Shown here: positions 1 to 64,000 of the stretch, piece after piece | Layout of the letters: each line of letters opens with the position of its first letter | Numbering within the stretch: position 1 is the first letter of the stretch | Source of the DNA: a bacterium | GTDB lineage: Bacteria > Bacteroidota > Ignavibacteria > UBA10030 | Direction: 5' to 3' | Assembly (NCBI GenBank): GCA_043803945.1 | Contig: JAZDJN010000038.1 | Coordinates: 1 to 64,000 of the forward strand | Length of the DNA stretch: 64,000 nucleotides | Notes under the pieces: generated by a model | Told to the model about the DNA's origin: nothing | The model's database searches: none | Seen by the model: only the letters and a program-made list of their open reading frames with translations | Made by a program: the position numbers and the translations under genes

Positions 1-330
1 AACATAATCAAACCACAAAGTTCACCAAGGACATAAAGGAAAAACTGTTGAATTAATTTAAATTTCCATTACTCCTTTTTCTTTTTATTCTTCGCATCCT
101 TAGTGTCCTTTGTGGTTGGACTTTTCGTCCAAGTTTCTAGAGATCTGGCCGAAAAGTTGAGAACATGATCAAACCACTGCACCAGAGCGCATCAGCCTCT
201 GGCTGAAAAGTTCACTAAGGACACAAAGGAAAAACTGTTGAATTAATTTAAATTTCCATTACTCTTTTTTCTTTTTATTCTTCGCATCCTTAGTGTCCTT
301 TGTGGTTGAACTTTTCGTCCAAGTTTCTAG
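1..330. repeat. Tandem duplication of a ~140-bp inverted-repeat element (1-140 and 162-330); copy 2 has a 29-nt insertion at 178-206
   Basis: Near-identical copies; each has arms aaccacaaag... and ...ctttgtggtt around an AT-rich spacer. Confidence 0.9.
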
Positions 331-361
331 AATCTATTCTGGATTCATTGACCAATTCTTC

Positions 362-456
362 AATCGTCGATCGACAATCGTAAATTTCCATCTCTCCGCC
401 TTCACACTCCGTGTTACGGCGGACAGGCCATCTCACCCTCTCACTCTCATACTCTC
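362..456. repeat. Degenerate 7-8-mer tandem tracts with an inserted hairpin (395-427)
   Basis: aatcgtc/gatcgac/aatcgta; ccatctc [tccgcc...ggcggacagg] ccatctca/ccctctca. Confidence 0.6.
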
Positions 457-1288
457 ATAAATCATCACCCCTCTCGCTTTCATTCATCATTAAAGAACCC
501 ACAGTAACAAATTGAAATCCCCTCCGTTTGAGACTCGTGATGATTTCCGGTAACGCTTTGGCGGTATGCCATCCACGCCCATTCATATGCATCACGATAA
601 TTGAACCCTTCCTTGCACATTGAGAAACATAAGTGACGAGCTGATCATTCGTGATAGTTGAATCAGGATCACCGGAGGCAAGATCGTACATCACTGTGGT
701 CATCCCAAGCTCTGCTGCGAGCTGTACTATTCGCTCGTCATATTCTCCGTAGGGAGGGCGGAATAATGTCGACTGGCGGCCGGTGAGTGAGAACATGATA
801 TCTTGTGTGAGCTGCAGATCTTTTCTGATACTATCATTCGTGAGAGTCTTCATATGGGGATGAAGAAAGCTGTGGCTTCCAAGTTCGAAGAGGGAATCGT
901 ACGCCAGTCGCCTTGTCTCATCCGGAAAATCGAGCATCCATTTCCCGCCAAGGAAGAGTGTGGCTGGAGTTTTTGTCTCCTGCAGGATCCGAATAATCCT
1001 CCGATCAAATCCGGCCAGTTTGCGGGTAGCACATGCATCAAATGTGAGTGCAATCTTTTTTCTTGTTCGTCGGCCATTCGAAAACACAATTGCCGGTGTT
1101 GCCGGTTGTCGGGGAGCTGGCATAATACTGACCCTTGCTGAGGCGGATTGCACTTGTGGTTGTTCCCTCTTGTTCTGCAACGTTGTTTCTGTCCGCGATG
1201 CTTGTGATAAGGCTTGTGGACAAAGTGGTAACAATACAGAAATGATAAAAGTCCAGGGCAGTATTGTATGAAATCGATAAGCGTGCAT
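455..1288 (-). CDS. Polysaccharide deacetylase (NodB/CE4), secreted
   Basis: ALTFDAC, GSHSFLHPH, LFRPPYG and IIVMH motifs; N-terminal signal. Confidence 0.9.
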   Translation of the reverse strand: MHAYRFHTILPWTFIISVLLPLCPQALSQASRTETTLQNKREQPQVQSASARVSIMPAPRQPATPAIVFSNGRRTRKKIALTFDACATRKLAGFDRRIIRILQETKTPATLFLGGKWMLDFPDETRRLAYDSLFELGSHSFLHPHMKTLTNDSIRKDLQLTQDIMFSLTGRQSTLFRPPYGEYDERIVQLAAELGMTTVMYDLASGDPDSTITNDQLVTYVSQCARKGSIIVMHMNGRGWHTAKALPEIITSLKRRGFQFVTVGSLMMNESERGDDL

Positions 1289-1585
1289 GATTTTTAGGCA
1301 TATATTGTTTGGAAAATATACAGAAACAGAGGATGAGATTCATCCTTACGAATAGTGTATAGAAATGACGATTAATCCCCAATCAGTTGATATTTGAATA
1401 GACAAGAAGTAGATTTATACCAGTCAGAGTCCGCTTCAAGAGGTTGTCGTTATGGAAACGGCAATGTGAAGCATAATGAAAAGAGAAGCATCAGTGAATG
1501 CCTCATGTGTGAGCGTCGTAGAGTTGCTCTTTGCCAAGGTAAGGCGTGAAGAGTTGCGGAACGCGCGATAATCAGGAGGTACACC

Positions 1586-2200
1586 ATGAAATATTTTGGA
1601 TTGTTTCTTTGTCTTATCTCGCTTTTGGGATGTTACTCGATTCCCCAAATGAGCGAACCCTCTGTTCCTCGACTGTTAGTTCAATATCCGCTTCCGGAAG
1701 TACCAGAGTCCTTGCGCAGGCCATTTCAACGAATAGATATATTATTGTTTATTACCGAAGAGGGCGCAGTCGAAAAAGTGCGTCTGCTTAGCAGCAGCGG
1801 AAGCCTTCTGTGGGATTCTCTTGCAGCAAACATAATCCGAAAATGGCAATTTGTACCCGCGCATATTCAAGAAAAGCCAGCGGCCATTTGGCTTCGATTA
1901 CAGGCCTCGCTGAAATATGAATCCCCAAGCTTCATGGCCATTGCTGAAATTTTGTGTAGAACCAGGGACAGCATCGACTCGGCGTACAGTGAATTAAAAC
2001 AGGGAAAGGATTTTGGCGCCGCAGCATCGAGATATTCCATTGGTTCATCACGAGAGAATATGGGCGCTCTGGGAATGGTGAATATCAATTGTTATGCAAG
2101 CGACATTCGTCGGATCATAGCAAAACTCCGCATTGATGAATTCTCTGAACCGCTGAAATATGGTGAACAGTATGTTATCTTCAAGAGGTTGAAGGAATAA
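1586..2200 (+). CDS. Lipoprotein with TonB C-terminal domain fused to a parvulin (PpiC-type) PPIase domain
   Basis: Lipobox LLGC; ITEEGAVEKV..SSG..WD..A...IRKWQFVPA; LKQGKDFGAAASRYS..S...G.LG and SEPL..GEQYVIFKR; RBS aggagg. Confidence 0.75.
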   Translation: MKYFGLFLCLISLLGCYSIPQMSEPSVPRLLVQYPLPEVPESLRRPFQRIDILLFITEEGAVEKVRLLSSSGSLLWDSLAANIIRKWQFVPAHIQEKPAAIWLRLQASLKYESPSFMAIAEILCRTRDSIDSAYSELKQGKDFGAAASRYSIGSSRENMGALGMVNINCYASDIRRIIAKLRIDEFSEPLKYGEQYVIFKRLKE

Positions 2201-2327
2201 CGGTCGCGGTACAGCATCGCTGACTATAAAATAGCATTTGAGAAGTCGTCAACAGCAGAAGGTCATAATCCAGCATTTTTTTACTATCATAGTATAAGAC
2301 ATCGTCATAGCTGTTTTGTGCACTCAA

Positions 2328-2864
2328 ATGGATATTGAAAAAGAAATAGCGACCGTCTGCATGAAAAGGGATGTAATCCGGATTGCACGGTGGATTGGTA
2401 CGGACCAGAAGCGGTTTTCGCAGTTAATGGACTTTATCCTCACGGGCGAAGATCGGATTGCGCAGAAAGCGGCATGGATTGTTGGATACTGTGTTGAACT
2501 TCATCCCCCACTCGTCGATCCATGGCTCAAGCAGTTGCTGCAGAAAATGGAACAACCCCGGGCTTCTGGCGCTGTGAAGCGTAATGGCGTTCGCATACTC
2601 CAGTTTGCCACCATCCCGCGCAAGCTCCAGGGACGGGCAGCCAACATCTGTTTTCAATTTCTCGCTGCCCCAGATGAACCTATCGCAGTGAGAACCTTTT
2701 CGATTACGGTGATTGCCAGAATTGCCGAGGAGGAGCCGGACCTGATGAAAGAACTCGAGTCTGTGGTTAAACAGATGCTTCCGTATTCAACACCGGCTTT
2801 TCGTGCCCGCGCAAAGAAGGTGCTGAAGAATTATCAGTATACCGAACCAATCGAATCCCCCTGA
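2328..2864 (+). CDS. Conserved hypothetical helical (HEAT/ARM-like) protein
   Basis: Open ~178-aa frame, AQKAAW...EPIAVR pattern typical of Bacteroidota hypotheticals; ATG 2328 preferred. Confidence 0.65.
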   Translation: MDIEKEIATVCMKRDVIRIARWIGTDQKRFSQLMDFILTGEDRIAQKAAWIVGYCVELHPPLVDPWLKQLLQKMEQPRASGAVKRNGVRILQFATIPRKLQGRAANICFQFLAAPDEPIAVRTFSITVIARIAEEEPDLMKELESVVKQMLPYSTPAFRARAKKVLKNYQYTEPIESP

Positions 2865-2958
2865 ATGAATTTGGCGTCGAAGAACTTCGACCTCCATTCC
2901 ATCATTGACATTACTGATACGCATGCCAAATCGATCCGCCCTGACATGAATCAACGAT

Positions 2959-3483
2959 ATGAATAATCCCGGTAGAGAACATGGTACGAGTAAATCTTCA
3001 TCAGGAAATGAGATGAGTACGCAAAGAGGCGCCCAAGTACCATTCCAACCGCCATTATTGTTCTTCTTCTCAATTCTTCTCGGACTTCTTATTCACTATC
3101 TGGTGCTTCCATGGTCTTTGCCTCTCGGGAAACTGCTGTGTACAATAACGGGAGCATGCATTGGCCTCAGCGGCCTGGTGGTAAACGTTATCACCATTGG
3201 TTACTTTAATCGCTCCGGTCAAAACACTCTCCCATGGGAACCGACACCCTCACTGATTCTGAAAGGCCCTTACCGCTTCTCCCGCAATCCAATGTATCTC
3301 AGCGTTCTCATCATGCAGGTCGGATTCGGCGTTATGATAAATGTGCTCTGGATTATTCTCTTCAGCATTCCGGCAATGATTGTGGTGCACTTCTTAGCGG
3401 TTCTGCTGGAAGAGAACTATCTCACCGAACGGTTCGGAGAAGAATATTTGAGATATACCAGGAGAGTTCGACGATACATTTAA
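2959..3483 (+). CDS. Isoprenylcysteine carboxylmethyltransferase/PEMT-family membrane protein
   Basis: GPYRFSRNPMY and EE.YL..RFGEEY..Y..RVRR motifs. Confidence 0.9.
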   Translation: MNNPGREHGTSKSSSGNEMSTQRGAQVPFQPPLLFFFSILLGLLIHYLVLPWSLPLGKLLCTITGACIGLSGLVVNVITIGYFNRSGQNTLPWEPTPSLILKGPYRFSRNPMYLSVLIMQVGFGVMINVLWIILFSIPAMIVVHFLAVLLEENYLTERFGEEYLRYTRRVRRYI

Positions 3484-3569
3484 GGGAAAAATTATTGCTG
3501 GAAATAGCCACCGCATTGCTTAGATGCTTTGCTTGAGGAGGAGCGGTTTAACCTGGACAAGGTCAACAA

Positions 3570-4664
3570 ATGATTATCAAAAAAACACCGATTATAAATC
3601 TTCTTACGAGAATCATCATCCTTCTGCTCTTGCTTTCACTCTTTACTATGCAACTGTTATCGCAGGAGTTCATTCGTTCTCAACCGGGATATATCAAAAG
3701 TGAATTCATTTTTCCACTTAACCATAAACCTACAGCCCAATGCCACGCCCCAACAATCGCATTGTCAGGAGATCGTCTTATCGTCGCTTGGTTTGGGGGT
3801 ACTAAAGAAAAACATCCCGATGTTGGAATCTGGCTCTCATATTTTGACGGAACCGTCTGGTCGAAACCAGTGGAAGTGGCAAATGGAATGCAAGCGAACA
3901 GTCAACGCTACCCCACATGGAATCCAGTTCTCTGCCAGCCGGTTGATGGTCCGCTCCTTCTGTTCTACAAAGCTGGCCCGTCGCCAATGGAGTGGTGGGG
4001 AATGCTCACCACCTCGTTTGACAATGGCACGACATGGTCTAAATCCTTCCGATTGCCTGATAAGATACTCGGACCGATTAAGAACAAGCCTCTTCAACGT
4101 GACGATGGCATGCTTCTCTGCTTCTCCAGTACAGAGCATGAGGGATGGCGGGTTCACGTAGAATGGACGACCGATCTGGGAAAGACATGGGGCAGGAGTG
4201 AATCGTTGAGGGATGATTCGCTGCTCGGTGCTATCCAGCCGACGGTACTCATCCATCCAAAGGGAACGCTGCAACTCCTTTGCCGTACACGGACAGGATT
4301 CATTGCTGAAAGCTGGTCCAACGACAATGGCCGAACATGGGGGGTATTACAATCAACGTCTTTGCCGAATCCAAACTCAGGAATCGATGCGGTCACATTG
4401 TCGAACGGCAATCATCTTCTGGTGTATAATCATGTCCAGAAGGATGCGGCGAAATGGGGCGGTCCACGGACTCCATTGAATGTCGCACTCTCTGAAGATG
4501 GAAGAAAATGGAATCCTGTTCTTCTTCTTGAGAACGAACCCGGTGAGTATTCCTATCCTGCTGTTATCCAAACAAGCGATAATCTCGTGCACATTGTCTA
4601 TACGTATCGTCGCGAGTCGATCAAACATGTTGTTCTGGATCCCATGAACGTGCACCTCAAATAA
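3570..4664 (+). CDS. BNR/Asp-box repeat sialidase-like protein
   Basis: Asp boxes (SFDNGTTWS, TTDLGKTWG, SNDNGRTWG, SEDGRKW); GPIKNKP, PNPNSG, YSYP; signal peptide. Confidence 0.85.
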   Translation: MIIKKTPIINLLTRIIILLLLLSLFTMQLLSQEFIRSQPGYIKSEFIFPLNHKPTAQCHAPTIALSGDRLIVAWFGGTKEKHPDVGIWLSYFDGTVWSKPVEVANGMQANSQRYPTWNPVLCQPVDGPLLLFYKAGPSPMEWWGMLTTSFDNGTTWSKSFRLPDKILGPIKNKPLQRDDGMLLCFSSTEHEGWRVHVEWTTDLGKTWGRSESLRDDSLLGAIQPTVLIHPKGTLQLLCRTRTGFIAESWSNDNGRTWGVLQSTSLPNPNSGIDAVTLSNGNHLLVYNHVQKDAAKWGGPRTPLNVALSEDGRKWNPVLLLENEPGEYSYPAVIQTSDNLVHIVYTYRRESIKHVVLDPMNVHLK

Positions 4665-4766
4665 TTTCGGCGCAGCAATGTCTATGAAAGGACCAGAAAC
4701 GCGCCTCCGTCGGTCACGAAAGGCGCTTCTCACCTAGGACTGGAGCGAATCTTTCCAGGTCGATCT

Positions 4767-5795
4767 TCACGGTTTGATAACAGTCCGGATACTGCTTTCC
4801 CATCTGGATAATTCAGCAAAGACGGTATTAATGGAGGATGCGCTGAGTGGAATGGATCGTGTCACGATCTGTGTCAGATCTAATTTTCCGCTGCGAGCAA
4901 ATTCAAGTACAATCGGCAATTCGCTCAAGAGATGATCGGAGCAGCCGATGACCTCTGCTTCTTTTCCCAGGATCTCCGTGTATGGATTAAGCTCCAGGTT
5001 CTGCAAGCTGAGTCCGACGAGAACAGCACGTCCCATCGGTGCGAGAGAACGGACCGCTTGCTGCATCGTCATCGACGACCCGATTAATTCAAGTGCGACA
5101 TCGACACCACGGTTCTTCGTGAGTTCCCTGATTCGGCTGACGGGATTGCCTTCGTTGGGATTGATGGGAAGAGCGCCAAATCGTTCTGCTGCTATGAGCT
5201 TCTGTTGTTGAATATCAATGCCATATACCTGTCCTGCTCCAAGGGCTCGTGCCAGTTGAATTGCCGAGAGGCCCAATCCCCCGCAGCCAAACACCGCCAC
5301 CGATTCACCGGATTGAAGCCTCGCTTTCTGAAGAGCATGAAATGAAGTTGCCGTTGAACACATCATCACAGCCCCATGGTCAAATGGTATCTCATCCGGC
5401 AGGTGTATGAGGCTCCGGGCAGGTACGGTACAATATTCGGCGTACCCGCCGTCGCGATGTTTACCGATCATCTGTGCCTTTGCACAGAACTGTTCATTCC
5501 CCGAAATGCAGTAGGAACACTCTCCGCAAAAATCATGATAATGAACGCAAACGCGATCGCCCTTTCGGAAATTCGTGACAGCGGGTCCCGCTGAGTCAAC
5601 CACTCCAGCAATCTCGTGCCCAAGTGTTCTGGGGAGGGAGGGAAGAGGGACAACTCCGTTGCGGTAATGAACATCGGAGTGGCAAATACCGGCGGCTTTA
5701 ATTTTTACAAGAACTTCATAGTTGCTAGGAATTGGCTTGGCGATCTCTCGATCTTCAAGCTCGGTTCCAGCGTTGATAAGTTGCACTGCTTTCAT
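4767..5795 (-). CDS. Zinc-binding alcohol dehydrogenase (MDR family)
   Basis: GICHSD, GHE, CGECSYC...C, GCGGLG. Confidence 0.92.
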   Translation of the reverse strand: MKAVQLINAGTELEDREIAKPIPSNYEVLVKIKAAGICHSDVHYRNGVVPLPSLPRTLGHEIAGVVDSAGPAVTNFRKGDRVCVHYHDFCGECSYCISGNEQFCAKAQMIGKHRDGGYAEYCTVPARSLIHLPDEIPFDHGAVMMCSTATSFHALQKARLQSGESVAVFGCGGLGLSAIQLARALGAGQVYGIDIQQQKLIAAERFGALPINPNEGNPVSRIRELTKNRGVDVALELIGSSMTMQQAVRSLAPMGRAVLVGLSLQNLELNPYTEILGKEAEVIGCSDHLLSELPIVLEFARSGKLDLTQIVTRSIPLSASSINTVFAELSRWESSIRTVIKP

Positions 5796-5825
5796 AGATC
5801 GATCAGTTCATTTTCTCGTTATGCG

Positions 5826-7061
5826 TTAGGCAAAGAGGTTGATAAAACCGGTGATAATCAGTGCATTGGTGAAGTCGATAAAAAATGCACCGACCATGGG
5901 GACCACAAGAAATGCTCTTGGTGCTGGTCCAAATTTTTCAATTATTGCTTCCATATTGGCAACGGCGTTTGGTGTGGCACCAAGTCCGAATCCGCAATGG
6001 CCTCCGGCCATCACGGCGGCATCGTAGTCCTTTCCCATAAATCGAAATGTCACGAAGTAGGCATACGCCGCCATCATAATCACCTGAACGGTAAGGATAA
6101 TGAGCATCGGAATTGCCAGATCGAGGAGTTCCCATAATTTCAGTGACATCAATGCCATCGCCAAAAATAGAGAGAGTGCGATTGTGCCAAGATCATCCAC
6201 AACTCGCTGCTCGATATTGAGTCGAACACTTACGGCAATATTGCAGATGACAGCCGCGATACTCATGGCACCGATATACGCAGGGAGTGTGAAGAATTTT
6301 CCGAGCCAGCCGCTGAGAAGTGAGCCTAGCCACATGGCAATAAGGATAATCGTAATCACTTTCAACAACCGGAATGCTGTCGGCGCCTCGCCGGATGGCT
6401 CTATATCGATTTCCATATCCAGAGATTCATATTCCTGCGCAGTTTTATTCGCCTTTGCATCCACTTCATCAGTCTGATGTTTGGGCTTGAAGCGTTTTAT
6501 TAACGCCGTTGCAACCGGCCCGCCAATTAATCCGCCGCTCACCAGGCCGAATGTGGCAGCCGCCATTGCCAGTGTCACTCCCCCTGAAAATGCATATTGG
6601 TCTTCCATTAATTTACCGAATGCTGCTCCTGTTCCATGTCCTCCTGTCATCGTAATGGATCCGGCAATTAATCCGAGAAAGGGATGAACACCAAGAATCT
6701 TTGTCAGGAGAACACCTACTCCGTCCTGGAGAATTGCCAGGATCGATGCGAGGAGCCAGAAGAGGAGTACTTGCGGGCCGCCGATTTTTAGGAGTTTCAA
6801 GTTTGCTCCCAGGCCGATTGTCGTAAAAAATGCAATCATCAATGGTGCCTGCAGTGTTGTGTCAAATTGAAAATGGATCCACCCCGCAAGCCTGACAAGG
6901 AGAGAAAGGGAGGCAAAGAGAAATCCACCAATGACGGGAGCTGGGATATTATAGCGATCGAGGAACGAGACACGCTTCCGGATTGCATAACCGATGAATA
7001 AAATTAATGCAGCCAATGCGAGCGTTTGAATCATATCAAGTTTGATAACAACTGGGTCCAT
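5826..7061 (-). CDS. gltS: Sodium/glutamate symporter
   Basis: IPAPVIGG, GGHGTGAAFG, ATFGLVSGGLIGGP, GFGLGATPNA; RBS gaggaag before ATG 7061. Confidence 0.92.
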   Translation of the reverse strand: MDPVVIKLDMIQTLALAALILFIGYAIRKRVSFLDRYNIPAPVIGGFLFASLSLLVRLAGWIHFQFDTTLQAPLMIAFFTTIGLGANLKLLKIGGPQVLLFWLLASILAILQDGVGVLLTKILGVHPFLGLIAGSITMTGGHGTGAAFGKLMEDQYAFSGGVTLAMAAATFGLVSGGLIGGPVATALIKRFKPKHQTDEVDAKANKTAQEYESLDMEIDIEPSGEAPTAFRLLKVITIILIAMWLGSLLSGWLGKFFTLPAYIGAMSIAAVICNIAVSVRLNIEQRVVDDLGTIALSLFLAMALMSLKLWELLDLAIPMLIILTVQVIMMAAYAYFVTFRFMGKDYDAAVMAGGHCGFGLGATPNAVANMEAIIEKFGPAPRAFLVVPMVGAFFIDFTNALIITGFINLFA

Positions 7062-7291
7062 AGAGGGCTTCCTCGCAATTGTCCAAATCACTTCAATGAT
7101 TGATGCCATAATACAAAAAATGGCGCTCCAATACCATGCTTTTTGGCTTGAATCGCACCAGATCTGGTGGTGTGAGGAGAAGCACTTCCATTAAGATTTT
7201 TTCACAATGCCTTTTCAGATTAAGCTTTTCGCCGAAGGACTTGTCAAAGCTTTAATCGATAGGAGTATTGGGAACGATCTGATACGTATCT

Positions 7292-8419
7292 ATGCCAACC
7301 ATCCAGAAAAAGCGAATCGCATTCATCTGTTTTTCATCAGCGTTCGGAGGACTTGAGATTTCAACTCTTCAACTCACCAACGAACTGAGTAATATGGGGG
7401 CCTATTGCCTGGCCATCGTTCCGGAACAATCGAAACTGGCGAAGGAAGGGAAGGCAATGAACCTCAGGCTTGAACTGATGAAACCGAGGATCAAATATGG
7501 AGACCTCTTTGCCGCTATCCACCTGGCAAAACTGTTAGACGTTCATCTCATCGATATCGTTGTCGCTATGCAGTCGAAAGACATCAATCTGCTGGCAGCC
7601 GTTAAAATGATTATGCCGCGCCTTAACGTTGTTTTCTATCAGCAAATGCAATCACAGATCGATAAAAAAGATCCGATCCATACCTGGATGTACTCTAAAT
7701 TATCGTTATGGATTTCTCTTACCAATAAGATGAAAAGTGAGGTCTTACGATATACACGATTGCCGGAAGAAAAAATTCGTGTCGTCCCGCTGGGAAAGGA
7801 TCTTCACACCTTTAATCCTGATCTCTATAATCAGGTCCAAGCACGGCGGAAATTTGGCATTCCTCTGGACCGTCATGTCGTCGGCATGATCGGAAGGCTT
7901 GATCCTCAAAAAGGCCAGAAAGAATTTCTGTTGGCGATCCCAAAAATTAAAAAGGTTCACCCTTTGGCAACGTTTATAATTCTTGGGGAAGAGACAAATG
8001 GCGAGTCTGGTTATAAACACTATCTTGATCGGCTCTGTTATGAATTGGGGATTCTCGATGATGTCCTCTTCCTTCCGTTTACCGATCAGGTGGCGGAATT
8101 CCTCTCGGCGCTGGATATCTTCATCCTCCCATCGTACAGCGAAACCTTCGGATTGGTACTTCTCGAAGCCATGGCGATGGAGAAACCAATCATTGCGACC
8201 GACGCGGGTGGTGTACCGGAGATCATCCGTCATGGGACCGATGGAATTCTTATACCCCCCTGCAATGATCAAGCACTTGCAGAAGCTGTAATCCACTTGT
8301 TGTCAGATCCCACACTCTCAATGGAGCTTTCACACAATGCTCGCGAAGATGTCACGAAACGGTTTAATAGAGAGAGGTGCATCAACCTATTGACGGATTC
8401 ACTTATGAGAGTTAGTTAA
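7292..8419 (+). CDS. GT4 family glycosyltransferase
   Basis: GRLDPQKG, ETFGLVLLEAMA, GGVPEII. Confidence 0.92.
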   Translation: MPTIQKKRIAFICFSSAFGGLEISTLQLTNELSNMGAYCLAIVPEQSKLAKEGKAMNLRLELMKPRIKYGDLFAAIHLAKLLDVHLIDIVVAMQSKDINLLAAVKMIMPRLNVVFYQQMQSQIDKKDPIHTWMYSKLSLWISLTNKMKSEVLRYTRLPEEKIRVVPLGKDLHTFNPDLYNQVQARRKFGIPLDRHVVGMIGRLDPQKGQKEFLLAIPKIKKVHPLATFIILGEETNGESGYKHYLDRLCYELGILDDVLFLPFTDQVAEFLSALDIFILPSYSETFGLVLLEAMAMEKPIIATDAGGVPEIIRHGTDGILIPPCNDQALAEAVIHLLSDPTLSMELSHNAREDVTKRFNRERCINLLTDSLMRVS

Positions 8420-8468
8420 AGAACAGCAAACCTCGCGACGAGTAAATTGAAAATTGCTGAACCTCCCG

Positions 8469-8510
8469 AAAAATCCGCTAAGTCCTCTTGGGCCTAGCGG
8501 ATTTTTATTT
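8469..8510 (+). terminator. Intrinsic (possibly bidirectional) terminator
   Basis: aaaaatccgcta...tagcggattttt hairpin after the GT4 gene. Confidence 0.7.
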
Positions 8511-8547
8511 CAACACTTTTCTATTCTTTTCTAACGTTACGAACTTG

Positions 8548-8608
8548 CCTGGTGTCTTTGGCGTGCTGACCTGCTGCTAGGATTACTATTCGGCTGGTTT
8601 GGCGGTTC
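8548..8608 (-). repeat. Half of a cgccaag-type periodic repeat with a ~31-nt insertion
   Basis: Minus strand gaaccgccaa[insert]agcacgccaaagacaccagg resembles the arm at 14643. Confidence 0.55.
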
Positions 8609-8618
8609 AATTGGCACT

Positions 8619-8705
8619 AAAAAAAACAGGCCCATCGAAAGATATTCAACTAGTCGCACCGAAGGAGGTGAAGTGAGCTGAGAAGAGGCTTTCAATGGGC
8701 TCTGG
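8619..8705 (-). ncRNA. Candidate structured RNA or terminator with an anti-SD motif
   Basis: Minus-strand stem gcccattgaaag/ctttcgatgggc followed by a U-run; internal UCACCUCCUU. Confidence 0.35.
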
Positions 8706-8748
8706 TATTGGGCTGCTCAATTACTGCGTAATCCTCCTGAAAAAGATC

Positions 8749-8862
8749 ACCACGCCCGCCTGCCCTCATTGATTCACTCTGGACGGGCAGGAAGAGCACG
8801 AAGTTAAAAGAAAGGCGAAGTTGAGAATGAAAATGTCAAGGGTTCTTCGTGTTTCTTCGTGG
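8749..8862. repeat. Long-spacer inverted repeat (ccacgaag family) with nested hairpin at 8755-8791
   Basis: ccacg[insert]aagagcacgaag ... cttcgtgtttcttcgtgg. Confidence 0.7.
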
Positions 8863-8880
8863 ATAGAGTCTTCATTCGTA

Positions 8881-9321
8881 TTACTTACTGGCCACTGATA
8901 CAGAGGGAGCCTGACCGGGAGCGAACCGGAATGTGCCCTGCTTCACATAGACTTCATAATGCCATGCACAAGCATTCCGTACCTTAAGCGAAGGATCGAA
9001 CGACACCGCTTGTTTCACGGCATACAATCCGCGGGCATCGCCAATCTGACAGAGGGACCATGCAGCAGCGATACGAACGTTTTCATCTTCGCTATATTTT
9101 AAGTACGAGAGAAGCGGCAGGACAGCACGGTCGGATCCGATGTTTCCGAGCATATATATTGCGCTTTTCTGCAAGCCTTTATTCCCTGACTCGAGTGCGG
9201 CAAAGAGGTTCTTTTCTACGACGGCTTTTTTGGCGACTGGTACTTTGTCGAATGCAAAGGAAGTGGTCGTAACCAACAGGATCAGAAGGGTGACGACTGA
9301 GATAAACAGTTTCTTGCTCAT
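8881..9321 (-). CDS. Secreted HEAT-repeat protein
   Basis: Signal peptide; SAIYMLGNIG, VRIAAAWSLCQIGD repeats. Confidence 0.8.
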   Translation of the reverse strand: MSKKLFISVVTLLILLVTTTSFAFDKVPVAKKAVVEKNLFAALESGNKGLQKSAIYMLGNIGSDRAVLPLLSYLKYSEDENVRIAAAWSLCQIGDARGLYAVKQAVSFDPSLKVRNACAWHYEVYVKQGTFRFAPGQAPSVSVASK

Positions 9322-9462
9322 ACGATTCTCCGGCACAATGTGTGATTGAATTCCTGGATTTCTACTTGCTCTTACTCAGTGCAGGGAAAAAAGTTTGGGA
9401 GTTGAGATGAAATGCTTCTTTTCTGTGATGAGATGGTATCGGTTCATCACTGAGAATTCAAC

Positions 9463-9554
9463 TGTCTCACTCGCGAACGCGAGTGCCCAGTGCCGTTCAT
9501 AATGCAACTTCCTTTGTGTAAAGGCGCTGGATTCCCACGTTTGTGGGAATGACA
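9463..9554. repeat. REP-like doublet (two facing hairpins)
   Basis: tgtctcactcgcgaacgcgagtgcccag ... ctggattcccacgtttgtgggaatgaca; homologous to 62390-62480. Confidence 0.75.
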
Positions 9555-9608
9555 TTCCTGTTTCTATAGTGCCATGTGACGGGAGGGCGGATGAGGATGG
9601 ATGTTGTG

Positions 9609-9961
9609 TTAGAATCCCAGCGATTCACCCACGATAACAACAACAAGCCGGTGAGGGATAGAATTCGATTCGATGATTGTAATCTGGCTGCAGATGCGTT
9701 CTGGCTGATGGCAGTTCGCATCGTCGCAGAATCCGGTGCGTGCGCATGGAGTCTCTTTTTGAAGCCGCACGCAGTTCTGGGGTGCGGCGACATTTTTTAT
9801 TCTGCTGAGAGCTTCATCGAGCGTTGTAACGATTTTATTAATGCCGGCCAATAAGATGACTTTCTTTGGACCGTAGATTATATCTGCAACGCGATTCCCG
9901 GTTTATATCTGTCGAGCAGATGAATCTCCATCGATCGGAGAGCTTCTAATAGTCCGGTTTG
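9609..9961 (-). pseudogene. LUD-domain (lactate utilisation-like) gene remnant with internal deletion
   Basis: QTGLLEALRS...LDRYKPG joined out of frame to GNRVADIIYGPKKVILLAGINK...PCARTGFC..NC...RIC; 5' end missing. Confidence 0.75.
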
Positions 9962-10061
9962 GCTTTTCGCTGTGCAATAATGGTTTGGGGGTGTAGAAGG
10001 ATTTCCGGAAGCTGGTTCATCGGTGCCTCCTTTGAGAGTGTGTAACAGTTAGGTGAATCAA

Positions 10062-10101
10062 GCCGCCCTGCCTGCAGCAGGCAGGCAAGACGCCAAGAAA
10101 G
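10062..10101. repeat. gccgccaagacgccaag arm interrupted by a 19-nt palindrome (10067-10085)
   Basis: gccgc[cctgcctgc a gcaggcagg]caagacgccaag. Confidence 0.7.
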
Positions 10102-10379
10102 TCTATAAAATTTATTGGGGGATGAAAGAGGGACAGCAACAGAATTACGATATTCCATTACTTTTTCTATTTGGCGTGATGGATTCTCGCATATAGGATT
10201 GTCGATGTGGAATGTATTCAAGAATGAACTTATGGAATCAGATGATCAAATAATACTGAATGATTCTATTGAGTGCAATACTATCGGCATTGGATAGGAG
10301 GAAGCCAGATAATCCGGATTTCTTAAATCGTTAAAACGGTTGACTCATACTGACTTGTATTGAGAACAAAGTAAAAATG

Positions 10380-10529
10380 GAACACCCGCCTGCATCAGGC
10401 ATGCAGATAACATAGGAAAAGTACCGATAGTCACGGATAAAGCTCGTTGTATGGTTTTGTAGAATATTCTTTTCGATTTTAAACCATAGTCACCGTGACA
10501 ATCTAGTTTCTTCAGTGTAATCAGTGTTC
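10380..10529. repeat. Long-spacer inverted repeat (gaacac.gat family) with nested hairpin at 10386-10404
   Basis: gaacac[insert]agataac...gtcacgg versus ccgtgac...gtaatcagtgttc. Confidence 0.65.
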
Positions 10530-10662
10530 AATTTTTTATCGTTGAGTAGTCGCTTTAACTGTTTTTTAAAAAGTCCTTATTTGAGTAGATGCATTTGTCA
10601 TCTAAAATTCTCATGTTCCAACAGGTATCACACTTATCCATTTCTTAAAAGGTAACAGGCAC

Positions 10663-11907
10663 ATGGAACGAAGAGATTTTCTCCATTCAATTCCCTTATT
10701 GGGCGCAATGAGTCTGCCTGGCGTCACAACGGCTAAACCATCCTCCGAACCAATACAGAAGGAAGAGGAGCGGGCACAGTGGGTGCGACTGCTTTCAAAG
10801 ATTGCCGATCCTTTGCTTTCAGCTCTTTCTCAAGATATTTTGAAAGAGAAAATGCCTGTTGAAGCGCGCACACCAGAAATTGCCCGCGGTCGAAAGAATT
10901 ATACTTACCTCGAAGGTTTCGGTAGACTTTTAAGCGGGATCGGACCATGGCTCATTCTACCGGGCGACTCTACTCTGGAGGGAAAAGTTCGCTCCCAATT
11001 TTTTGCTCTGACACAGGCGTCTCTTACTCATGCCGTGAATCCCGGATCAAAGGATATGATGAATTTTTCCGAAGGGCCGCAGCCGCTTGTCGATGCTGCC
11101 TTCCTTGCCCTCGGGCTTATCCGGGCTCCTCAACTTTGGAAGAGTCTGGATGAAAAGTCAAGGCAAAATCTTCTTCTTGCATTACGGCGAACAAGAACCA
11201 TCAAACCTTACGCGAACAACTGGCTGCTTTTTAGCGGCATGATTGAAGCGTTCTTTCTGTCGGTGGGCGAAGAGTACGATAAGATGCGCCTCGACTATGC
11301 CATCCGTCAGCATGATCAATGGTATAAAGGCGATGGAATATTCGGCGACGGCCCCGAGTTCCATTGGGACTACTATAATAGTTACGTCATTCAGCCATTC
11401 CTCACGACGATTCTTCATCTTGCTGCGGCTCGTGATAAGAGTTATGCTGCGCTGGACGAAAAATATTCTCAGGTCGCACTCCGCTATGCAGAGATACTCG
11501 AGCGGTTAGTCGCGCCCGATGGCAGCTTTCCAGTTATTGGCCGGTCGATTGTGTATCGGTGTGGAGCGTATCACCATCTATCTCACCAAGTGCTCCTTGA
11601 AAAGCTGCCGAAACAGGTGACTCCTGCACAGGTACGCGCTGCACTAGGCGCAGTGATTCATCGAACACTTGATGATGAGAAGAATTTCGATTCGCAAAAT
11701 TGGCTCCGGCTCGGTTTATGCGCTCATCAGCCTGGACTTGCTGAGGAGTACATTTCGACGGGAAGCCTTTACCTCTGCGCGACCGCGTTTCTCCCGCTGG
11801 GCTTGCCGGCAACACATGAATTTTGGAGTTCACCATCAGTGGAGTGGACAGGGAAGAAGGTATGGGGTGGTGCAGATGTGCCTGCGGATAAGGCGCTGAA
11901 GATTTGA
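10663..11907 (+). CDS. DUF2264-family protein with Tat signal
   Basis: MERRDFL; YLEGFGRLLSGIGPWL, QPLVDAAFLA, NNWLLF, DYYNSYVI, YISTGSLYLC. Confidence 0.85.
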   Translation: MERRDFLHSIPLLGAMSLPGVTTAKPSSEPIQKEEERAQWVRLLSKIADPLLSALSQDILKEKMPVEARTPEIARGRKNYTYLEGFGRLLSGIGPWLILPGDSTLEGKVRSQFFALTQASLTHAVNPGSKDMMNFSEGPQPLVDAAFLALGLIRAPQLWKSLDEKSRQNLLLALRRTRTIKPYANNWLLFSGMIEAFFLSVGEEYDKMRLDYAIRQHDQWYKGDGIFGDGPEFHWDYYNSYVIQPFLTTILHLAAARDKSYAALDEKYSQVALRYAEILERLVAPDGSFPVIGRSIVYRCGAYHHLSHQVLLEKLPKQVTPAQVRAALGAVIHRTLDDEKNFDSQNWLRLGLCAHQPGLAEEYISTGSLYLCATAFLPLGLPATHEFWSSPSVEWTGKKVWGGADVPADKALKI

Positions 11908-11953
11908 GGACTATTTCCGATTCTACTTCCTCCTAGTATACTTCATCTATCAC

Positions 11954-12610
11954 TTATACCGCTTCTAATCTTAGCAGCCATTCGTGAAAGTGAGTGCATG
12001 CAGAGCGGATACGATAAATACCAATCCTCTGTGAGATGAGGCTACCATGCAATGGTTTCTGGTAGGTGGGAAACAATCCCCGAATTCTTGCGGAGGGGCA
12101 TGTATGAGGATTGTCGTTGATATCTTCTGGTGAAGGAAATCCCTGACGGATACGCTGAAGAGCCAGACTATGTGATGGTGATGTTAATGACTGTGCAATT
12201 TCTTCTGGCACGGAGAAGAGCAACGCTTCAAATTCATGAAGAGAATAATATGGTGTAAACTTTGAATTGTTTATATCTGTTTGGATGGCTTGTTCAAGGT
12301 ATTGGACTCTCGCGGTAGGTGTCGTACCTTGAAGTGATGATTTTCCTGGAAAGGAATCTGGAAGCGCATAATAATCAATAAATGTCGTTACGAGCGCTGC
12401 GCTCGTATCATTAAGGAGACGTTGAATTTGGAGTTTTACTCTATCGTAATGCGGTACACCTCCTCTGAACTGATTCCCTCTCTTAACCTTCTTTGTTGCA
12501 ATAATTATTGGTACAGCATATCTATCAAATTGCTCAAGGTCGGTATTTAAAACCTTCTTTACAAACATCTCTTCTGTCTGGCCTTCTACAAGAATGAGAA
12601 TTTTTCTCAT
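11954..12610 (-). CDS. DUF4276-family (TOPRIM-like) protein
   Basis: ILVEGQTEE, TTFIDYY, LHEFEALLFS, PEDIND...PS.RI, C.HF..W. Confidence 0.85.
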   Translation of the reverse strand: MRKILILVEGQTEEMFVKKVLNTDLEQFDRYAVPIIIATKKVKRGNQFRGGVPHYDRVKLQIQRLLNDTSAALVTTFIDYYALPDSFPGKSSLQGTTPTARVQYLEQAIQTDINNSKFTPYYSLHEFEALLFSVPEEIAQSLTSPSHSLALQRIRQGFPSPEDINDNPHTCPSARIRGLFPTYQKPLHGSLISQRIGIYRIRSACTHFHEWLLRLEAV

Positions 12611-13708
12611 TCAAGGCCTCCCACCAAAGATATTTTTCTCCCAGAGATCTCCGAGTCCAAATTCGTCTAACCAGTGTTCTATGTCGGCTTCACGGAGATG
12701 AGTAAATATGCTCTGCATTTCCTTTCTCTCGACGACATAGATCTGAGATGGTTCGAATTGATTCACCAGTGTTACCGATTGAGTGGCAACAAGAACCTGT
12801 GCTTGTTGCGAAGCCGCGCGTAAAAGATCCGCCAGTATAGTGATAGCATAGGGATGGAGACCTAACTCTGGCTCATCGAGAAGTACCACGCTCGGTAGCA
12901 CCGGTTGCATAAGAAGAGTAGCCAAACAAATGAAGCGGAGCGTACCATCAGATAAATTCGATGCGTTAAAGTGCCTATCGATTCCCTCCTCGCTCCATTC
13001 AAGCATTATTTTTTGATTATTTAGCGATAAAGACTCAAGATGGAAAGCACGAAAGAATGGTGCAACCAGACGAATTGTATCCTCAATATTTCTATAATGT
13101 TGAAGATTGGTTTTCTTGAGTCGATAGAGGAATGCCGCTAAGTTTCGGGCATCGGGATGGAAAATACGATTATCCCCTATATCGCATGTCTGTTTCACTC
13201 TGGCACTTTCGCTCGTATCATGGAAATGATACAATTTCCAACTCTTTAGATCGTTGATGACGTATCTTGCGATACGGCTGGATCTCCCTTCGGCATAATC
13301 AGGTAATATTGCCTCAGGATTACCAGAGCCTAAAAACTCACTATAAGGATGGGAATACCGTGATTTATCGTGAAATAATACACGCTCATCTGAAAAGATA
13401 AAGCGATCATCAACAGTTGGTGAAAGGATAAATTCATAACCGTTTGTTTCTTCGGCGAATGCTAACTTCACTGAAAGATGATCAGATTTCTTGCGCCCAT
13501 AATAGAGAATACTATCTGCACCTCCTTGCTCACCAGTGTACACCTGGAGATGCTTCTCAATAAGCTTATTCAAGAATTTGAAGAGGCCTATAAAATTCGA
13601 TTTACCGGAACCGTTGGCGCCAATAAAAACATTGAGAGCGTTCAAACGCAGATCCAGATTATGAATCGATTTGAAATTCTCAACCTGTATTCTATCGAGC
13701 TTTCTCAT
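12611..13708 (-). CDS. ABC/AAA-type ATPase (AAA_21-like)
   Basis: NFKSI, Walker A GANGSGKSN, LSDGTLRF, LLDEPELGLHP, ATQS; abuts the DUF4276 gene. Confidence 0.9.
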   Translation of the reverse strand: MRKLDRIQVENFKSIHNLDLRLNALNVFIGANGSGKSNFIGLFKFLNKLIEKHLQVYTGEQGGADSILYYGRKKSDHLSVKLAFAEETNGYEFILSPTVDDRFIFSDERVLFHDKSRYSHPYSEFLGSGNPEAILPDYAEGRSSRIARYVINDLKSWKLYHFHDTSESARVKQTCDIGDNRIFHPDARNLAAFLYRLKKTNLQHYRNIEDTIRLVAPFFRAFHLESLSLNNQKIMLEWSEEGIDRHFNASNLSDGTLRFICLATLLMQPVLPSVVLLDEPELGLHPYAITILADLLRAASQQAQVLVATQSVTLVNQFEPSQIYVVERKEMQSIFTHLREADIEHWLDEFGLGDLWEKNIFGGRP

Positions 13709-14192
13709 ACGATGGTAAGATAAGAAGAACATTCCCCTTCTTCAAATTGGCAGCACAATATCTGTGAGCAGTTCTTTCCCTTTTTAATCGGCTCTACCTA
13801 CCATTTTTTTATTGGTACTATGTGACACCTTTCTGATTTCAATTCTTCTTCTTCGTGAAAAGATAATTCTCCGAAAAACAAAAACCCGCCTGACGTACGC
13901 TATTCTCTTGCCCCACGGAATTATTGTTGCTGTTGTTCCTCTCCTCTGTTCAGCAATGCTTGCTAAAGGTAGGATTAATGAGATGGAAAATCAAATGAAC
14001 CGAAGAAGGGGCAGATGAAATGCATCTAACCGTTTTCTTCACACGGATTTCAGTGAATAGATTGAGGTCGGGAGGGGACCTGCCAGCCGGCTTTAGAGTC
14101 GGCGTTTTGTCTTTGTGTTAATCAAGAACAAACATTAATGGTCGGGAGCTGGAGTTCCCTCCCAGTTTTAGGGCGGATATGCTCTGGATGAT

Positions 14193-14290
14193 TTCCGCAT
14201 TCAGCATTCCCCATTCCGGATTGAGCTGGCATCTTCTTTCTGCTTTCTTCATTCTTTCCATCTCCCATCTCCCTTCTTCCGTCTCTCCCT
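14193..14290. repeat. Three adjacent degenerate heptamer tracts
   Basis: ttccgca/ttcagca/ttcccca/ttccgga; ttctgct/ttcttca; catctcc/catctcc/cttcttc. Confidence 0.65.
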
Positions 14291-14312
14291 ACCTGGTTCC
14301 TCCAAAAAGTTA

Positions 14313-14341
14313 TTGACATTCTATTTCCTCATCTCTATATT
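14313..14341 (+). promoter_or_regulatory. Sigma70-type promoter for the TBDR operon
   Basis: TTGACA-17 bp-TATATT. Confidence 0.65.
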
Positions 14342-14642
14342 GCTCCTACGGAAAGAAGAGGATAACGAGTGATGGGTGTTCCATAGCTTGTGATTCAGTG
14401 TTCAACCACTCTTCAGCCCTGACTACCGATGAATTGTGATCCTTCGTGCCAGGCTGTGCCAAAAGTAGGCGAGCAATGGTGTGCATCCCGAAATCTCTTG
14501 CCTCATTCTTTCCACAAACAACAATTGAGCTTGCAACAATAATCGTATCAGTGTGTTTCACGTCGTTGTTCAAACATCGCGCTTGTTCTTATCTATCAAG
14601 CACTACGAGGTTGCTGAAAAACATATCATCAATGAAGGATTG

Positions 14643-14738
14643 AACCGCCAAAGCGCCAAGGACACCAAGAAATCTTTTTAATTCTGATTGAAAAAACAAT
14701 TTAAATATCACTTTGGCGCTCTTGGCGACTTGGCGGTT
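14643..14738. repeat. Long-spacer inverted repeat (cgccaag family)
   Basis: aaccgccaaagcgccaaggacaccaag ... ctttggcgctcttggcgacttggcggtt. Confidence 0.85.
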
Positions 14739-14800
14739 TTCTTTTTCAGCACCCTGCTACGATAAGTTCTCCATCATATTTCATATCGACAGGATGATTT

Positions 14801-17800
14801 ATGAAGAACACTTTCCTTCCCTCCACCCTGCGTTTTCTAAAGCCGCTGAGCATCGCACTGGCACTCCTGCTTGCAGAACAACTGTTTGCGGGAAACGGTA
14901 AAATTACCGGACGCGTCATCGATAAAGAATCTCGTGAGCCTCTCATCGGCGCGAATGTGGTGATCACTCACTCGATCCTTTCTGACGGCTCAGAGGTTCC
15001 TCTCGACCGGCCGCTCGGCGCCGTATGCGACCTTTCAGGATATTATTTTATTCTGAATGTACCTCCCGGCACCTACGCCGTTAGAGCAAGTATCATCGGT
15101 TACACCTCCATCACGCAAAAACCTGTCCGCGTCGATCAGGACAGGACAATCACCGCCGATTTTCTCCTCTCCTCATCCTCGGTGGAGCTCCAGCAGGTAG
15201 TTGTCACAGCACAGCGTGAAATGATCAAACCCGATGTCGCCGGCACGCAAGAGGTAATCCTTACCTCACGCCTGGAGCAAATGCCGGTGACCCGGCTTGA
15301 TGAATTTGTGAATCGTGTTAAGGGGATCGAGCTGGTGAGTGGTGCGGATGGCAACGGCCTCAGTGTTCGCGGCGGAGCAATCCGCGAAACAGATGTAAGG
15401 CTGGATGGGATATCGCTGCAGGATCCACGCTCCGAAAATTCATACCTCGCATTGAACTCGACAACCATCGAAGAAATCCAGATCCTGACGGGCGGCTTTC
15501 AGGCAAAGTACGGAGGAGTCCGGTCTGGCTTGCTGAATGTGGTTACCAAGGATGGCCATCGAGACCGATACTCTGTTTCGGTGAAAGTTGATGTTGCTCC
15601 GGCGCAGAAGAAATTTTTCGGCACAAATCCCTGGAGCGATGAATCATGGATTTATAAAGTTTATGCAGGCCCCTATGCATGGCGGGGAGTACCAACTGGA
15701 GATACCACAGTGCCTCTCGAGTTCCGTAACTTCCGCGGCTGGGCAAATATTCTGACCCAAGACCGGAGGCTCGACTCGCTGAATAAATTGGAACTCTGGA
15801 AACGGCAGCATCCGCAATATGCTTTTGCGAACCGTCCCGATATTTTCTTCGAATCGAGTATCACCGGCCCATTACCCGGTGCTCTGATCCCGATCTTCGG
15901 TTCCTATGCAGAGCGCACAACATTCCTCTTTGGATTCAAATATGAAGATTCGCAACTCGCATTTCCACTCGGCCCGCGAAGTAACTATGTTGACTGGAAC
16001 ACTCAATTAAAATTGACCTCCACATTGAGTGATAATCTCCGCCTTTCTGTGAATGCGCTCTATGCCAACGTGGAAACTGTCAGCGGAGGCAGCACAACCA
16101 GCTATGGCGGGGCTCTTGTCGATGCTTCTTCGAGTTTCAATTTTCTCAACAGTACGGAATCGTCGGTACGGCAGCAGGCGCGGTTGCTTGCCGGCGATAA
16201 TCTTTGGCAGATATTCAACAAGAGCCGTCTGCAATTTTATGACCAGCGCTATTTTGTCGGTGGAATAAAACTCACCCACACACTTTCTTCCAATGCTTTT
16301 TATACATTCGATGTGCAAGTAGGGTATACCGATCAACGGCTCAATCCATTTTCTCTCGACACTTCACGAGCCGATTCATGGTTCACGCTTCCAGGGAGGA
16401 CAGGAGGAGTGGTTCGATTCCTCAACGCTCCTGTCGGAGGCACACCAAATGCCTCGACGAATCCGGGCAGTGATGCACTCAGCATGTGGCGGCTCTACGG
16501 AGGATTGCAGAGAATCGATTCTTCATACTCCCTGGTTACCCAGATAAAGGGTGATCTTACTGCGCAGTTCGGACGCCACCATCAGTTTGAAGCGGGATTC
16601 TCCGCTCGTCTGCAAAAATTATTCATCTATACAGGTACTTGGCTCCAGGCACAAATGTCGTTTACTCCCGACCTCTGGCAGTACTTTACAGCAACACCGC
16701 TCGAGATTGGATTGTATGTCCAGGACAAACTTGAGTTTGAAGGTATGATCCTTAACGCCGGTGTTCGTCTCGACTATTTGAATCCGTTGAAACAGGGGTA
16801 TGATGTCGGTATTCCGCCGGATGAGGACTACCGCAAACTGTATAATGATATTTATCAGAATCTCGGCGGTATCTGGGGAGGGTACGATCGCTGGCTCCTC
16901 TTCAGGGACTTGCTCGAAAATCCACCGGGCTGGCCGCGAACTGAAACCAGAGTACAGGCAAAAGTCTCTCCACGGCTCGGTGTCTCGTTCCCAATTACCG
17001 AGAGCAGCAAATTGTACTTCAACTATGGCCATTTCTACCAGCGCCCGGCAATTTCCTTTATGTATAATCAAACACTCGATTTGGCTGCGACAACACTTCC
17101 CACACCGAACCTTGAGATGGGAAGGACGGTTTCGTACGAATTTGGGTATGAACAGCTGTTCCTTGACGATTTTCTTTTCAATGTCACAGCGTACTACAAG
17201 GACATCCGCAATGAACCATTAAGCCGGCAGTACATCAATTATTTTCAAGATAATATCGTTCGGACATACGTTCCCGATGCCTACCGGGATATCAGAGGTA
17301 TTGAATTGCGCCTCGAACGACCCATGGGAAGCTGGATCACCTTCAATGCGATGCTGGATTACATGCTCCAAAGTGCCGGACAAAACGGGCTCTCCCGTAT
17401 TTATGAGAACAGGCTCGATGCAAAGGATGAGCTGCGGTCGGCGAACCTCTCCACCACAGAGCCGCGGCCCCGCGCCAATATCAACCTGAATATCCACACA
17501 CCGGGCGATCTCGGCCCGAGCATCGGCACCGAACATCCGCTCGGCGGTATCTACTTCAACTTCTTCTTTGAATGGCGCGATGGAGCTCGTATGCTCTGGA
17601 ATCCCGAAGAAGCCGATATGAAGAACCGGATCTATGTTGATGCCGTTGATTTCTGGAATCTCGACTTCCGCGGCTCGAAGAATTTCAATCTCGGACTTAT
17701 GAACTTTGAAGTTGTGGTGACGATAAAAAATCTCACCAACAACAAATGGTTGATTCCCGAAAACATGCTCCGTTCACAATACGACGAGTACAAAGCCTCG

Positions 17801-17941
17801 CTGCGCCTGCCGCATCAGGGTGGCAGCGATAAATGGGGTCAATGGGAGTCGGATGATGGCCATATTAAAACCGGCTGGTGGGATGCACCGATCTTCCTGA
17901 ATCCCCGGCGCATTCTATTTGGTATCCGCATGAATTTATAG
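14801..17941 (+). CDS. TonB-dependent receptor with N-terminal CarboxypepD_reg-like domain
   Basis: GKITGRVID...EPLIGANV; plug VRGG...DG, GGFQAKYG; SPRLGVSFPI; C-terminal PRRILFGIRMNL. Confidence 0.92.
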   Translation: MKNTFLPSTLRFLKPLSIALALLLAEQLFAGNGKITGRVIDKESREPLIGANVVITHSILSDGSEVPLDRPLGAVCDLSGYYFILNVPPGTYAVRASIIGYTSITQKPVRVDQDRTITADFLLSSSSVELQQVVVTAQREMIKPDVAGTQEVILTSRLEQMPVTRLDEFVNRVKGIELVSGADGNGLSVRGGAIRETDVRLDGISLQDPRSENSYLALNSTTIEEIQILTGGFQAKYGGVRSGLLNVVTKDGHRDRYSVSVKVDVAPAQKKFFGTNPWSDESWIYKVYAGPYAWRGVPTGDTTVPLEFRNFRGWANILTQDRRLDSLNKLELWKRQHPQYAFANRPDIFFESSITGPLPGALIPIFGSYAERTTFLFGFKYEDSQLAFPLGPRSNYVDWNTQLKLTSTLSDNLRLSVNALYANVETVSGGSTTSYGGALVDASSSFNFLNSTESSVRQQARLLAGDNLWQIFNKSRLQFYDQRYFVGGIKLTHTLSSNAFYTFDVQVGYTDQRLNPFSLDTSRADSWFTLPGRTGGVVRFLNAPVGGTPNASTNPGSDALSMWRLYGGLQRIDSSYSLVTQIKGDLTAQFGRHHQFEAGFSARLQKLFIYTGTWLQAQMSFTPDLWQYFTATPLEIGLYVQDKLEFEGMILNAGVRLDYLNPLKQGYDVGIPPDEDYRKLYNDIYQNLGGIWGGYDRWLLFRDLLENPPGWPRTETRVQAKVSPRLGVSFPITESSKLYFNYGHFYQRPAISFMYNQTLDLAATTLPTPNLEMGRTVSYEFGYEQLFLDDFLFNVTAYYKDIRNEPLSRQYINYFQDNIVRTYVPDAYRDIRGIELRLERPMGSWITFNAMLDYMLQSAGQNGLSRIYENRLDAKDELRSANLSTTEPRPRANINLNIHTPGDLGPSIGTEHPLGGIYFNFFFEWRDGARMLWNPEEADMKNRIYVDAVDFWNLDFRGSKNFNLGLMNFEVVVTIKNLTNNKWLIPENMLRSQYDEYKASLRLPHQGGSDKWGQWESDDGHIKTGWWDAPIFLNPRRILFGIRMNL

Positions 17942-18001
17942 AAGCTCGGACGAAAAGAGTAGCCACGACGATACAAAGGTGTGTAAAAAATGTGTGAGAC
18001 A

Positions 18002-18062
18002 GACTCAACCCCCTATATCCCCCTTCTCTAAATTCTAGAGAAGGGGGTGTGGGGGATGAGTC
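18002..18062. repeat. REP-like long GC hairpin
   Basis: gactcaaccccctatatcccccttctcta / tagagaagggggtgtgggggatgagtc. Confidence 0.75.
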
Positions 18063-18143
18063 AGAAATGAAGAATTACCAAATCTTTTTCCCTTGTCTGC
18101 CCGATAAAATGAATGAATTGATTCTCTTACGATAGGAGTCTCT

Positions 18144-20258
18144 ATGAATCACCTCATACGAACACCCTTCGCAGCGCTGTTGTTGTTCACCTGCAGCCTG
18201 GTTGGCCAACAGCGTAATTACGATCCGTTTCCGATGTCGATCGATGTTGGCAACTTCACCATGACTATGAACAAGCTGAATGGAGAGGGTGGACTATTGT
18301 CGCAATATAGCTGGATGCTCAGCGGAACAAATTCTCAAAAAACAGAACTCTTTTTCTGGCCTGCAGACCGGTGGCAAACCAATATGCTCTATCAGATATT
18401 CAATCCGCTTTCGTTGGACGATAACGGAATCCTCGATGAATTTCGCCAGCAGAGAGGAATGTATACTCGGGGTGAAGCGCTCACAAATCCCGGTAAAACA
18501 GATTGGGCATTCGAAGTGCGCCGCTACCGTCCTCCAATCATTATGGTGGATGGAATCCTGCTCAACCCACCGTACCGGTGGTGCGTTGACCCGAAGTTGA
18601 AATCAGATATGAAGCTGGAGTTTGAGGATGTGCTTGGACAATTTGGTTTGCGGAGTCATATAGAAATATACGCGTTCAGTAATCCATATTTTGCAGACTT
18701 CTTTATTTGGAAGACGACTCATAAATTCACGGGTGAAATAAAAAGGCCGCGGGAGGCCTCGCTGCCGACCGATACACTACCCGACCAGACCATACGGTTT
18801 TGGTGGCCGCTTGCATTTAGTTTTGGACCTTCCAAAATGGGAGAGTATAATACTATTGGCTATTTCGGCTATGAAGGTGAAGATGACCTTGACAGTTGGT
18901 TCAAACGGAAATCGGAGCTTGTCCCGGGACGCACACGCGATGAACTCTATGTGGCGTATTATTGGGATTCAGATAATCCCTATGCGGCTGTCTATACGAA
19001 TGGATTGACAGACGATACGGGAGATCCGGATCGGGTCAATGGATTTCTGCATGCAACACAAATTCCCGGCTATACCCTGCTCTATGCTGATAAAGCATAC
19101 AATCAGAAAGTAGATGATAAAACCCAGCCCTATTCCATGCCGCACGCGAGTATCGTTGAAGATCTCTGGGGCCGTCGCGATGTGGGATTGAAACAGACCT
19201 ATCGCGGCGATGACAATCGCGGCAAATTTCCATTGGATCCCATTTCCGCCGGTCTCTCCGTCAATCCGCAAAAAGGACCAATGCGATTCATTACCGTTGG
19301 GCCTTATGAATTGACGAAGAATAAAACGCAGGGCCGTGCTGATTCGCTGACGTTCGTCTATGCCATCGGTGTGGGCAGTATCGGATGGGAAGCCGCTGAT
19401 TCAATCGGCCGCCTCTGGTTCAATAAACAGATCTCCGATGCAACGAAAAATGAATGGGTCTTAAAAGGGCGCGATTCACTCTGGAAAACTCTCGACCGTG
19501 CAAATTGGGCTTGGGATCGCCTCAGCAAAGGATTGGGGATTCCTTCTCCGCCGCCACCTCCCGATATTTCTGTTGCCTCCGGACCCGATCGGGTGATCGT
19601 CTCGTGGTCTTATCCCGACGCAGCATATTTCAAAGATCCTGAAACCGGAGTTGATGACTGGTATACATGGCGTGTCTATCGAAAACAGGGTGCCTTCTTT
19701 GTCAACGATCCGCTTGATCAACGGAGCAAAGCCCTATGGATTCTTGTTCACGAGACAACAGACCGCAATCAAACAACCTTTATTGACAAAAATGTTCAGC
19801 GGGGAGTAGATTACTATTACGCGGTCACGGCTGTCGATAATGGTACTCAGAATTCCAGCGGACTCGATACCGGCGTGAAGCTGGAAAGCTCAAGGTATGT
19901 CACCCGTTCTCAGCTTCCCGTAACTTCATTTAAGCCAGGATTGAGTGAAGGGAATAAAGTCCGCGTTGTTCCAAATCCAGCGACAGTCGCCGCCGGCGGA
20001 TTGGGATTTGCCGGCACGCCGAATAAAATTCTCTTCGTCAATCTGCCGGTGAAATGTACGCTCAAGATTTATACCGAGACCGGTGACCTGGTCAAGACGA
20101 TCAACCACTACGGCACTGCAGACCATGAGTGGGACCAGCGTACCGATAATAACCAGTATGTCACGAGCGGGATTTATATACTTCTGGTGAGTGAGAGCCA
20201 GGGGCTCGACGGTCAAGCGCTGGATAATCAATTTGTTAAATTTGTTCTTGTGCGATAG
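18144..20258 (+). CDS. Secreted protein with FN3-like domain and T9SS type-A-like C-terminal sorting domain
   Basis: Signal; PPPP..V.VSW...YYYAVTAVD; VVPNP...IYTETGDLVKTI...WD...SGIYI...KFVLVR. Confidence 0.8.
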   Translation: MNHLIRTPFAALLLFTCSLVGQQRNYDPFPMSIDVGNFTMTMNKLNGEGGLLSQYSWMLSGTNSQKTELFFWPADRWQTNMLYQIFNPLSLDDNGILDEFRQQRGMYTRGEALTNPGKTDWAFEVRRYRPPIIMVDGILLNPPYRWCVDPKLKSDMKLEFEDVLGQFGLRSHIEIYAFSNPYFADFFIWKTTHKFTGEIKRPREASLPTDTLPDQTIRFWWPLAFSFGPSKMGEYNTIGYFGYEGEDDLDSWFKRKSELVPGRTRDELYVAYYWDSDNPYAAVYTNGLTDDTGDPDRVNGFLHATQIPGYTLLYADKAYNQKVDDKTQPYSMPHASIVEDLWGRRDVGLKQTYRGDDNRGKFPLDPISAGLSVNPQKGPMRFITVGPYELTKNKTQGRADSLTFVYAIGVGSIGWEAADSIGRLWFNKQISDATKNEWVLKGRDSLWKTLDRANWAWDRLSKGLGIPSPPPPPDISVASGPDRVIVSWSYPDAAYFKDPETGVDDWYTWRVYRKQGAFFVNDPLDQRSKALWILVHETTDRNQTTFIDKNVQRGVDYYYAVTAVDNGTQNSSGLDTGVKLESSRYVTRSQLPVTSFKPGLSEGNKVRVVPNPATVAAGGLGFAGTPNKILFVNLPVKCTLKIYTETGDLVKTINHYGTADHEWDQRTDNNQYVTSGIYILLVSESQGLDGQALDNQFVKFVLVR

Positions 20259-20267
20259 GAGGCTGCC

Positions 20268-21293
20268 ATGCGAACTCTTTCGAACACCTTCTTCCTCCTC
20301 ATGGTGATTCTCTTCATCGGCATGGGGAATGATGCCCGCGGGCAGATCACTAAGAAGGCACAGGTGGGATTCCGTTTCCTTGAAAACCCGATCGCAGCCG
20401 ATGTTGTCGGCCGCGGCTCGGCAGGAGTTGCCACGACACTCTCTTCAAGCGGAGTGTTCTGGAACCCGAGCCTGCTCGGTTGGATTCCTCAGAACGTTGA
20501 CCTCAGCCTGCATCACACCACCGGCATCGCCGATATCAGCTACAACGCGCTTGCTGGGGCAGTACAGATCAATGGTGTTGGAGTCCTTGGCATAAGTCTG
20601 CTGACCATGGATTATGGCACTTTTTATGGAACGCGGCGGGCAGCGAACAGTACTGGTTACATAGAAACCGGAGAATTTTCTCCCACTGCCTTTGCCGTCG
20701 GATTGGCATTTTCTCAGAAAGTGAGCAACCGTTTCTCGTATGGTGTTCATCTGAAATATGCGCAGCAGGATCTCGGAGCGGCGTGGGTTGCCGCAACCGG
20801 TTCCAGTATCTCCGATCCCGCTCTGGAAATCAGTGAACGCCAGTATGTCCAGAAAACTCTGGCCATGGATGTTGGTGCGTATTACGATTTTCTCTACAGG
20901 GGAATTCGCTTCGGGGCATGCCTGCAAAATATTTCACGTGAAATCCGGTATGAGAATGAAGCCTTTCCACTCCCATTTGCTGTCAGCTTCGGTGCGACGG
21001 TGGAACCGCTGCAATTTTTTAGCGAAGAGGAGAAGGATGTTTTGATTCTTTGCATCGAGTCGCGGCATCCCAGAGACTTCAATGAGAAGTTGAAAGTGGG
21101 AGCTGAATACAGGTTTCTCGATATCTTCACTGCACGCGCAGGGTACGCGACCAACTATACTGAACGGGGCTTCTCTGCCGGTATTGGAATCCGATACGAT
21201 GTGGCCGGTTTCCCTGTTCGTGCCGATTACGCGTATCAGGCATTCGGAGTTTTCGGTGCAGTGCATTATCTCTCACTGGCCGTGAGCTATTGA
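20268..21293 (+). CDS. PorV/PorQ-family outer-membrane beta-barrel
   Basis: AQVGFRFL, FWNPS.LG, RAGY, DYAYQAFGVFGAVH; terminal aromatic residue. Confidence 0.8.
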   Translation: MRTLSNTFFLLMVILFIGMGNDARGQITKKAQVGFRFLENPIAADVVGRGSAGVATTLSSSGVFWNPSLLGWIPQNVDLSLHHTTGIADISYNALAGAVQINGVGVLGISLLTMDYGTFYGTRRAANSTGYIETGEFSPTAFAVGLAFSQKVSNRFSYGVHLKYAQQDLGAAWVAATGSSISDPALEISERQYVQKTLAMDVGAYYDFLYRGIRFGACLQNISREIRYENEAFPLPFAVSFGATVEPLQFFSEEEKDVLILCIESRHPRDFNEKLKVGAEYRFLDIFTARAGYATNYTERGFSAGIGIRYDVAGFPVRADYAYQAFGVFGAVHYLSLAVSY

Positions 21294-21358
21294 CCGCTTT
21301 AAAAGAATCGCCGCCAAGATGAAGTAGAATTTTTTTATAATATTTTTAATAGCGAACT

Positions 21359-22303
21359 ATGGAACTGATAATTCAACCATATTCAGATCGTTACCGGGAA
21401 GAGGTACTTGCACTCTGGGCTGAAGCGCTTCCCCTCGACGCTATCACTAATGATATCCTGGAACAGCGAGTCCTGCTCGACGAAAACTTCGATCCCGAAA
21501 CATTTCTTCTTGCATTCGACAGTCAAGCGCTGACCGGTCTTGTGGTCGGTATCCACGCAAAACGCATGCCGCTCGGAGATGCCGATCCCGATGGAACGTG
21601 CTGCTGGATTACTGCACTCGCTGTCAGAAATAATGATTCTTTTCAGCGCACAACAACGAAACTTCTGGTGGAGATCGAGAATCGTTTTCGACAGTTGGGG
21701 AAAAAGGAATGCCGCGTCTCTGGTTACCCTCCGGGATACTTCACTCCTGGTATCGACCAGCATGCCTATGCTCATCTAGTAAGCCTGTTTCGGGAAAACA
21801 ACTACACGACGTATCATGAAGCTCTCAGCATGGATGCATCGATTGTGCTCTTCCAGATTCCCGTACAGATAGTAGCAATTGAAAATCAACTCCGGGATCA
21901 GGGAATCCGGATTCGATCGTACCAGAGAACTGATCTTGTTGCCTTTCTCGCGTTTCTTGAGCGGTCGATGCCGACAGATTGGGTGAGAGTCGAGCGGCGA
22001 AATCTCCGCAAGATAATTGAGGGGGGATTTCATCCTGAACAGATTATGGTTGTCACTGCCGGAGAACAATTGATCGGCTATTGCCAATTCGAGGGATCAC
22101 ACTTCGGGCCATTTGGTATCGCCGAGAATTTCCAGGGAAAGGGGATCGGCACGGTGCTGCTGGCCCGGACGCTGGAAAGGATGAGGATGGAAGGATACCA
22201 CGATGCCTGGGTGATGTGGACGGATGACCTCGCTGCAAAAGTGTATGAAAAATTCGGATTCAAGCAGACACGACGGTTTTCCATGATGAAGAAAGCATTA
22301 TAA
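21359..22303 (+). CDS. Tandem-domain GNAT N-acetyltransferase
   Basis: FGPFGI...QGKGIG, YEKFGF; two GNAT domains. Confidence 0.85.
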   Translation: MELIIQPYSDRYREEVLALWAEALPLDAITNDILEQRVLLDENFDPETFLLAFDSQALTGLVVGIHAKRMPLGDADPDGTCCWITALAVRNNDSFQRTTTKLLVEIENRFRQLGKKECRVSGYPPGYFTPGIDQHAYAHLVSLFRENNYTTYHEALSMDASIVLFQIPVQIVAIENQLRDQGIRIRSYQRTDLVAFLAFLERSMPTDWVRVERRNLRKIIEGGFHPEQIMVVTAGEQLIGYCQFEGSHFGPFGIAENFQGKGIGTVLLARTLERMRMEGYHDAWVMWTDDLAAKVYEKFGFKQTRRFSMMKKAL

Positions 22304-22376
22304 GTACTTCAATGGCAGACCGAGAGGCACTGTCAATCGTTGGCAAACTCTCAACATCAAAATAGTAGATAAAACT

Positions 22377-23081
22377 ATGGAACCGAAAAAAACAATTCTT
22401 GCTATCGGTGCACACTGCGGAGACATTGAGGTGACCTGTGCTGCCGTGCTCGCGAAGCATCGTTCACTAGGGGAGAGGGTGATTATTCTCCACCTTACGC
22501 TGGGAGAAGGCGGCAATCCCAAACTCTCTCCGGCACTCTATGGAGAACAAAAACGGCGGGAAGCTCTTGCAGCTGCCCAATGCATCGATGCCGAAGTACT
22601 CTTTGCTCCCTACAAAGATGGGGAACTGCCGAACGATCAGCAATCGCAGATCTATGTTGCCGATCTGATCAGGCAGGTGAAGCCTACGCACATCATTACC
22701 CATTGGCGAACCAGCATTCATAAAGACCACGTCAATACTCATGCGATTGTGATGGATGCTGTGCTGCTCGCATCATTGGTGGGTGTGGTAACAAAACATC
22801 CCGCCCATCGGGGAGTGAAGGCTATCTATTATACAGAGAATTGGGAAGATCCTGAGAATTTCAAACCGTACATCTATGTTGATATTACCGATCATCTACA
22901 AAGCTGGCAGGAATGTGTCACACAGTATGAGTTCATCAAAGGCGGGATATCTTTATTTCCCTATCTGGAATATTATCAAGCTCTTGCCCGGGTGCGGGGA
23001 GCTGAATCGGGAACCCGGTATGCAGTAGCGTTTGATGTCGATCCATTCGAAAAGAAACATCGTGTCGCCATGTTGCCATAA
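22377..23081 (+). CDS. PIG-L/LmbE-family N-deacetylase
   Basis: LAIGAHCGDIE, LTLGEGG, HKDH. Confidence 0.88.
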   Translation: MEPKKTILAIGAHCGDIEVTCAAVLAKHRSLGERVIILHLTLGEGGNPKLSPALYGEQKRREALAAAQCIDAEVLFAPYKDGELPNDQQSQIYVADLIRQVKPTHIITHWRTSIHKDHVNTHAIVMDAVLLASLVGVVTKHPAHRGVKAIYYTENWEDPENFKPYIYVDITDHLQSWQECVTQYEFIKGGISLFPYLEYYQALARVRGAESGTRYAVAFDVDPFEKKHRVAMLP

Positions 23082-23109
23082 AGCAACAGACGGCGGGAAA
23101 AATGATTCT

Positions 23110-24043
23110 ATGCCGTTCTCAATCAGATCATATCGATCGGAAGATGAACAGAGTGTAGTAGAATTGTGGAACGCGTGTCTGGTGCGCGATGAAATTACTC
23201 TGAACACTTTCCGAAAAAAAAATCATCCTCGATCCGAACTTTGATGCCGGGGGATGTTTCGTTGTTGAAGCAAATCAGAGGATTGTCGCATTCCTGCTCA
23301 GTATCTCCCGTCGATATCCTTATTTCGATGTGGGGTTGGAAAAAGGACGAGGATGGATCACGGTGTTTTTTGTTCATCCCGACTGGAGAAGAAAATCGAT
23401 CGCTTCGACGATGGTACAGGCAGCAGAGCACTTTCTACAGTCGCAGGGAGTAACCGAAGTCCATATCGCAGACTATACGCCAAACTACATCATTCCCGGC
23501 ATTGATCTGGATGTCTATGCCGATGCATCCCAATTCCTTAAATCACTCCACTATGAGAAGTGTCAGAATGTTTACAGCATGGGGCGTTCTCTGCTGGATT
23601 ACTCATTTCCCAATGATGTTAAGGAGCGGTTTACTCCATTGCATACCGCAGGATTCACTGTGGAAGTGTTTCATCCTAACCATACACTGGAGCTCCTGGA
23701 ATTTCTCAGGACCCATTATCCCGGCGACCTCTTTCGTGTTGCCCTCGACCGGCTCAGGGAAAATCCTGAATGTGATGAGATCCTTGTTGCATTAAAAGGT
23801 GAGAAGGTTGTCGGTTTCAGTCATTTCGTCGATGAACATTTTGGTCCCTTCGGGATTGATGAAGCGTATAGCGGCAGGGGATTAGGTCCAATGCTCTATT
23901 ATTATACCGTTGAGCAAATGCGCAAGAAAGGAAAACAAAACCTCTGGCTTGCCTGGACAACAGGGCGTGCAAAAGATTTCTATTATAAAGTCGGATTGAA
24001 AGTACTCCGCCGGCATGAAATTCTGAAGAAAGTATTGGCCTGA
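23110..24043 (+). pseudogene. Second tandem GNAT, frameshifted at an A9 tract (23214-23222)
   Basis: Removing one A joins MPFSIRSY...TFRKK to IILDPNFD...GLEKGRGW, giving 310 aa colinear with the 314-aa GNAT upstream. Confidence 0.8.
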
Positions 24044-24065
24044 TCATTTGAATGAAAGGTGGATA

Positions 24066-25832
24066 ATGAAAAGACCTATTATGCTTTTTATAATTTTCCT
24101 GGTTCTTGGCGCGAAATATTTGAACTCGCAACCAATCCGCATTGAGGTTGATGCGGCAAAGAAGATTCGAGCGATCAATCCCTGGCTCTATGGAATCAAC
24201 ACAGCGCGATGGGATGAATCGCTCTTTCCTGAACACCCCGACGAAATGCTGCTTACCGCCGATCGTGATGCAATCAAAAAGATCAAAGCATCTGGGATCA
24301 CTTTGTTGAAATACCCGGGTGGGAACGATGCCGACAGTTACATCTGGAACTCCCCCGACAACAATGTCTCGGAGATGCAGACCGATGAATATATTGCTCT
24401 CTGTCGTGAGGTGGGTGCGGCGCCGTTCATTACCATCAACTTTAATCAGACTCCCGAACTGGCGGCAGAATGGGTCCGCTACTGTAATCGGGAAAAGGGG
24501 TACGACGTGAAGTTGTGGGAGATTGGGGATGAGCGGTGGGGTACCTGGGCAAAGGGATATGTTCCTCCTGAAGAGTATGCGAAGAAATATATCCTGTTTG
24601 TCCAGGCTATGCGTGCTGTCGATCCGGACATAAAAGTTGCCACCAATGTTCCGCTGGGGTATCATCGTGAACAATGGACGGAGCGTGTCCTTCGCTCTGC
24701 TGTCGATTACGTCGATATGTTAACCTTTACCTACTTTCCACAGCAATGGGGAAAGGAAAATGACGACAGCCTGATGGCCAGTGTCGGCGTGTTCGAAAAG
24801 CTCGTCCTTCAGCTTCGAGAAGATGTTGAACGTGTGGTTGGGAAGAAGAAAGCTGACGAGATGCTCTATGTCAACGTAGGGTATAATTCGGTCAATCATT
24901 CTCCTGGGCATCAGACCCTTCAGATGATTAATGCGCTCTTCACGGCGGATATGCTTGGAGTGATGGCACGAACGGGAATCGATATCGGATGTTTCTGGGC
25001 GCTTCATAATTTTTATCCGCCGCGCGGCGGCGACTTCGGATTTATGTCATCGGAGGGAAAGAACACTCCTCGCTATTCGTATTATGTATTACCTCTTTTC
25101 TCAAAGTATCTTAAAGGAGAGCTTGTTGAGTCTCTGGGCGGCGGAGCGTTGGTCTCAACGTACGCAGCACGCGATGGCAAAGCGTTGTCAATTGCATTTC
25201 TTAACAAAGATCGTCGGGCAATCCAGTACGCTCAACTTCAAGTAAAAAATTTTACACCGCTGCAGAAAGGGATGGCTTATATACTTGATGCGACAAGGGA
25301 AATGAAACCGTTTAACCTTCCACCGCTTTCAGGAACTATGACTTTGAAATTGCCGCCCTACAGCCTGATTATGGTGAACATGATCGATAGCGATTCAACG
25401 CTTCAACCAGAAAATCTTACCCTTAACGCCTCCGCTGCCGCCTCTTCCTTCTCTACTATTGGGCCGCACTTCACACCGCCGAGTGCGATTGATGGTAAGA
25501 TGCATACACGATGGAATTCAGCGGCCTGGACAAAATCGAACGGTGAAGAATCGCAGTGGTTTCAACTCAGATGGAAAACAACGCAGACAATCCGGCGGAT
25601 ACGGATTCATTGGGGAGAATCTCCAGCACAGGAGTACGAAATTCTCCTCTCCTCGGATGGTGCTCATTGGAAAACTGTTAAGAAGGTGGCCGGGGGGCGT
25701 GGAGGAACTGAAGAATATTCCTTCGATGCACAGCGAGCCAGACAGTTGAAAATTATTGGGAAGAAAGGAACGAAAGGTATCTCGGCCTATTCGATTCGCG
25801 AGATAGAAGTTTTTAAAGAACCGATGAGATGA
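24066..25832 (+). CDS. Clan GH-A-like (GH51/GH44-like) glycosidase with C-terminal F5/8 (CBM32-like) domain; atypical catalytic residues
   Basis: Signal; LKYPGG..AD.Y.W, AAEWVRYCN, WEIGDE; AIDG...TRW, I.WGE, YSIREIEV. Confidence 0.8.
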   Translation: MKRPIMLFIIFLVLGAKYLNSQPIRIEVDAAKKIRAINPWLYGINTARWDESLFPEHPDEMLLTADRDAIKKIKASGITLLKYPGGNDADSYIWNSPDNNVSEMQTDEYIALCREVGAAPFITINFNQTPELAAEWVRYCNREKGYDVKLWEIGDERWGTWAKGYVPPEEYAKKYILFVQAMRAVDPDIKVATNVPLGYHREQWTERVLRSAVDYVDMLTFTYFPQQWGKENDDSLMASVGVFEKLVLQLREDVERVVGKKKADEMLYVNVGYNSVNHSPGHQTLQMINALFTADMLGVMARTGIDIGCFWALHNFYPPRGGDFGFMSSEGKNTPRYSYYVLPLFSKYLKGELVESLGGGALVSTYAARDGKALSIAFLNKDRRAIQYAQLQVKNFTPLQKGMAYILDATREMKPFNLPPLSGTMTLKLPPYSLIMVNMIDSDSTLQPENLTLNASAAASSFSTIGPHFTPPSAIDGKMHTRWNSAAWTKSNGEESQWFQLRWKTTQTIRRIRIHWGESPAQEYEILLSSDGAHWKTVKKVAGGRGGTEEYSFDAQRARQLKIIGKKGTKGISAYSIREIEVFKEPMR

Positions 25833-25972
25833 GTATTTGAAAGATTGAGATCTCAATGTTCAAAGATGGGATTGGTAAAAAACGAAGCGTGGGTGTCACG
25901 ATCCTACCGTGACACTTCAAAAGTAAAAGCTCTTTTAGCGTAACAGGAAGAATCGGAGTATCAAGACATACT

Positions 25973-27082
25973 ATGGAAGTACCACAGGAAGTATTGAAGA
26001 CTGCTCCCTCACGCATCGAATCGATTGATGCGTTCCGTGGATTTGCCGTCGCTGGAATGTTATTGGTCAACAATCCGGGCACCTGGGATCCAACAGTGGT
26101 GCCGCGTCTGTTGATGCATGCGGAATGGCATGGATGCACATTTGCCGATTTGATCTTCCCGTTCTTTCTCTTTGCTGTTGGCATGGCCATGCCGTTCAGC
26201 GAGAAACGGAAGTCTGCCTTAGAAATTCCGTACTGGAGGAAAATTCTTATTGCAGCAACGCGGGCACTTCTCCTTTATCTCCTTGGAGCATTTCTCAAGT
26301 CGGCTTCCCTCGATATTCCCGTTCTTCACTTTGGCATTCTCCAGCGAATCGGAGTCTTGTATTTCATTGTATATCTTTTACTGCCGCTGCGCATTCGAAC
26401 ACAGGCAATCCTTGCGGCGCTGCTCTTATTCGTCTGGTGGGGAATCATGCTGGTTGTTCAAGGCCCGGGTGTGGTTCCCGGCTCATTCGAACGTGATCTG
26501 AATGCTGCTCAATACCTGGATAGCTTCATTCTCGCACCCGAAGATAAGGAGACAATTATAAGTATGATTCCGGGAATATCGACCGTGCTCTTTGGCGTGC
26601 TCGCTGGCAGGATGTTGATGCAGGTGCATGACAATAGACGCGTTGTTCAGATGCTCTCTGCCGGAGCTGCGGCAGGAATTGCGCTGGGATTACTCTGGGA
26701 TTTGGTTGTCCCTCTGAATAAGATTTTATGGACATCCTCCTTTGCGGTCTTTACGGCCGGCTGGTCTTGCCTTGTCTTCCTCCTCTTCTACTGGATTACC
26801 GATATGCGGAAACTCAGGATTCTGTCGTTTCCTTTCATTGTCTACGGAATGAATGCTATCACCCTTTACATGGCTACAGGATTGTTTGTGCGCTGGGTCA
26901 TGCTTTCCTGGAAGGTTCCCTGGCAGGAGGGGACAATCTCTCTCACCGGATTTTTTTATCGAACGTTCGCTTCCGTCACAGGGCCGACTATCGGTTCGAT
27001 ACTTTATTCCCTGCTCATCCTCATCCTCGGATGGCTCCTCTGTTATTGGATGTACAGACGGAAATTATTTTTGAAAGTCTGA
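25973..27082 (+). CDS. HGSNAT-like (DUF5009/DUF1624) membrane acetyltransferase
   Basis: RIESIDAFRG, MLLVNNPG, HAEWHGCTFADLIFPFFLF, GILQRIG, NKILWTSSF. Confidence 0.9.
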   Translation: MEVPQEVLKTAPSRIESIDAFRGFAVAGMLLVNNPGTWDPTVVPRLLMHAEWHGCTFADLIFPFFLFAVGMAMPFSEKRKSALEIPYWRKILIAATRALLLYLLGAFLKSASLDIPVLHFGILQRIGVLYFIVYLLLPLRIRTQAILAALLLFVWWGIMLVVQGPGVVPGSFERDLNAAQYLDSFILAPEDKETIISMIPGISTVLFGVLAGRMLMQVHDNRRVVQMLSAGAAAGIALGLLWDLVVPLNKILWTSSFAVFTAGWSCLVFLLFYWITDMRKLRILSFPFIVYGMNAITLYMATGLFVRWVMLSWKVPWQEGTISLTGFFYRTFASVTGPTIGSILYSLLILILGWLLCYWMYRRKLFLKV

Positions 27083-27083
27083 T

Positions 27084-28295
27084 ATGGCCGATACTCTGAG
27101 TCCACCAATCTCCATAACAGTTCGAACTGGTGCCGATCAGATGCTGACCGATGCATCCGGATTGATAAAGGGGAAACGCATTGGCCTTCTCACCAATCAT
27201 ACCGGTCGATTATCTGATGGCTGTTCGATCATCGATGCTCTGGGGGCATCGGGGATCTGCCAGTTGAAAGCGCTCTATGGACCAGAGCATGGCCTCACCG
27301 GTACAACACCCGATGGCAAAGCCGTCAATCATACAAGTCATCCAGCGTATGGCGTACCGGTTTATTCGCTGTATGGCAAACATCACAAACCGACGAAGGA
27401 GATGCTTGCCGGAATTGATTTGCTTGTCTGTGATATTCAGGATGTTGGAGCGCGATTCTATACGTTCATTTCAACCGTTGCCTTGATGATGGAGGCATGC
27501 GCAGAGACGAACATTCCGTTTATCCTGCTCGATCGGCCGAATCCCATCCGCGGCCTCATGGTCGATGGCCCAATCCGCGTTCAGTCGTTAAAATCGTTTG
27601 TAGGCTGGATGCCGATCCCGGTAATGCATGGATTGACGCTTGGCGAACTTTGCTCGGTCTGGAACGGAGAAGGTTGGCTTGCAAACTCAGTGCGGGCTAA
27701 GCTGGAAGTAGTGCCGATGCAGGGATGGAGACGATCAATGTGGTTCGACGAAACCGGATTGCCATGGATTCCTCCTTCACCGAATATGAAAACTCTGGAT
27801 ACGGCCATCGTCTATCCGGGCATGTGTTTCATCGAAGGCACAACTGCATCTGAAGGACGCGGCACAGCGAAACCGTTTCAGATGATCGGGGCGCCATGGC
27901 TGGATGCTGATCGGGTGCTCGCTCAATTGGAACAGATGAATCCGCAGGGAGTTTTACTGCGAACATGTGAATTCAGTCCACGGGAGATACCCGGAGTAGC
28001 AAGCCAACCGAAATTCGATAGCGAGGTTTGTCGTGGAATAGAAATTTCCGTCGTGAAGCGTGAATGTATTGCACCGGTGCAATTGGGGATCATGATATTG
28101 GCTGCGATGAAACGTGTACATCCGCAGGAAATGATTCTGAGACATCGTCGATTTGATATACTTACCGGCAATGCCTCCATCCGCGAGCAGCTCGATCGAG
28201 ATGTTCCTCATGCTGAGATCGTTGCATCGTGGAGCTCAGAGTTAAATACGTTCAGGATGATCAGAAGTAAGTACTTACTCTATAAAGAAGCATAG
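27084..28295 (+). CDS. namZ: Exo-beta-N-acetylmuramidase NamZ family (DUF1343)
   Basis: GLLTNHT, PEHG, DIQDVGARFYTF, LDRPNP, SPNM, SEGRGT; no evident signal peptide. Confidence 0.88.
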   Translation: MADTLSPPISITVRTGADQMLTDASGLIKGKRIGLLTNHTGRLSDGCSIIDALGASGICQLKALYGPEHGLTGTTPDGKAVNHTSHPAYGVPVYSLYGKHHKPTKEMLAGIDLLVCDIQDVGARFYTFISTVALMMEACAETNIPFILLDRPNPIRGLMVDGPIRVQSLKSFVGWMPIPVMHGLTLGELCSVWNGEGWLANSVRAKLEVVPMQGWRRSMWFDETGLPWIPPSPNMKTLDTAIVYPGMCFIEGTTASEGRGTAKPFQMIGAPWLDADRVLAQLEQMNPQGVLLRTCEFSPREIPGVASQPKFDSEVCRGIEISVVKRECIAPVQLGIMILAAMKRVHPQEMILRHRRFDILTGNASIREQLDRDVPHAEIVASWSSELNTFRMIRSKYLLYKEA

Positions 28296-28442
28296 TGTGA
28301 GTTAATATTGTTCGAGCTGAATGCTAGATGAATGAACTTGTGGACAACTGAAGATGAATAGGAAATTCCGAGAAAATAAATAGTGTTCCCAAAATGAGTC
28401 AGTTTGGGATCTACTACGCGGAATTGCAATTTGCCGCTTAAT

Positions 28443-28496
28443 AGATCCCCGACGAAGGCATCCGGGGAACACTGATAAAATTGAGAATCAGTGTTG
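28443..28496. repeat. REP-like hairpin plus short aacactgat/atcagtgtt inverted repeat
   Basis: tccccg...cgggga; aacactgat-10 nt-atcagtgtt. Confidence 0.5.
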
Positions 28497-28619
28497 TCTC
28501 GCTACATTGACATTTTGCTATTTGTATCTTGATTCTTGATTTCAACGTTTGCCTGTCAGGAAACGATGGGATATCGTATCAAATAACAGCATCATCAAGT
28601 ACTGGGTGGATTGGTTACA

Positions 28620-30122
28620 ATGAATTTCCAGGCCATTGATTGGATTATTCTGGTTCTCTACCTCGGAGCCTCGGTGTTTATCGGTATCTGGGCAAAGCGG
28701 TACGTCGAAAATGTGGAGGGTTATTTTGTCGCCGGCAGACGGGTGAAAGTCGCTCTGGGTACGGCAACCCTGATTGCCACAGAGATCGGCATAGTCACCT
28801 TTATGTATTTAGGTGAACTCGGCTATGTCACAGGGTTTTCCTGCTTCTGGCTGGGGATCAATGGAGTGATTGGTTATCTGATTATTGGCAAAACCGGTTT
28901 TATTGTTTCGGAGCTGCGACGGTTAAAAGTAATGACCATTCCGGAATTCTATGAAATCCGGTTTAGTAAGAATGTGAGGCTGCTCGGCGGGATACTTCTC
29001 TTCCTGGGCGGTGTCTTGAACATGGGTGTCTTTCTCAAAATGGATGGAATCTTTCTCACTGAGACCATGGGATTCAGTCCGGATGTGCTCACGATTGTCA
29101 TGATCGTAATGCTTCTCATTGTAATCACCTACACAGTGTTAGGGGGGATGTTCTCTGTGGTCATCACAGACTTTATCCAGTTTGTTGTTCTCACCATCGG
29201 TATGCTCATTGCGACAATTTTTACTCTGACCCATGTCAGCTTCAGCGATATTGCCACAGCGGTCACTTCAACATATGGTGATGCCGGTGTGAATCCTGTT
29301 GTGAATCCGCGGTTTGGATGGATGTTTCTCATCTGGATTCTTCTCGGCAGTGTTGGTGCTTCTGCCTTGAATCAGCCGGCAACAACAAAAGCACTGGCGT
29401 CGGAAAATGCGGAGGCAGGAAGAAAAATATTTCTCTTTGCCGGTATCACGCTTGCAGGCAGATACATTATTCCGATGTTTTGGGGCGCTGCGGCATTGGC
29501 GATGTTCGGTCCGAATCTTAGTCCAACACTGGCGATGCCGAAACTGCTGGGGGCGGTGGTTCCTTCTGGATTTCTTGGACTCATGATTGCAGGTATGCTT
29601 GCCGCATCCATGTCGACCTATAGTGCCTATATGCTTGCCTGGAGTTCGGTAGCAACACGTGATATTATTGCGCCGTTAAGGAGGAAGGAGATGAGCGAGA
29701 AAACCATGATTTTGCTGAGCCGGGCGATTTCGACGGTCATCGGAATTTTTATTCTGGTGTTTGGGCTCTGGTATGAGATTCCTGCAACAGCCTTCCAATA
29801 TATCGCACTGACAGGAGCGATGTATGCTGCAGGCGCCTTTGGCTGTGTGGCGTTTGGCCTGTACTGGAAGAAGGCCAATGCCGTTGGGGCCTATAGTGCA
29901 TTAGCTCTTGGTGCCTTTTCACCTCTTAGTTTTCTGGTGCTCGAACAATTTAAAGAGAGTCTGCCGCAGAGCATCGTCTGGCTTGTCGATGTCAATATTT
30001 CCGGTTTCCTGAGTTTTGTACTTGCAGTAGCGGGTATGGTTGTGGGTTCGTTGCTGACGACGGGCAAAGTTCCACCGCGCCCGCTTCCAACACCATCAGC
30101 AAGGGAAGGAGTAGTGTTATGA
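28620..30122 (+). CDS. Sodium:solute symporter (SSS family)
   Basis: YFVAGR, TIPEFY..RF, YTVLGGM.SVV.TD..Q, AASMST; many TM segments. Confidence 0.92.
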   Translation: MNFQAIDWIILVLYLGASVFIGIWAKRYVENVEGYFVAGRRVKVALGTATLIATEIGIVTFMYLGELGYVTGFSCFWLGINGVIGYLIIGKTGFIVSELRRLKVMTIPEFYEIRFSKNVRLLGGILLFLGGVLNMGVFLKMDGIFLTETMGFSPDVLTIVMIVMLLIVITYTVLGGMFSVVITDFIQFVVLTIGMLIATIFTLTHVSFSDIATAVTSTYGDAGVNPVVNPRFGWMFLIWILLGSVGASALNQPATTKALASENAEAGRKIFLFAGITLAGRYIIPMFWGAAALAMFGPNLSPTLAMPKLLGAVVPSGFLGLMIAGMLAASMSTYSAYMLAWSSVATRDIIAPLRRKEMSEKTMILLSRAISTVIGIFILVFGLWYEIPATAFQYIALTGAMYAAGAFGCVAFGLYWKKANAVGAYSALALGAFSPLSFLVLEQFKESLPQSIVWLVDVNISGFLSFVLAVAGMVVGSLLTTGKVPPRPLPTPSAREGVVL

Positions 30123-30253
30123 CGCCAGGCACATTGGTTTGGATTATCGTATTTCTGATCTCTGTGTTACTCTTTTTTGGTGCGGCTGGATTCATCACAG
30201 TTCAGGGAATTAAAGACCTGCGTGATTTATTGAAACGATCAGAGAAGGAATAA
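30119..30253 (+). CDS. 44-aa single-TM protein, probable symporter accessory subunit
   Basis: MTPGTLVWIIVFLISVLLFFGAAGFITVQGIKDLRDLLKRSEKE; ATGA overlap with the SSS stop; RBS aaggag. Confidence 0.7.
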   Translation: MTPGTLVWIIVFLISVLLFFGAAGFITVQGIKDLRDLLKRSEKE

Positions 30254-30288
30254 TGTCGCTGGGTTTTTTCTGTTATTTCCTATCATTG

Positions 30289-30346
30289 TCTGAACCATGA
30301 TTTTCATGATTTACTCGATAATAAGGATGGAATTCCATAATTCAGA
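30289..30346. repeat. tctgaaccatgatt repeat downstream of GxxExxY
   Basis: tctgaaccatgattttcatgatt with partial inverse ccataattcaga. Confidence 0.7.
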
Positions 30347-30355
30347 TAACTGATA

Positions 30356-30760
30356 CTATTCCTGATTGGGGCGATATTTCTTGTTGTGAAGTCTTTTAAA
30401 CTCCAGGCTTTTCGCGCCGAAATTTATGAGCAAGCCCACTTCTAAATTATATGCCTCAAGATAATTCAAAGCTTGAGCTAAATGAACATCCTCTAGTTTG
30501 ATCACTGCTTTCAATTCCACACTGATCTTCTCTTCCACCAGGAAATCGACACGGCGGATTCCTACTTCTATGTCATCGTAGAAAATTGGCATTTCAAATT
30601 CTCTGGCAAAGTTGAGTTGATTCTTCGCCAACTCAATTTGCATACATCTTTGATAGATTACTTCTTGAAATCCATTCCCGAGTGTGTTGTGCACCCGCAT
30701 CGCACAGCCGATGATTCTTTCGGTTATGTCTTTGTATTTCAAATCAGGTGTCTGAACCAT
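30356..30760 (-). CDS. GxxExxY protein (PD-(D/E)XK-like)
   Basis: VHNTLGNGFQEVIYQ, RVDFLVE...VELK, Q.LNYL, GLLINFG. Confidence 0.92.
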   Translation of the reverse strand: MVQTPDLKYKDITERIIGCAMRVHNTLGNGFQEVIYQRCMQIELAKNQLNFAREFEMPIFYDDIEVGIRRVDFLVEEKISVELKAVIKLEDVHLAQALNYLEAYNLEVGLLINFGAKSLEFKRLHNKKYRPNQE

Positions 30761-30954
30761 GATTTACATGATTGAAAGATTACCAGGATGATTATTTACC
30801 ATGATTTATACGATTGTAGGATTGCCGGTATGATTATGTACCATGAGTCACACGATTGAAAGATTACAGGATGATTGTCTGTTAATTTATTGCCTTCGCC
30901 TTATTGTATTTATTCATCATGATAATCTCTAAATCCAAATAATCCCGGTTCAGA
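30751..30954. repeat. Three 42-bp tandem units (30756, 30798, 30840) plus an inverted copy (30915-30954)
   Basis: accatgatt...gatt...gatt...atgatt units; inverse reads tctgaaccgggattatttggatttagagattatcatgatg. Confidence 0.85.
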
Positions 30955-31113
30955 TTTCTTTTCTACTGGACTTATTCCTTTTTCACTGGACAAGCTGTGT
31001 TCGCTCTCGAATGTATTATGGCAAAAATGTAAAGTCAATTAACCAGCATGAAAAGCTAACATCGCAAATATCTTTTTATCGATCTATTCAGCTAATGATA
31101 TCAATGGCTGTAC

Positions 31114-31149
31114 AAAAGAAAACCCCTGGAGTCCAGGAGCTTTCTTTTT
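31114..31149 (-). terminator. Intrinsic terminator after the M3 peptidase gene
   Basis: aaaagaaaacccctgga g tccaggagctttctttt hairpin. Confidence 0.65.
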
Positions 31150-31171
31150 CAAGTGAGTAATCAGTGCAAGT

Positions 31172-33280
31172 CTATTTCAGCCCACGTTTTTCCAACAGCG
31201 GCTCAACCGATGGCTCGCGGCCGCGGAATTTTTTATACATCGACATCGCTTCCTCGGTTCCTCCTTTTTCAAGAATGTTTTTCCGGAACGATGTCGCTGT
31301 TGCCTGATCAAAAATTCCTTTTTCTTTGAATGCTGAAAAAGCGTCGGTATCGAGCACTTCGCTCCAAATGTAACTGTAATATCCCGCCGAGTAGCCGCCT
31401 GCGAAAATATGCTGGAAGTACGGGCTCCGATAGCGCGGTGGAATTTCCTTGATCAATCCAATCTTGTTCAACGATGCTTGCTCAAATGCGGCAGCGTCTC
31501 CTTCCGGTGCTTTGGTGATCGTGTGCCAATTCATGTCGAGCAACGAAGCAGCCAGATATTCCACAGTAATAAATCCTTGATTGAACTTCTCGGCGTTCTG
31601 CATTTTCTCAATCAGGTTGTCAGGAATCGGCTCGCCTGTTTTCCAGTGCCGGGCATAGTTTTTCAGAACCTCTTTCTGAAATGCCCAGTGTTCCATGATC
31701 TGAGAAGGGAGCTCGACAAAGTCCTGAGGAACACCGGCCAGGCCGCGATACTTGATCCGGGAGAGCAGTGAATGTAATCCATGGCCAAACTCGTGGAAAA
31801 GGGTCTCCACCTCTTCCAGGCGCAGCAGCGCAGGAGTTGTGGCAGTCGGCCGTGTAAAGTTGCAGACATTCACGACGATGGGGCGAATATCTATGCCATC
31901 CCGTATTTGCTGACCGCGGAAGCGGCTCGACCATGCGCCACCTCGCTTGCCGGGACGTGGATGGTAATCGACTAGAAAGACTCCAAGATGTGAACCGTCG
32001 GAATCGAGTACTTCGAACGTCTTTACTTCACTATGATATTTCGGGAGATCGGTTCTCTCTTTGAAAGTAAGCCCGTATAACCGGTTTGCAACGTAGAATG
32101 CACCATCCCGAACATTGTCAAGTGAGAAATACTGGCTCACTTCGTTTTCATCGAGTGCATAACGCTCCATCTTTACTTTCTCTGCATAGTATCGCCAGTC
32201 CGACGGCGCAAGCGAAAACTTGCCCCCTTCCTTGTTAATCATCTTCTGCAAATCGATCGCTTCCTTTTTCGCGACAGCAAGCGCCGGAGTCCAGAGTTGA
32301 TTTAAAAGTTTGTAGGCTCCCTCCGGAGTCTTTGCCATTCGTTCTTCAAGAACAAAGTGAGCGTGTGATGGGAAGCCAAGGGTGGCAGCACGGTCTGCAC
32401 GGAGTGAAGCGATTTTGGTAAGCAGAGTGTTATTGTCCTGTTGATTGCCATGGTCGCATCGCTTAAGATAGGCGGTGAGGATTTGTTCACGCAACTCCTG
32501 GTTTTGAGCATATGTGAGGAACGGCCAGATACTCGGTGCCTGCAGGGTGTACACCCACTTACCTTCCATGCTGGCTGCCTTCGCCGATTGTGCACCGGCG
32601 GCGATAACGCCTTCCGGCAGTCCGGCGAGATCGCTCTTTTTCTCAAGGACCAGTCGATAGGCATTAGTCTCCTTAAGGAGATTTTCAGCAAAGCGGAGGC
32701 CGAGAAGAGAGAGCTCTTCATTAATTGCCCTCAACGTCTTTTTCTTTTCGTCGGGTAAATTGGCTCCGCCCCGAACGAAATTCTTATGGGTCTCCTCGAG
32801 TAGTCTCAACTGATCAGGAGCGAGTTGAAGATTCGAGCGCTTTTCCCAGACACTCTTCACACGTTGAAACAGCTTCTCATTGAGCAGGATGTCATCCTGC
32901 AATGCTGTAAGCTTTGGCGCGGTTTGTTTTGCAATATCCTGCAATCGACTGTTGGTTTCAGCAGAATTCAAATTACTGAAGACGGAAGAAACTTTCTCAA
33001 GTAACGCGCCGGAGTAATTGAGAGCCTCAATGGTGTTAGCAAAGGTTGGTGCATCGGCGTTGGAAATAATCGCATCGATCTCTTTACGGCGTTCGGCGAT
33101 TGCCTGGTCGTAAGCAGGAAGAAAATGCTCTTCCTTGATCTGGTTGAAGGGAGGTATGCCGAATGGAGTTGCCCATTGCATCAATAAGGGATTTTGTCCC
33201 TGGGGCTGCGGAACCGATTGAGCAGAAAGCGTTGCGGTCATACTGCACATCAAACCAATCCATATATATGATTTAAGCAT
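31172..33280 (-). CDS. dcp: M3 family metallopeptidase (peptidyl-dipeptidase Dcp-like), secreted
   Basis: NPLL, KRGGAW, LFHEFGHGLH, DFVELPSQ, GYSAGYYSY. Confidence 0.92.
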   Translation of the reverse strand: MLKSYIWIGLMCSMTATLSAQSVPQPQGQNPLLMQWATPFGIPPFNQIKEEHFLPAYDQAIAERRKEIDAIISNADAPTFANTIEALNYSGALLEKVSSVFSNLNSAETNSRLQDIAKQTAPKLTALQDDILLNEKLFQRVKSVWEKRSNLQLAPDQLRLLEETHKNFVRGGANLPDEKKKTLRAINEELSLLGLRFAENLLKETNAYRLVLEKKSDLAGLPEGVIAAGAQSAKAASMEGKWVYTLQAPSIWPFLTYAQNQELREQILTAYLKRCDHGNQQDNNTLLTKIASLRADRAATLGFPSHAHFVLEERMAKTPEGAYKLLNQLWTPALAVAKKEAIDLQKMINKEGGKFSLAPSDWRYYAEKVKMERYALDENEVSQYFSLDNVRDGAFYVANRLYGLTFKERTDLPKYHSEVKTFEVLDSDGSHLGVFLVDYHPRPGKRGGAWSSRFRGQQIRDGIDIRPIVVNVCNFTRPTATTPALLRLEEVETLFHEFGHGLHSLLSRIKYRGLAGVPQDFVELPSQIMEHWAFQKEVLKNYARHWKTGEPIPDNLIEKMQNAEKFNQGFITVEYLAASLLDMNWHTITKAPEGDAAAFEQASLNKIGLIKEIPPRYRSPYFQHIFAGGYSAGYYSYIWSEVLDTDAFSAFKEKGIFDQATATSFRKNILEKGGTEEAMSMYKKFRGREPSVEPLLEKRGLK

Positions 33281-33579
33281 TGTGCTGTGCTCCTTTCGAG
33301 AAGGGAAGTGTGAGGGAAAGATGGTCGAATATCAGAGAACAGGCATTGGAAAAAAATCCGGATCGCTGGCAATGCCACTTCAAGCCGAAATTCCGGTTTG
33401 AATATAGGAGAATATCAGTGAAAACTCCAAAAAGTCATTGCGAATTGTGAGTGATTTTTTATGGAGAGTCTCGTGCAACACTCGTGGAAATTCCCTAAAT
33501 TGGCGCGGTGTGCGGGTGGATTAATTCCCCGTAAGGCATGTGTTATCTTCATCATAGCGTTGAGAGAAGGAGATACCTC

Positions 33580-34689
33580 GTGGCAAGCGTTCGATTGGAA
33601 AATGTGAGGAAAGTATTCGATGGCGGAGTCGTTGCCGTTCATAGCTTCAACCTCGAAATTCAAGATCGTGAATTTGTGGTTCTTGTAGGACCCTCTGGCT
33701 GCGGTAAATCGACAACACTGCGGATGATCGCAGGGCTTGAAGAAGTGACCGAAGGCTCGATCTACATTGACGATAAAGAGGTAAGCAATGTTGAGCCGAA
33801 AGACCGTGATATTGCGATGGTCTTCCAGAACTATGCGCTCTATCCCCATATGACGGTGTTCGAGAATATGGCGTTCGGTTTGAAATTGCGGAAGTACCCA
33901 AAGGATGAAATCCAACGGCGAGTACAGGAAGCCGCGGCAATCCTCGGTATCGAAAGCTATCTCGAACGCAAACCAAAAGCATTATCGGGTGGCCAGCGTC
34001 AGCGTGTTGCTGTCGGCAGAGCCATTGTGCGAAAGCCAAAAGTCTTTCTCTTTGATGAACCGCTCAGTAACCTTGATGCCAAGCTCCGTGTTCAAATGCG
34101 TATTGAGATTTCCAAATTGCATCAGACCCTCGGGGCGACAATGATTTACGTGACCCATGATCAAACCGAAGCAATGACCATGGCCGATAAGATCGTCTTG
34201 ATGAAGGATGGACACATTCAGCAAATTGACACACCGCTCAATATTTACAATTATCCTCAGAATATGTTTGTTGCGGGTTTTATCGGAAGTCCGACAATGA
34301 ATCTTATCCCGGGAGTTATTGCCAAAACGAAAGGTCTTGTCTTTATTGAGCATGAAGCCCAGAATAAACTTCCTCTTTCGAAATCATTCGAGAAACGATT
34401 GGCACCGTACATTGATAAAGAGGTTGTTCTGGGATTGCGGCCTGAGCACATCCAAATCATGAAAAGTTCGGTCCGTGGCGCTCGTTCAAATGGCATCGAT
34501 GTAAACATCGAGGTTGTTGAGCCGATGGGGAATGAAATTTTTGTATATTTCACTACAGTTCAGCGTGGCAAACAATTGGTCTCCCGGATGCATAATGAGC
34601 TGTCTGTTCCTGTCGGTTCCGCAGCACGTTTATCGTTCGATTTATCCAAGGCTCACTTTTTCGATAAAGAAACGGAAAAGGTTATCTGA
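33580..34689 (+). CDS. MalK/UgpC/MsmX-type sugar ABC ATPase
   Basis: GPSGCGKST, VFQNYALYPH, LSGGQRQR, DEPLSNLDAKLR; RBS aaggag before GTG 33580. Confidence 0.93.
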   Translation: MASVRLENVRKVFDGGVVAVHSFNLEIQDREFVVLVGPSGCGKSTTLRMIAGLEEVTEGSIYIDDKEVSNVEPKDRDIAMVFQNYALYPHMTVFENMAFGLKLRKYPKDEIQRRVQEAAAILGIESYLERKPKALSGGQRQRVAVGRAIVRKPKVFLFDEPLSNLDAKLRVQMRIEISKLHQTLGATMIYVTHDQTEAMTMADKIVLMKDGHIQQIDTPLNIYNYPQNMFVAGFIGSPTMNLIPGVIAKTKGLVFIEHEAQNKLPLSKSFEKRLAPYIDKEVVLGLRPEHIQIMKSSVRGARSNGIDVNIEVVEPMGNEIFVYFTTVQRGKQLVSRMHNELSVPVGSAARLSFDLSKAHFFDKETEKVI

Positions 34690-34921
34690 GGCATTGGGGG
34701 AAGCTAAGGGGGATCATCGAGGACAAAGAATAACACATTCATTATTCGCACCTCCATGGAACTCAGCAATGAGCAGTTTTTCGACCGAGCTTCATTGAAT
34801 ATTGATGAATCTGGAACCAAAATCTTTTATCATGGTTGCACCTCAACAGGAGAGGTCTTACATTATATCAGAATAACTTACGATGCGGTATTTCCATTAA
34901 CATTTTTAGAAAGGTGTCCTA

Positions 34922-35293
34922 ATGAGAATCATTTCAATTGCTCTTTGTCTCATCCTTATCGTGGGGATTGGCCTCGCACAGAATAAAAAAACCGAGTCCA
35001 TCAGACTCTCGGTCACCGGCATGACCTGTGGGGGGTGTGCCTCAACAGTGACGAACGCACTCAAGGCTGTCGAGGGTGTTCAGAATGTCAAGGTCAACCT
35101 TGAAGAGGGGATTGCCAACGTCGACCTGAAGCCCGATGGCAAGGTTGCTCCTGAAACACTCATCAAGGCGGTCACTGAAGCAGGCTATGAGGCTTCGCTG
35201 GCGAAACAGGAAGCTCCGAAGAAAGAGATGACCGAGAAGAAGGAGAAAAAAGAGAAAAAGGAAGTCAAGAAAAAAGAGACAAAGAAAATTTGA
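34922..35293 (+). CDS. Periplasmic heavy-metal-associated (MerP/CopZ-like) protein with Lys/Glu-rich tail
   Basis: Signal peptide; GMTCGGC; AGY. Confidence 0.88.
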   Translation: MRIISIALCLILIVGIGLAQNKKTESIRLSVTGMTCGGCASTVTNALKAVEGVQNVKVNLEEGIANVDLKPDGKVAPETLIKAVTEAGYEASLAKQEAPKKEMTEKKEKKEKKEVKKKETKKI

Positions 35294-35327
35294 GTTAGGC
35301 TCTTTCGTTCTTCCAGGAGTTGTAATC

Positions 35328-35361
35328 ATCCGCTCGAAGTTTTTTCGAGTGGATTTTTTTT
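35328..35361 (+). terminator. Intrinsic terminator
   Basis: atccgctcgaa/ttcgagtggat followed by a T-run. Confidence 0.75.
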
Positions 35362-35364
35362 GCG

Positions 35365-36237
35365 TTACGATGGCTCGCTTCTCTTTTTACCTATTCCCGA
35401 TTTAAACATCATAAACGAAGTATAGAAGATCACTCCGAGAACAATCCATTTGAGATAGAGAAGATCGATCGAAGTGACCAGATACGCCGCAATCAACACC
35501 CCCGGTATACCGCCCACTGTCAATGCCATCGCAGCATTTCTGTTGTAGGCCTTTTCCTTAATGAATTTCCCTCCTGCGGCAGGCATCAGAAAAGCACATG
35601 CCCCCATCATAATGGGAAACGCTGCCAGCGGGCTCATTCCCAGCGCATAAACAAGTGCCATACACGGGGCATAGAAGCCGACACCGATGGTCATTAGCGA
35701 TCCAAGGATGAATGTACTGACGATAGCACTTAAGAGTTTCCATTCTTGCAGGCCTACGGCATCACCTCCTGTTGGATAGAGATTGAGTAATCCGGCGAGA
35801 AGTGCAATTGCGACGGCAAGGAGAGCAAACCCCATTCCGAATTGAATTGCCTTTTCAGGCAACTTTGATACGATCCCGGCTCCCAACACTGCACCTGCCA
35901 CTGAAGAAATAAGCAGGCTAATCAGTGTCACCGTTTCGACATCGACGATAGCAATGAAAATGAATGCCTGAGCGATTACGGGAAGGGCATGGCCGACATT
36001 AAGGGTCCCAGGAATATCCTTATCGTCGACGAGATGGAGAAACTTAAAAAATGATGTGGTGGGCGCAAAGCTTCCGATGCCAAGGGTATCGAAAAAGTTT
36101 GTGCCAAATCCAATGCTTCCCAAGGCCGGCAGCCGTTTGCCTTCAATGAGGTTTCTATGCTTGTGCCAATCCCAGGCGAAGTACAGAAAGTAGAGTGTTG
36201 TGATAATTCCAAGAACGATGAGTAAAATCGTGATCAT
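35365..36237 (-). CDS. TauE/SafE (sulfite exporter-like) permease
   Basis: NFFDTLGIGSFAPT, IPGTLN, GVGFYAP, AFPIMMG. Confidence 0.85.
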   Translation of the reverse strand: MITILLIVLGIITTLYFLYFAWDWHKHRNLIEGKRLPALGSIGFGTNFFDTLGIGSFAPTTSFFKFLHLVDDKDIPGTLNVGHALPVIAQAFIFIAIVDVETVTLISLLISSVAGAVLGAGIVSKLPEKAIQFGMGFALLAVAIALLAGLLNLYPTGGDAVGLQEWKLLSAIVSTFILGSLMTIGVGFYAPCMALVYALGMSPLAAFPIMMGACAFLMPAAGGKFIKEKAYNRNAAMALTVGGIPGVLIAAYLVTSIDLLYLKWIVLGVIFYTSFMMFKSGIGKKRSEPS

Positions 36238-36654
36238 AAAATATTCCTTGTAGCACATCACCTCTCATATGCCATTACTTATTGTCTGGGTTGTCGGTAA
36301 ATAGAAGAACCAACTGTGGGATCTTTTGAAGCCATCGGGCATACCCTGCATTATAGGGTGGAACTCAAATGATCCAACTGGTGTCGTGTATAGTACTAAA
36401 AGAGAAAAGCGATTTCAAGAAATATCCTCACTAATTATTCAATGCTTTTTCTTTTTTTTCCGGTTACTCTCATGGTTGAATATCGGTATTTTTACAATTA
36501 CCTTCCTTTCGATTCATACACAATAAATTGACGGTGTCCACCATTGGATCGTGCAATTCTCTGTTATGGAAATATCATCTCAACTCGCACAACAATGAAT
36601 CAATCCTAGATTAGATCATGTCATATCATATCCCAACGCTCTAAAGGAGGCTCT

Positions 36655-37827
36655 ATGAAGTTACAGCGAACATTGAAGATGGGGATGATTGGAGGGGGGC
36701 CTGATGCATTTATTGGCGAGGTTCATCGGAAAGCCGCACGCATGGATGGCGGTGTCGATATCGTCGCCGGTGTTTTTAGCCGCAACGCCGAAAAATCGCA
36801 TCAAACCGGACAACAGCTTCTCCTGGATCCTAAAAGAATCTATACAAGCTATGAAGAGCTCATCGCGAAAGAACGGCAATTGCCAGAGGGGGAGCGTGTA
36901 GATTTTGTGGCTCTTGTGACACCAAACAATTCCCACTTCCCGATTGCAAAGGCGCTCCTGGAGTCGGGCTTCCATGTGATGTGTGAAAAACCGATGACCT
37001 TCAATGTCGATGAAGCGCGTGAACTGCAGAGCATTGTGCAGCAATCCGTTAAAGTGTTCGGGCTCATGCACAATTACACCGGTTACCCAATGGTAAAACT
37101 TGCCCGGGATATTGTCCGCAATGGTGAGTTAGGTGAGATAAGAAAGATTGTGGTGCAATACCCGCAAGGGTGGCTCTCCACTCCTCTGGAACAAACCGGC
37201 AATGTGCAGGCGGTGTGGCGTACTGATCCGGCACAGAGCGGCGGCGGCGGTGCACTCGGTGATATCGGAACGCATGGCGAAAACCTCTCAGAGTATATCA
37301 CCGGATTGAAGATTACTCATGTCTGTGCCGACCTCACATCATTTGTCCCCGGGCGCAAACTCGATGACGATTGTAATTGTCTCCTTCGCTTCGAGAATGG
37401 GGCAAAGGGACTTCTCCATGTCAGCCAGATCGCCATCGGCGAGGAGAATAATCTGGCAATCTGGATCTATGGCACGAAGAAATCATTGGAATGGCATCAG
37501 GAACATCCGAATCATCTCACGCTCAAAGCACTCGATGGACCGATGGAGGTCTATCGCCGCGGCAATCCGTACATTGGTGCAAAAAGCGCCGCTGCAGCTC
37601 GGGCAACCCGATTGCCTTTCGGTCACCCTGAGGCATTCATTGAAGCATTTGCGAATATCTACTGCAATTTTACCGACACTGTCCGCGCCGCGCTGACTGG
37701 ACAAACACCGGATCCCTTGATTCAAGATTTTCCCAATGTCAATGATGGCTTGCGCGGAATGCTGTTTATCCAATCCGTACTTACCAGTGCCACGAGCTCC
37801 CAGAAATGGACACCAATGTCAACGTAA
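36655..37827 (+). CDS. Gfo/Idh/MocA oxidoreductase (cytoplasmic)
   Basis: GMIGGG..AFIG.VHR, TPNNSH, CEKP, GDIGTH. Confidence 0.92.
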   Translation: MKLQRTLKMGMIGGGPDAFIGEVHRKAARMDGGVDIVAGVFSRNAEKSHQTGQQLLLDPKRIYTSYEELIAKERQLPEGERVDFVALVTPNNSHFPIAKALLESGFHVMCEKPMTFNVDEARELQSIVQQSVKVFGLMHNYTGYPMVKLARDIVRNGELGEIRKIVVQYPQGWLSTPLEQTGNVQAVWRTDPAQSGGGGALGDIGTHGENLSEYITGLKITHVCADLTSFVPGRKLDDDCNCLLRFENGAKGLLHVSQIAIGEENNLAIWIYGTKKSLEWHQEHPNHLTLKALDGPMEVYRRGNPYIGAKSAAAARATRLPFGHPEAFIEAFANIYCNFTDTVRAALTGQTPDPLIQDFPNVNDGLRGMLFIQSVLTSATSSQKWTPMST

Positions 37828-37838
37828 GGAGATGAACG

Positions 37839-38831
37839 ATGTCACGACCTATTACATTATTTACCGGACAATGGGCAGACCTGCCTCTAACCACCCTGGC
37901 CGAAAAAGCAGCAGCGTGGGGCTACAATGGACTCGAACTCGCTTGCTGGGGGGATCACCTCGATGTTGACCGTGGAGCAGTTGATAAGGACTACTGCAAG
38001 CGTCAACTCGAAATCCTTCACATTCACAACCTGAAACTCTTTGCTATCAGTCATCATCTTGCCGGCCAACTGGTGTGCGACTTGAACAACGACAGCCGCT
38101 CGGATGGATTCGCACCATCTTCTTGTACCGGCGATGCACAGAAGAAGCGTGCATGGGCTGTGGAGACCATGAAGAATACAGCTCGAACGGCAAAGAACCT
38201 GGGCATCTCCATCGTAAATGGATTTACCGGCTCTTCCATCTGGCATTTGATCTACAGCTTCCCGCCTGTGACCGATGCAATGGTTGAGGAGGGGTATCAA
38301 TACTTTGCGAAAATGTGGAATCCCATCCTCGATGTGTTTGATGAATGCGGTGTTCGTTTCGGGCTTGAGGTTCATCCTACGGAGATCGCATTTGACATCG
38401 TGACAGCTCATCGTGCTCTTGAAGCGATCGGAAAGAGAAAAGCATTTGGCTTCAACTTCGACCCAAGCCACTTCCTCTGGCAATTGGTGGACCCGGTTCG
38501 GTTCATTGAAGAATTTCCTGATCGCATTTTCCATGTGCACATGAAAGACGCCGCCCTGCAGCTTGATGGGAGGAGCGGCATTCTCGGCTCTCATCTGAAT
38601 TTTGGTGTTCGCGGGCGCGGCTGGGATTTTCGTTCTCTTGGCCGCGGCTCGGTAAAATTTGAGGAGATTATTCGGGGGTTGAACCATATCAATTATACCG
38701 GACCTTTTTCTGTAGAGTGGGAAGATAGCGGTATGGAACGGGAGCATGGCGCGCGTGAAGCATGTGAGTATGTCCATAAAATTGATTTTCTGCCATCGAA
38801 GATTGCCTTCGATGGAGCCTTCGACAAGTAA
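37839..38831 (+). CDS. Sugar phosphate isomerase/epimerase (IolE/xylose-isomerase-like TIM barrel); candidate keto-glycoside lyase
   Basis: LFTGQWADL, LEVHPTEIA, NFDPSH, HVHMKD, SVEWED. Confidence 0.88.
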   Translation: MSRPITLFTGQWADLPLTTLAEKAAAWGYNGLELACWGDHLDVDRGAVDKDYCKRQLEILHIHNLKLFAISHHLAGQLVCDLNNDSRSDGFAPSSCTGDAQKKRAWAVETMKNTARTAKNLGISIVNGFTGSSIWHLIYSFPPVTDAMVEEGYQYFAKMWNPILDVFDECGVRFGLEVHPTEIAFDIVTAHRALEAIGKRKAFGFNFDPSHFLWQLVDPVRFIEEFPDRIFHVHMKDAALQLDGRSGILGSHLNFGVRGRGWDFRSLGRGSVKFEEIIRGLNHINYTGPFSVEWEDSGMEREHGAREACEYVHKIDFLPSKIAFDGAFDK

Positions 38832-38858
38832 TCGTCTCTGTCTACGAGGAGAGAACAG

Positions 38859-40177
38859 GTGAAGAACAATTCAAGAAAACACGCCGCGACTTTCTGAAAA
38901 AAGCGTCGGCGCTAACTCTCGGTGCCGTTGGATTCCCGATGATTATTCCCTCATCTGCGCTGGGACGTTCTGGTGCAATTCCGCCGAGCGACCGGATCGC
39001 TATCGGTTGTATCGGTGTCGGCGGCATGGGAACGGGCAATATGCAAAGCTTCCTCGAAAAGCCTGAAGCACAGATTGTTGCTGTGTGTGATGTGGACCGC
39101 GGCCACCGGAAGCAAGCGGTAAAAATTGTTGAAGAGAAGAGCGGTAAAAAAGGGTGTGCAGAGTATAATGACTTCCGTGAACTTCTGGCAAGAACTGATC
39201 TGCATGTGATAAGCCTGGCAACCCCTGATCACTGGCATGCGCTGATTGCAGTGGCGGCGGCACAAAAGGGTCTCGATGTCTATGGAGAGAAACCGCTTGG
39301 ATATACGATTGCAGAAGGACGTGCGATTGTCAATGCAGTCGAACGATACGGATTGGTGTGGCAGACTGGAAGCTGGCAGCGCTCACAACGAAATTTTCGG
39401 TACGCATGCGAGTTGGTCCGGAATGGCAGGATCGGAAAAATCCACACCGTACGCGTCGGACTTCCTTACGGCCACAGCATCTCCGATCAGGGAGGATATA
39501 GTCCGGCTCAGGTACCGGATGGATTCGATTACGAAATGTGGCTCGGTCCGGCTCCACATGTCCCATACTGCCCCAACCGCTGCCATTGGAATTTCCGTTG
39601 GATCAGTGATTATTCCGGAGGACAATTAACCGACTGGGCTGGGCATCACATCGATATCGCTCAGTGGGGAATGAATACCGAACTTACGAGCCCAGTCGAG
39701 ATTGAAGGTGTTGCAGCGTTTCCTAACGCCAAGGATGGCCTCTTCGATACTGCAGTTGGTTACCGCTTTACCTGTAAATACAACGAGGGCTTCACAATGA
39801 TTGTAGCCGATAAAACACAACAGCCGAAGGGAATGGGAGTTCAATTCGAGGGTTCGGATGGCTGGATCTGGGTCGACAGGAGCGGCATCAATGCTTCAGA
39901 TAAAAGTCTTCTTACTTCAGTGATTGGGCCGAATGAAATTCATCTTTATAATAGTGAAGATCACCATCAGAACTTCCTGGATTGCGTTAAGAGTCGTGCG
40001 GAAACGATCACGCCGGCAAAGATCGCTCATCGCTCAATTATGGTCGGGCACCTTGGCTTGATTGCAATGAAACTGGGCCGTAAAGTTTCATGGGATCCCA
40101 AGGCGGAGCGATTCAATAACGATCCGGAAGCCGACAGATTTTTATCCCGGCCGATGCGAAGCCCCTGGCATCTATGA
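38859..40177 (+). CDS. Gfo/Idh/MocA oxidoreductase; Tat signal in frame with the body but out of frame with the RBS-linked GTG at 38859
   Basis: TRRDFLKK at 38879 in the frame of ATG 38939; IGVGGMG, TPDHWH, EKP, QTGSWQRS, WLGPAP. Confidence 0.8.
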
Positions 40178-41502
40178 TCGGGAAAAGCAGGAATATCGCA
40201 AGGGGCCGGCGTACATTTCTGAAGAAAGCTGCTGCTGCCACAATCGGAACGATTGGATTTCCTCTCTTCATTCCATCAACTGCTCTTGGCCGCTTAGGTG
40301 CCGTTCCGCCAAGCGACCGGATCGCTATCGGTTGTATTGGTGTCGGTGGAATGGGAATGTCGAACCTGAATAGTTTTCTCGGAAAACCCGATGCAGAGAT
40401 TGTCGCAATATGCGATGTGGATAGGAATCATCGTGAGAAAGCCAGGGCAACCATTCAGGAGAAGTCGGGGAAGAAGGGTTGTGTATCGTACAATGATTTT
40501 CGGGAATTGATTGCACGAGATGATCTCGAGGCAGTGAGTATCGCGACTCCCGATCACTGGCATGCATTGATCGCCATCGCTGCTGCAAAAAAAGGATTGG
40601 ATATCTACTGTGAGAAACCGGTTTCCTATTCTATTGCCGAAGGCCGTGCGATGGCCGATGCAGTTGGCCGTTATGGTGTGATCTTTCAAACTGGCAGTTG
40701 GCAGCGCTCGGTGAGGAACTTCCGCTATGCATGTGAACTGGTTAGAAACGGCAGGATCGGAAAAGTCCATACTGTTCGTGTCGGCCTACCCTATGGCTTG
40801 AGTATTGCCGATCAGGGTGGGAATCAGATCGCTCCTGTTCCCCAGGGATTCGATTATGATCTCTGGTTAGGCCCTGCCCCGTTTGTTCCCTACGTTCCAA
40901 ACCGGTGCCATTATAACTTTCGATGGAATACCGATTACTCCGGCGGACACATTACCGATTGGGGTGCGCATCATTGCGACATAGCTCAGTGGGGAATGGG
41001 AACAGAGCACACCGGACCGGTGGCAGTGGAGGGTACAGCAACATTTCCGAACGGTGAGGAGGGACTGTTCAATACTCCAACCAGCTTCAGGTTTCTCTGT
41101 ACTTATAATGAAGGATTTACATTGATTGTGGCGGATGAACGTCAGCAGCCGAAAGGAATGGGAGTGCAATTTGAAGGAACCGAGGGATGGCTCTGGATTG
41201 ACCGAAGCGGATTGGATGCTTCGAATAAATCAGTCTTGAAATCTGTGATACGTAGCAATGAAATTCATTTGATGAAAAGTATTGACCACCATCAAAATTT
41301 TCTTGATTGTATAAGAACACGGTCGGCGACGATTACTCCTGCCGAACTCGCTCATCGCTCGATCACCGTTTGTCATCTTGGCTCTATTGCATTGAGACTG
41401 GGTCGGAAAGTTTCCTGGGATCCTCAGCGTGAACAGTTCGTGAACGATCCGGAAGCTCAACGGTTGTTATCCCGGCCGATGAGAAGTCCCTGGTCGATAT
41501 AA
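40174..41502 (+). CDS. Tat-exported Gfo/Idh/MocA oxidoreductase (tandem paralog of the previous gene)
   Basis: GRRTFLKK; same motifs. Confidence 0.92.
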   Translation: MIGKSRNIARGRRTFLKKAAAATIGTIGFPLFIPSTALGRLGAVPPSDRIAIGCIGVGGMGMSNLNSFLGKPDAEIVAICDVDRNHREKARATIQEKSGKKGCVSYNDFRELIARDDLEAVSIATPDHWHALIAIAAAKKGLDIYCEKPVSYSIAEGRAMADAVGRYGVIFQTGSWQRSVRNFRYACELVRNGRIGKVHTVRVGLPYGLSIADQGGNQIAPVPQGFDYDLWLGPAPFVPYVPNRCHYNFRWNTDYSGGHITDWGAHHCDIAQWGMGTEHTGPVAVEGTATFPNGEEGLFNTPTSFRFLCTYNEGFTLIVADERQQPKGMGVQFEGTEGWLWIDRSGLDASNKSVLKSVIRSNEIHLMKSIDHHQNFLDCIRTRSATITPAELAHRSITVCHLGSIALRLGRKVSWDPQREQFVNDPEAQRLLSRPMRSPWSI

Positions 41503-41531
41503 AATGATTTGAACCTGTAAAGGAACGACTT

Positions 41532-44078
41532 ATGAAACATCGGGTATCAGTATCGTTGTTCACAATTCTTATTGTTTCCATAACGCTGAGTGTTCATGCT
41601 CTTGCTCAGCCTTCCGATCAGAGCATCCTGACCACACTGCTGAAGCAAATTGCCTCATATCACTATGGCGAAAGCCGGAAACCCATGATTGACCTCGATG
41701 AGTTCATCCGGAAAATCTCCAATCTGCCGGAGGAGCGGCAAAAGATCATAAATCAATTCCAGGAATTCCTCCGCAGCGATGCCACGGTCGATGGGAAACA
41801 ATTCATCTGTTCGCGACTTGCTCTCTTTGGAAGCGACACCTCTGTACCGCTTTTCGTCTCAATGCTTACTAATGACTTGACAACCGATATGGCGTTGTCC
41901 GCTCTCGAGACTATGCAAAGTGCGAAGGCAGATGAAGCTCTTCTTCAAGCATTACCCTCTTCCAGTGGCCGAGTAACAATTGGTATTCTTAGTGCACTCT
42001 CGAATCATAGAGTACGGAAGGCAATTCCTTCAATCCGGCCATTCCTCCAGCATCAGGATCAATCCATTGCAGCCGCAGCCATCTCGGCGATTGGACATAT
42101 CGGTACTCTGGTCTCCCTGGAGTTGTTAAAAGAATTTTCTCAGAATGTGAAGCCTGAAATGCGGGAGCATCTTTTCGATGCAATGCTGATCACAGCCGGC
42201 CATCTGATGAACGAAAGGATGAAGGAGTTATCGCACTCGATATACACGGAATTAAGCAGCGGCGAGCATCCTCTGCCGATCCGATCAGCAGCATTGCGAG
42301 GCATGATCCTTACCGATCCAGGTATTGCTTCATCATTAATTAGTGCAACACTCAAAGGTAAGGAGTCCGGTCTCCATTCCGCTGCGGTTCAACTGGTTCG
42401 GGAATTAACCGACATTGGGCAAATTCGCGAAATTGCAAAGACGTTTCCCGATCTTCCTGCTGCAGGACAGGTACAATTGCTTACGGCATTTTCCCATCAT
42501 CGCGATGCCGAGGTTGTAAAAACCGTTGTGGGAGCATTAGGAAGTAAACAGGCCGAAGTTCGTACGGCTGCACTGAGAACGCTGGGATCCAATGGAGATG
42601 CTTCAGTTGTACCGCTCCTCGCGGCGGCCGCCACAGCCAAAGGTTTTGAACAAAAGGAGGCGAGAATAAGTCTCGTCCAACTTAACGCTCCCGGTGTCGA
42701 GGAGGCCATCGTTCGGGAAATGACTCGCACTACCGGAGCGGTAAAAGGAGAGTTAGTAAAGGCCGTTGGCGAGCGGAAAATTATCTCTGCCCTGCCTCTT
42801 GTGTTGCAATCTGCACGAGACAATTCCATGCCGGTTCGCATCGAATGTATCAAAGTGCTTCGCTCTCTGGCAACCGCCGATCAACTGCCGCCAATCGTTG
42901 AGTTACTTGTGCTGTCAAACAATGAACGTGAAGAACAGGAGCTGCAAAACGCCATCATTGCGATAGCTAAACGTATTGCCAATCCTGCGGTTCGGGATGC
43001 AGCGGTACTTGCCGAGTATCTTCCTCTGAAAAAGGAGGTGAAGCGCGCATCATTTATTAAAGTACTGGGAAAGATCGGTGCTCCGGCGTCGTTGGCTCCC
43101 TTGCGCTCGGCGCTGGAAGAAAAGAATTTTTTGTTGCGGCTCGCGGCGATCCGTGCACTTTCCGAATGGCCGACAGCGGCAGCATTTGCCGATCTCTGGA
43201 AAATAGCTACCGCGACAAAAGAGCCAACCGCAAAAACTCTTTCCCTGCGAGGCGCCGTTGCTCTGATTGGATTGGATGCAAACCGCACGGGCGACGAACT
43301 CACAAAAATCTATCGTGAAGCAATGGCCATTGCTCCGAATAAAGAGGAGCAAAAATATCTGCTTTCCCTCATCGGACAGGCACAATCAGTGGCGGCGTTC
43401 CAACTGGCGTCGAGCTACGTGAAGGATACGAATCTCAAAAGTGAAGCCGCTGTTGCTGCGGTTGCCATCGGTGAAGCAATTGCAGGGACAGCGAGCTCTG
43501 ATCTTAAAGCCGGTTTGACCCAGGTGATTGCATCTTCAGCAAGTGACTCAGTAAAAAACCGTGCAAAAAAAATATTCAAGAATATCGAGCGGCTCGAAGA
43601 TCATATCACAGACTGGGAGTATGCCGGTCCATACTCAAAAAAGGATGCCTCATTGTTCAAGGAACCGTTTGCACCGGAGGGACCTGATGCTGCAGCAGTG
43701 GTATGGAAGCTCTTCAAGAGTATGACGGATTCCTCTCGACTCTGGCGGCTTGAGTTCGATAAAGTGTTCAAGGAAGATAATCAGGTGGTCTACATTCGTA
43801 CAAATGTTTGGTCGCCGATGGAACAGCCGGCACGATTGGAACTGGGGAGCGATGAAGGTGTAAAGGCATGGCTTAACAGTGCCATGGTTCATGAAAAAGA
43901 AGCTTCACGCACCGTGTCACCTGGCGACGATATTGTTATGGTAACATTGAAGCAGGGATGGAATGTCTTGATGATGAAAATTAACAATGGAGGCGGAAGC
44001 TGGGGTGCCTGTGCTCGTTTCCGCTTACCCGATGGGAAAAAGTTGGATGGCCTTCGAATCTCAATAAACACAAATTGA
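41532..44078 (+). CDS. Secreted HEAT-repeat protein with C-terminal beta-sandwich domain
   Basis: Signal; many HEAT repeats; DWEYAGPY...LGSDEGVKAWLN...LKQGWN. Confidence 0.8.
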   Translation: MKHRVSVSLFTILIVSITLSVHALAQPSDQSILTTLLKQIASYHYGESRKPMIDLDEFIRKISNLPEERQKIINQFQEFLRSDATVDGKQFICSRLALFGSDTSVPLFVSMLTNDLTTDMALSALETMQSAKADEALLQALPSSSGRVTIGILSALSNHRVRKAIPSIRPFLQHQDQSIAAAAISAIGHIGTLVSLELLKEFSQNVKPEMREHLFDAMLITAGHLMNERMKELSHSIYTELSSGEHPLPIRSAALRGMILTDPGIASSLISATLKGKESGLHSAAVQLVRELTDIGQIREIAKTFPDLPAAGQVQLLTAFSHHRDAEVVKTVVGALGSKQAEVRTAALRTLGSNGDASVVPLLAAAATAKGFEQKEARISLVQLNAPGVEEAIVREMTRTTGAVKGELVKAVGERKIISALPLVLQSARDNSMPVRIECIKVLRSLATADQLPPIVELLVLSNNEREEQELQNAIIAIAKRIANPAVRDAAVLAEYLPLKKEVKRASFIKVLGKIGAPASLAPLRSALEEKNFLLRLAAIRALSEWPTAAAFADLWKIATATKEPTAKTLSLRGAVALIGLDANRTGDELTKIYREAMAIAPNKEEQKYLLSLIGQAQSVAAFQLASSYVKDTNLKSEAAVAAVAIGEAIAGTASSDLKAGLTQVIASSASDSVKNRAKKIFKNIERLEDHITDWEYAGPYSKKDASLFKEPFAPEGPDAAAVVWKLFKSMTDSSRLWRLEFDKVFKEDNQVVYIRTNVWSPMEQPARLELGSDEGVKAWLNSAMVHEKEASRTVSPGDDIVMVTLKQGWNVLMMKINNGGGSWGACARFRLPDGKKLDGLRISINTN

Positions 44079-44093
44079 TGCAAAGGGATCCTT

Positions 44094-45155
44094 ATGAAGA
44101 ATTCATCACTGTTGTTCTCGTGTCTCATCGTCGTTCTCGGATTGCTTCTCTCTTCCTGTGCTCCGTCTGCTTCAGTCATCAAATCTGACACTGGATCTCC
44201 TGATCCGGTAATGGGTGACTGGCAGGGTCACATCGTTGGATACACCGGATTTGTAGAGCCGATCGTCCTCCAGGCTATCGCCCTGGGCGGTGACCGTTAT
44301 AGATTCAATGTGGGTAGCAAATTTGATACGCGCGAAACAGGCTTCTTCAATAATATGTCATTCGAAGTATTGAAAGCTGGTGCACACTTTATTCCTGCCG
44401 ATAGCGCAGCATCCAAGGAGGAAAAGGATGCATTTCTCATGGTTATGGATGATGGTGTCATTTCCGGTAAGACGGCAATGAAAGAGGCAGTTTCATTTTT
44501 AGCAAGGAAAGTGACCCGGCTCTCACCAAACCTCAAGGCGAAACCGCCTGCTGGAGCAATAGTCCTCTTCGATGGTACCTCGCTTGACGCGTGGGAATCC
44601 CGTGATGTGAAGAAGAAGGGAACACCCGCTGCTTGGAAACTAACGCAAGGGGCAATGGAAGTTATGCCAGGCACAGGAGATATTGTCACAAAACAGAAGT
44701 TCACCGATTTCCGGCTCCATGTGGAATTCCGAAGTCCATTTATGCCGGAAGCGAAGGGACAAGCACGCGGAAACAGCGGAGTCTATTTACAGGGACGCTA
44801 TGAAGTCCAGGTGCTCGATAGTTACGGACTCAGCGGAGAAGATAATGAATGCGGCGGCATTTATAAGGTCGCGAAACCCCGCGTGAATATGTGTGCTCCG
44901 CCAATGCAGTGGCAATCATACGATATCACATTCCATGCTCCCCGGTTTGATAAGGATGGAAAGAAAATAAAAGATGCGCTTCTAACGGTGAGCCATAATG
45001 GTGTGAGTATCCATGAAGATCTCACGATTCCCGGACTAACCGGCGGTGCCGTTGATGACGATGTGAAACTTCCGGGAGGAATTCTCTTTCAGGATCATGG
45101 CAACCTGGTCCAGTACAGAAATATTTGGCTTGTTGAATTGAAGAATTCGCGCTAA
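44094..45155 (+). CDS. DUF1080 (3-keto-disaccharide hydrolase-like) lipoprotein
   Basis: Lipobox LSSC; LFDGTSL..W, GNSGVY, YEVQVLDS, QDHGN.V.YRNIW. Confidence 0.9.
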   Translation: MKNSSLLFSCLIVVLGLLLSSCAPSASVIKSDTGSPDPVMGDWQGHIVGYTGFVEPIVLQAIALGGDRYRFNVGSKFDTRETGFFNNMSFEVLKAGAHFIPADSAASKEEKDAFLMVMDDGVISGKTAMKEAVSFLARKVTRLSPNLKAKPPAGAIVLFDGTSLDAWESRDVKKKGTPAAWKLTQGAMEVMPGTGDIVTKQKFTDFRLHVEFRSPFMPEAKGQARGNSGVYLQGRYEVQVLDSYGLSGEDNECGGIYKVAKPRVNMCAPPMQWQSYDITFHAPRFDKDGKKIKDALLTVSHNGVSIHEDLTIPGLTGGAVDDDVKLPGGILFQDHGNLVQYRNIWLVELKNSR

Positions 45156-45163
45156 AACCATTT

Positions 45164-45261
45164 GCCACGAAGTCACAAAGACACGAAGGTACACGAAAAC
45201 ATTGTAAGTTTTATAAAATATCATTGTTCATATACTCTTTGTACCCTGATGTCTTTGTGGC
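45164..45261. repeat. Long-spacer inverted repeat (ccacgaag/ccacaaag family)
   Basis: gccacgaagtcacaaagacacgaagg ... gtaccctgatgtctttgtggc. Confidence 0.8.
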
Positions 45262-45304
45262 TATTGTTGCTCAGTGAGTATTAGAGAAAGAAGACAAGAA
45301 AATT

Positions 45305-46372
45305 GTGAAAAGCGTACGAGCTGTTGTCGTTGGCTGTGGAACTATGGGTTCATCTCATGCTCGTGCGTATGCAGGAAATGAAGGATTTGAACTCGTTGGC
45401 CTTGTCGATCGCTCGGCAGAGAAAGCAGAATCCTTATCGAAGGAGTTGGGAAATGTTCCCGTGTTTCCTTCGCTGGATGAGGCAATCAAAGCAGCGCATC
45501 CGGATGCCGCTGCCATCTGTACGTATCCGGAAACGCATTTTGTATTGACCCATCAATCGATCATGGCAGGGCTCCATGTGTTTGTGGAAAAGCCAATCGC
45601 TGCAACGGTGCAGGAGGCAACTGCAATTGCCCGACTGGCTGCAGAAAAGAACAGGAAAGTAGTTGTGGGATACATTCTCCGGCATCACCCGGTGTGGCAG
45701 CGCTTCATCGAAGAGGCACGACAACTGGGCAAACCGCTCGTGATGAGAATGAATTTAAATCAGCAAAGCAGCGGCTCCGCATGGGAAGTCCATAAAAACC
45801 TCATGCGGTCCATGTCTCCCATTGTCGATTGCGGAGTCCACTATGTCGATGTCATGTGCCAGATGACGCGGTCACAGCCGGTTCGCGTGCAGGCAATCGG
45901 AGCGCGTTTGACGGAAGAGATCGATAATGCCATGTACAATTATGGACATCTCCATGTCGTCTTCGAAGATGGATCCGTCGGTTGGTATGAAGCCGGCTGG
46001 GGACCGATGATGAGCGAGGTTGCCTTCTTCGTCAAGGATGTCATCGGCCCTCGCGGGTGTGTGAGCATTGCCGAACGGCAGGCGGTACAAGGCGGTGACT
46101 CCTCAGACATCGATTCGCATACCAAGACCAGCAGTCTCGTCAAGCATGACGCTGCAACAATGCAGAATACACGAATCGATACCAGTGATGAGCCTGGCCA
46201 TCAGGAATTGTGCAACCGGGAGCAGATGCACTTTCTGCACGCCATCCAGGAGAATTTAGATCTCACCGACCATCTCAGCGATGCCGTGAATAGTCTGCGT
46301 ATCGTGCTTGCTGCCGATGAATCCGTACGAACAGGAACGATAGTCCATCTTACAGAACGAGGATCACTATGA
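45305..46372 (+). CDS. Gfo/Idh/MocA oxidoreductase (cytoplasmic)
   Basis: GCGTMG.SH, EKP, VGYILRHHP, DCGVHY. Confidence 0.9.
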   Translation: MKSVRAVVVGCGTMGSSHARAYAGNEGFELVGLVDRSAEKAESLSKELGNVPVFPSLDEAIKAAHPDAAAICTYPETHFVLTHQSIMAGLHVFVEKPIAATVQEATAIARLAAEKNRKVVVGYILRHHPVWQRFIEEARQLGKPLVMRMNLNQQSSGSAWEVHKNLMRSMSPIVDCGVHYVDVMCQMTRSQPVRVQAIGARLTEEIDNAMYNYGHLHVVFEDGSVGWYEAGWGPMMSEVAFFVKDVIGPRGCVSIAERQAVQGGDSSDIDSHTKTSSLVKHDAATMQNTRIDTSDEPGHQELCNREQMHFLHAIQENLDLTDHLSDAVNSLRIVLAADESVRTGTIVHLTERGSL

Positions 46373-47595
46373 AAAAATCGATTTATTTTCAGCTCAGCGG
46401 AATGATGTTTCTGGAATTCTTCGTCTGGGGCGCATGGTATGTGACCGTGGGGAATTACATGAGCAAGATTGGAATGACGGATGTCATTTACTGGGCGTAC
46501 ACCGTCGGGCCAATCGGTGCCATCATTTCCCCCTTCTTTCTCGGAATGGTTGCCGATCGATTTTTCTCGACGGAAAAAGTACTCGGTGTACTGCATCTCA
46601 TCGGCGGTGTAGCGATCTTTCTCGCACCCCTGGCAGCCGATGCCGGAGCGGCTGGATGGTTTATTGCCCTTCTGCTCATTCACATGATTTGCTATATGCC
46701 GACGGTCGGACTTGCAAATGCCCTTGCTTTCCACCATATGACCGAGCAGGAAAAATATTTTCCCATCATCCGTGTCTTTGGTACAATTGGATGGATCGTT
46801 GCCGGAATTCTCGTCAGTGCTGTGCTCGGTGCCGATGAAACAAGCTTGCCGCTTCGCATCGCCGGGATAGCCGGAATGATTCTTGGCGGCTACGCATTCA
46901 CACTTCCACACACGCCTCCATCGGCAAAAGAACAGGTCACAATTCGCAAGGTACTTGGATTGGATGCGCTTGCTCAGTTGAAGAGCCGCTCGTTCCTGGT
47001 CTTCATCATCAGTTCATTCCTCATCTGTATTCCGCTCTCGGCATATTATGCTTACGCTCCAGTCTTCGTCAATTTCAATCAGATCGAGAGCCCCGGCTTT
47101 AAAATGACCTTTGGCCAGATGTCCGAAACGCTCTTCATTGTCCTGCTGCCGCTCTTTTTCCGGTTTATGAAAATTAAATGGATCCTGCTTGTGGGTATGT
47201 TCGCCTGGGTTCTGCGGTATGTACTCTTTGCCCTTGCTGCTCCGTCAGCAATATTCTGGATGATCATGGGCGGCATTCTTCTCCACGGCATTTGTTACGA
47301 TTTCTTTTTTGTGGCAGGACAGATTTATGTCGACAAGATTTCAACACGGGAAATTCGCGGACAGGCACAGGGATTTCTCGTACTCATGACCTATGGTGCC
47401 GGGATGCTGATTGGTGCACAGATTTCCGGCTGGCTGTATAATGGGATTGTGACTGCAACTGGTCCCGAGGCAGCTCAGCAATGGCAAACCTTCTGGAGTA
47501 TACCAGCAGCTCTTGCCGGAATCATCTTGATTGTCTTTGGATTGTTTTTTAACAATAAAAAAGAGACTGTTTCTGAAACCATAATATCATCATAG
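46369..47595 (+). CDS. MFS nucleoside:H+ symporter-like permease
   Basis: MMFLEFFVWGAW, ADRFF, IRVFGTIGWI, GQMSE, LHGICYDFFF. Confidence 0.9.
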   Translation: MKKSIYFQLSGMMFLEFFVWGAWYVTVGNYMSKIGMTDVIYWAYTVGPIGAIISPFFLGMVADRFFSTEKVLGVLHLIGGVAIFLAPLAADAGAAGWFIALLLIHMICYMPTVGLANALAFHHMTEQEKYFPIIRVFGTIGWIVAGILVSAVLGADETSLPLRIAGIAGMILGGYAFTLPHTPPSAKEQVTIRKVLGLDALAQLKSRSFLVFIISSFLICIPLSAYYAYAPVFVNFNQIESPGFKMTFGQMSETLFIVLLPLFFRFMKIKWILLVGMFAWVLRYVLFALAAPSAIFWMIMGGILLHGICYDFFFVAGQIYVDKISTREIRGQAQGFLVLMTYGAGMLIGAQISGWLYNGIVTATGPEAAQQWQTFWSIPAALAGIILIVFGLFFNNKKETVSETIISS

Positions 47596-47606
47596 AGAGG
47601 GTATCG

Positions 47607-48866
47607 ATGGAACTCACTCGTCGAAAGTTCATTACTACATCTCTGGCTGCCGGAGTATTCACCATCGTGCCGCGGCGCGTTCTTGGTGGTGCTGGCTATA
47701 CTGCCCCGAGCGATGAATTAGCCAAAGCCGTTATTGGTGTCGGAGGTATGGGACATTGGCATCTTGGGAAAACTGGGGAACGATTACTTGCCGTCTGCGA
47801 TGTAGACGAAGATCATATGAAGGAAGGAATGGAGATCGGCGGGCCCGATGTCAAAGGCTATCGCGATTTCCGTGAAGTGCTCGAACGGAAAGATATCGAT
47901 GTTGTCCATATTGCGACTCCGCCGCACTGGCATGGCCTCATTGCAATCGCTGCGGCGAAGGCAGGGAAGGATATCTGGTGCGAGAAACCGATGACCCGCA
48001 CGATCGCTGAAGGAGAAAAAGTGGTCGAAGCGGTGAACACCTACGGGCGGATGTTCCGCATCAACACCTGGTGGCGGTATACCTCGGATCAATTTTACGG
48101 CAGCGGTGCCTCAGCGCGAGAATTCAGACGCGTGACACAAAGCGGCCTTCTCGGCTGGCCCCTGACCGTCACGATAGCGGCACAGACAGGATTCGACTGG
48201 AAGTTTTACTGGAGCGGCAAGACCGACCTGATCCCTCAGTGGATTCCACCGCAACTGGATTATGATTTCTGGCTTGGTCCTGCTCCATATAAGCCTTACC
48301 ATCAACATCGTGTTCACGAGACATTCCGTGGTTACTGGGATTATGATGGTGGAGGACTCGGAGATATGGGGCAACATTATCTCGATGGCACGCAATACCT
48401 GCTCGGAAAAGATGAGGAAAGCCCTGTCGAAGTTGAGGTTGATGCTCCCCCTCAGCATCCTGAGGCGGCTGCCTTCTTCCGAACCATTGTCCTCAAGTAC
48501 GCCGATGGCTGCAAGATCGTACTCGAGGCGAGGGAAGAAAAACAGGATGTTCCCTTCATTGAGGGACCGAACGGCAAACTCTACAAAGGATTCAAGTGTA
48601 CTATTCCCAAATTCAAGGAGAAGCTTGCATCGTTCCCCGAAGCGGAACCGCAAATCAGTGATTTCAATGTTGCTGTTCGAACGAGAAAGCGGTTTGCTTT
48701 GAATGAACTCAACGGCCATCGTTCATCGACAATTGTGAACCTTGCTAAAATTGCTTGGCAGTTGAATCGCGGAATCAAATTTGATCCGGCAACCCAGCGA
48801 TGCAACAATGACGAGCAGGCAAACCGGCTGATCAATCCACCCATGCGCGCCCCGTGGCACTTATAA
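47607..48866 (+). CDS. Tat-exported Gfo/Idh/MocA oxidoreductase
   Basis: TRRKFI; TPPHWH, CEKP, WLGPAP, GDMGQH. Confidence 0.92.
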   Translation: MELTRRKFITTSLAAGVFTIVPRRVLGGAGYTAPSDELAKAVIGVGGMGHWHLGKTGERLLAVCDVDEDHMKEGMEIGGPDVKGYRDFREVLERKDIDVVHIATPPHWHGLIAIAAAKAGKDIWCEKPMTRTIAEGEKVVEAVNTYGRMFRINTWWRYTSDQFYGSGASAREFRRVTQSGLLGWPLTVTIAAQTGFDWKFYWSGKTDLIPQWIPPQLDYDFWLGPAPYKPYHQHRVHETFRGYWDYDGGGLGDMGQHYLDGTQYLLGKDEESPVEVEVDAPPQHPEAAAFFRTIVLKYADGCKIVLEAREEKQDVPFIEGPNGKLYKGFKCTIPKFKEKLASFPEAEPQISDFNVAVRTRKRFALNELNGHRSSTIVNLAKIAWQLNRGIKFDPATQRCNNDEQANRLINPPMRAPWHL

Positions 48867-48882
48867 GAGGAGAATACCAGCC

Positions 48883-51800
48883 ATGAAAAAAGTTGAATTC
48901 GGTGTTATTCTTCTCGTACTTGCGGCACTTCTTGCCGGGTGTGCATCAACAAAAATTGTTGAAACGGTTTCTCTCACTCCGGCAGCCCCTGTGTTCTCTC
49001 TCGACCAACTGCTGGCCAGAATGCCTGTCCGCGATTCTGTCGAAGCACGGTGGGTGTTCTCATCTATACTTCAGATGGGACAGGGGACAATTCATGAAGT
49101 CTGTCGTCGGCTTGGTCCGGCGGGATCCGAGCGAAACGCTCAGGTTGAATTTGCGCTCCAGGGCCTCGCCACGTTTGTCGCCACCCAGGGAATTGAATCC
49201 GACCGATTGCTCTTCGTCTCCGCAATCGACAGCGTGCTGAAATCCACCTTACCTGTTCAGCACGCTTCATTTCTCATTGCTCGCTTGCAGGTGGCAGGGG
49301 GAGAAGAGTCTATTGGCACGATGTCGCGCTATCTCGCCAATGATGATGTCTGTGAGCCGGCTGTTCAGGCGATGGTATCGATAAAAAAAGGTGCTGCTCT
49401 TCCAATAGTGAACGCGCTTCAGGGAGCAAACAAACACCGTCGGATTACACTGATGAAAGGCCTCGGTGAGTTGAGGGCGAGGGAAGCAGTCGAGCCGCTA
49501 CTCAAGGAGGCAGCATCAACGGACGATGATATCCGTCTGGCAGCTCTCTTTGCATTAGCGTCGATCGGTGATCCGCGTGCTGAAGATGTTCTGCTCAAGG
49601 CCTCCGAAAGTATCAAGCCGACAGAGAAGTTTGAGTCTACCTGGTTTCTGCTCACGTATGCCAAACGACAGGCCGATGCAGGAAATAAAACGAAGGCGCT
49701 TTCTCTCTGTAATGAATTGTTGACCCATCGAAGCACATTTGCAGAAAATCATTATCGTGCTGCAGCATTAGATCTGCTCACACAGATCAAAGGCGAGAAT
49801 GCGATCGAAAATCTGATAAAAGCAATGTCCGATTCAAGCAAACAGTTTCGAGTTACGGCCTTACGGCTGGCAGAAAAATTTCCAGGAGAGGCTTCCACAA
49901 ACAGATGGATTGCGGTTGCGCAGCAGTCTCAACCGATTGTGAAGGGTGAGATTATTGATATGCTCGGAAACCGGATTGAGAAGAGCGCGTATTCGATGAT
50001 ACTCAATGCTCTTCAGGACAACAATGGTGTTGTGCGCGAATCTGCAATTGAAGCGTTCTTTCGTCTCAAAGGAGCAGAATCCATCGGTTCGATTCTTACT
50101 GTGCTTCAGCGAAGCAAGGATACAAGCGATATCAAAGCCGTAAAGAGAGTGCTCGATCAAGTTCCTTCCGCACAAGCACTCCCACCGGTTCTCGAAGCTT
50201 TGCCGCGATTGACACCCCCGGCTGCTGTTATGATGCTGGATCTGCTTGGTAAATACGGTTCACTCGTGCCGGTGAATCCTGTCATGACGTTGAGCAAAAG
50301 TGAATCTCCTCAGGTACGTATCGCTGCGATGAAGGCGTTGGGGACTATTGCACAGGAAGGTGATCAGGGAAAATTGATAGCGATTATGCTTGGTGCGAAG
50401 GAAGAATCTGAACGATCGGCGGCGCAGAAAAGCCTTGTCACAGTGTGCTCAAGGATCGAAGATGCAGAACTACGATCGGCTAAAGTGCTCGAAGCGTTCA
50501 AGACTGGAACCCAGGATGATAAGATCACCTTACTCCGTACCCTTGGCCGCATGGGCGGCAGCAAAGCGATGGCTGTCGCTGCGGAAGAGTTGCGGAGCAA
50601 GAATTCAGAGATGCGCGATGCGGCTGTGCGCGCCCTCGCTGACTGGCCGAGCATCGATGCGTACGAAAATCTGCTTGGTGTTGCGAAGAGCAAAGAAAAA
50701 CTGAATCTTCGTGTTCTTGCCTTGCGCGGTTGTGTTCGGGTGGTGGAGAATGCGCCGATTAATCCCCCGATGGCAGTACAATATCACGAACAAACTCTCG
50801 CCGCGGCCGAGCGCATTGAAGAAAAACGCCTCGTCCTGGGTGCACTGGGACATCTTCGCCACCGCGAGGCATTACGGCTGGTCATTCCATTCATCGGAGA
50901 TGATTCCCTTGGGCTTGATGCTGCAATGGCTGCCGGAAAAATATCTACCGGAAAATCGGAGAAGAAAGATGAATTGGGATCGTCCGAAGTAGCACGCGCA
51001 TTTATCGAATCGAAGATTCCGGCAACCTTTAAAACTCAAGTCGCTCGTAACCTTGATGCGGCGTCTGGAATGAATGCACCGCCGAAGGGATTCACCGCGT
51101 TGTTCAATGGAAAAGACCTGAAAGGGTGGAAAGGGCTTGTTGCGAACCCGATTGCCCGCGCAGCAATGGACAAAGAGCAGCTCGCTGCGGCACAACTGAA
51201 GGCCGATTCCAGCATGAATGCCCATTGGTCGGTCGTTAATGGAGTACTCGTCTTTGATGGTAAAGGGGAAAGCCTCTGCACAAGCAAAGACTATGGCGAT
51301 TTTGAAATGCTTGTCGATTGGAAAATTGAAAAGCTCGGTGATAGCGGTATCTATCTGCGCGGATCTCCCCAGGTGCAAATTTGGGATCCCGCACAGTGGC
51401 CGGAAGGCTCGGGCGGTTTGTATAACAATCAGAAAAATCCGAATAAACCACTGAAGCGGGCCGACAAGCCAATTGGGGAGTGGAATACATTTCGTATTCA
51501 AATGGTCGGTGAACGCGTCACCGTTTACCTCAATGACATTCTGATCGTCGATAGTGTTATCATGGAAAATTATTGGGATAGAAAAATCCCCATCTTCGCA
51601 ACCGGACAGCTTGAACTGCAATCACATTCTAGTCCACTCTTCTTCCGCAATGTTTTCGTTCGTGAACTGCCGCAAAAGAAAACGTTGTTTTCCGGCAGCC
51701 TGTTTAATGGGACCGATTTGTCAGGATGGAAACTCATTGAAGGGAAAGAGGGAACCTGGGGTGTAAAGGATGGAATCCTCTTCACGATGGGTGAAGGCGG

Positions 51801-52278
51801 CGGTTGGCTTTCAACCGAGCGTGAGTTTGAGAATTTCCAACTCGACCTGGATTTCAAAGTACCCGATGGGGGGAACAGCGGAGTCTTCATCCGCTCGCCT
51901 CGACAGGGCGATCCGGCGTACACCGGGATGGAGATCCAAATTCTCGATGACTACGCACCCGTCTATGCGAAACTCAATGCCTGGCAGTACTGCGGGAGCC
52001 TTTATGGAGTACAGGCAGCTTCTCCCCGCGCGTCAAAAAAAGCCAATGAGTGGCAGCATATGCAGATTATTGCAGTGGGGCCTCGCGTAAAAGTCACCTT
52101 GAACAATCAACTCATTGTCGATGCAGACCTGATTGCGCATATGGATAAGGAATCGACTCATCCGGGTTTGAAACGACGAGCCGGCTATACTGGATTGCAG
52201 AGCCACACGCTTCGTGTTGAATATAAAAATATCATTGTGAAGGAACTTGAGTGGAAAGAAAGCAATGACGGAAATTGA
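48883..52278 (+). CDS. Lipoprotein with HEAT repeats and two DUF1080 domains
   Basis: Lipobox LAGC; HEAT region; two LFNG.DL.GW...SG...R...LQSH domains. Confidence 0.9.
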   Translation: MKKVEFGVILLVLAALLAGCASTKIVETVSLTPAAPVFSLDQLLARMPVRDSVEARWVFSSILQMGQGTIHEVCRRLGPAGSERNAQVEFALQGLATFVATQGIESDRLLFVSAIDSVLKSTLPVQHASFLIARLQVAGGEESIGTMSRYLANDDVCEPAVQAMVSIKKGAALPIVNALQGANKHRRITLMKGLGELRAREAVEPLLKEAASTDDDIRLAALFALASIGDPRAEDVLLKASESIKPTEKFESTWFLLTYAKRQADAGNKTKALSLCNELLTHRSTFAENHYRAAALDLLTQIKGENAIENLIKAMSDSSKQFRVTALRLAEKFPGEASTNRWIAVAQQSQPIVKGEIIDMLGNRIEKSAYSMILNALQDNNGVVRESAIEAFFRLKGAESIGSILTVLQRSKDTSDIKAVKRVLDQVPSAQALPPVLEALPRLTPPAAVMMLDLLGKYGSLVPVNPVMTLSKSESPQVRIAAMKALGTIAQEGDQGKLIAIMLGAKEESERSAAQKSLVTVCSRIEDAELRSAKVLEAFKTGTQDDKITLLRTLGRMGGSKAMAVAAEELRSKNSEMRDAAVRALADWPSIDAYENLLGVAKSKEKLNLRVLALRGCVRVVENAPINPPMAVQYHEQTLAAAERIEEKRLVLGALGHLRHREALRLVIPFIGDDSLGLDAAMAAGKISTGKSEKKDELGSSEVARAFIESKIPATFKTQVARNLDAASGMNAPPKGFTALFNGKDLKGWKGLVANPIARAAMDKEQLAAAQLKADSSMNAHWSVVNGVLVFDGKGESLCTSKDYGDFEMLVDWKIEKLGDSGIYLRGSPQVQIWDPAQWPEGSGGLYNNQKNPNKPLKRADKPIGEWNTFRIQMVGERVTVYLNDILIVDSVIMENYWDRKIPIFATGQLELQSHSSPLFFRNVFVRELPQKKTLFSGSLFNGTDLSGWKLIEGKEGTWGVKDGILFTMGEGGGWLSTEREFENFQLDLDFKVPDGGNSGVFIRSPRQGDPAYTGMEIQILDDYAPVYAKLNAWQYCGSLYGVQAASPRASKKANEWQHMQIIAVGPRVKVTLNNQLIVDADLIAHMDKESTHPGLKRRAGYTGLQSHTLRVEYKNIIVKELEWKESNDGN

Positions 52279-53605
52279 TCGAAGAAAATTCCTGCGCTAT
52301 ACGGCTGCAGCGGGAGCAGGCCTGCTTCTTGCGAACACACCAACGGAGGCATCAGATCCAGAACAACAATCGGCAGCCTCCGATGAGTTGAGAATTGCAT
52401 TGATTGGTGCGGGTGCGCAAGGGCAGGTGCTGATGAATGCGTGCCTTAAAATTCCCACTGTTCACTTTGCCGCAGTTTGCGATATCTGGGAAGCCTACAA
52501 CCTTCGCCGCGCACAGCGCATGCTCGATAAGTTCGGACAAAAGGTCAATGCGTATATCGATTACCGGCAGATGCTTGCCATGGAGAAGGGGCTGAATGCG
52601 GTATTGATTGCAACTCCCGATTTCTGGCACGCTCAACAAACGGTGGATTCTCTTCAAGCAGGGCTGCATGTCTATTGTGAAAAAGAAATGTCGAATACAC
52701 TCGAAGGTGCCCGTCGCATGGTGCGCGCGGCAAGGCAAACCGGAAAGCTCCTTCAAATCGGGCACCAGCGCAGAAGCAATCCGCGATATCTTCATTGCTA
52801 TAAGAAACTCATCAAAGAAGCAAAAGTCCTTGGGCGTATCACTACGGTGAACGGACAATGGAATCGTTCATTTCAACCTGATAACGGCTGGCCAAAAGGG
52901 GCGGGCATCGAGACAGCACGTCTGAATGAATTTGGATTTCGATCGATGGAAGAATTCAGAAACTGGCGATGGTACCGCCATCTCGGCGGCGGGCCGGTGG
53001 TCGATCTTGGCTCTCACCAACTCGATATCTACAACTGGTTCCTCGATGCGCTGCCGAAATCAGTCGCGGCCAGCGGCGGCATCGATTACTATGACCCTAA
53101 AACCCATCAATGGTATGATGGTGTGCTCGCCACCTTCGAGTATGAAACGCGCAAAGGAAAGATCAGGGCATTCTATCAAACCATTTCCACCAATAGCAAC
53201 CAGGGGTACTACGAAAGCTTTATGGGAGATCAGGGAACATTGGTGATCTCCGAATCGGGAAGCCGCGGTGCGGCTTATCGTGAACCGGCTGCACCGGAAT
53301 GGGATAAATGGGTGTCGCTCGGTTTTCTGAAAGCGCCTACCGGTGATCAGAAAAAACCTCAAGCCGAGGCAACGCTCGATGTTCGTGAAACGATTATTCC
53401 TCCTTCGTTCGAAGTGCCGGTGAAGTTCGACGATCCCTATCATAAACCTCATCTTGAAAATTTCTTCAACGCAGTCCGTGGTAAAGAGAAACTGAACTGC
53501 CCGGCGGAAATCGGCTACGAAACGGCCGTCACAGTCTTGAAGGTAAATGAAGCGGTAGAAACCGGAACGAAGCTCATCTTCAATCCACAGGAGTTCAAGG
53601 CCTGA
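52265..53605 (+). CDS. Tat-exported Gfo/Idh/MocA oxidoreductase
   Basis: DRRKFL; IGAGAQG, TPDFWH, CEKEM, QIGHQRRS, DLGSHQ. Confidence 0.9.
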   Translation: MTEIDRRKFLRYTAAAGAGLLLANTPTEASDPEQQSAASDELRIALIGAGAQGQVLMNACLKIPTVHFAAVCDIWEAYNLRRAQRMLDKFGQKVNAYIDYRQMLAMEKGLNAVLIATPDFWHAQQTVDSLQAGLHVYCEKEMSNTLEGARRMVRAARQTGKLLQIGHQRRSNPRYLHCYKKLIKEAKVLGRITTVNGQWNRSFQPDNGWPKGAGIETARLNEFGFRSMEEFRNWRWYRHLGGGPVVDLGSHQLDIYNWFLDALPKSVAASGGIDYYDPKTHQWYDGVLATFEYETRKGKIRAFYQTISTNSNQGYYESFMGDQGTLVISESGSRGAAYREPAAPEWDKWVSLGFLKAPTGDQKKPQAEATLDVRETIIPPSFEVPVKFDDPYHKPHLENFFNAVRGKEKLNCPAEIGYETAVTVLKVNEAVETGTKLIFNPQEFKA

Positions 53606-53608
53606 CTT

Positions 53609-55495
53609 ATGTTTCCATCGAAGAAGATAATCCTCTTAGCCGCGGCTTTCCTTGGTTGTGCATGTTCACTGTTTGCTCAGGCGCAATCGACTATTGGAGA
53701 TGTTGCTGATGGTAATCGCTCAATCCCGAATCATCTGATCAAGCTCTATGACGAGTTCGACCATGTGATCAAAATGGATGAACTGCCGGCCATGCCATTC
53801 TCCTCAAAACAAACTTGCGGAAAATGTCATGACTACGAAAAGATAAAACGGGGATGGCATTTCAATGCGGCAGATTCCGGGATTCAATCTGGACGAACAG
53901 GAGAACCTTGGATTCTCGTTGATCGCATGGCGGCAACACAGATTCCACTCTCCTATAGAGGATGGAAAGGAACGTATCAACCCGGTTCTCTCGGATTATC
54001 GACCTTTAAATTTCTTTCCATCTTTGGACGGCATCTTCCCGGAGGTGGAATAGGAGAGAATGAGCAGGCTCAGGATTTGAACGACTACATGCGCTGGCAG
54101 GTCTCCGGTACTCTCGATGTCAATTGCCAGAGCTGTCATAATGCAGATCCGGCACAAAGCCAGGCGGAGTACGGTGTTCAGGTGTTACGTCAGAATTTCC
54201 GGTGGGCTGCCGCAGCGAGCAGCGGGTTGACTACCATGCAAGGTGCAGCGGTCGACATGCCAGACAACTATGATCTCTATTCTGCCGTACCGCCTGAGCG
54301 ATCAAATTTTCTTCCGCCAACCATTCACTATACCAAGTCCCGATTTGACATTTCCGGAAAAACTCTTTTTAACGTGCCACGAAAGATGCCCGCAACACAA
54401 TGTTCGTTCTGCCATTCAGACAAAGTTATCGTCCCTGAGCAGCCTGATCGATGGGAACATGATGAAGATGTTCACATTGCTGCCGGTATGACCTGTATGG
54501 ATTGCCATCGAAACGGAATTGACCACCAGATGATTCGGGGTTATGAAGGTGAAGCGAAATTGATACAAAAACCGGGAGCCGCAGTATTTACATGCAAGGG
54601 ATGCCATTTAGGCACGAACGACGTACCGGTACCGAGAGAAGGAAAACGCGGTGCTCCCCGGCCGCAGCATCTGGGTATTCCACCCGTGCATTTCGAAAGA
54701 CTTTCCTGCACAGCTTGCCACTCGGGCCCATGGCCTGGCGACGACACTTATCGGGTGAAGACTTCCAGAGCTCACGCGTTGGGAATACCTAAGGCGGACA
54801 AGTCGGATGATGCACTGCCGCAGATTCAAACTCCGGTCTATGCCCAGGGGGAAGATGGAATCTATGCACCTCATAATATTTTCTGGCCGGCATTCTGGGC
54901 ATACAAAAATCAACATACTGTTCTCCCAATTACGCCAACGCTTGTCCAGCCATTGATTGCTGAATTGTTCAAGAAGGATACGACACGGATTCTTGGCCGA
55001 TGGCCGCAGTTGCGTAACGAAGATATTAATGCAATCCTCGGATCACTGCGGGAGATGGATTCAACTGCAGGTGTACCCGTCTATATCAGCGGCGGCACAC
55101 TATTCCGCGTTGGAACGAGTGGTGCGTTGGAAACTCAGGATGATGGGGCAGCGAAGCCGTACCTCTGGCCGATTGCCCACGATGTTCGGCCGAAAGCTCA
55201 ATCACTGGGGATCCGCGGCTGCGGCGACTGTCATGCAACGGATGCACCGTTCCATTTCGGATCCGTGTCAGTGAGCTCTCCCTACGTTACGATGAGGGAT
55301 TCCGTCACAAGCATGACAGATTATCAGAACAAGAGTTCTTTCTCTGCCTGGCTTTTTTCGATTTCCTTTCTCTTCCGGCCCGGACTTAAATTGCTCATCA
55401 TTATCTCTTTTGTTCTTCTCGCATCTGTGGTGTTGATCTATGCAATGCGCGGACTGGCACAAATCATCAGAACACTTGCAGAGGAGGGTGAATGA
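53609..55495 (+). CDS. Multiheme c-type cytochrome (7 CxxCH) with C-terminal membrane anchor
   Basis: CGKCH, CQSCH, CSFCH, CMDCH, CKGCH, CTACH, CGDCH; signal peptide; C-terminal TM helix. Confidence 0.88.
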   Translation: MFPSKKIILLAAAFLGCACSLFAQAQSTIGDVADGNRSIPNHLIKLYDEFDHVIKMDELPAMPFSSKQTCGKCHDYEKIKRGWHFNAADSGIQSGRTGEPWILVDRMAATQIPLSYRGWKGTYQPGSLGLSTFKFLSIFGRHLPGGGIGENEQAQDLNDYMRWQVSGTLDVNCQSCHNADPAQSQAEYGVQVLRQNFRWAAAASSGLTTMQGAAVDMPDNYDLYSAVPPERSNFLPPTIHYTKSRFDISGKTLFNVPRKMPATQCSFCHSDKVIVPEQPDRWEHDEDVHIAAGMTCMDCHRNGIDHQMIRGYEGEAKLIQKPGAAVFTCKGCHLGTNDVPVPREGKRGAPRPQHLGIPPVHFERLSCTACHSGPWPGDDTYRVKTSRAHALGIPKADKSDDALPQIQTPVYAQGEDGIYAPHNIFWPAFWAYKNQHTVLPITPTLVQPLIAELFKKDTTRILGRWPQLRNEDINAILGSLREMDSTAGVPVYISGGTLFRVGTSGALETQDDGAAKPYLWPIAHDVRPKAQSLGIRGCGDCHATDAPFHFGSVSVSSPYVTMRDSVTSMTDYQNKSSFSAWLFSISFLFRPGLKLLIIISFVLLASVVLIYAMRGLAQIIRTLAEEGE

Positions 55496-56148
55496 CACTC
55501 TTTCGCATCCTCTCCGGACTGACAATTCTTCTCCTCCTCGCTGGAATAACCTACGATCTCAAGCGCAGGTTGAAGGTTTGGAAGACAGTGAGATCGTCTT
55601 GCCATCAACAGATTTTTGCCGCCTTCAACGTATTCAAAGAAGCCAGGCAATCTCCTCAAGGGAATATTCTCGCGATTATCAAACGGGCAATATCTATCCT
55701 CACCGTACTATGTGCTCTCATTCTCGCATTTACCGGATTCTTTCCGGTCACAATCCTCGGTACTCATCTTACGGGTATCCTTCTGGTAATCCATGTAACC
55801 ATTGCTCCATTGTTTGCCCTTTGTCTTTGCGCCGTTGCATTACTCTGGGCGCATAAACTCAGGTTCATACAAGAGGATTGGACTGTATTCCGGAATATCA
55901 TCAAGCATCAATCTATTACTGAAGAGCGGTTGGCGCGTTTCTTTCACAAGCTGGCTTTCTGGATCATTCTAGTGCTTTCCCTTCCGCTGATCCTGACTGT
56001 TATCCTCGAGCTTTTCCCACTGTTTGGCACTGAAGGGGAAGAATTTCTCATAAGTCTTCATGGCTATTCTGCACTCTTCCTTGCACTGGTCGGTTTGATT
56101 CATACGTATTTGGCGATTATGTTTTTGAATAATTCCCGCGAACATTAA
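55492..56148 (+). CDS. Membrane cytochrome b-like protein (FdnI/hydrogenase cyt b-like)
   Basis: Several TM helices with His pairs (IHVT...WAH; LHGY...LIHT); ATGA coupling to the cytochrome c. Confidence 0.65.
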   Translation: MTLFRILSGLTILLLLAGITYDLKRRLKVWKTVRSSCHQQIFAAFNVFKEARQSPQGNILAIIKRAISILTVLCALILAFTGFFPVTILGTHLTGILLVIHVTIAPLFALCLCAVALLWAHKLRFIQEDWTVFRNIIKHQSITEERLARFFHKLAFWIILVLSLPLILTVILELFPLFGTEGEEFLISLHGYSALFLALVGLIHTYLAIMFLNNSREH

Positions 56149-56155
56149 TGAAGGA

Positions 56156-56974
56156 GTGACAAACTTGAAACAATTATTTAAAACAACGATCTGGATTCTT
56201 CTATTCGGTACTCTATTGATTGGAGCTTGCCAAAAATCGCCTGAGCAAAATAATCAGCAAAGCAGTACGCAGCAGCAAACTGCCGGACAGACGCGGGAAT
56301 CATCGCAGCAGCAGCCGGCAGGTCAACCTTCGGAACAACCGCAACAGGTATCAGGTGACGCCCAATCCGCAAGCCAACAACTGGTTCCTCTGGAGATCAA
56401 ACTTCCGAAGCCGATGTTCGTCGGAACCCCGACAAACGTCGCGGTGCCAAATCTTGAGAAGCCGCTGGGAAAACCGCGTCCTCCATTTCTCGCTCCGGCT
56501 GGTACGAAAAATATTGCATTTAAAAAACCGGTGAGTGGATCTGATGAGCAGCCGATTATCGGAGAACTCTCTCTCATCACCGATGGTGACAAGGAGGCAG
56601 CGGAAGGCAGCTATGTGGAGCTTGGGCCAAAGCTCCAGTACGTTACGATCGATTTGAAATCGCGGAATACCATCTATGCCATCCTGGTATGGCACTTCCA
56701 CAAGCAGGCGGTCGTGTACAATGATGTGATCGTCCAGGTTGCCGACGATCCCGATTTCATCTCGAACGTTCAAACGATCTTCAACAACGATATCGATAAT
56801 TCCGCTGGAAGAGGTGTCGGGAAAGAGATGAGCTATATCGAAACTTCGGAAGGCAAGCTTATCGATGCGCGGGGAGTGCAGGGCCGTTATGTCAGACTGT
56901 TCAGCCGCGGAAATTCCGCCAACGAATTGAATCACTACATCGAAGTTGAGGTCTACGGCAAGGCGGTTCAATGA
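56156..56974 (+). CDS. Lipoprotein with Gln/Ser-rich linker and discoidin/F5-8-like domain
   Basis: Lipobox IGAC; Q-rich stretch; NIAFKKPV, ITDGD, IDL, RYVRL, EVEVYG. Confidence 0.75.
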   Translation: MTNLKQLFKTTIWILLFGTLLIGACQKSPEQNNQQSSTQQQTAGQTRESSQQQPAGQPSEQPQQVSGDAQSASQQLVPLEIKLPKPMFVGTPTNVAVPNLEKPLGKPRPPFLAPAGTKNIAFKKPVSGSDEQPIIGELSLITDGDKEAAEGSYVELGPKLQYVTIDLKSRNTIYAILVWHFHKQAVVYNDVIVQVADDPDFISNVQTIFNNDIDNSAGRGVGKEMSYIETSEGKLIDARGVQGRYVRLFSRGNSANELNHYIEVEVYGKAVQ

Positions 56975-58539
56975 GATGGTATTTCTGGATTGTTGGTGCC
57001 GTCATTGTGGTGGGCGCACTCCTGCGCCTGCCGCAATTGGAATTGAAGCCGATGCACACCGACGAAGCTGTCCATGCCATAAAGTTCGGTACCTTGCTTG
57101 AACGCGGAATCTACCGCTACGATAAAGACGAATATCACGGCCCAACGCTAAATTATTTGACCCTTGTTCCCGCCTGGGTTCTCTCTCAAAAAAAAATCTC
57201 AGAGGTAACTGAGACAACTCTCCGTATCATTCCGGCTCTCTTCGGTTTGGGCATTGTAATTCTTCTCGCTCTCATGCATGATCTCGGTCCAAAGCCCATG
57301 GCATTTGCCGCACTGCTTACAGCGGTATCGCCCGCGATGGTATACTATAGCCGGTACTATATCCAGGAAATGCTTCTCGTCTGTGCCTCATTGGCTTTGA
57401 TCTTCGCTGGGTATCGGCTCCTCACTCAGAAAAAAATAATCTGGGCTGTATTGACAGGCGTTAGTGTTGGTTTTATGGCTGCCACAAAGGAGACATGGCT
57501 TCTGTTCTGTGGTGCAATGGTCCTGGCTCTCGTTGGTACCTGGTTGCTCCGTCGTCGTGAAGGAGAAATCTCGCATCCGATCAGTTTTTGGAATCTGAGT
57601 ATTATGGTTCTCTCTGCTGCCGCAGTGATTGTATTATTCTTCTCTTCATTCTTTTCCCATTGGCAGGGTATCAAAGATTTTCTGCTCGCCTATCAAACGT
57701 ACTTTGGCCGTGCAGTTCAGAATATAAGACACAACCATCCCTGGTACTACTTTTTCCAGATCCTGCTCTGGTCGAAGGGGGAATCCGGCCCTCTCTGGAC
57801 GGAAGCAGCAATTATCATTTTCGGACTGTCTGGTATCTGGCATGCATTCAGGCAGAGATCAAATCCTCCAATCGAAGCAAGATGGTTCTGGCTTTTCCTT
57901 GGATTGTATGCCTTGTCGATGCTCGCGATTTCTTCTGCCATTCCCTATAAAACACCATGGTTGGTTGTTGGTACGTTGCTTCCATTTATTATGATGGCTG
58001 GGTATGGACTTTCAATATTCTTCGCCTGGCTTCAGCAGAAACAAGTACAGCTTCTCGCAATCCTGATTATTACGCTCATCACGGGCCACCTTGGCTGGCA
58101 GGCGTATCAATCAAGCTATCGGTATTATGACGATCCGGTAAATCCTTATGTCTATTCTCATCCAACGCAAGATGTCCTTCTCATTTCAACAAGTGTCATT
58201 GAAGCGGCACTCCATACTCCTGAAGGATTATCGACACCTGTTCAGGTGGTCTTTCCGGAAGATGAGTACTGGCCGCTCCCCTGGTATCTTCGCTCAATGA
58301 AAAATGTGGGGTGGTGGAATAACGTCGACTCCGATGTTACTCCAACAAGCATCATGGTCATCACTCCAGAGTTGGAGAATGACCTGCTTGAGAAAATCTA
58401 CAATCAGCCTTCGCGGGGAAGAAGCTCGCTGTATGTTCCCTTATTCGATCGATCGTTGTACCTGCGTCCGGGGAAAGAGGTACGGGGGTATGTTACTCTG
58501 GATCTCTGGAACTCAATCCATAAGGCTCCAGTGCAATGA
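56971..58539 (+). CDS. TIGR03663/Agl23-like GT-C (PMT-like) membrane protein
   Basis: LRL..L..KPMHTDEAVH, YHGP, YYSRYYIQE, ATKE, YKTPW, YWPLPWYLR. Confidence 0.8.
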   Translation: MRWYFWIVGAVIVVGALLRLPQLELKPMHTDEAVHAIKFGTLLERGIYRYDKDEYHGPTLNYLTLVPAWVLSQKKISEVTETTLRIIPALFGLGIVILLALMHDLGPKPMAFAALLTAVSPAMVYYSRYYIQEMLLVCASLALIFAGYRLLTQKKIIWAVLTGVSVGFMAATKETWLLFCGAMVLALVGTWLLRRREGEISHPISFWNLSIMVLSAAAVIVLFFSSFFSHWQGIKDFLLAYQTYFGRAVQNIRHNHPWYYFFQILLWSKGESGPLWTEAAIIIFGLSGIWHAFRQRSNPPIEARWFWLFLGLYALSMLAISSAIPYKTPWLVVGTLLPFIMMAGYGLSIFFAWLQQKQVQLLAILIITLITGHLGWQAYQSSYRYYDDPVNPYVYSHPTQDVLLISTSVIEAALHTPEGLSTPVQVVFPEDEYWPLPWYLRSMKNVGWWNNVDSDVTPTSIMVITPELENDLLEKIYNQPSRGRSSLYVPLFDRSLYLRPGKEVRGYVTLDLWNSIHKAPVQ

Positions 58540-59474
58540 CGGGCAGGATCAATCTCTCAGGCAAAGATGTCTGTCGCTTTGAGCATCAAGCAATGGCAAC
58601 ACTCTTTGAAGTGATGATTGCCTGCGAAGATCCAGTCTATGCTCAGTCTGCGGCGGTTGAAGCGTTCCAGGAAATCGATCGGCTCGAATTGGAATTAAGT
58701 CGATACAATCCGAATAGCGATATCTCCCGGTTGAACAACCTCTCTCCACATTCATCTATTCGCATTGGGTACGATGCCTTTCAATGTTTATTGGAAAGCA
58801 TCCGGTATGCAGAGCTCACAGGCGGAGCGTTCGATGTGACAGTGGGGAGATTAATGGATTGCTGGATTGCCAGGGATAAATCGGCACGAAATCCTTCGAT
58901 CCAGGAAATTGAAGAGGCATTGGCGAGTTGTGGGAGAACGTTGCTGGAGTTAGATGAAGCTTCGATGATGGTTCGCACTGGTGCAGTCGTTCCATGCATC
59001 GACCTTGGTGCCATTGGGAAAGGCTACGCTGTCGATTGTGTTATAGAGTTGCTGAAAGAATGGGAAATCGGATCGGCACTGGTTCACGGAGGGATGAGTT
59101 CGGTTTTTGCATTTGGTGAATATCAGCATCAGAATGGCTGGCCCGTCACACTGAGCGATCCGCGCACTCCTGACACGATCCTGCGAACAGTTACTCTGGA
59201 TGAACGAGCCTTGGGTGGTTCCGGTGTGAAGAAAGGATTCCATATCATCGATCCACGGTCTGGTCAACCGGTCAGGCATCGCCACGCCGCGTGGGTTGTT
59301 GCGGATTCTGCAACTCAAAGTGATGCGTTATCGACTGCCTGCATGATGATGACGAAAACGGAGATTGAACAACTTGTTCTTCAGCAGCCTCACAATTGGG
59401 CAATGATTGTTGATGAACCGTCGAATCACCACTCCTATTCTGTCTTTCAATATGGAAGTAGTTTATCGGTTTGA
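58536..59474 (+). CDS. apbE: FAD:protein FMN transferase, no signal peptide
   Basis: AMAT, LSRY...SDI..LN, GAFDVTVG, DLGAIGKGYAVD, HIIDPRSG, DALSTA. Confidence 0.9.
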   Translation: MTGRINLSGKDVCRFEHQAMATLFEVMIACEDPVYAQSAAVEAFQEIDRLELELSRYNPNSDISRLNNLSPHSSIRIGYDAFQCLLESIRYAELTGGAFDVTVGRLMDCWIARDKSARNPSIQEIEEALASCGRTLLELDEASMMVRTGAVVPCIDLGAIGKGYAVDCVIELLKEWEIGSALVHGGMSSVFAFGEYQHQNGWPVTLSDPRTPDTILRTVTLDERALGGSGVKKGFHIIDPRSGQPVRHRHAAWVVADSATQSDALSTACMMMTKTEIEQLVLQQPHNWAMIVDEPSNHHSYSVFQYGSSLSV

Positions 59475-60185
59475 GAAGAGCTTCTTGATCAGGAACAATT
59501 CATGGAGAACATCTGTCAAGCTTCGGCGAAGGCTGATCCGGCTGTCGCGATCACAGCTCCACTCCACAGGGAATTCCTCAATCCGGTAACTAAGCCGTAT
59601 TGCTCGAAGGACAATTTCTACATCGAAAAGAAAACCCTCTATTGTGCACTCTCCAAATAACCTCCGTGCTACTTCACCACGATAAATTTTGAATCCGCAC
59701 TGTGTATCGGTAAGATGGATAGGAACTTTCAGCCAGCGAATGACGAGGATGTGAAAGAGCCTTGATATCAATTTCCGATCCCAATCCTGTTTTTTGTGAA
59801 TCACGCTAGCCGGCAGCTTTCTTGAGCCATGGGCAATCTCACATCGGTTATCCTCAAGAAGTTGAAGGCCTGCAAGTGCATTGGAATATGGGACCGTCAA
59901 TCCGCTGTCTGCGAACATCACGAAGTCGCCATGCGAAGCGATCATTCCAGAGCGAACAGCAAATCCCTTTCCTCGATGTGCTTCGTTTCGGATTACTCGA
60001 CAGGTACTACCCGCAGGGAGTGCAGCCTGCCTAGCCTCCAGTGCAGTGTTATCCGAACTTCCGTCATCGACAACGATTACTTCACCAGAGAGTTCGTGAC
60101 CAGCAAGAAATCCTGCGGCCTCTTGAACATCACGGGCGATTTTTTTTTCCTCATCGAATGCAGGTATGATAATAGAGAGCGTCAT
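59463..60185 (-). CDS. GT2 polyprenyl/dolichyl-phosphate sugar synthase-like glycosyltransferase
   Basis: SIIIPAF.EE, VDDGS.D, RGKGFAVR.G, DTQCGFK, FDVE. Confidence 0.9.
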   Translation of the reverse strand: MTLSIIIPAFDEEKKIARDVQEAAGFLAGHELSGEVIVVDDGSSDNTALEARQAALPAGSTCRVIRNEAHRGKGFAVRSGMIASHGDFVMFADSGLTVPYSNALAGLQLLEDNRCEIAHGSRKLPASVIHKKQDWDRKLISRLFHILVIRWLKVPIHLTDTQCGFKIYRGEVARRLFGECTIEGFLFDVEIVLRAIRLSYRIEEFPVEWSCDRDSRISLRRSLTDVLHELFLIKKLFSNR

Positions 60186-60630
60186 CAGTTGGCAAGGTAC
60201 TGACGATCCGCAGTCTCTGCAAGTGAAAAAAGAGGCGGCGGAAAGAATAAATCTGTTCCCTTAACAATTCATCATTATTTACAATCAGACTCCGTCATCA
60301 GATGTTTTTCAAAAAAAATACTGTCACACCCGAACATTTTTGTTGGGTGTCTTGCATTGAGATTTTCCAATTTAGAGATTCCCTGCCTGCCGAAGTTGCT
60401 TCGGCATGGAGACTCACAGGAAAAACCGAGGAAAACGCGTTGAAGGTATCGCAGCAACTAAACCGGTACATTACTTAATTTGCCAATATGCTCTGGGCAT
60501 CCTTAGATACGGCTGAAGACTGCGAGGTGATGGATCTGCAGTTTAAATCGGATCCCCTAGTGGTTCTCTTCCCCGTCGAAAAGGAGTTTGAAAAACGAGG
60601 GTTTTAAAGGTAAACTTCAAAAAAAAGTGC

Positions 60631-60659
60631 TTGACTTGCGGTGCAAAAATAACTAAAAT
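60631..60659 (+). promoter_or_regulatory. Sigma70-type promoter upstream of the TA triplet
   Basis: TTGACT-17 bp-TAAAAT. Confidence 0.6.
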
Positions 60660-60765
60660 TTAAACGTGGCTTTAGTTCCTCATTGTGCAACTTATTCATT
60701 CCATTAAGCGTTCCATTTTAGAAGGTCAAGGAACGTCCAAAATATAGATATCCCGGTGATTCAAT

Positions 60766-61173
60766 ATGTTTGTTAGATACGCATTTCTTGCTGACACAGC
60801 TACAGCGGACGCTGGTGGCAAATTATATGCTATGGGGATTTTTGATAATATACTGACCACCCAATTCCCTGCTCATCATCCCGAATTAACACTCGTAGCC
60901 AGAATTGAGGGAACTGTTGCAGAGAAGGGATCACATAAAATATCTATTGAATTGCGAGATAGCGATTCAAATAGACTTCATTCGTTCGATCAAACATTAG
61001 TTTTTAGCGAACGACCAGCAGTCCATGGGAATTTCTTGGCAGGATTAATTGTGAAATTCCAAACTCTAACTTTCCCACGAGCCGGCCAATATGAGTTCGT
61101 TCTTTTTGGGGACGATCGATTTCTAGTGCGAATTCATTTTACGGTGCAGAAAATTAACATCCAAAATGATTAA
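60766..61173 (+). CDS. DUF6941-like hypothetical beta-sandwich protein
   Basis: AFLAD.A....GKLY.MGIFD.I....FP; FP..G.Y.F. Confidence 0.7.
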   Translation: MFVRYAFLADTATADAGGKLYAMGIFDNILTTQFPAHHPELTLVARIEGTVAEKGSHKISIELRDSDSNRLHSFDQTLVFSERPAVHGNFLAGLIVKFQTLTFPRAGQYEFVLFGDDRFLVRIHFTVQKINIQND

Positions 61174-61175
61174 GT

Positions 61176-61466
61176 ATGAATGGGAGTTCCGCAAAAAAGT
61201 TGTTAGAAAGGATGCGAAACTCAAAGTCTGGGTGGGGTCAAAGTGACTTTCTTCATTTACTTAAAGGATTCGGATTTAAATTTAGAGAAGGTAGTAAGCA
61301 CACAGTTTATTTTCATCCTACATTTAACGATTTGATGATCAGCGTACCTAGGCATAACATTTTAAAGGAATGGGTAGCGCGCGATGCAATAAAACTAATT
61401 GATGAATTAATAGAACGATTGGAGAAAGAAGGGAAGAACAATGGAATCGATGGCAAGAACACTTGA
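61176..61466 (+). CDS. hicA: HicA-family mRNA interferase toxin
   Basis: LL..FGF..REGSKH..Y.HP......VPRH. Confidence 0.85.
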   Translation: MNGSSAKKLLERMRNSKSGWGQSDFLHLLKGFGFKFREGSKHTVYFHPTFNDLMISVPRHNILKEWVARDAIKLIDELIERLEKEGKNNGIDGKNT

Positions 61467-61812
61467 GTACTACAGGCGTCTACCATATAGGATGCAGATA
61501 GATCGAGTGCAAGATTCCGATGGAAGTAAATATTGGACAGCCGAATATATTGAACTCCGTGGTTGTAAGGCAGATGGGCCCACAGAACTCGATGCAATAT
61601 CAAATCTGCACGAGGTGTTTGATGAGTATATTTTAACGCAAATTGAAAACGGTATCAGCACACCTGAACCTGCGCAGGTTCCACTCATTGTTGATTCCAT
61701 CTGGCTAAAACCGTGGAAAGAAACATCTTTTCTAATGCCTACACCTCCTGGAGTAGATACCGATAAAACAGGGAGTGAAGCAGCAATTGAGTCTGTTTAC
61801 GCTCCGTTTTAA
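61441..61812 (+). CDS. hicB: HicB-family antitoxin lacking a recognisable DNA-binding domain
   Basis: YY..LPY, ELRGC.ADG.T..DA..NL, PEP; overlaps hicA. Confidence 0.82.
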   Translation: MESMARTLEYYRRLPYRMQIDRVQDSDGSKYWTAEYIELRGCKADGPTELDAISNLHEVFDEYILTQIENGISTPEPAQVPLIVDSIWLKPWKETSFLMPTPPGVDTDKTGSEAAIESVYAPF

Positions 61813-62119
61813 ATCATAGATGATTAATATGCGAAGCCTATTATCGAATGAAGATAATGGGCATTTCTGTCTCATCCCTTGTCTTTTATCCATCAAGCAC
61901 AAATCGATAGACCTTCAACGAAGTAATTTCTCTACAATAAATAATCAGAAATAGTGCCCCCTCTCAAAAAAGGTCCTATAAAGGTCCTTGACTTTCTTGT
62001 CCCGAAATAGGCATTAGCACACGGAGCAAGAGCTTCATCACACCCCCCTGCGATTCTTCCCTACCTGTGCATAAGGGGGAGCCGGAAGGGCTAAAGGAGA
62101 AACGAATTGCAGAGGGTTA

Positions 62120-62220
62120 ATGTCGACCACAATTTCCACAGCCGAACCAACACAATTTCGAGCGGATGATACCGTCAAGTGGACGAAGTCTCTCTCCGAC
62201 TATCCTGACTCCGAAGGTTT
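62120..62220 (+). pseudogene. Possible fragment of a phage head-completion-type gene
   Basis: MSTTISTAEPTQFRADDTVKWTKSLSDYPDSEG with RBS gaggg, ending at a REP-like element; similarity recalled from memory. Confidence 0.35.
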
Positions 62221-62221
62221 A

Positions 62222-62305
62222 TCTCGTTCCCAAGCTCCGCTTGGGAACGTAGGTCTTGAAGCTCTGCTTCCATTTAGGTGTTCCCAAACAGAGTTTGGAA
62301 ATGAG
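62222..62305. repeat. REP-like element (cgttcccaagctccgcttgggaacg family)
   Basis: Hairpins cgttcccaagc/gcttgggaacg, gaagc/gcttc and ttcccaaac/gtttggaaa. Confidence 0.75.
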
Positions 62306-62355
62306 GTTTTAACTCAGAACTACCATTTTCACAAGTGTTGTCTAAAAGAAAAATA

Positions 62356-62480
62356 TGTCTCGCCTGCGAACGCGGGGACGACAAGAATATGTCTCACTCG
62401 CGAAAGCGAGTGTCCAGTGCCTTTACGTGCCCACTGGTCTTTTTTCAAAGCGCTGGGTCCCCGCTTGCGCGGGGACGATA
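62356..62480. repeat. REP-like cluster homologous to 9463-9554
   Basis: tgtctcactcgcgaaagcgagtgtccag ... ctgggtccccgcttgcgcggggacga. Confidence 0.75.
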
Positions 62481-62499
62481 AACAGTGTGTCACTCCTTA

Positions 62500-62868
62500 C
62501 TACTGCACCGGCTCAGGCACTTTGAGCACTTCGTCGATAATCTGCTTTAGGTTGTTCTTCGGCAGGGCTCCAACCGCCATTTGGGGTTGACCCTCTTTCG
62601 GTATGAAAAGCAAAGAGGGGATGCTCCGGATACCAAAGGCCGATGCCAGCTCCTGCTCTTCTTCGGTATTCACTTTATAGAAGTTGACCGATCCGGTATA
62701 TTCCTTCGAGAGTTCATCAATCACCGGGCCGACAATCCGGCAGGGGCCGCACCATGGTGCCCAAAAATCGATGACAGCAGGAAGCTCTCCGGCATACTTC
62801 CACTCTTTATTTTTCTCATAATCAAAAACTTTTTCTTGAAACGCCTGTTTTGTTAAATGTTCTGCCAT
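62500..62868 (-). CDS. trxA: Thioredoxin
   Basis: DFWAPWCGPC, IRSIP. Confidence 0.93.
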   Translation of the reverse strand: MAEHLTKQAFQEKVFDYEKNKEWKYAGELPAVIDFWAPWCGPCRIVGPVIDELSKEYTGSVNFYKVNTEEEQELASAFGIRSIPSLLFIPKEGQPQMAVGALPKNNLKQIIDEVLKVPEPVQ

Positions 62869-63052
62869 ACCAGTTTCCTTTCTTCGTTTTTATTAATATG
62901 ATGCAGTGCAGGACCGAAAGGATTCACTCTGCAGGTCAGACTTTGTTGAATCCAATTAGGAATTCCTGCATCATAGCTATGGGAGAGTAGGTGTTCTCTG
63001 TTTCGTGGAGAAATGCATTGTTGGAGTAAGTCCGAATTGAATTGGAGTAGAG

Positions 63053-63697
63053 ATGAATACAATTGCAATAGAGAAACGATATTCTGAACTTGCAGACGAG
63101 GAATGCTGCCTCTCCTGTGGCGGGGCGATCGATATGAGTCACCCTGGAACGGGAGAGGTCTGTGTTGATCTCGGATGCGGTAAGGGAAGTGACGTCATCC
63201 GTTTGCGTAAGGCAGTAGGTGAAGGAGGGCATGTTTATGGTGTGGATATTGCCGACGGGATGATTGCGAAAGCGAGACAGCAGGTTGAAAAGTTTGGCTA
63301 TACGAATGTGACACTGATTCACTCTGAATTGGAACAGTTGCCGATTGAAAGTGATGCAGCAGATCTTGTCATTTCCAACTGCACCATCAATCATGCACAG
63401 AACAAACGCGCGGTCTGGTCGGAGATCTTCAGGATTCTAAAAATGGGCGGACGAATTGTGGTCAGCGATATTTATTCAATGAAACCGGTGCCGTCGGAGT
63501 ATGCCAACGATCCGGAAGCGGTTGCAGAATGTTGGGCCGGTGCAATCACGAAGGATGAATATTTGAACATTCTCCAGCAAACAGGATTTAAACAGATTAG
63601 TATGATAGAAGAGAGCAAGCCATATGAAAAGGGGAAAATTGCAGTAGCAAGCTTTACTGTATCAGCAAAAAAGTCAACGTGTTGCTGCGGTTCCTGA
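63053..63697 (+). CDS. ArsM-like (arsenite methyltransferase family) SAM methyltransferase
   Basis: CCLSCGG, DLGCG.G.D, VISNC.IN, AECWAGA, C-terminal CCC. Confidence 0.85.
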   Translation: MNTIAIEKRYSELADEECCLSCGGAIDMSHPGTGEVCVDLGCGKGSDVIRLRKAVGEGGHVYGVDIADGMIAKARQQVEKFGYTNVTLIHSELEQLPIESDAADLVISNCTINHAQNKRAVWSEIFRILKMGGRIVVSDIYSMKPVPSEYANDPEAVAECWAGAITKDEYLNILQQTGFKQISMIEESKPYEKGKIAVASFTVSAKKSTCCCGS

Positions 63698-63728
63698 CCG
63701 GAACCGTGCAATCAGAAAGGAGGTCGCA

Positions 63729-63824
63729 ATGAAATCTCTTATTAAGAAGAACACGAACACCTCACCATGCGCGGCACAGTGTTGCGCAAAGAATTCAAAA
63801 AACGTAGCTGGCTGTCACGACTAA
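63729..63824 (+). CDS. 31-aa Cys-rich peptide, candidate RiPP precursor
   Basis: MKSLIKKNTNTSPCAAQCCAKNSKNVAGCHD; strong RBS aaaggaggt. Confidence 0.75.
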   Translation: MKSLIKKNTNTSPCAAQCCAKNSKNVAGCHD

Positions 63825-63872
63825 TAAACAATTTCTCACCATCACTATGGCTTTGCTTTCTTTAATATAACA

Positions 63873-64000
63873 ATGGAATTCTCACAACATAATATCTTTT
63901 CACGAATCGCGGATTCTGAAAACTATTTCATTGTCAATCTCCTCTCAGGGAATGCGGATATCCTCGCTCCGGAAAAGGCACAAGAGATCATCGATAAACG
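63873..64000 (+). CDS. 5' fragment of a probable radical SAM/SPASM peptide maturase
   Basis: MEFSQHNIFSRIADSENYFIVNLLSG resembles the N-terminus of SPASM proteins; CxxxCxxC lies outside the window. Confidence 0.5.
   Translation, partial: MEFSQHNIFSRIADSENYFIVNLLSGNADILAPEKAQEIIDK

What the first reader, a model, noticed from the sequence alone, without database searches (positions are those of the whole stretch)
24066..25832. Clan-A-like glycosidase with GNE changed to GDE and the nucleophile Glu apparently replaced by Gly
Seen: WEIGDERWG where GH51/GH44-like enzymes have WEIGNE, and YVNVGYNS where they have roughly I.vTEyN. Known: an adjacent Asp-Glu pair with no enzyme nucleophile is the signature of substrate-assisted hexosaminidases such as GH20. 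Inference: a mechanism-switched subfamily that needs the substrate N-acetyl group, which would explain the neighbouring N-acetyltransferases. The alignment is by eye.
Basis: partly seen in the sequence, partly recalled or inferred. Interest (0 to 1): 0.75.

Follow-up and report, generated by a model that had tools for sequence, protein, structure and literature searches.

The report
GH51-like glycosidase lacking its nucleophile
A secreted sugar-cutting enzyme related to arabinofuranosidases has swapped its own attacking residue for glycine and gained an Asp-Glu pair, so it probably cuts N-acetylated amino sugars from bacterial cell-wall debris using the sugar's own acetyl group.

Summary
Window 24066..25832 (+) encodes a 588-aa secreted protein: signal peptide, GH51-like (β/α)8 barrel with β-sandwich, and a C-terminal discoidin (CBM32-type) domain (AF2 pLDDT 95.5). 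WEIGDERWG lies on the GH51 acid/base motif (G-N-E). G272, at the end of strand β7, fills the column of the GH51 nucleophile (E281 of 3s2c).

The change is neither chance nor decay. In a 106-sequence MAFFT alignment the two columns pair as N+E 63, D+G 40, D+S 2, N+K 1. All 137 D-E proteins examined lack a Glu there. Seventeen D-E representatives, some near 30% identity, form one branch (SH-aLRT 97.9). No replacement carboxylate appears.

In Ignavibacteria-type genomes the gene sits in a conserved operon: TonB receptor, two GlmA-like double GNATs, PIG-L deacetylase, HGSNAT-like NagX, a signal-less NamZ exo-muramidase and an SSF symporter. NagX or NamZ also flank divergent members in other gene orders.

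Best reading (about 0.55): a clan-GH-A lineage converted to substrate-assisted β-N-acetylhexosaminidase catalysis, acting on peptidoglycan- or chitin-type glycans of variable N-acetylation. No activity was tested, and no residue-level superposition was possible. My literature searches found no description of this clade.

The parts
24066..25832 (+). Gene for the 588-aa GH51-like protein (P0001); the start at ATG 24066 is preferred over TTG 24048
   Evidence: ORF list and translation. AGGTGG lies 5-6 nt upstream of the ATG. Homologue N-termini align with this start.
24066..24131 (+). Sec-type signal peptide (MKRPIMLFIIFLVLGAKYLNSQ), no lipobox Cys
   Evidence: Read from the sequence. All 30 aligned homologues have a hydrophobic N-terminus. 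The assignment is by eye; no predictor was run.
24192..25109 (+). (beta/alpha)8 catalytic barrel, residues about 43-348
   Evidence: Secondary structure of the AF2 model. Foldseek top hits are GH51 3ug3/3s2c, E 1.6e-30, TM 0.73 by target.
24516..24542 (+). WEIGDERWG: end of beta4; E156 (24531-24533) is the predicted acid/base and D155 (24528-24530) replaces the clan-A Asn
   Evidence: D and E are present in 137 of 137 D-E-clade sequences, and the 127 N-E relatives have Asn.
24867..24890 (+). YVNVGYNS: beta7; G272 (24879-24881) occupies the nucleophile column, and V271 replaces the usual Thr
25119..25388 (+). C-terminal beta-sandwich of the GH51-type fold (residues about 352-441; N-terminal strand 24-36 probably joins it)
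   Evidence: Strands in the AF2 model. Profile alignment covers the whole GH51 chain to its C-terminus. Which sheet the N-terminal strand joins is inferred by analogy.
25431..25814 (+). F5/8 type C (discoidin, CBM32-type) domain
   Evidence: Pfam PF00754, E 5.1e-16, 59.4 bits against cut-off 28.2. The closest solved chains are 'Glucanase/Chitosanase' modules 2rv9/4zxe, E 5e-15.
14801..17941 (+). TonB-dependent receptor, first gene of the conserved cluster
   Evidence: Pfam Plug + TonB_dep_Rec + CarboxypepD_reg. Present upstream in 13 of 46 genome loci, many of which are cut short.
18144..21293 (+). 704-aa protein with a weak T9SS-type C-terminal match, plus a PorV-like beta-barrel protein
   Evidence: Pfam: the CHU_C and FlgD_ig matches are below their cut-offs; PorV scores 27.9 bits against cut-off 27. 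Syntenic in 18 and 21 of 46 loci.
21359..22303 (+). GNAT_A, 314-aa tandem-GNAT acetyltransferase with no signal peptide
   Evidence: Pfam. Best PDB match is 5kga/5kf1 over the full length, E 2-3e-4. The identity of that entry as C. acetobutylicum GlmA is recalled.
22377..23081 (+). PIG-L/LmbE-family de-N-acetylase
   Evidence: Pfam PF02585, E 1.7e-23. BshB1 model scores 91.8 bits, below cut-off 182.5. PDB 6p2t, E 8e-12.
23110..24043 (+). GNAT_B, second tandem-GNAT, here interrupted by a one-base frameshift in an A9 run (23214-23222); the listed ORF starts at GTG 23330
   Evidence: Orthologues in 13 loci read through as about 310 aa.
25973..27082 (+). NagX / HGSNAT-like transmembrane acetyltransferase homologue
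   Evidence: Pfam PF07786, E 7e-13. NCBIfam NagX, E 1.4e-48 but below cut-off. Aligns to human HGSNAT with His on His297. Proposed role from PMC9007349.
27084..28295 (+). NamZ (GH171 exo-beta-N-acetylmuramidase family) without a signal peptide
   Evidence: Pfam NamZ_N E 1e-81 and NamZ_C E 2e-46. N-termini of operon orthologues are short and non-hydrophobic. The two other paralogues in this genome carry signal peptides.
28611..30122 (+). Sodium:solute symporter, presumed importer of the products
   Evidence: Pfam SSF, E 1.2e-36. Syntenic in 27 of 46 loci.

Best explanation
The gene encodes a periplasmic or secreted glycoside hydrolase descended from GH51-type clan GH-A enzymes. It has probably changed its chemistry from double displacement through an enzyme Glu to neighbouring-group (substrate-assisted) catalysis.

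Proposed roles of the residues:
- E156, at the end of beta4, remains the general acid/base.
- D155 replaces the Asn that in clan A contacts the 2-substituent of the -1 sugar. It would orient and polarise a 2-acetamido group.
- Gly272 on beta7 replaces the nucleophile Glu. This leaves room for the acetamido oxygen to attack C1 and form an oxazoline/oxazolinium intermediate, which water activated by E156 then opens (net retention).

The enzyme would therefore be a beta-N-acetylhexosaminidase.

From the conserved operon I infer its job. Oligosaccharides from peptidoglycan (or chitin/chitosan-type glycans) with patchy N-acetylation enter through the TonB receptor. NagX re-acetylates GlcN ends from the cytoplasmic acetyl-CoA pool. 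The GH51-like enzyme, held on the glycan by its discoidin module, cuts beta-GlcNAc linkages. The SSF symporter imports the products, possibly MurNAc-GlcNAc. In the cytoplasm the signal-less NamZ, the GlmA-like GNATs and the PIG-L deacetylase finish the job.

Shown: fold, motif positions, conservation, monophyly, synteny. Inferred: mechanism, sugar identity, order of steps, localisation.
For: 1. Fold and homology. The AF2 model has pLDDT 95.5. Foldseek's best hits are GH51 (E 1.6e-30). Profile against PDB gives GH51 at E 5e-72 over the whole catalytic module.

2. Residue positions. D155-E156 lie on the G-N-E acid/base motif. G272 lies in the nucleophile column and at the end of beta7.

3. Selection. 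D-E is present in 137 of 137 clade members. The nucleophile column holds G in 132, S in 2, a gap in 3 and never an acid. In twelve distant members (31-36% identity to the reference row P0125, 33% mean column identity) W-E-x-x-D-E is invariant and the nucleophile position is G or S.

4. One origin. The 17 D-E rows form one side of a branch, SH-aLRT 97.9, with the trait columns removed.

5. Further active-site switches accompany it: His to Thr on beta6 (T 36, H 64 of 106), Asn194 where the N-E relatives have Val, Pro and others (N 42, V 39), Thr271 to Val and Asp312 to Ala.

6. No new conserved carboxylate. Every acidic residue conserved in the clade, other than D155, is shared with the N-E relatives.

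7. The adjacent D-E pair on a TIM barrel is the described signature of substrate-assisted hexosaminidases. [quoted passage not shown] For GH123 and four new beta-GalNAc-ase groups: Asp stabilises the 2-acetamido group and Glu is the acid/base (PMC11087588, passages).

8. Context. Of 46 genome loci, GNAT occurs in 37, PIG-L in 31, NagX in 27, SSF in 27 and NamZ in 24. Different gene orders keep the link: L043 (45% identity) has ABC transporter-GH51L-NamZ-GHL10-NagX-SSF; L085 (34%) sits next to NagX; L076 sits next to a NagD-type HAD and an APH-family kinase; L075 sits behind a GntR/UTRA regulator.

9. NamZ is known to work in alternation with an exo-beta-N-acetylglucosaminidase (PMC8054146, passages).

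10. MurQ is present in the genome.
Against: No enzymatic datum exists for any member.

I could not superpose coordinates. The geometry of D155 relative to a bound HexNAc, and the claim that nothing else reaches the nucleophile site, rest on alignment and strand positions only.

The genome already has 2 GH20 and 6 GH3 genes, so no metabolic gap demands this activity.

Several operons lack NamZ and NagX (for example L022, L023, L029, L041), and three Sumerlaeota loci have no informative neighbours.

The operon contains both a de-N-acetylase and N-acetyltransferases, which my pathway does not explain.

The NagX family is also related to a putative MurNAc transporter (PMC9007349), so its role as an acetylase here is not certain.

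Tyr273 next to Gly is Phe or Trp in some members, so no invariant Tyr like the conserved tyrosine of GH20 (mentioned in PMC10570127) was identified.

One N-E-group paralogue in a metagenome contig has D-E with the nucleophile Glu retained (L082). N-to-D alone therefore does not imply the switch.
Confidence: 0.55

Rival explanations
1. Inverting hydrolase. The Glu-to-Gly change opens a cavity for a water molecule under C1. D155 (or another shared carboxylate) acts as general base and E156 as general acid. No acetamido group is needed, and the substrate could be any beta-glycoside of the amino-sugar glycans handled by the operon.
For: Only two catalytic-type carboxylates remain, and they are invariant. 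The small residue (Gly or Ser) at the nucleophile site is what a water-filled cavity would also require. Context shows amino-sugar metabolism but not the mechanism.
Against: D155 is adjacent in sequence to E156 on the same strand end. Inverting enzymes normally place acid and base on opposite faces about 10 A apart (established knowledge, recalled). In clan A the equivalent Asn contacts the 2-substituent. The adjacent D-E arrangement is described for neighbouring-group enzymes. Geometry was not measured here.
Confidence: 0.15
2. Glycosidase for non-acetylated glucosamine (or muramic acid) residues. D155 is there to bind the 2-ammonium group, as acidic residues do in exo-beta-glucosaminidases and chitosanases. 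Catalysis uses an unidentified or exogenous nucleophile.
For: The nearest solved relatives of the discoidin module are named 'Glucanase/Chitosanase' (2rv9/4zxe, E 5e-15); that they bind chitosan is recalled. The operon is built around GlcN/GlcNAc interconversion.
Against: A free amine cannot replace the lost nucleophile, and no new carboxylate is conserved in the clade. If the enzyme took GlcN ends, the periplasmic re-acetylation proposed for NagX would work against it. The alignment printed puts Ser opposite a Glu of the chitosanase module; whether that Glu binds the sugar is recalled, not checked.
Confidence: 0.1
3. The reaction has a different outcome on the same scaffold. One option is a lytic-transglycosylase-like or transglycosylating enzyme, in which an intramolecular or sugar hydroxyl rather than water resolves the intermediate. 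Another is a phosphorylase using phosphate in the nucleophile cavity.
For: Loss of the nucleophile with retention of a single acid/base is also what lytic transglycosylases and some TIM-barrel phosphorylases such as GH112 show (recalled, not tested). Peptidoglycan context.
Against: All 30 aligned homologues have a signal peptide and a carbohydrate-binding module, which argues against a cytoplasmic phosphorylase. No phosphate-binding motif was looked for or seen. The lytic-transglycosylase variant would still be substrate-assisted and differs only in the last step.
Confidence: 0.1
4. A catalytically dead glycan-binding protein (pseudo-enzyme) that delivers oligosaccharides to NagX or the transporter.
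For: The canonical nucleophile is absent. An extra lectin-type domain is present.
Against: The acid/base Glu and the new Asp are invariant in 137 of 137 sequences, some near 30% identity, along with many barrel-mouth residues. This is not the relaxed pattern expected once catalysis is lost. Apart from the cytoplasmic NamZ, the operon would otherwise lack any periplasmic glycosidase.
Confidence: 0.08

Closest known systems
GH51 alpha-L-arabinofuranosidases (e.g. Thermotoga Araf51, PDB 3ug3/3s2c; Geobacillus AbfA 1pz3)
   Same: Best sequence and fold match: (beta/alpha)8 barrel plus beta-sandwich. The acid/base Glu sits in a W-x-[IV]-G-x-E motif at the end of beta4, and the P-G-G motif after beta2 is shared.
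   Different: Asn before the acid/base is Asp. The beta7 nucleophile Glu is Gly. His on beta6 is Thr. The Pfam Alpha-L-AF_C model is not matched, and the NCBIfam ArfA score (50.7 bits) is far below the 625-bit cut-off. An extra discoidin module is present. The gene context is amino-sugar, not arabinan.
Uncharacterised GH51/GH79/GH39-like 'N-E / T-E-x-N-S' proteins (sister groups, e.g. P0134, P0154, P0165)
   Same: 25-35% identity over the whole catalytic module; the same motifs apart from the switched residues.
   Different: They keep Asn-Glu and the nucleophile Glu. They carry CBM11, BACON and other modules, and atlas cluster names list CBM2. No function is known for them, so the ancestral specificity of the D-E clade is unknown.
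GH20 beta-hexosaminidases (and GH123, GH84, GH18): substrate-assisted TIM-barrel hexosaminidases
   Same: Adjacent Asp-Glu following Gly at the mouth of a TIM barrel, and no enzyme nucleophile. This is the described catalytic signature (PMC10570127; PMC11087588). That the GH20 pair also sits at the end of beta4 is recalled.
   Different: No detectable sequence relationship: Pfam PF00728 is not matched by this protein but finds two other genes in the genome. The clan differs, and the resemblance would be convergent. The other GH20 active-site residues were not identified here.
NagZ (GH3) / Atl-type GH73 N-acetylglucosaminidases working with NamZ in peptidoglycan turnover
   Same: Proposed physiological role: cutting GlcNAc-beta-1,4-MurNAc linkages so that NamZ can remove MurNAc (PMC8054146).
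   Different: Unrelated folds and mechanisms. Here NamZ appears cytoplasmic, which implies import of a MurNAc-ended oligosaccharide.
Lysosomal HGSNAT then alpha-N-acetylglucosaminidase logic; bacterial NagX
   Same: A transmembrane acetyl-CoA-dependent N-acetyltransferase makes a GlcN end cleavable by an N-acetyl-dependent glycosidase (abstracts PMC11199644 and PMC2757673 in the listing; NagX proposal PMC9007349). The catalytic His is aligned.
   Different: The linkage would be beta and the substrate bacterial. Coupling between NagX and this glycosidase is inferred from synteny only.

Membership tests
GH51 (CAZy) | (beta/alpha)8 barrel followed by a C-terminal beta-sandwich | tested here: met
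   AF2 model pLDDT 95.5. Foldseek top hits are all GH51, TM by target 0.71-0.74.
GH51 (CAZy) | Sequence membership by curated models | tested here: not met
   No Pfam Alpha-L-AF_C or ASD1_dom hit at E <= 0.01 in my scan, although the precomputed column lists PF22848. NCBIfam ArfA scores 50.7 bits against cut-off 625. phmmer to GH51 chains is significant (E 4e-19) but covers residues 25-245 only. CAZy/dbCAN assignment could not be run.
GH51 (CAZy) | Acid/base Glu preceded by Asn (G-N-E) at the end of beta4 | tested here: not met
   Glu is present and aligned, but Asn is Asp in all 137 clade members.
GH51 (CAZy) | Nucleophile Glu at the end of beta7 | tested here: not met
   Gly272 is in that column and on that strand.
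Clan GH-A (4/7 superfamily) | Catalytic carboxylates on strands 4 and 7 of the barrel | tested here: not met
   Strand 4 Glu is present; the strand 7 carboxylate is absent. Fold and descent are clan-A-like, but the catalytic definition is not met.
GH20 / clan GH-K | Sequence membership (Pfam Glyco_hydro_20) | tested here: not met
   No hit. The same model detects two other genes in this genome at E 1e-125.
GH20-type substrate-assisted hexosaminidases (mechanistic class) | Adjacent Asp-Glu pair at the barrel mouth and no enzyme nucleophile | tested here: met
   G154-D155-E156 follow beta4, and there is no acid at beta7. Signature as described in PMC10570127 and PMC11087588.
GH20-type substrate-assisted hexosaminidases (mechanistic class) | Retention of configuration, dependence on the 2-acetamido group, inhibition by thiazoline analogues | not testable with these tools
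   Needs enzyme assays.
GH123 / DUF4091 beta-GalNAc-ases | DUF4091 domain next to the barrel | tested here: not met
   No such Pfam hit. Architecture as described in PMC11087588.
CBM32 / F5/8 type C | Discoidin-fold domain above the Pfam threshold | tested here: met
   PF00754 scores 59.4 bits against cut-off 28.2, and PF22633 scores 55.2 against 27.8. The model shows a beta-sandwich at residues 456-583. Ligand specificity was not tested.

The most novel reading that the evidence does not exclude
A natural lineage inside the GH51-like part of clan GH-A has converted from enzyme-nucleophile to neighbouring-group catalysis, arriving independently at the GH20 solution (Gly-Asp-Glu after strand 4, empty nucleophile site). 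It works as the periplasmic partner of a transmembrane acetyl-CoA:glucosaminide N-acetyltransferase (NagX): GlcN ends of de-N-acetylated, lysozyme-resistant peptidoglycan would first be 'armed' with an acetyl group and only then cut. This would be a bacterial beta-linked counterpart of the lysosomal HGSNAT/NAGLU relay. It would define a new glycoside hydrolase family or subfamily and a new route of cell-wall necromass recycling in Ignavibacteria and relatives.
Probability: 0.3. Interest if true: 0.85.

Novelty: new variant of a known kind. Interest (0 to 1): 0.7.

Why it matters
A change of catalytic mechanism within one fold lineage is rare. It is informative about how glycosidases evolve, and about how nucleophile-less 'glycosynthase-like' scaffolds can stay active in nature.

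If confirmed, this would add a hexosaminidase class that current annotation misses. The NCBI records that carry a name call these proteins 'discoidin domain-containing protein' or 'hypothetical protein', and one JGI record says alpha-L-arabinofuranosidase.

It would also assign a role to a widely conserved ten-gene cluster of Ignavibacteria-type bacteria from sediments, groundwater and soils. And it would give a testable link between NagX-type transmembrane acetylation and glycan breakdown, relevant to the turnover of peptidoglycan or chitin necromass carbon and nitrogen.

Tried and rejected
- **Expression.** For window 21359-30122, no public run (and so no RNA holder) was listed. This says nothing about expression, and read laying was not used.
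- **Promoter and terminator scan, 14000-31200.** 26 and 19 sites against 23.5 and 16.8 in shuffles, so uninformative.
- **Earlier findings of this scan.** Searches by place, sequence and words returned nothing.
- **Literature.** No paper on a D-E/Gly GH51-like enzyme appeared in four searches: 'substrate-assisted + GH51 + N-acetyl' (4 papers listed, none relevant by title or abstract start); 'lacks the catalytic nucleophile / clan GH-A' (0 papers); 'peptidoglycan + polysaccharide utilization locus + N-acetylmuramidase + necromass' (none relevant by title or abstract start); and 'new glycoside hydrolase family + substrate-assisted + N-acetylglucosaminidase', 2019 onwards (the two relevant papers describe unrelated families GH185 and GH123-like). 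Subscription journals are mostly outside the library.
- **PDB codes.** A search for the codes 5KF1/5KGA/5KF8 gave only unrelated papers. Reith & Mayer 2011 (PMC3187384) is not held, so the identity of 5kf1 as GlmA is recalled.
- **Metagenome scan.** The first attempt, with a 12-sequence alignment, was rejected for lack of a conserved stretch. A 4-sequence alignment worked but mostly returned the same operon type.
- **Sumerlaeota loci L044-L046.** They lie beside ribosomal and RNA-polymerase genes and give no functional hint.
- **ESM atlas.** Returned only generic GH51/GH39/GH79-like clusters.
- **Alternative nucleophile.** I looked for a conserved acidic residue specific to the clade and found none.
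- **FastTree.** It placed one long-branch N-E sequence (P0166) inside the D-E group. With IQ-TREE under a site-heterogeneous model it moved out.
- **Residue-level superposition on GH20/GH51 complexes.** Not possible, because model coordinates are not exposed.
Full report
**What is there.** Window 24066..25832 (+) is an intact ORF of 588 codons, preceded by an AGGTGG-like ribosome-binding site. The product has four parts: an N-terminal hydrophobic signal sequence without a lipobox; a catalytic module of about 420 residues; a C-terminal beta-sandwich within that module; and a final F5/8 type C (discoidin, CBM32-type) domain. The discoidin domain matches Pfam PF00754 at E 5.1e-16, above the curated cut-off. 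Pfam gives only a sub-threshold GH79 match for the catalytic part. NCBIfam's ArfA model scores 50.7 bits against a cut-off of 625.

**Checking the observation.** Nucleotides 24516-24542 read WEIGDERWG and 24867-24890 read YVNVGYNS.
- phmmer against all PDB chains finds GH51 arabinofuranosidases first (3s2c, 4atw, 3ug3; E 4e-19 to 8e-18). It aligns WEIGDE with their WGIGNE, but this single-sequence alignment stops near residue 245, before the nucleophile.
- To reach the nucleophile I built a 106-sequence alignment of close and distant homologues (A2). Its profile matches GH51 chains over the entire module (E 5e-72). The profile consensus '...vtEyNs' lies on 'IALDEWN' of 3s2c; counting the printed numbering, the Glu residues are 172 (acid/base motif) and 281. 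That these are the catalytic pair of Thermotoga Araf51 is my recollection.
- In A2 the column of that Glu contains G272 of the window protein.
- An AlphaFold2 model made with A2 is very confident (mean pLDDT 95.5, pTM 0.91). It places LWEI 150-153 on strand beta4, followed by G-D-E, and LYVNVGY 267-273 on strand beta7.
- Foldseek against the PDB returns GH51 enzymes first (E 1.6e-30, TM 0.73 by target), then GH44, GH30 and GH79.

**Is it chance or decay?**
- A word-indexed search found 250 relatives, of which the best 120 were listed. These share 56-74% identity and mostly come from MAGs labelled Ignavibacteria or Bacteroidota; the NCBI records that carry a name say 'discoidin domain-containing protein' or 'hypothetical protein'. 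In 30 of these, D155, E156 and N270-V271-G272-Y273-N274-S275 are invariant.
- An exhaustive HMMER search of 1.84 billion representatives gave 3555 hits at E <= 1e-3; I examined the best 150.
- I aligned all 270 proteins in hand to the family HMM. Of these, 137 have D-E, 127 have N-E and 6 have neither. Among the D-E set the nucleophile column holds G in 132, S in 2, a gap in 3 and never E. Among the N-E set it holds E in 95, with the remainder mostly local misalignments or gaps.
- In the independent MAFFT alignment the joint states are (N,E) 63, (D,G) 40, (D,S) 2 and (N,K) 1.
- Other barrel-mouth positions switch with them: His to Thr on beta6 (T 36, H 64), Asn194 where the N-E relatives have Val, Pro and others (N 42, V 39), Thr271 to Val and Asp312 to Ala.
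- Twelve distant D-E members (31-36% identity to the reference row P0125, 33% mean column identity) keep W-E-x-x-D-E invariant and have G or S at the nucleophile position.
- Every acidic residue conserved in the clade, apart from D155, is shared with the N-E relatives. No substitute nucleophile has appeared.

**Phylogeny.** A FastTree of 133 rows put 21 D-E rows in one group together with one long-branch N-E row. I then used IQ-TREE with a site-heterogeneous model on 45 rows. These were a hand-picked subset: 17 D-E and 28 N-E rows out of the 133 in the FastTree, with the five trait columns removed. There the 17 D-E rows form one side of a branch with SH-aLRT 97.9. The switch thus happened once and has been kept. 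The co-variation is one event, not many, but its retention across this much divergence argues for selection on a working active site.

**One exception.** A metagenome contig (L082) carries two tandem copies of an N-E-type relative with CBM11. One copy reads WEIGDE while keeping the nucleophile Glu. N-to-D alone can therefore occur without the rest.

**Surroundings.** The gene is the seventh of a co-oriented cluster:
- TonB-dependent receptor (14801-17941).
- A 704-aa protein with weak T9SS-tail matches.
- A PorV-like protein.
- A 314-aa tandem GNAT (GNAT_A).
- A PIG-L/LmbE de-N-acetylase.
- A second tandem GNAT (GNAT_B).
- The GH51-like gene.
- A NagX/HGSNAT-like membrane protein.
- NamZ (GH171 exo-beta-N-acetylmuramidase family).
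- A sodium:solute symporter.

Synteny was checked in 46 loci from reference genomes, mostly Ignavibacteria-type MAGs and three Sumerlaeota. tblastn with the window's proteins found a GNAT in 37, PIG-L in 31, NagX in 27, SSF in 27 and NamZ in 24. Many contigs are cut short. Five loci show none of these: two are short contigs and three are the Sumerlaeota loci. GNAT_A and GNAT_B are paralogues and can cross-hit, so their counts are not independent.

The association survives rearrangement:
- L043 (45% identity) reads ABC transporter-GH51L-NamZ-GHL10-NagX-SSF-SSF.
- L085 (34%) is followed by a NagX homologue.
- L076 (44%) follows a NagD-type HAD phosphatase, with an APH-family kinase and a xylose-isomerase-like TIM protein on the opposite strand upstream.
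- L075 (37%) follows a GntR/UTRA regulator and precedes an ABC sugar transporter.
- Some operons lack NamZ and NagX altogether (L022, L023, L029, L041).

**What the neighbours say.**
- The NagX homologue aligns to human HGSNAT (E 2e-15), with its His opposite His297. That is the residue named as catalytic in PMC9007349. The same paper proposes, from fitness data in five bacteria, that NagX acetylates periplasmic glucosamine with cytoplasmic acetyl-CoA. It also notes a distant relation to a putative MurNAc transporter (passages).
- GNAT_A's best solved relative is 5kf1/5kga, matched over its full length at a weak E of 2-3e-4. I recall this entry as GlmA of Clostridium acetobutylicum, the glucosamine/glucosaminide N-acetyltransferase of Reith & Mayer 2011, but could not confirm it. 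The paper is cited in the reference list of PMC4680927 and is not held.
- NamZ removes non-reducing MurNAc from peptide-free peptidoglycan fragments. In Bacillus subtilis it acts in alternation with the exo-N-acetylglucosaminidase NagZ (PMC8054146, passages).
- The operon's NamZ has no signal peptide here. Of 15 orthologous operons checked, 13 gave a short, non-hydrophobic N-terminus. The other two (L010, L013) gave an upstream reading-frame extension overlapping NagX, which I take to be an ORF-calling artefact. The two other NamZ paralogues of this genome do have signal peptides. A MurNAc-ended oligosaccharide is therefore probably imported.
- The genome has MurQ above its curated cut-off. 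It also has two GH20 and six GH3 genes, so the GH51-like enzyme is not needed to fill an obvious gap.

**Mechanistic reading.** In clan GH-A the Asn before the acid/base contacts the 2-substituent of the -1 sugar (established knowledge, recalled). In GH20, GH123 and related families an Asp immediately before the acid/base Glu positions the substrate's 2-acetamido group, which acts as the nucleophile, and no enzyme nucleophile exists. [quoted passage not shown]

The clade described here has exactly these two changes on a GH51-type scaffold: G-D-E after beta4 and a small residue where the nucleophile was. The most economical explanation is a substrate-assisted beta-N-acetylhexosaminidase. The operon adds a rationale. 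An enzyme that needs the N-acetyl group would be blocked by de-N-acetylated residues, and the cluster carries a periplasm-facing acetyltransferase candidate next to it. I put this reading at about 0.55. The specific peptidoglycan GlcNAc-MurNAc assignment is less certain, about 0.35.

**Weaknesses.**
- Nothing was assayed.
- The presence of both a de-N-acetylase and N-acetyltransferases in the operon is unexplained.
- The nearest solved relatives of the discoidin module are chitosanase/glucanase modules (E 5e-15). This is a lead towards GlcN-containing polymers, not a specificity assignment.
- The rivals are not excluded: an inverting enzyme with water in the Gly cavity, a GlcN-directed enzyme, a different reaction outcome, or a binding pseudo-enzyme.

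**Novelty.** The fold (GH51-like) and the proposed mechanism (GH20-like) are each known. Their combination in a natural, conserved clade was not found in my four literature searches, and nothing came from this scan's earlier notes. The clade fails the catalytic definition of GH51 and clan GH-A, and it is not a sequence member of GH20 or GH123. I classify it as a new variant of a known kind and score interest at 0.7.

Noticed in passing
window 23110-24043 (+), A-run at 23214-23222: The second tandem-GNAT gene (GNAT_B) is split by a one-base frameshift inside a run of nine A. The N-terminal 37 or so residues (MPFSIRSYRSEDEQ...) are in another frame than the listed ORF, which starts at GTG 23330. 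Orthologues in 13 loci read through as about 310-aa proteins. This could be a homopolymer assembly error or a real lesion.
   Followed up: partly
L082:7500-13462 (metagenome contig): Two tandem paralogues of an N-E-type relative (CBM11/CBM30-bearing, 'WLTEWNSV' nucleophile motif). One has WEIGNE and the other WEIGDE, with the nucleophile Glu retained. This is the only D-E plus Glu combination seen.
   Followed up: partly
window 27084-28295; L060, L061 (own genome): The operon's NamZ lacks a signal peptide, whereas the two other NamZ paralogues in the same genome have clear ones. This suggests a cytoplasmic exo-muramidase acting on imported MurNAc-ended oligosaccharides.
   Followed up: partly
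window 18144-21293 (+): The TonB-dependent receptor is followed by a 704-aa protein with weak T9SS-tail-like matches and a PorV-like barrel, not by a SusD-like protein. The trio is conserved in the orthologous operons (18 and 21 of 46 loci).
   Followed up: no
L043:6401-7942 (+): In a rearranged version of the cluster, a GHL10 (PF02638) putative glycosidase sits between NamZ and NagX. It is another uncharacterised candidate enzyme of the same pathway.
   Followed up: no
window 36655-45155 (+): Cluster of three GFO/IDH/MocA oxidoreductases, a xylose-isomerase-like TIM protein, an 848-aa HEAT-repeat protein and a 3-keto-disaccharide hydrolase domain protein. This make-up is reminiscent of oxidative (3-keto) glycoside cleavage pathways.
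   Followed up: no
window 11954-13732 (-): Adjacent DUF4276 and AAA_21 (AbiEii-like ATPase) genes. I recall such a two-gene pair from defence-island contexts; no defence library was searched.
   Followed up: no

Follow-up and report, generated by a model that had tools for sequence, protein, structure and literature searches.

The window, the 64,000 nt stretch of DNA analyzed here, carries six codirectional genes on its plus strand between 52265 and 59474. They encode, in order, a Gfo/Idh/MocA dehydrogenase (Gfo), a cytochrome c, a five-transmembrane (5-TM) protein, a discoidin-like lipoprotein, an Agl23-family protein, and an ApbE-family flavin transferase. From Gfo to ApbE, the junctions are a 3 nt gap, a 4 nt overlap, a 7 nt gap, and two further 4 nt overlaps. 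The linkage by overlaps or gaps below 10 nt described in an earlier sequence-only reading of this DNA therefore holds at every junction. The unit extends upstream of Gfo, where the gene for a lipoprotein with HEAT repeats and two DUF1080 (3-keto-disaccharide hydrolase) domains (48883 to 52278, plus strand; PF06439, 304.5 bits in two stretches) runs 14 nt into the Gfo gene. Additional Gfo, MFS, TIM-barrel, and DUF1080 genes are present in the upstream region from 36655 onward. On the minus strand, a GT2 glycosyltransferase gene of the polyprenyl-phosphate hexose synthase type (Agl22/Dpm1/ArnC-like; 59463 to 60185; PF00535, 62.2 bits) runs toward ApbE, overlaps its end by 12 nt, and belongs to the conserved set. 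The sequence-only reading had overlooked the upstream extension and the convergent GT2, as well as the missing signal peptide of ApbE and the missing [S/T]GA[S/T] motif.

Gfo (gfoTat; 52265 to 53605, plus strand) has its ATG at 52265, and the longest frame begins at 52247. Its twin-arginine signal scored 19.8 bits with TIGR01409 (cut-off 16.7), and matches to PF01408 (65.3 bits) and PF02894 (57.9 bits) identified it as the Tat-exported dehydrogenase that had been proposed. Gfo orthologs across loci are 58–84% identical. Among 29 orthologs with a mean column identity of 71%, residues G48, G50, G53, D73, K140, D247, and H251 were invariant.

The cytochrome c gene (53609 to 55495, plus strand) encodes a cleavable N-terminal signal, one C-terminal TM helix as anchor, and seven CxxCH motifs at residues 70, 173, 265, 296, 329, 367, and 538, as read earlier. 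All seven motifs and H42, H84, H289, H306, H354, and H361 were invariant in 46 sequences, and H524 was at least 90% conserved. The family comprises 344 representative clusters at E ≤ 1e-30. The structural model (pLDDT 88.4) had no PDB match at E ≤ 0.001, and this cytochrome is a new family. Predicting its complex with Gfo, a check that the sequence-only reading had suggested, gave a score of 0.61 (0.60, 0.63, and 0.61 in individual runs) compared with 0.00 for the best of three controls; partner pLDDT was at least 88, and the runs shared at least 80% of contacts. The score mark was reached by 116 of 157 solved pairs and 2 of 215 mismatched pairs, counts that are only approximate here because we supplied our own alignments. 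The predicted interface includes Gfo residue 248, beside the catalytic D247 and H251. This modeling supports binding of Gfo to the cytochrome c.

The 5-TM protein (55492 to 56148, plus strand) is a cytochrome b-like subunit, distantly similar to FdnI and HyaC, as indicated by its His pair, fold match, and fusions. Its PF01292 score of 23.9 bits falls under the cut-off of 30.1, and its best fold match was FdnI (1kqf_C; TM 0.49/0.50, Z 9.8 over 157 residues). The His pair on which the sequence-only reading had relied is retained, with H101 conserved in 88 and H190 in 91 of 92 sequences. The positive-inside rule places these residues at the ends of TM3 and TM5 that face the periplasm. Further histidines are less conserved (H121 in 32/92, H204 in 57/92). 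In this alignment, only one heme site, on the periplasmic side, is universally conserved, so transmembrane, electrogenic transfer is not general.

The cytochrome c module arrangement was found again in 89 loci with cytochrome identities of 40–71%, which come from related lineages and are not independent samples; the context counts cover cytochromes down to about 40% identity. This recurrence places the arrangement far beyond chance. A Gfo ortholog lies directly upstream of the cytochrome c in 70 of 72 informative loci. One of the two remaining loci has a paralogue in between (L073), leaving L086 as the sole true exception. In the reverse search, Gfo orthologs occurred in 7 of 401 genomes of the class, with the cytochrome directly downstream in 8/8 loci. 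The cytochrome pair is therefore usually found with Gfo; the opposite outcome would have counted against the sequence-only reading. Cytochrome b follows cytochrome c in 75 of 78 loci, and two of the three misses (L077 and L081) have a canonical PF01292 protein in the slot (59.9 and 48.9 bits). Among 150 representatives of the cytochrome c family, 34 carry the module cytochrome b in the same protein. Together, the synteny, the c–b fusions, the conserved His pair, and the predicted interface uphold the view that Gfo, the heptaheme cytochrome c, and the membrane protein belong together as a conserved unit. Same-class genomes retain the gene set with rearranged flanking genes. A DUF1080 gene is present within 700 bp upstream of the Gfo ortholog in 44 of 52 informative loci, and transporters and a cytoplasmic Gfo gene are inserted in many loci. 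We found no description of this module in print.

The downstream genes form a second sub-module. The lipoprotein (56156 to 56974, plus strand; GTG start) has a lipobox (LIGAC), a low-complexity linker, and a discoidin (F5/8 type C)-like domain. PF22633 scored 17.2 bits, under the cut-off of 27.8; the earlier assignment is borne out by the lipobox, a match to the CBM32 chain 4a3z (E 1.2e-4), and atlas neighbors that are F5/8 type C clusters (score 0.98). Orthologs, 53–84% identical, were found in 51 of 57 loci. The next gene (56971 to 58539, plus strand) had been called a GT-C protein. It is indeed a polytopic membrane protein with a PMT_2-like N-terminus (PF13231, 33.8 bits), but it is better named Agl23-family, given 185.5 bits with TIGR03663 (cut-off 126.25). 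It was found in 47/53 loci and the convergent GT2 ortholog in 31/41. Motifs are conserved in the Agl23-family protein, including DE and HGP, and in ApbE. The GT2 has weak NCBIfam matches to PpgS, AglJ, ArnC, and dolichyl-phosphate hexose transferase, and it forms with the Agl23-family protein a polyprenyl-phosphate-hexose synthase/flippase-like couple. This couple has no explanation in the model of the sequence-only reading. Across loci, ApbE always travels together with the discoidin, Agl23, and GT2 genes, and this whole set is absent within 10 kb of the core in 6/57 loci.

The ApbE gene (58536 to 59474, plus strand) was correctly identified, with a PF02424 score of 184.6 bits (cut-off 25.6) and conserved catalytic-type motifs. 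Its frame is maximal, so no signal peptide can lie upstream, and all 37 N-terminally complete orthologs, like the window copy, lack a signal peptide and have a hydrophilic N-terminus. It is the only ApbE copy in its genome (G000, 100% complete), and searches there found no FMN_bind, DUF2271, or NqrB/RnfD (the control of the DUF3570 search matched nowhere). Genomes G053 and G643 likewise have a single ApbE and no FMN_bind, the substrate family searched in them. The [S/T]GA[S/T] flavinylation motif is in no module protein and conserved in none of the families, and FMN-binding domains are likewise missing from all module proteins. Tat-Gfo genes flank a second clade of signal-less ApbEs in 5/5 loci, which have no Agl23, GT2, or discoidin gene. 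Ten clusters are fusions of ApbE, a twin-arginine signal, and Gfo, with the full RRxF/L signal between the domains in all; one of these is 61% identical to the window's Gfo. The flavin bridge proposed earlier thus stood in part. ApbE is tied to Tat-Gfo by the second cluster type and the fusions, whereas the signal-less ApbE and the lack of an FMN domain or motif speak against the form proposed.

Herein, we consider it probable that the core of the module is a periplasmic dehydrogenase with three subunits arranged as in FdnGHI/HyaABC, passing electrons from Gfo through the seven-heme cytochrome c and cytochrome b to quinone, with ApbE placing a flavin on Gfo. Gene order, conservation, fusions, ligand conservation, and the predicted interface are the basis of this proposal. 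From it we infer the substrate, cofactors, direction of flow, quinone reduction, and flavinylation. The Tat-exported Gfo, with bound NAD(P), would oxidize a periplasmic sugar or glycoside. Because of the DUF1080 neighbors, its product is probably a keto-glycoside, which these proteins would cleave. Gfo would dock on the membrane-anchored cytochrome c, whose seven hemes would be bis-His-ligated, and electrons would pass to heme b on the invariant His pair at the periplasmic side of the small FdnI-like membrane protein, and then to the quinone pool and the cell's oxidases. Three heme-copper oxidase matches in G000 provide the respiratory context. We know of no precedent for an NAD-type dehydrogenase passing electrons straight to heme, and splitting the two-electron hydride of NAD(P)H into one-electron steps probably requires a flavin. 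The signal-less ApbE most likely attaches it to Gfo before or around Tat export, at a noncanonical site. The discoidin lipoprotein, Agl23-like protein, and GT2, traveling with the core, may provide hexose on a lipid carrier at the outer face, used either in glycosylation or to anchor one of the module's components. The gene set may explain how exported NAD-type sugar dehydrogenases pass electrons to the respiratory chain.

A challenge to this assignment of ApbE comes from its other fusions. In 38 clusters (35 by Pfam, plus P0280, P0284, and P0305 by blastp), the Agl23-like protein and ApbE make up a single fusion protein, and the closest longer relatives of the window ApbE are fusions to the C-terminus of this protein. 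A crude profile gave 11 hydrophobic segments, placing that end outside the cell, which conflicts with a cytoplasmic ApbE and indicates the Agl23-like protein as the partner instead. One further fusion is with GT2 and two are with GH29/discoidin domains. These fusions, and the constant movement of ApbE with the discoidin, Agl23, and GT2 genes, would fit an ApbE that serves one of these three, attaching FMN to a protein or even to a sugar hydroxyl, with an indirect link to Gfo. The ApbE-RR-Gfo fusions in 10 clusters and the separate ApbE clade between Tat-Gfo genes argue against this, and we regard it as doubtful, though with an appreciable chance. In another reading, of envelope biosynthesis rather than catabolism, GT2 would make a polyprenyl-phosphate hexose, the Agl23-like protein would flip it, and Gfo would oxidize the lipid-linked sugar at the outer face, much as DprE1 oxidizes decaprenyl-phospho-ribose, with the cytochromes as sink. 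This would give every gene a role and accommodate the conservation of GT2 (31/41) and the Agl23-family protein (47/53); Haloarcula Agl22/Agl23 make and handle hexose-P-dolichol, according to the accessible text of PMC11182771. The core, however, remains associated with DUF1080 hydrolases (44/52), with sugar transporters, and with genes for cytoplasmic Gfo proteins, and in 6/57 loci it has no second sub-module close by. The second ApbE-Gfo cluster type carries no GT2 or Agl23 gene. Such envelope biosynthesis, whose product would modify the discoidin lipoprotein or the envelope, is improbable.

The fate of the electrons is also open to other interpretations. The cytochromes might accept them from Gfo without delivering them to quinone, the b-type protein acting as a membrane dock or the hemes feeding soluble cytochromes, an oxidase, or external acceptors. 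Universal conservation of the periplasm-side heme site alone, the lack of an identifiable quinone site, and a genome rich in c-type cytochromes, with cytochrome c oxidases, are compatible with this. We nevertheless find it unlikely, since the fold and the sub-threshold Pfam match indicate the quinone-reactive FdnI/HyaC family and two loci have canonical PF01292 proteins in place of the b-type one. Flow could also run in reverse, with cytochromes b and c as a quinol oxidase feeding menaquinol electrons to Gfo, which would then act as a reductase that resets NAD(P)+ to NAD(P)H or reduces keto-sugars. CbcBA, with the same layout (seven-heme c with a C-terminal TM helix and 4-TM cytochrome b), works as a quinol oxidase in the available account (10.1101/2021.04.15.440034). 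The genome holds large multiheme clusters typical of electron export, and the sequence contains nothing that fixes direction. The menaquinol couple (about −75 mV), however, is much more positive than NAD(P) (about −320 mV) and also more positive than ketone/alcohol couples. Reverse flow would therefore be uphill, and DUF1080 hydrolases, transporters, and cytoplasmic Gfo reductases require an oxidizing first step; we give it a slim chance.

The proposed dehydrogenase most resembles FdnGHI and HyaABC, which likewise combine a catalytic subunit exported by Tat, a subunit that carries electrons and has a single C-terminal TM helix, and a small cytochrome b. By fold, the module b subunit matched FdnI (1kqf_C) and HyaC (4gd3_A) best. 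They differ in having a Mo/W or NiFe catalytic subunit instead of a nicotinamide-type Gfo/Idh/MocA protein, and Fe–S clusters instead of seven c-type hemes as the wire. The module b subunit, in turn, has 5 TM helices, a PF01292 score below the cut-off, and one universal heme site. Among sugar oxidoreductases, we take Zymomonas glucose-fructose oxidoreductase to be a close known system together with the BT2158 pathway. The window Gfo was rejected as a BT2158 ortholog, with NF058561 giving 92 bits against a cut-off of 750 and matching the N-terminal half only. The Bacteroides thetaiotaomicron BT2156–BT2159 pathway of the glycoside 3-dehydrogenase BT2158, as presented in the accessible text of Liu et al. 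2021 (PMC8121099), contains a Tat-exported Gfo, DUF1080 3-keto-glycoside hydrolases, TIM-barrel, and further Gfo proteins, all of which occur in the window. In that account, the route proposed for regenerating the bound NAD(P) of BT2158 is reduction of another sugar, and no cytochrome partner is described (PMC8121099).

Geobacter sulfurreducens CbcBA is similar in its described layout: the accessible account of Joshi et al. 2021 (10.1101/2021.04.15.440034) describes seven-heme CbcA with a C-terminal TM anchor next to diheme CbcB, a small FdnI/hydrogenase-type b protein. The same account presents CbcBA as a menaquinol oxidase for extracellular acceptors without a dehydrogenase partner, and places the fourth heme-b His in the CbcA anchor, whereas the module cytochrome anchor has no His. 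Known ApbEs share the full-length domain and conserved motifs, as far as the accessible texts of 10.1101/2021.01.07.425746 and PMC12052999 describe them. Klebsiella and trypanosomatid fumarate reductases provide examples of cytosolic ApbEs and of ApbE joined to the protein it modifies (PMC12052999, accessible text), and clusters without a signal peptide were left out by Meheust et al. 2021, according to the available part of that paper (10.1101/2021.01.07.425746). Unlike these systems, the module ApbE is signal-less, its neighbors carry no [S/T]GA[S/T], genome searches gave no FMN_bind, DUF2271, or NqrB/RnfD substrate, and its partners are Tat-exported Gfo proteins and the Agl23-like membrane protein. 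The module's Agl23-family protein, which passes the TIGR03663 (Agl23) cut-off and is paired with a polyprenyl-phosphate hexose synthase-type GT2, resembles Haloarcula hispanica Agl22/Agl23 (Lu et al. 2020, as cited in the accessible text of PMC11182771) in this pairing, but it is bacterial, belongs to a redox/catabolic operon, and commonly occurs as a fusion with ApbE.

The six genes occupied the positions claimed for them in the sequence-only reading, all as forward-strand open reading frames: the Tat-signal Gfo/Idh/MocA enzyme (Gfo, 52265-53605), the heptahaem cytochrome c (53609-55495), a five-TM cytochrome b-like protein (55492-56148), a discoidin-like lipoprotein (56156-56974), an Agl23-like protein (56971-58539) and ApbE (58536-59474). 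Successive junctions were a 3 nt gap, a 4 nt overlap, a 7 nt gap and two 4 nt overlaps. The unit was larger than that reading had given, with a HEAT/2xDUF1080 lipoprotein gene overlapping the start of Gfo by 14 nt. A minus-strand GT2 gene converged with ApbE and overlapped it by 12 nt. Gfo, MFS, xylose-isomerase-like TIM-barrel and DUF1080 genes filled 36655-52278, and a promoter and terminator scan of 44000-61000 gave no signal above shuffled sequences. A look-up of sequencing runs over 52265-59474 listed none, and no holder of RNA data either. The stretch at 36655-45155 formed a further 3-keto-glycoside-type set, comprising Gfo, a xylose-isomerase-like TIM barrel, two C2-type Gfo genes, an 848-aa HEAT-repeat protein and a DUF1080 protein. 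At 60766-61812, a DUF6941 gene was followed by genes for a HicA-like toxin and a UPF0150 (HicB-like) protein, with a GC content of about 0.40-0.43 against 0.48-0.52 in the module.

Conservation of the unit was assessed in 89 loci: six from species genomes, three from same-order or same-class genomes and 80 from metagenomes, the last being the best 80 of 533 confirmed matches. These loci represent related lineages rather than independent samples. A Gfo orthologue (at least 50% identity) lay directly upstream of the cytochrome in 70 of 72 informative loci. In one exception (L073), a Gfo paralogue intervened and the orthologue was one gene further; the other (L086) had none. The 5-TM protein followed the cytochrome in 75/78 loci (exceptions L063, L077 and L081). 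The discoidin gene was present within 10 kb downstream in 51/57 and the Agl23-like gene in 47/53, both with exceptions L033, L050, L051, L057, L080 and L086. ApbE was found in 39/44 (exceptions L033, L050, L051, L057 and L086), the convergent GT2 in 31/41 (exceptions L026, L033, L050, L051, L053, L057, L069, L086, L088 and L092) and a DUF1080 gene upstream of Gfo in 44/52. Median identities across loci were 64% for Gfo, 67% for the discoidin protein, 55% for GT2, 48% for ApbE, 47% for cytochrome c, 44% for the Agl23-like protein and 40% for cytochrome b. Same-class genomes kept the set with rearranged flanks, and in many loci the cytochrome b and discoidin genes were separated by an MFS or other permease and a cytoplasmic Gfo.

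The cytochrome was rare: of 401 genomes sampled across the phylum, 4 carried it. Gfo orthologues (E ≤ 1e-90) occurred in 7 of 401 genomes of the class. With Gfo as the query, the cytochrome lay directly downstream in 8/8 loci. The cytochrome pair is therefore not usually found without Gfo; neither partner occurred without the other in the genomes searched, and L086 was the sole exception among metagenome loci. The forward counts and this reverse test rule out chance adjacency. The exceptional locus (L086:5926-12588) had the cytochrome c/b pair with no Gfo, discoidin, Agl23-like or ApbE gene nearby, and upstream of it were an MFS_2 sugar transporter and a GH130 mannoside phosphorylase. One genome (G687) had two copies of the DUF1080-Gfo-cytochrome stretch, L100 on contig C10 and L105 on contig C13. 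One copy had a TGA inside Gfo and the other apparent frame breaks, which could reflect misassembly or a duplicate in decay.

Bacteroidota and their related groups very commonly encode Tat-exported Gfo/Idh/MocA enzymes, which carry out the first step in a 3-keto-glycoside pathway of glycan degradation that has only recently been recognised. Their bound NAD(P)H has to be reoxidised in the periplasm, where no free NAD pool exists. Family membership is defined by an N-terminal Rossmann domain with GxGxxG and a C-terminal alpha/beta domain, with a catalytic Lys (EKP-type) and Asp-x3-His. The window's Gfo matched PF01408 (65.3 bits, cut-off 24) and PF02894 (57.9 bits, cut-off 22.9). Residues G48/G50/G53 (dinucleotide-binding), D73, E139-K140, D247 and H251 were invariant in 29 orthologues, the catalytic Lys, Asp and His among them. 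Its Tat signal scored 19.8 with TIGR01409 (cut-off 16.7), and the RR was kept in the orthologues listed. PDB relatives aligned over the Rossmann half only. Orthology to the glycoside 3-dehydrogenase BT2158 was rejected, since NF058561 gave 92 bits against an equivalog cut-off of 750 and matched residues 5-255 only.

Complex prediction with mature Gfo (residues 36-446) and soluble cytochrome c (residues 25-585) returned an interface. The score was 0.61 (runs 0.60, 0.63 and 0.61), with the best of three controls at 0.00. Neither partner had a pLDDT below 88, and the runs shared 80% or more of their contacts. Of solved complexes, 116 of 157 attain this score mark, as do 2 of 215 mismatched pairs; the counts hold only roughly here because the alignments were self-supplied. 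The predicted interface comprised Gfo residues 51-58, 86-90, 201-213, 232, 248, 311-315, 330-331 and 392, of which 248 adjoins the catalytic D247/H251. On the cytochrome side, it comprised residues 50-60, 157-161 and 219-233, close in sequence to the first two haem motifs. The model supports, rather than demonstrates, binding of Gfo to cytochrome c.

Cytochrome c had exactly the seven CxxCH motifs ascribed to it, with an N-terminal signal and a single C-terminal TM helix. Across 46 diverse family members, the seven motifs and six further His were invariant and one more His nearly so. A multihaem cytochrome c is an exported protein with several CxxCH, each of which is paired with a distal ligand, and the seven extra conserved His are enough for seven bis-His haems. 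The protein therefore resembles a wire more than it does a catalytic cytochrome. Its family comprised 344 representative clusters at E ≤ 1e-30 and, among scored candidates, over 2500 proteins at E ≤ 1e-5. This family has no name, and named members were all "hypothetical" except two with automatic tetrahaem labels; the module defines a large unstudied multihaem cytochrome family. The structural model was confident (pLDDT 88.4, pTM 0.87). Foldseek with this model found no solved relative at E ≤ 0.001, the best being 1sp3 (E 0.099, TM 0.20/0.27), and a profile search against the PDB gave only a local NrfA match at positions 287-335 (E 4e-6).

In 34 of the 150 best cytochrome c family representatives, a C-terminal extension was homologous to the window's 5-TM protein (blastp E 9e-29 to 6e-4); judged by these sequences, cytochromes c and b are one unit. 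The paired His that had been noted in the membrane protein held up, with H101 present in 88/92 and H190 in 91/92 homologues. Other His were not near-invariant (H204 57/92, H92 46/92 and H121 32/92). By the positive-inside rule, the H101/H190 pair would lie at the periplasmic ends of TM3 and TM5, and H121/H204, both present in the window's copy, would lie near the cytoplasmic ends. Cytochromes b of the FdnI/HyaC type are four-helix bundles with His ligands for two haems b and two His 14 residues apart in the last helix; H190 and H204 are spaced 14 residues apart. With the AlphaFold model (pLDDT 80.4), the best Foldseek match was FdnI (1kqf_C, E 0.11, TM 0.49/0.50), followed by HyaC. An exhaustive aligner placed FdnI at Z 9.8 and rmsd 4.3 over 157 residues, a level that helical bundles can also attain by chance. 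Its other top rows were helical hairpins only, which Foldseek and VIA also mostly returned. The likeness to FdnI is suggestive and not proof. The PF01292 score (23.9 bits, E 4.1e-5) fell below the gathering cut-off of 30.1. Two loci (L077 and L081) had a canonical PF01292 cytochrome b in the slot after the cytochrome (48.9 and 59.9 bits), and this non-orthologous replacement supports the function of that slot.

A GT-C assignment calls for a Pfam match, an acidic motif in the first outer loop and shown transferase activity. The protein previously called "GT-C" matched PF13231 (GT-C, PMT_2; 33.8 bits against 26.1, residues 66-207) with a conserved DE dipeptide. It also passed the Agl23 model TIGR03663 (185.5 bits against 126.25, residues 8-444), whose characterised member is described as a flippase. 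A PDB sequence search with this protein gave no match at E ≤ 1. The GT2 was of the polyprenyl-phosphate hexose synthase type by weak NCBIfam matches. One study (PMC11182771) describes Haloarcula hispanica Agl23 as a flippase for hexose-P-dolichol, involves Agl22 with Agl23 in the synthesis and utilisation of lipid-linked intermediates and reports that purified Agl23 moved a lipid-linked glycan in liposomes. By this precedent, the GT2/Agl23-like pair probably places polyprenyl-phosphate hexose at the outer face. The discoidin assignment of the lipoprotein stood in part. PF22633 scored 17.2 bits, under its cut-off of 27.8, but the domain matched the CBM32 PDB chain 4a3z (E 1.2e-4), and Atlas neighbours were F5/8 type C clusters (feature score 0.98, structure TM 0.72-0.78). 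With its Gln/Ser/Thr/Pro-rich linker, we would guess at a glycosylation target or a sugar-binding subunit.

ApbE was a clear family member, with PF02424 at 184.6 bits (cut-off 25.6) and DLGxIGKGY, HIIDPRT and ADALSTA-type motifs conserved in 38 sequences. The classical arrangement, in which a secretion signal or lipobox accompanies a substrate with an FMN_bind, DUF2271, DUF3570 or NqrB/RnfD domain and an [S/T]GA[S/T] site, was not seen. No signal peptide occurred in the window's copy or in 37/37 N-terminally complete orthologues, whose N-termini were hydrophilic; the window's frame was not extendable and started 20 residues before the domain. ApbE was single-copy in the genome holding the window (100% complete), where searches gave no FMN_bind (PF04205), DUF2271 (PF10029) or NqrB/RnfD (PF03116) match; the DUF3570 (PF12094) search matched nothing, its control included. 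The regular expression [ST]G[AS][ST] gave only sporadic, non-conserved matches over all module proteins and orthologue sets. An SGAS in the upstream Tat-Gfo (47607-48866) was rejected as a flavinylation site because it was not conserved. S250 was Ser in the module Gfo family and in a Gfo of a second cluster (described below), not in other Gfo paralogues, and offers no more than a lead to a candidate flavinylation site. Among five module-bearing relatives, G053 and G643 had one ApbE and G105 and G652 two, all four without FMN_bind, and G385 had three FMN_bind matches, one of them some 4 kb away from its second ApbE (3636098-3636925).

The second ApbE of G105 likewise lacked a signal and lay between two Tat-signal Gfo genes, beside a DUF1080 gene. 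This second cluster (L106:8144-13041, contig C6) encoded, in order, a DUF1080 protein, a C2-type Tat-Gfo, the signal-less ApbE and a Tat-Gfo about 30% identical to that of the module. Orthologues of this ApbE (41-71% identity) occurred in G652, G620, G639 and G648, with Gfo on both sides in 5/5 loci including that of G105. All upstream Gfo of the cluster had the twin-arginine motif but one (L110, cut at the locus end), and no cytochrome, Agl23-like or discoidin gene was present in these clusters (L106 and L108-L111). Other ApbEs of the class (24-32% identity) mostly had twin-arginine or Sec signals and no Gfo neighbour among the loci listed. A quick IQ-TREE analysis separated module (36), second-cluster (5) and signal-bearing (18) ApbEs with 98-100% SH-aLRT; being an unrooted tree of three groups, it is silent on a common origin of the two signal-less clades. 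The tree omitted fragments under 280 aa (two L006 pieces) and, out of the 30 loci compared for ApbEs of the class, module copies L114, L129 and L135, the long forms L118, L124 and L130, and L131 (no ORF match).

Among the 120 listed of 146 longer ApbE homologues, 38 clusters were Agl23-like-ApbE fusions (35 by Pfam; P0280, P0284 and P0305 by blastp), 10 were ApbE-Gfo, one was GT2-ApbE, two were GH29/discoidin-ApbE and one was GH9-ApbE, with FMN_bind-ApbE making up most of the remainder. In 10/10 ApbE-Gfo fusions (P0309, P0310, P0312, P0315, P0317, P0320, P0321, P0326, P0332 and P0358), the ApbE domain came first without a signal, and a complete RRxF/L with an Ala-rich hydrophobic stretch lay between the domains. 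This layout implies a Tat signal predicted to act from inside a polypeptide. The fusion P0326 was 61% identical to the module Gfo. According to a review (PMC12052999), fusions of ApbE to its own target are known. The orthologue clusters, the fusions and this precedent together tie signal-less ApbEs to Tat-exported Gfo and, relative to the Tat signal, put ApbE on the cytoplasmic side. Meheust et al. 2021 (10.1101/2021.01.07.425746) left signal-less ApbE clusters out. Three fusion proteins (P0307, P0313 and P0316) were secreted and carried, ahead of a C-terminal ApbE domain, either a GH29 fucosidase with discoidin domains or a GH9 domain.

The proposed mechanism builds on the conserved gene unit, the fusions, the haem ligands, the predicted Gfo:cytochrome interface, the link of the orphan ApbE to Tat-Gfo and a respiratory chain in the genome, which had three COX1-family matches and 13 ORFs with at least three CxxCH. 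Haem-rich ORF clusters of this genome (C3:32723-49744 and C61:64150-129642, with 19, 14, 13, 13, 11, 9, 8, 8 and 8 CxxCH) suggest extracellular or other multihaem electron transfer in the organism. As in the sugar:quinone oxidoreductase originally envisaged, a periplasmic sugar or glycoside would be oxidised by Gfo-bound NAD(P), and a flavin would convert two-electron to one-electron steps. Electrons would then pass through seven haems c and the periplasm-side haem b to quinone, and the transfer would be transmembrane (electrogenic) only in proteins with the second His pair.

It is possible, though we consider it rather unlikely, that this Gfo clade is a new ApbE substrate class: while the folded enzyme is still on the cytoplasmic side of its Tat signal, a signal-less ApbE would put covalent FMN on it, using a site different from [S/T]GA[S/T], and the exported enzyme with NAD(P) and FMN would feed the seven-haem wire. 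In a bolder variant, the Agl23-like/GT2/ApbE trio would build a lipid- or glycan-linked flavin as mediator. Among relatives of the window's ApbE, the nearest are joined to the C-terminus of an Agl23-like protein, and a crude hydropathy and positive-inside profile gave 11 hydrophobic segments for the latter. This number suggests that the C-terminus lies outside, which conflicts with a cytoplasmic ApbE, but such a profile does not settle the side. The two placements would be reconciled if a folded Tat substrate were modified either before or after export.

For respiring bacteria, the module offers a concrete, testable answer to the reoxidation of Gfo NAD(P)H, namely a haem wire of its own leading to the membrane, through which the oxidation of sugars in the periplasm would yield energy. 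It probably defines a new kind of ApbE substrate, and it points to a link of flavin transfer with a family of flippases for lipid-linked sugars to which ApbE is often fused. If true, FMN on Gfo would make this the first respiratory sugar dehydrogenase of a nicotinamide-flavin-multihaem kind and would account in general for the reoxidation of periplasmic NAD-type enzymes. Liu et al. 2021 (PMC8121099) call the acceptor of BT2158 unknown and propose that it is another sugar, so far unidentified. Our literature search combining Gfo or glycoside 3-dehydrogenase with periplasmic or multihaem cytochromes, thin in coverage for subscription journals, found no paper joining a Gfo enzyme to a cytochrome partner. 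Among known systems, the Zymomonas GFOR, a Tat-exported nicotinoprotein, shares the Tat signal with the window's Gfo, and that type is also defined by tightly bound, non-dissociating NAD(P). The cytochrome c/b pair resembles the Geobacter CbcBA bc cytochromes in architecture only.

Follow-up and report, generated by a model that had tools for sequence, protein, structure and literature searches.

Organization of the Locus

The end of the window, by which is meant the whole stretch of 64,000 nucleotides analysed here, is probably the start of a four-gene operon centred on a small peptide (Table 1). The contig extends past the end of the window, and the order of the operon is a methyltransferase gene, the peptide gene, a radical SAM (rSAM) gene and a Trx-TrxR fusion gene. 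The thioredoxin gene on the other side of the intergenic region reads away from the cassette. The first-pass annotation had placed a thioredoxin, an ArsM-like methyltransferase, a Cys-rich peptide and the start of a SPASM-like protein here, and all four lie where it put them. No Rfam match is obtained at E ≤ 0.1 over positions 61500 to 64000, and no sigma-70-like site is found in the intergenic region. When the operon is scanned for promoters and terminators, sites are rarer than in shuffled sequences, and none lies at the start of the RNA contig described below.

Table 1. Coordinates of the genes and sites around the cassette (window positions unless marked as contig positions).
Feature	Position	Strand	Basis
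Thioredoxin, 122 aa, WCGPC	62500..62868	-	Pfam PF00085, E 3.7e-25; TIGR01068, 111.9 bits (cut-off 96.8)
Intergenic region between diverging genes	62869..63052		RNA-library contigs end at 62891 and resume at 62981
Compact ArsM-like SAM methyltransferase, 214 aa	63053..63697	+	NCBIfam, structure match, family alignment
Shine-Dalgarno site AAAGGAGG	63716..63723	+	5 bases 5' of the peptide ATG
Putative precursor peptide, 31 aa, MKSLIKKNTNTSPCAAQCCAKNSKNVAGCHD	63729..63824	+	Conservation, codon variation, complex model, RNA-library cover
Putative radical SAM/SPASM maturase, first 42 of 437 residues	63873..64000	+	Gene ends at contig position 65186, past the window
Trx-TrxR fusion gene	contig 65190-66482, past the window		Directly after the rSAM gene

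Distribution and Linkage of the Cassette

With the rSAM gene as starting point, 588 of 598 pattern matches in species-representative genomes encode a relative, and gene neighbourhoods at genome loci were counted in the best 80 of these at least 588 matches. The four-gene order recurs in these best 80 loci, which belong to Ignavibacteria, Bacteroidales, Spirochaetota, Bacillota and a deltaproteobacterium: the Trx-TrxR gene is present in all 80, the peptide in 77 with one more cut off at a contig end, and the methyltransferase gene in 75, all five misses having less than 250 nt upstream. One of the matches belongs to an organism that is in culture and that NCBI names Spirochaeta isovalerica. Within one Bacteroidota order, 47 of the 301 genomes sampled carry the cassette, the peptide pattern occurring in 44 genomes, the rSAM gene in 46 and both in 43; control matches for the peptide pattern in the same 301 genomes number 0. 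Two of the three genomes with the rSAM gene only have an ALCCAK...PGCHD variant of the peptide and the third has the gene at a contig start, and with variants included the peptide is present in 45 of the 46 rSAM-positive genomes. A metagenome scan that starts from the peptide finds the methyltransferase gene upstream and the rSAM gene downstream in 46 of 60 loci with enough flanking sequence, and a high-GC lineage has the same four parts in an altered order, as judged by tblastn only. Among 40 close relatives of the host genome, the rSAM matches are just weak and unrelated ones, in 4 genomes.

There are departures from this arrangement. In three loci (L088, L089 and L092), the gene immediately 5' of the peptide encodes a methyltransferase that does not have the ArsM cysteines, and in L088 and L089 the rSAM gene is not near the peptide. 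Three low-GC metagenome loci have no rSAM gene within 1.3–5 kb downstream of the peptide, and at least one genome (G338, of unknown completeness) encodes the peptide and another methyltransferase with no rSAM relative at E ≤ 1e-15. Therefore, on the evidence of this genome and the three low-GC loci, the maturase may not be obligatory.

The Putative Precursor Peptide

The peptide has a leader motif (residues 1–8, positions 63729–63752), followed by a basic linker that varies and by a core (residues 16–31, positions 63774–63821) that is invariant. Its N-terminus, MKSLIKK, follows the family leader motif MKSL(I/V)KK, which is still conserved in peptides that have no rSAM gene nearby, and the invariant core reads A-Q-C-C-A-K-x-S-x4-G-C-H-D-stop. 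At the Ala, Ser and Gly residues that never change, 4–5 different codons are in use. Since the open reading frame is kept in 77 of the best 80 loci and its codons vary synonymously under invariant residues, it is not a chance reading frame, and comparison of the loci at codon level shows that the peptide is evidently translated and under strong protein-level selection. GGAGG-like sites lie 5' of the peptide gene in the Ignavibacteria and Spirochaetota loci and are absent from the Bacteroidales loci. The reading frame and the Shine-Dalgarno site proposed by the first-pass annotation are thus confirmed, whereas its count of four cysteines needs revision, as only three are conserved and the first of the four, in SPC, is variable. 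No Pfam or NCBIfam family matches the 31-aa peptide.

The Radical SAM/SPASM Enzyme

The gene that the first-pass annotation could read for 42 residues encodes, once the contig is extended, a 437-aa rSAM/SPASM protein. Its CX3CX2C cluster motif, C92-N-F-S-C96-S-Y-C99, is the same in all 24 of the family members compared, and the protein scores 64.6 bits against the Pfam Radical_SAM model (cut-off 29.5). The SPASM pattern for two auxiliary clusters is CX9-15GX4C ... CX2CX5CX3C ... C. The corresponding cysteines of the protein, C331...G344xxxxC349, C388xxC391x5C397x3C401 and C417, are all invariant in the 24 family members, the first spacing being 17 as against 9–15 in this pattern. The Pfam SPASM model PF13186 gives no match at E ≤ 0.001, and no match to an RRE or PqqD profile was obtained. 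The nearest NCBIfam families are maturases of Cys-containing peptides: CefB (NF038107, 142.6 bits, cut-off 600), TIGR04463 (114.8 bits, cut-off 525) and PapB (NF047865, 104.9 bits, cut-off 340). Against each of these, and against the SCIFF maturase model (TIGR03974, 72.1 bits, cut-off 425), the protein scores far below the cut-off. The closest solved structure is CteB (5WGG, E 3.9e-19), and the ESM Atlas returns generic 'radical SAM' clusters only.

A model of the complex between the peptide and the rSAM protein scores 0.87, and the best control scores 0.11; of 80 solved complexes, 58 reach the mark used for this score, as do 2 of 110 mismatched pairs. At least 44% of contacts are shared between runs, and the pLDDT of the partner is 45 or higher. 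Contacts placed with confidence join peptide residues 1–8 to rSAM residues 19–35, 49 and 53 in the N-terminal domain, so that the leader but not the core is placed with confidence, and the N-terminal strand modelled against the leader lies within the 42 residues coded in the window. The score may reflect memory of the solved CteB–leader complex.

The ArsM-like Methyltransferase

The best NCBIfam match of the methyltransferase is the arsenite methyltransferase model NF008823 (187.4 bits, cut-off 263), with an alignment that spans model positions 59–234 of 272. The closest solved structure is CmArsM (PDB 4FR0/4KW7, E 1.7e-24), and C22, C110 and C160 of the methyltransferase, which all 68 aligned family members share, align with C72, C174 and C224 of CmArsM. 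The stretches CCLSCGGA, SNC (C110) and ECWAG (C160) are invariant, as is C37, and C18, C19, C22, C37, C110 and C160 are each kept in 66–68 of the 68 aligned family members. As for the equivalent of C44, the invariant C18–C19 pair sits 3 residues before C22, outside the aligned region. The C-terminal tail is Cys-rich (CCC), tail cysteines being found in 53 of 68 members. The three cysteines of arsenic-binding type, the N-terminal CC and the CCC tail that had been noted at first pass are all present.

The models for the ArsM enzymes of the arsinothricin and arsenosugar pathways match far below their cut-offs (NF040538, 98.5 bits, cut-off 500; NF038099, 72.9 bits, cut-off 400). The same genome has a canonical arsR–arsM pair on another contig (C70), of which the ArsM scores 351.2 bits against NF008823, above the same cut-off of 263, and an acr3 gene on a further contig (C87). 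The cassette methyltransferase is 34% identical to the ArsM of contig C70.

The Trx-TrxR Fusion and Neighbouring Genes

The CPPC and CATC motifs of the Trx-TrxR fusion are each kept in 72 of 74 full-length copies. The regulators and neighbours near the cassette are of stress and redox type: across 81 loci, a Trx cluster is found in 22, DUF1847 in 19, DUF6132 in 17 and DUF302 in 13, and OsmC, AhpC and YceI also occur. No conserved protease, exporter, transporter or immunity gene is seen at the cassette loci. Among the 150 nearest other open reading frames, the 25 most frequent Pfam families include no ArsR, ArsB, Acr3 or ArsC, and clusters of ArsP_1 permeases are found close to the cassette at 2 of 81 loci.

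A link to selenium was considered and set aside. A hand count finds selD above the cut-off in 22 of the 47 genomes that carry the cassette or the peptide and in 109 of the remaining 254. This is no enrichment, and the genomes counted are not independent of one another where they are related. Selenocysteine variants were likewise rejected: the best matches of the rSAM and Trx-TrxR proteins contain no in-frame stops, and the single in-frame stop in a methyltransferase match (locus L077) is the true stop of the gene.

Expression

The RNA evidence comes from the assembled contigs of one run, which are strandless and unreliable as to levels. In the coordinates of the extended locus (L002, in which 981 corresponds to window position 62981), RNA-library contigs cover 1–4459, and there is almost no cover over 4785–10672; that is, the contigs lie over the operon and not over the genes beside it downstream, and the thioredoxin gene is also covered. 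One RNA contig of 1164 nt runs across the methyltransferase and peptide genes into the first part of the rSAM gene with 0 differences. Another covers L002 1–891, and the next begins at L002 981 with a loose adapter+GGG end, which hints that 62981 is a 5' end. Two sister RNA runs (X2 and X3) show nothing, which is not evidence of absence. The cassette appears to be transcribed in groundwater.

A Plausible Mechanism and Its Alternatives

The pairing of a RiPP-type peptide with a maturase, proposed at first pass, is well supported, because the downstream gene encodes an rSAM/SPASM enzyme and the peptide is conserved together with these genes in genome loci and rSAM-positive genomes alike; the complex model adds to this. 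Taken together, the observations make it likely that the cassette encodes an intracellular, peptide-centred thiol and methyl-transfer module. The N-terminal recognition domain of the maturase is predicted by the complex model to grip MKSL(I/V)KK of the peptide, and the maturase would then modify the invariant C-terminal core AQCCAK.S....GCHD, most likely by forming a Cys-derived thioether cross-link as its nearest relatives do. The type of reaction is judged wholly by likeness to relatives whose family cut-offs lie far above the scores of this enzyme. QhpD, NxxcB and PapB form non-alpha thioethers, according to an excerpt of PMC10114670.

The methyltransferase would act after the maturase. Its target could, with somewhat less than an even chance, be a thiophilic atom (As, Sb, Se, Te or sulfane sulfur) held by the peptide at the Cys3-His set; it might instead be a residue of the peptide itself, which is possible though a little less probable, or a free small molecule, which is rather unlikely. 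The Trx-TrxR fusion, through its CPPC and CATC motifs, would keep cysteines in both the peptide and the enzyme reduced at the expense of NAD(P)H. Because no protease or exporter is conserved, the product would stay inside the cell and would serve a response to thiol-redox or metalloid stress and not act as an antibiotic. A thioether would consume the very thiols that a carrier role requires, and this counts against the thiol and methyl-transfer module as the best explanation.

The first-pass annotation went further and linked the system to arsenic. An arsenic-specific system, in which the three-Cys peptide would bind As(III) in the manner of As(GS)3 and pass it to the ArsM-like enzyme, or in which the rSAM enzyme would build an As–C bond on the peptide scaffold, is unlikely on present evidence. 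As a carrier of arsenic, the peptide would be chemically reasonable, since an excerpt of PMC6138428 describes As(GS)3 as the preferred substrate of ArsM and thioredoxin as the reductant of ArsM disulfides. A dedicated Trx-TrxR would fit such a disulfide cascade (same excerpt of PMC6138428), and the CC...C set of the peptide may resemble a tri-thiolate site. ArsM is the closest family and the closest structure, and the ArsP_1 permease clusters at two loci are in line with this idea; the one thing that ties the cassette to arsenic, however, is that the methyltransferase keeps the ArsM-type cysteines corresponding to C72, C174 and C224. Against the arsenic part of the annotation stand the absence of ArsR, ArsB, Acr3 and ArsC from the commonest neighbour families, the canonical arsR–arsM pair and acr3 elsewhere in the same genome, the score of the cassette enzyme below the NF008823 cut-off and its distance from the genome's own ArsM, the poor fit to the arsinothricin and arsenosugar ArsM models, and the three loci in which a methyltransferase that does not have these cysteines adjoins the peptide. 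This part of the earlier reading thus finds no support past the likeness to ArsM.

By analogy with known peptide-derived cofactors, the peptide might instead be the precursor of a cofactor or small thiol, of which the C-terminal GCHD would be tailored by the rSAM enzyme and the methyltransferase, set free as a redox cofactor, and recycled by Trx-TrxR. A short peptide with a C-terminus invariant across phyla is unusual for antibiotic RiPPs, the partner is an rSAM/SPASM enzyme with no conserved exporter, the dedicated reductase is always present, and the maturases of PQQ and mycofactocin are among the founding SPASM members (excerpt of PMC10114670). The cassette, however, has no conserved peptidase to release a small product and no conserved user enzyme adjoining it, and the entire 16-residue core is invariant, beyond the tip alone, so that this idea is quite improbable.

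A conventional role as a secreted antimicrobial, a ranthipeptide or sactipeptide that the methyltransferase would tailor, would suit the leader and core layout and the thioether RiPPs produced by the nearest relatives of the maturase, but is highly improbable given a core that is invariant over several phyla and not diversified, neighbours of stress and redox type, and no conserved transporter, protease or immunity gene. It is just as improbable that the peptide stays unmodified and serves as a mini protein of Cys3-His type that binds metals or thiols, with the rSAM enzyme working on something else: the invariant C, C, C and H may resemble a metal site, and L088, L089 and the three low-GC metagenome loci have the peptide with no rSAM gene nearby, but peptide and enzyme co-occur in nearly all rSAM-positive genomes, the leader motif is conserved even in the orphans, and the model sets this motif on the maturase by a large margin over the controls.

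A bolder form of the thiol and methyl-transfer module is doubtful but deserves mention: methylation of a metalloid or chalcogen templated by the peptide, carried out on an rSAM-tailored Cys3-His scaffold by a stripped-down ArsM, with the thiols reset by a private Trx-TrxR, or else a peptide from which anaerobes would make a new thiol cofactor. The organisms that carry the cassette are assumed here to lack glutathione.

Comparison with Known Systems

The peptide, the putative maturase and the methyltransferase of the cassette are undescribed in NCBIfam, Pfam and the searched literature. No account of the cassette was found in the searched papers, supplementary genome-mining tables lying outside the search, and QCCAK has 0 occurrences in that literature. 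The cassette is common and strongly conserved across phyla, yet it is unnamed by any curated model or searched paper. It joins peptide maturation of rSAM-SPASM type with ArsM-type methylation and a built-in thioredoxin system, two fields that have not previously met, and the short, invariant and readily synthesised substrate makes the reaction of the rSAM enzyme directly testable. If the peptide carries a metalloid or chalcogen, this would change how anaerobic methylation of As, Se and S is read from metagenomic arsM-like genes.

The rSAM enzyme resembles CteB/SCIFF, PapB, QhpD, CefB and TIGR04463 in combining a radical SAM core with the full SPASM Cys pattern, and, as with the thioether-forming rSAM-SPASM maturases, a short Cys-rich peptide is coded directly upstream; in the complex model, the N-terminal domain would hold the leader in a similar way. 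Unlike CteB/SCIFF-type maturases, it scores far below every curated cut-off and its peptide matches no known precursor family; the core is invariant across phyla, and the fixed partners are an ArsM-like methyltransferase and Trx-TrxR, not a protease or exporter.

The methyltransferase is like ArsM/AS3MT, as represented by CmArsM, in its best family and structure match and in the equivalents of C72, C174 and C224, and the thioredoxin-type reductant would be a further shared feature (excerpt of PMC6138428). Unlike ArsM, it is only 214 aa long as against 272–380 aa, with about 58 N-terminal and about 38 C-terminal model positions missing; its N-terminal Cys pair lies 3 residues before the C72 equivalent as against about 28, C37 is an additional invariant cysteine, its score falls short of the family cut-off, and it occurs outside an ars context. 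An ArsM-type methyltransferase gene beside a radical SAM gene also recalls the ArsM–ArsL pair of arsinothricin and the ArsM–ArsS pair of arsenosugar, but the top 25 of the 67 NCBIfam matches of the rSAM protein include neither an ArsL nor an ArsS model. The arsinothricin and arsenosugar pathways are not known to use a precursor peptide.

Models for MftC and PqqE are likewise missing from these top 25 of 67 matches, and, unlike the mycofactocin and PQQ systems, the cassette has no conserved peptidase or separate RRE protein and its partner enzymes differ. The likeness to mycofactocin (MftA/MftC) and PQQ (PqqA/PqqE) is one of functional analogy only: a peptide of about 30 aa with an invariant C-terminal motif, which an rSAM-SPASM enzyme would tailor for use within the cell.

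Gene Organization of the Cassette

The window is positions 1–64000 of contig C38, which reaches position 73028 in a genome of 5.5 Mb, and the open frame at the window end, which the first-pass annotation had called a SPASM-like maturase from 42 residues, proved on the extended contig to encode a radical SAM (rSAM) protein of 437 amino acids with the motif CNFSCSYC and SPASM cysteines. Pfam assigns Radical_SAM and Fer4_12 to this protein, and an alignment of 24 family members places the SPASM pattern in invariant cysteines (C331, G344xxxxC349, C388xxC391x5C397x3C401 and C417). Its top NCBIfam matches are all SPASM peptide maturases, each far under its cut-off (CefB, 142.6 bits against 600; TIGR04463, 114.8 against 525; PapB, 104.9 against 340), and among solved structures CteB is nearest (5WGG, E 3.9e-19) and anSME next. 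The gene directly after the rSAM gene encodes a thioredoxin–thioredoxin-reductase (Trx–TrxR) fusion of 430 amino acids. Of the 74 full-length copies in its family, 72 have CPPC and 72 have CATC. The 31-residue peptide encoded between the methyltransferase and rSAM genes matches no Pfam or NCBIfam family.

Features of the window, of the contig beyond it and of the loci compared with them
Feature	Position	Strand	Match or remark
DUF6941 protein	60766–61173		103.8 bits; immediately upstream of the HicA-like gene
Two overlapping small genes	61176–61812		HicA toxin, 25.0 bits (cut-off 27); UPF0150/HicB-like, 20.5 bits (cut-off 27.3)
Stretch of about 550 nt with no convincing gene	61955–62499		No Rfam match; short direct repeats at 62349–62408, and at 62371–62384 and 62468–81
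Thioredoxin gene	62500–62868	-	TIGR01068, 111.9 bits (cut-off 96.8); Pfam and NCBIfam
Methyltransferase gene, 214 aa	63053–63697	+	Nearest NCBIfam is arsenite methyltransferase NF008823, 187.4 bits (below cut-off 263)
Peptide ORF, 31 codons	63729–63824	+	AAAGGAGG five bases upstream
rSAM open frame	from 63873	+	First 42 codons inside the window, the rest beyond its end
MerR/molybdoenzyme group	L002:4839–10795 (contig 66839–72795)		Downstream of the cassette
Canonical ArsR-family gene followed by ArsM gene, 271 aa	L212:3625–4811 (contig C70)		ArsM on NF008823, 351 bits
Orphan peptide loci	L088:5996–6726; L089:5268–6403		No rSAM gene nearby

Conservation of the Peptide and Its Partners

The peptide is real, translated and conserved. 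Its copies are 30–38 residues long, with a conserved N-terminus, MKSL(I/V)KK, a variable, basic middle and an invariant C-terminal end, A-Q-C-C-A-K-x-S-x-x-x-x-G-C-H-D-stop. The four cysteines reported earlier are present in the window copy, but the first of them (SPC) varies among copies. Among 78 copies, the invariant residues use two to five codons each: four for Ala and for Gly, five for Ser, and both available ones for Cys, His, Asp, Gln and Lys, indicating that selection acts on the peptide as a protein and not on the DNA.

Relatives of the rSAM protein number thousands, with identities of 57–83% among the best 120, and a scan from this protein with one genome per species gave at least 598 pattern matches, 588 of which encode a relative. 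The family is missing from close relatives of this genome, and hence its distribution is patchy. The best 80 of the at least 588 loci belong to Ignavibacteria, Bacteroidales and other Bacteroidota, Spirochaetota, Bacillota and one deltaproteobacterium. Within these 80, the methyltransferase lies upstream of the rSAM gene in 75, and all five misses have less than 250 nt of upstream DNA. A Trx–TrxR match is present in 80 of 80, some matches being cut by contig ends; in L022, L030 and L061 it precedes the methyltransferase. The peptide was found by tblastn in 59 loci and by direct reading of ORFs in 77, as well as in the contig-cut L044, whereas L020 and L036 lack DNA upstream; its predicted conservation beside these genes therefore holds.

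The same association emerges in searches with the peptide as the starting point. A degenerate DNA pattern of its core, with a single match in each of five carrier genomes, occurs in 44 of 301 genomes sampled from one Bacteroidota order, with 0 matches for a reversed control; 46 of the 301 have an rSAM family member (E ≤ 1e-80), and 43 have both. Two of the three rSAM-only genomes hold a variant ALCCAK...PGCHD peptide at the usual place, and in the third the rSAM gene begins at a contig edge. One genome (G338) has the peptide but lacks any rSAM relative at a threshold as loose as E ≤ 1e-15, and another (G143) carries a second, orphan copy.

Metagenome contigs scanned with a relaxed pattern gave at least 120 stretches, from which 80 loci were taken; 60 of these have usable flanking DNA at each end. 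The peptide is followed by the rSAM gene and preceded by the methyltransferase in 46 of these 60, by a second, different methyltransferase (MT2) in one and by neither in two; the downstream side has something other than the rSAM gene in six loci with the methyltransferase upstream and in five with neither upstream. The exceptions belong mostly to one high-GC lineage (L105, L119, L134, L138, L142, L148, L168 and others; GC 0.65–0.74), whose peptide, MK(L/M)LTKP..CCAPE..AQCCAKASRLVSGCHD, has an extra CCAPE motif and whose gene order is methyltransferase–peptide–Trx–TrxR, with an rSAM gene, 38% identical, on the other strand in L168 and upstream in L142. Since the same four parts persist after this rearrangement, the high-GC lineage is the strongest indication of a joint function. 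The peptide is strictly associated with the rSAM–SPASM enzyme, the ArsM-like methyltransferase and the Trx–TrxR fusion.

Model of the Peptide–Maturase Complex

A complex was modelled from the maturase and peptide alignments with SAM and three 4Fe-4S clusters. Three runs scored 0.86, 0.87 and 0.87 against 0.11, 0.00 and 0.00 for three controls. Of 80 solved complexes, 58 attain the mark set for this score, as do 2 of 110 mismatched pairs; contact agreement between runs was at least 44% and partner pLDDT at least 45. Confident contacts join peptide residues 1–8 to maturase residues 19–20, 26–31, 35, 49, 53, 317–323 and 428–435. The model thus puts the conserved MKSLIKK on a strand of the maturase N-terminal domain, like a leader on an RRE, with the core not placed. 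It lends support to binding, short of proof, and may be an echo of the solved CteB complex.

Neighbourhood and Presence in RNA

Recurrent neighbours beside the core in 81 loci are thioredoxins (22), DUF1847 (19), DUF6132 (17), DUF302 (13), an SQR-like flavoprotein (9) and a NapH-like FeS protein (8), and OsmC, YceI, AhpC and DsbD-type proteins also occur. The neighbouring regulators differ (Crp 9, sigma-54 activator 9, MarR 8, ECF sigma 5). The 25 commonest Pfam families of the 150 nearest other ORFs include none for a RiPP protease or exporter, and selD is not enriched (22 of 47 carriers against 109 of 254 non-carriers). Downstream of the cassette lies the gene for a MerR-family regulator whose C-terminus is rich in Cys. 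After it come a PhsA/PsrA-like molybdopterin oxidoreductase, which scores 517.7 bits on the PhsA model (cut-off 694), its 4Fe-4S and NrfD subunits, two YeeE/YedE-type halves and a rhodanese; in L036, too, a homologue of the MerR gene and a YeeE-like gene lie 3' of the cassette. Judging from their weak matches, the two small genes upstream may be a toxin–antitoxin pair.

The operon is present in an RNA library. In one metatranscriptome run from a groundwater study, 0.85 of the sampled words of the operon occur, as assembled contigs from which strand and usable levels are not readable; two sister runs show nothing for the operon. In L002, the stretch of the contig across the window end, contigs span 1–891 and 981–2123, with patchy cover at 2096–4459. 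The second of these spans is a single contig of 1164 nt with zero differences, which starts at window position 62981 with a loose end of adapter and GGG and extends across the methyltransferase and peptide genes to 250 nt into the rSAM gene. Depth in the same run is 0 in bins L002 4785–10672 except 0.2 in one bin, leaving the MerR/molybdoenzyme group essentially uncovered, and this silence of adjacent genes argues that the cover is RNA and not contaminating DNA. The stretch with no convincing gene beside the thioredoxin gene is covered at a depth equal to that of this gene, and may represent either a long 3' UTR of the thioredoxin transcript or an RNA that is not annotated.

Proposed Working and Relation to ArsM

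The cassette appears as an rSAM–SPASM peptide maturation system with an unusual fixed set of partners. It is undescribed in the literature searched; its maturase and methyltransferase reach no NCBIfam or Pfam model at cut-off, and ESM Atlas names for the rSAM protein are generic only. By analogy with its nearest relatives, the rSAM enzyme would modify the invariant peptide core, most likely through a Cys thioether. The methyltransferase would act on the peptide or on an atom held by it, the Trx–TrxR fusion would reset thiols, and the product would remain inside the cell.

Both orphan peptides lie directly 3' of MT2, a class I methyltransferase of about 200 residues with a His-rich motif, which lacks the ArsM cysteines and was assigned to no specific family. 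One orphan is followed by a thioredoxin gene and the other by a small Cys protein, a Fur-type regulator and a peroxiredoxin-type gene, all three judged by eye from sequence; MT2 also lies inside the fetched flanks of 4 of 80 genome loci and 5 of 80 metagenome loci. Because two unrelated methyltransferases occupy the slot beside the peptide, these arrangements point to the peptide, rather than free arsenite, as their shared partner.

The cassette methyltransferase had been called ArsM-like, and in agreement with this the solved structures that match it best are those of arsenic methyltransferases (CmArsM, E 1.7e-24), C22, C110 and C160 of the cassette enzyme aligning with C72, C174 and C224 of CmArsM. 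Among 68 of the 73 cluster members (five of length outside 190–260 aa were left out), C18, C19, C22, C37, C110 and C160 are retained in 66–68, and a Cys-rich tail is present in 53. The likeness favours the proposed arsenic link, but no arsenic-resistance family is among the 25 commonest neighbouring Pfam families, ArsP_1 permease clusters occur in 2 of 81 loci, and the genome has its own canonical ArsM far from the cassette, only 34% identical to the cassette enzyme, as well as an acr3 gene on contig C87. An arsenic-specific version of the system is therefore possible, the ArsM likeness being its one support. ArsMs are described as having four conserved cysteines, of which C174 and C224 bind the metalloid; as preferring As(GS)3, taken over via three thiol transfers; and as forming disulfides that thioredoxin reduces (PMC6138428). 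The cassette methyltransferase differs from ArsM in being shorter and in scoring below the NF008823 cut-off, whereas the three-cysteine peptide and the private Trx–TrxR fusion of the cassette fit ArsM chemistry.
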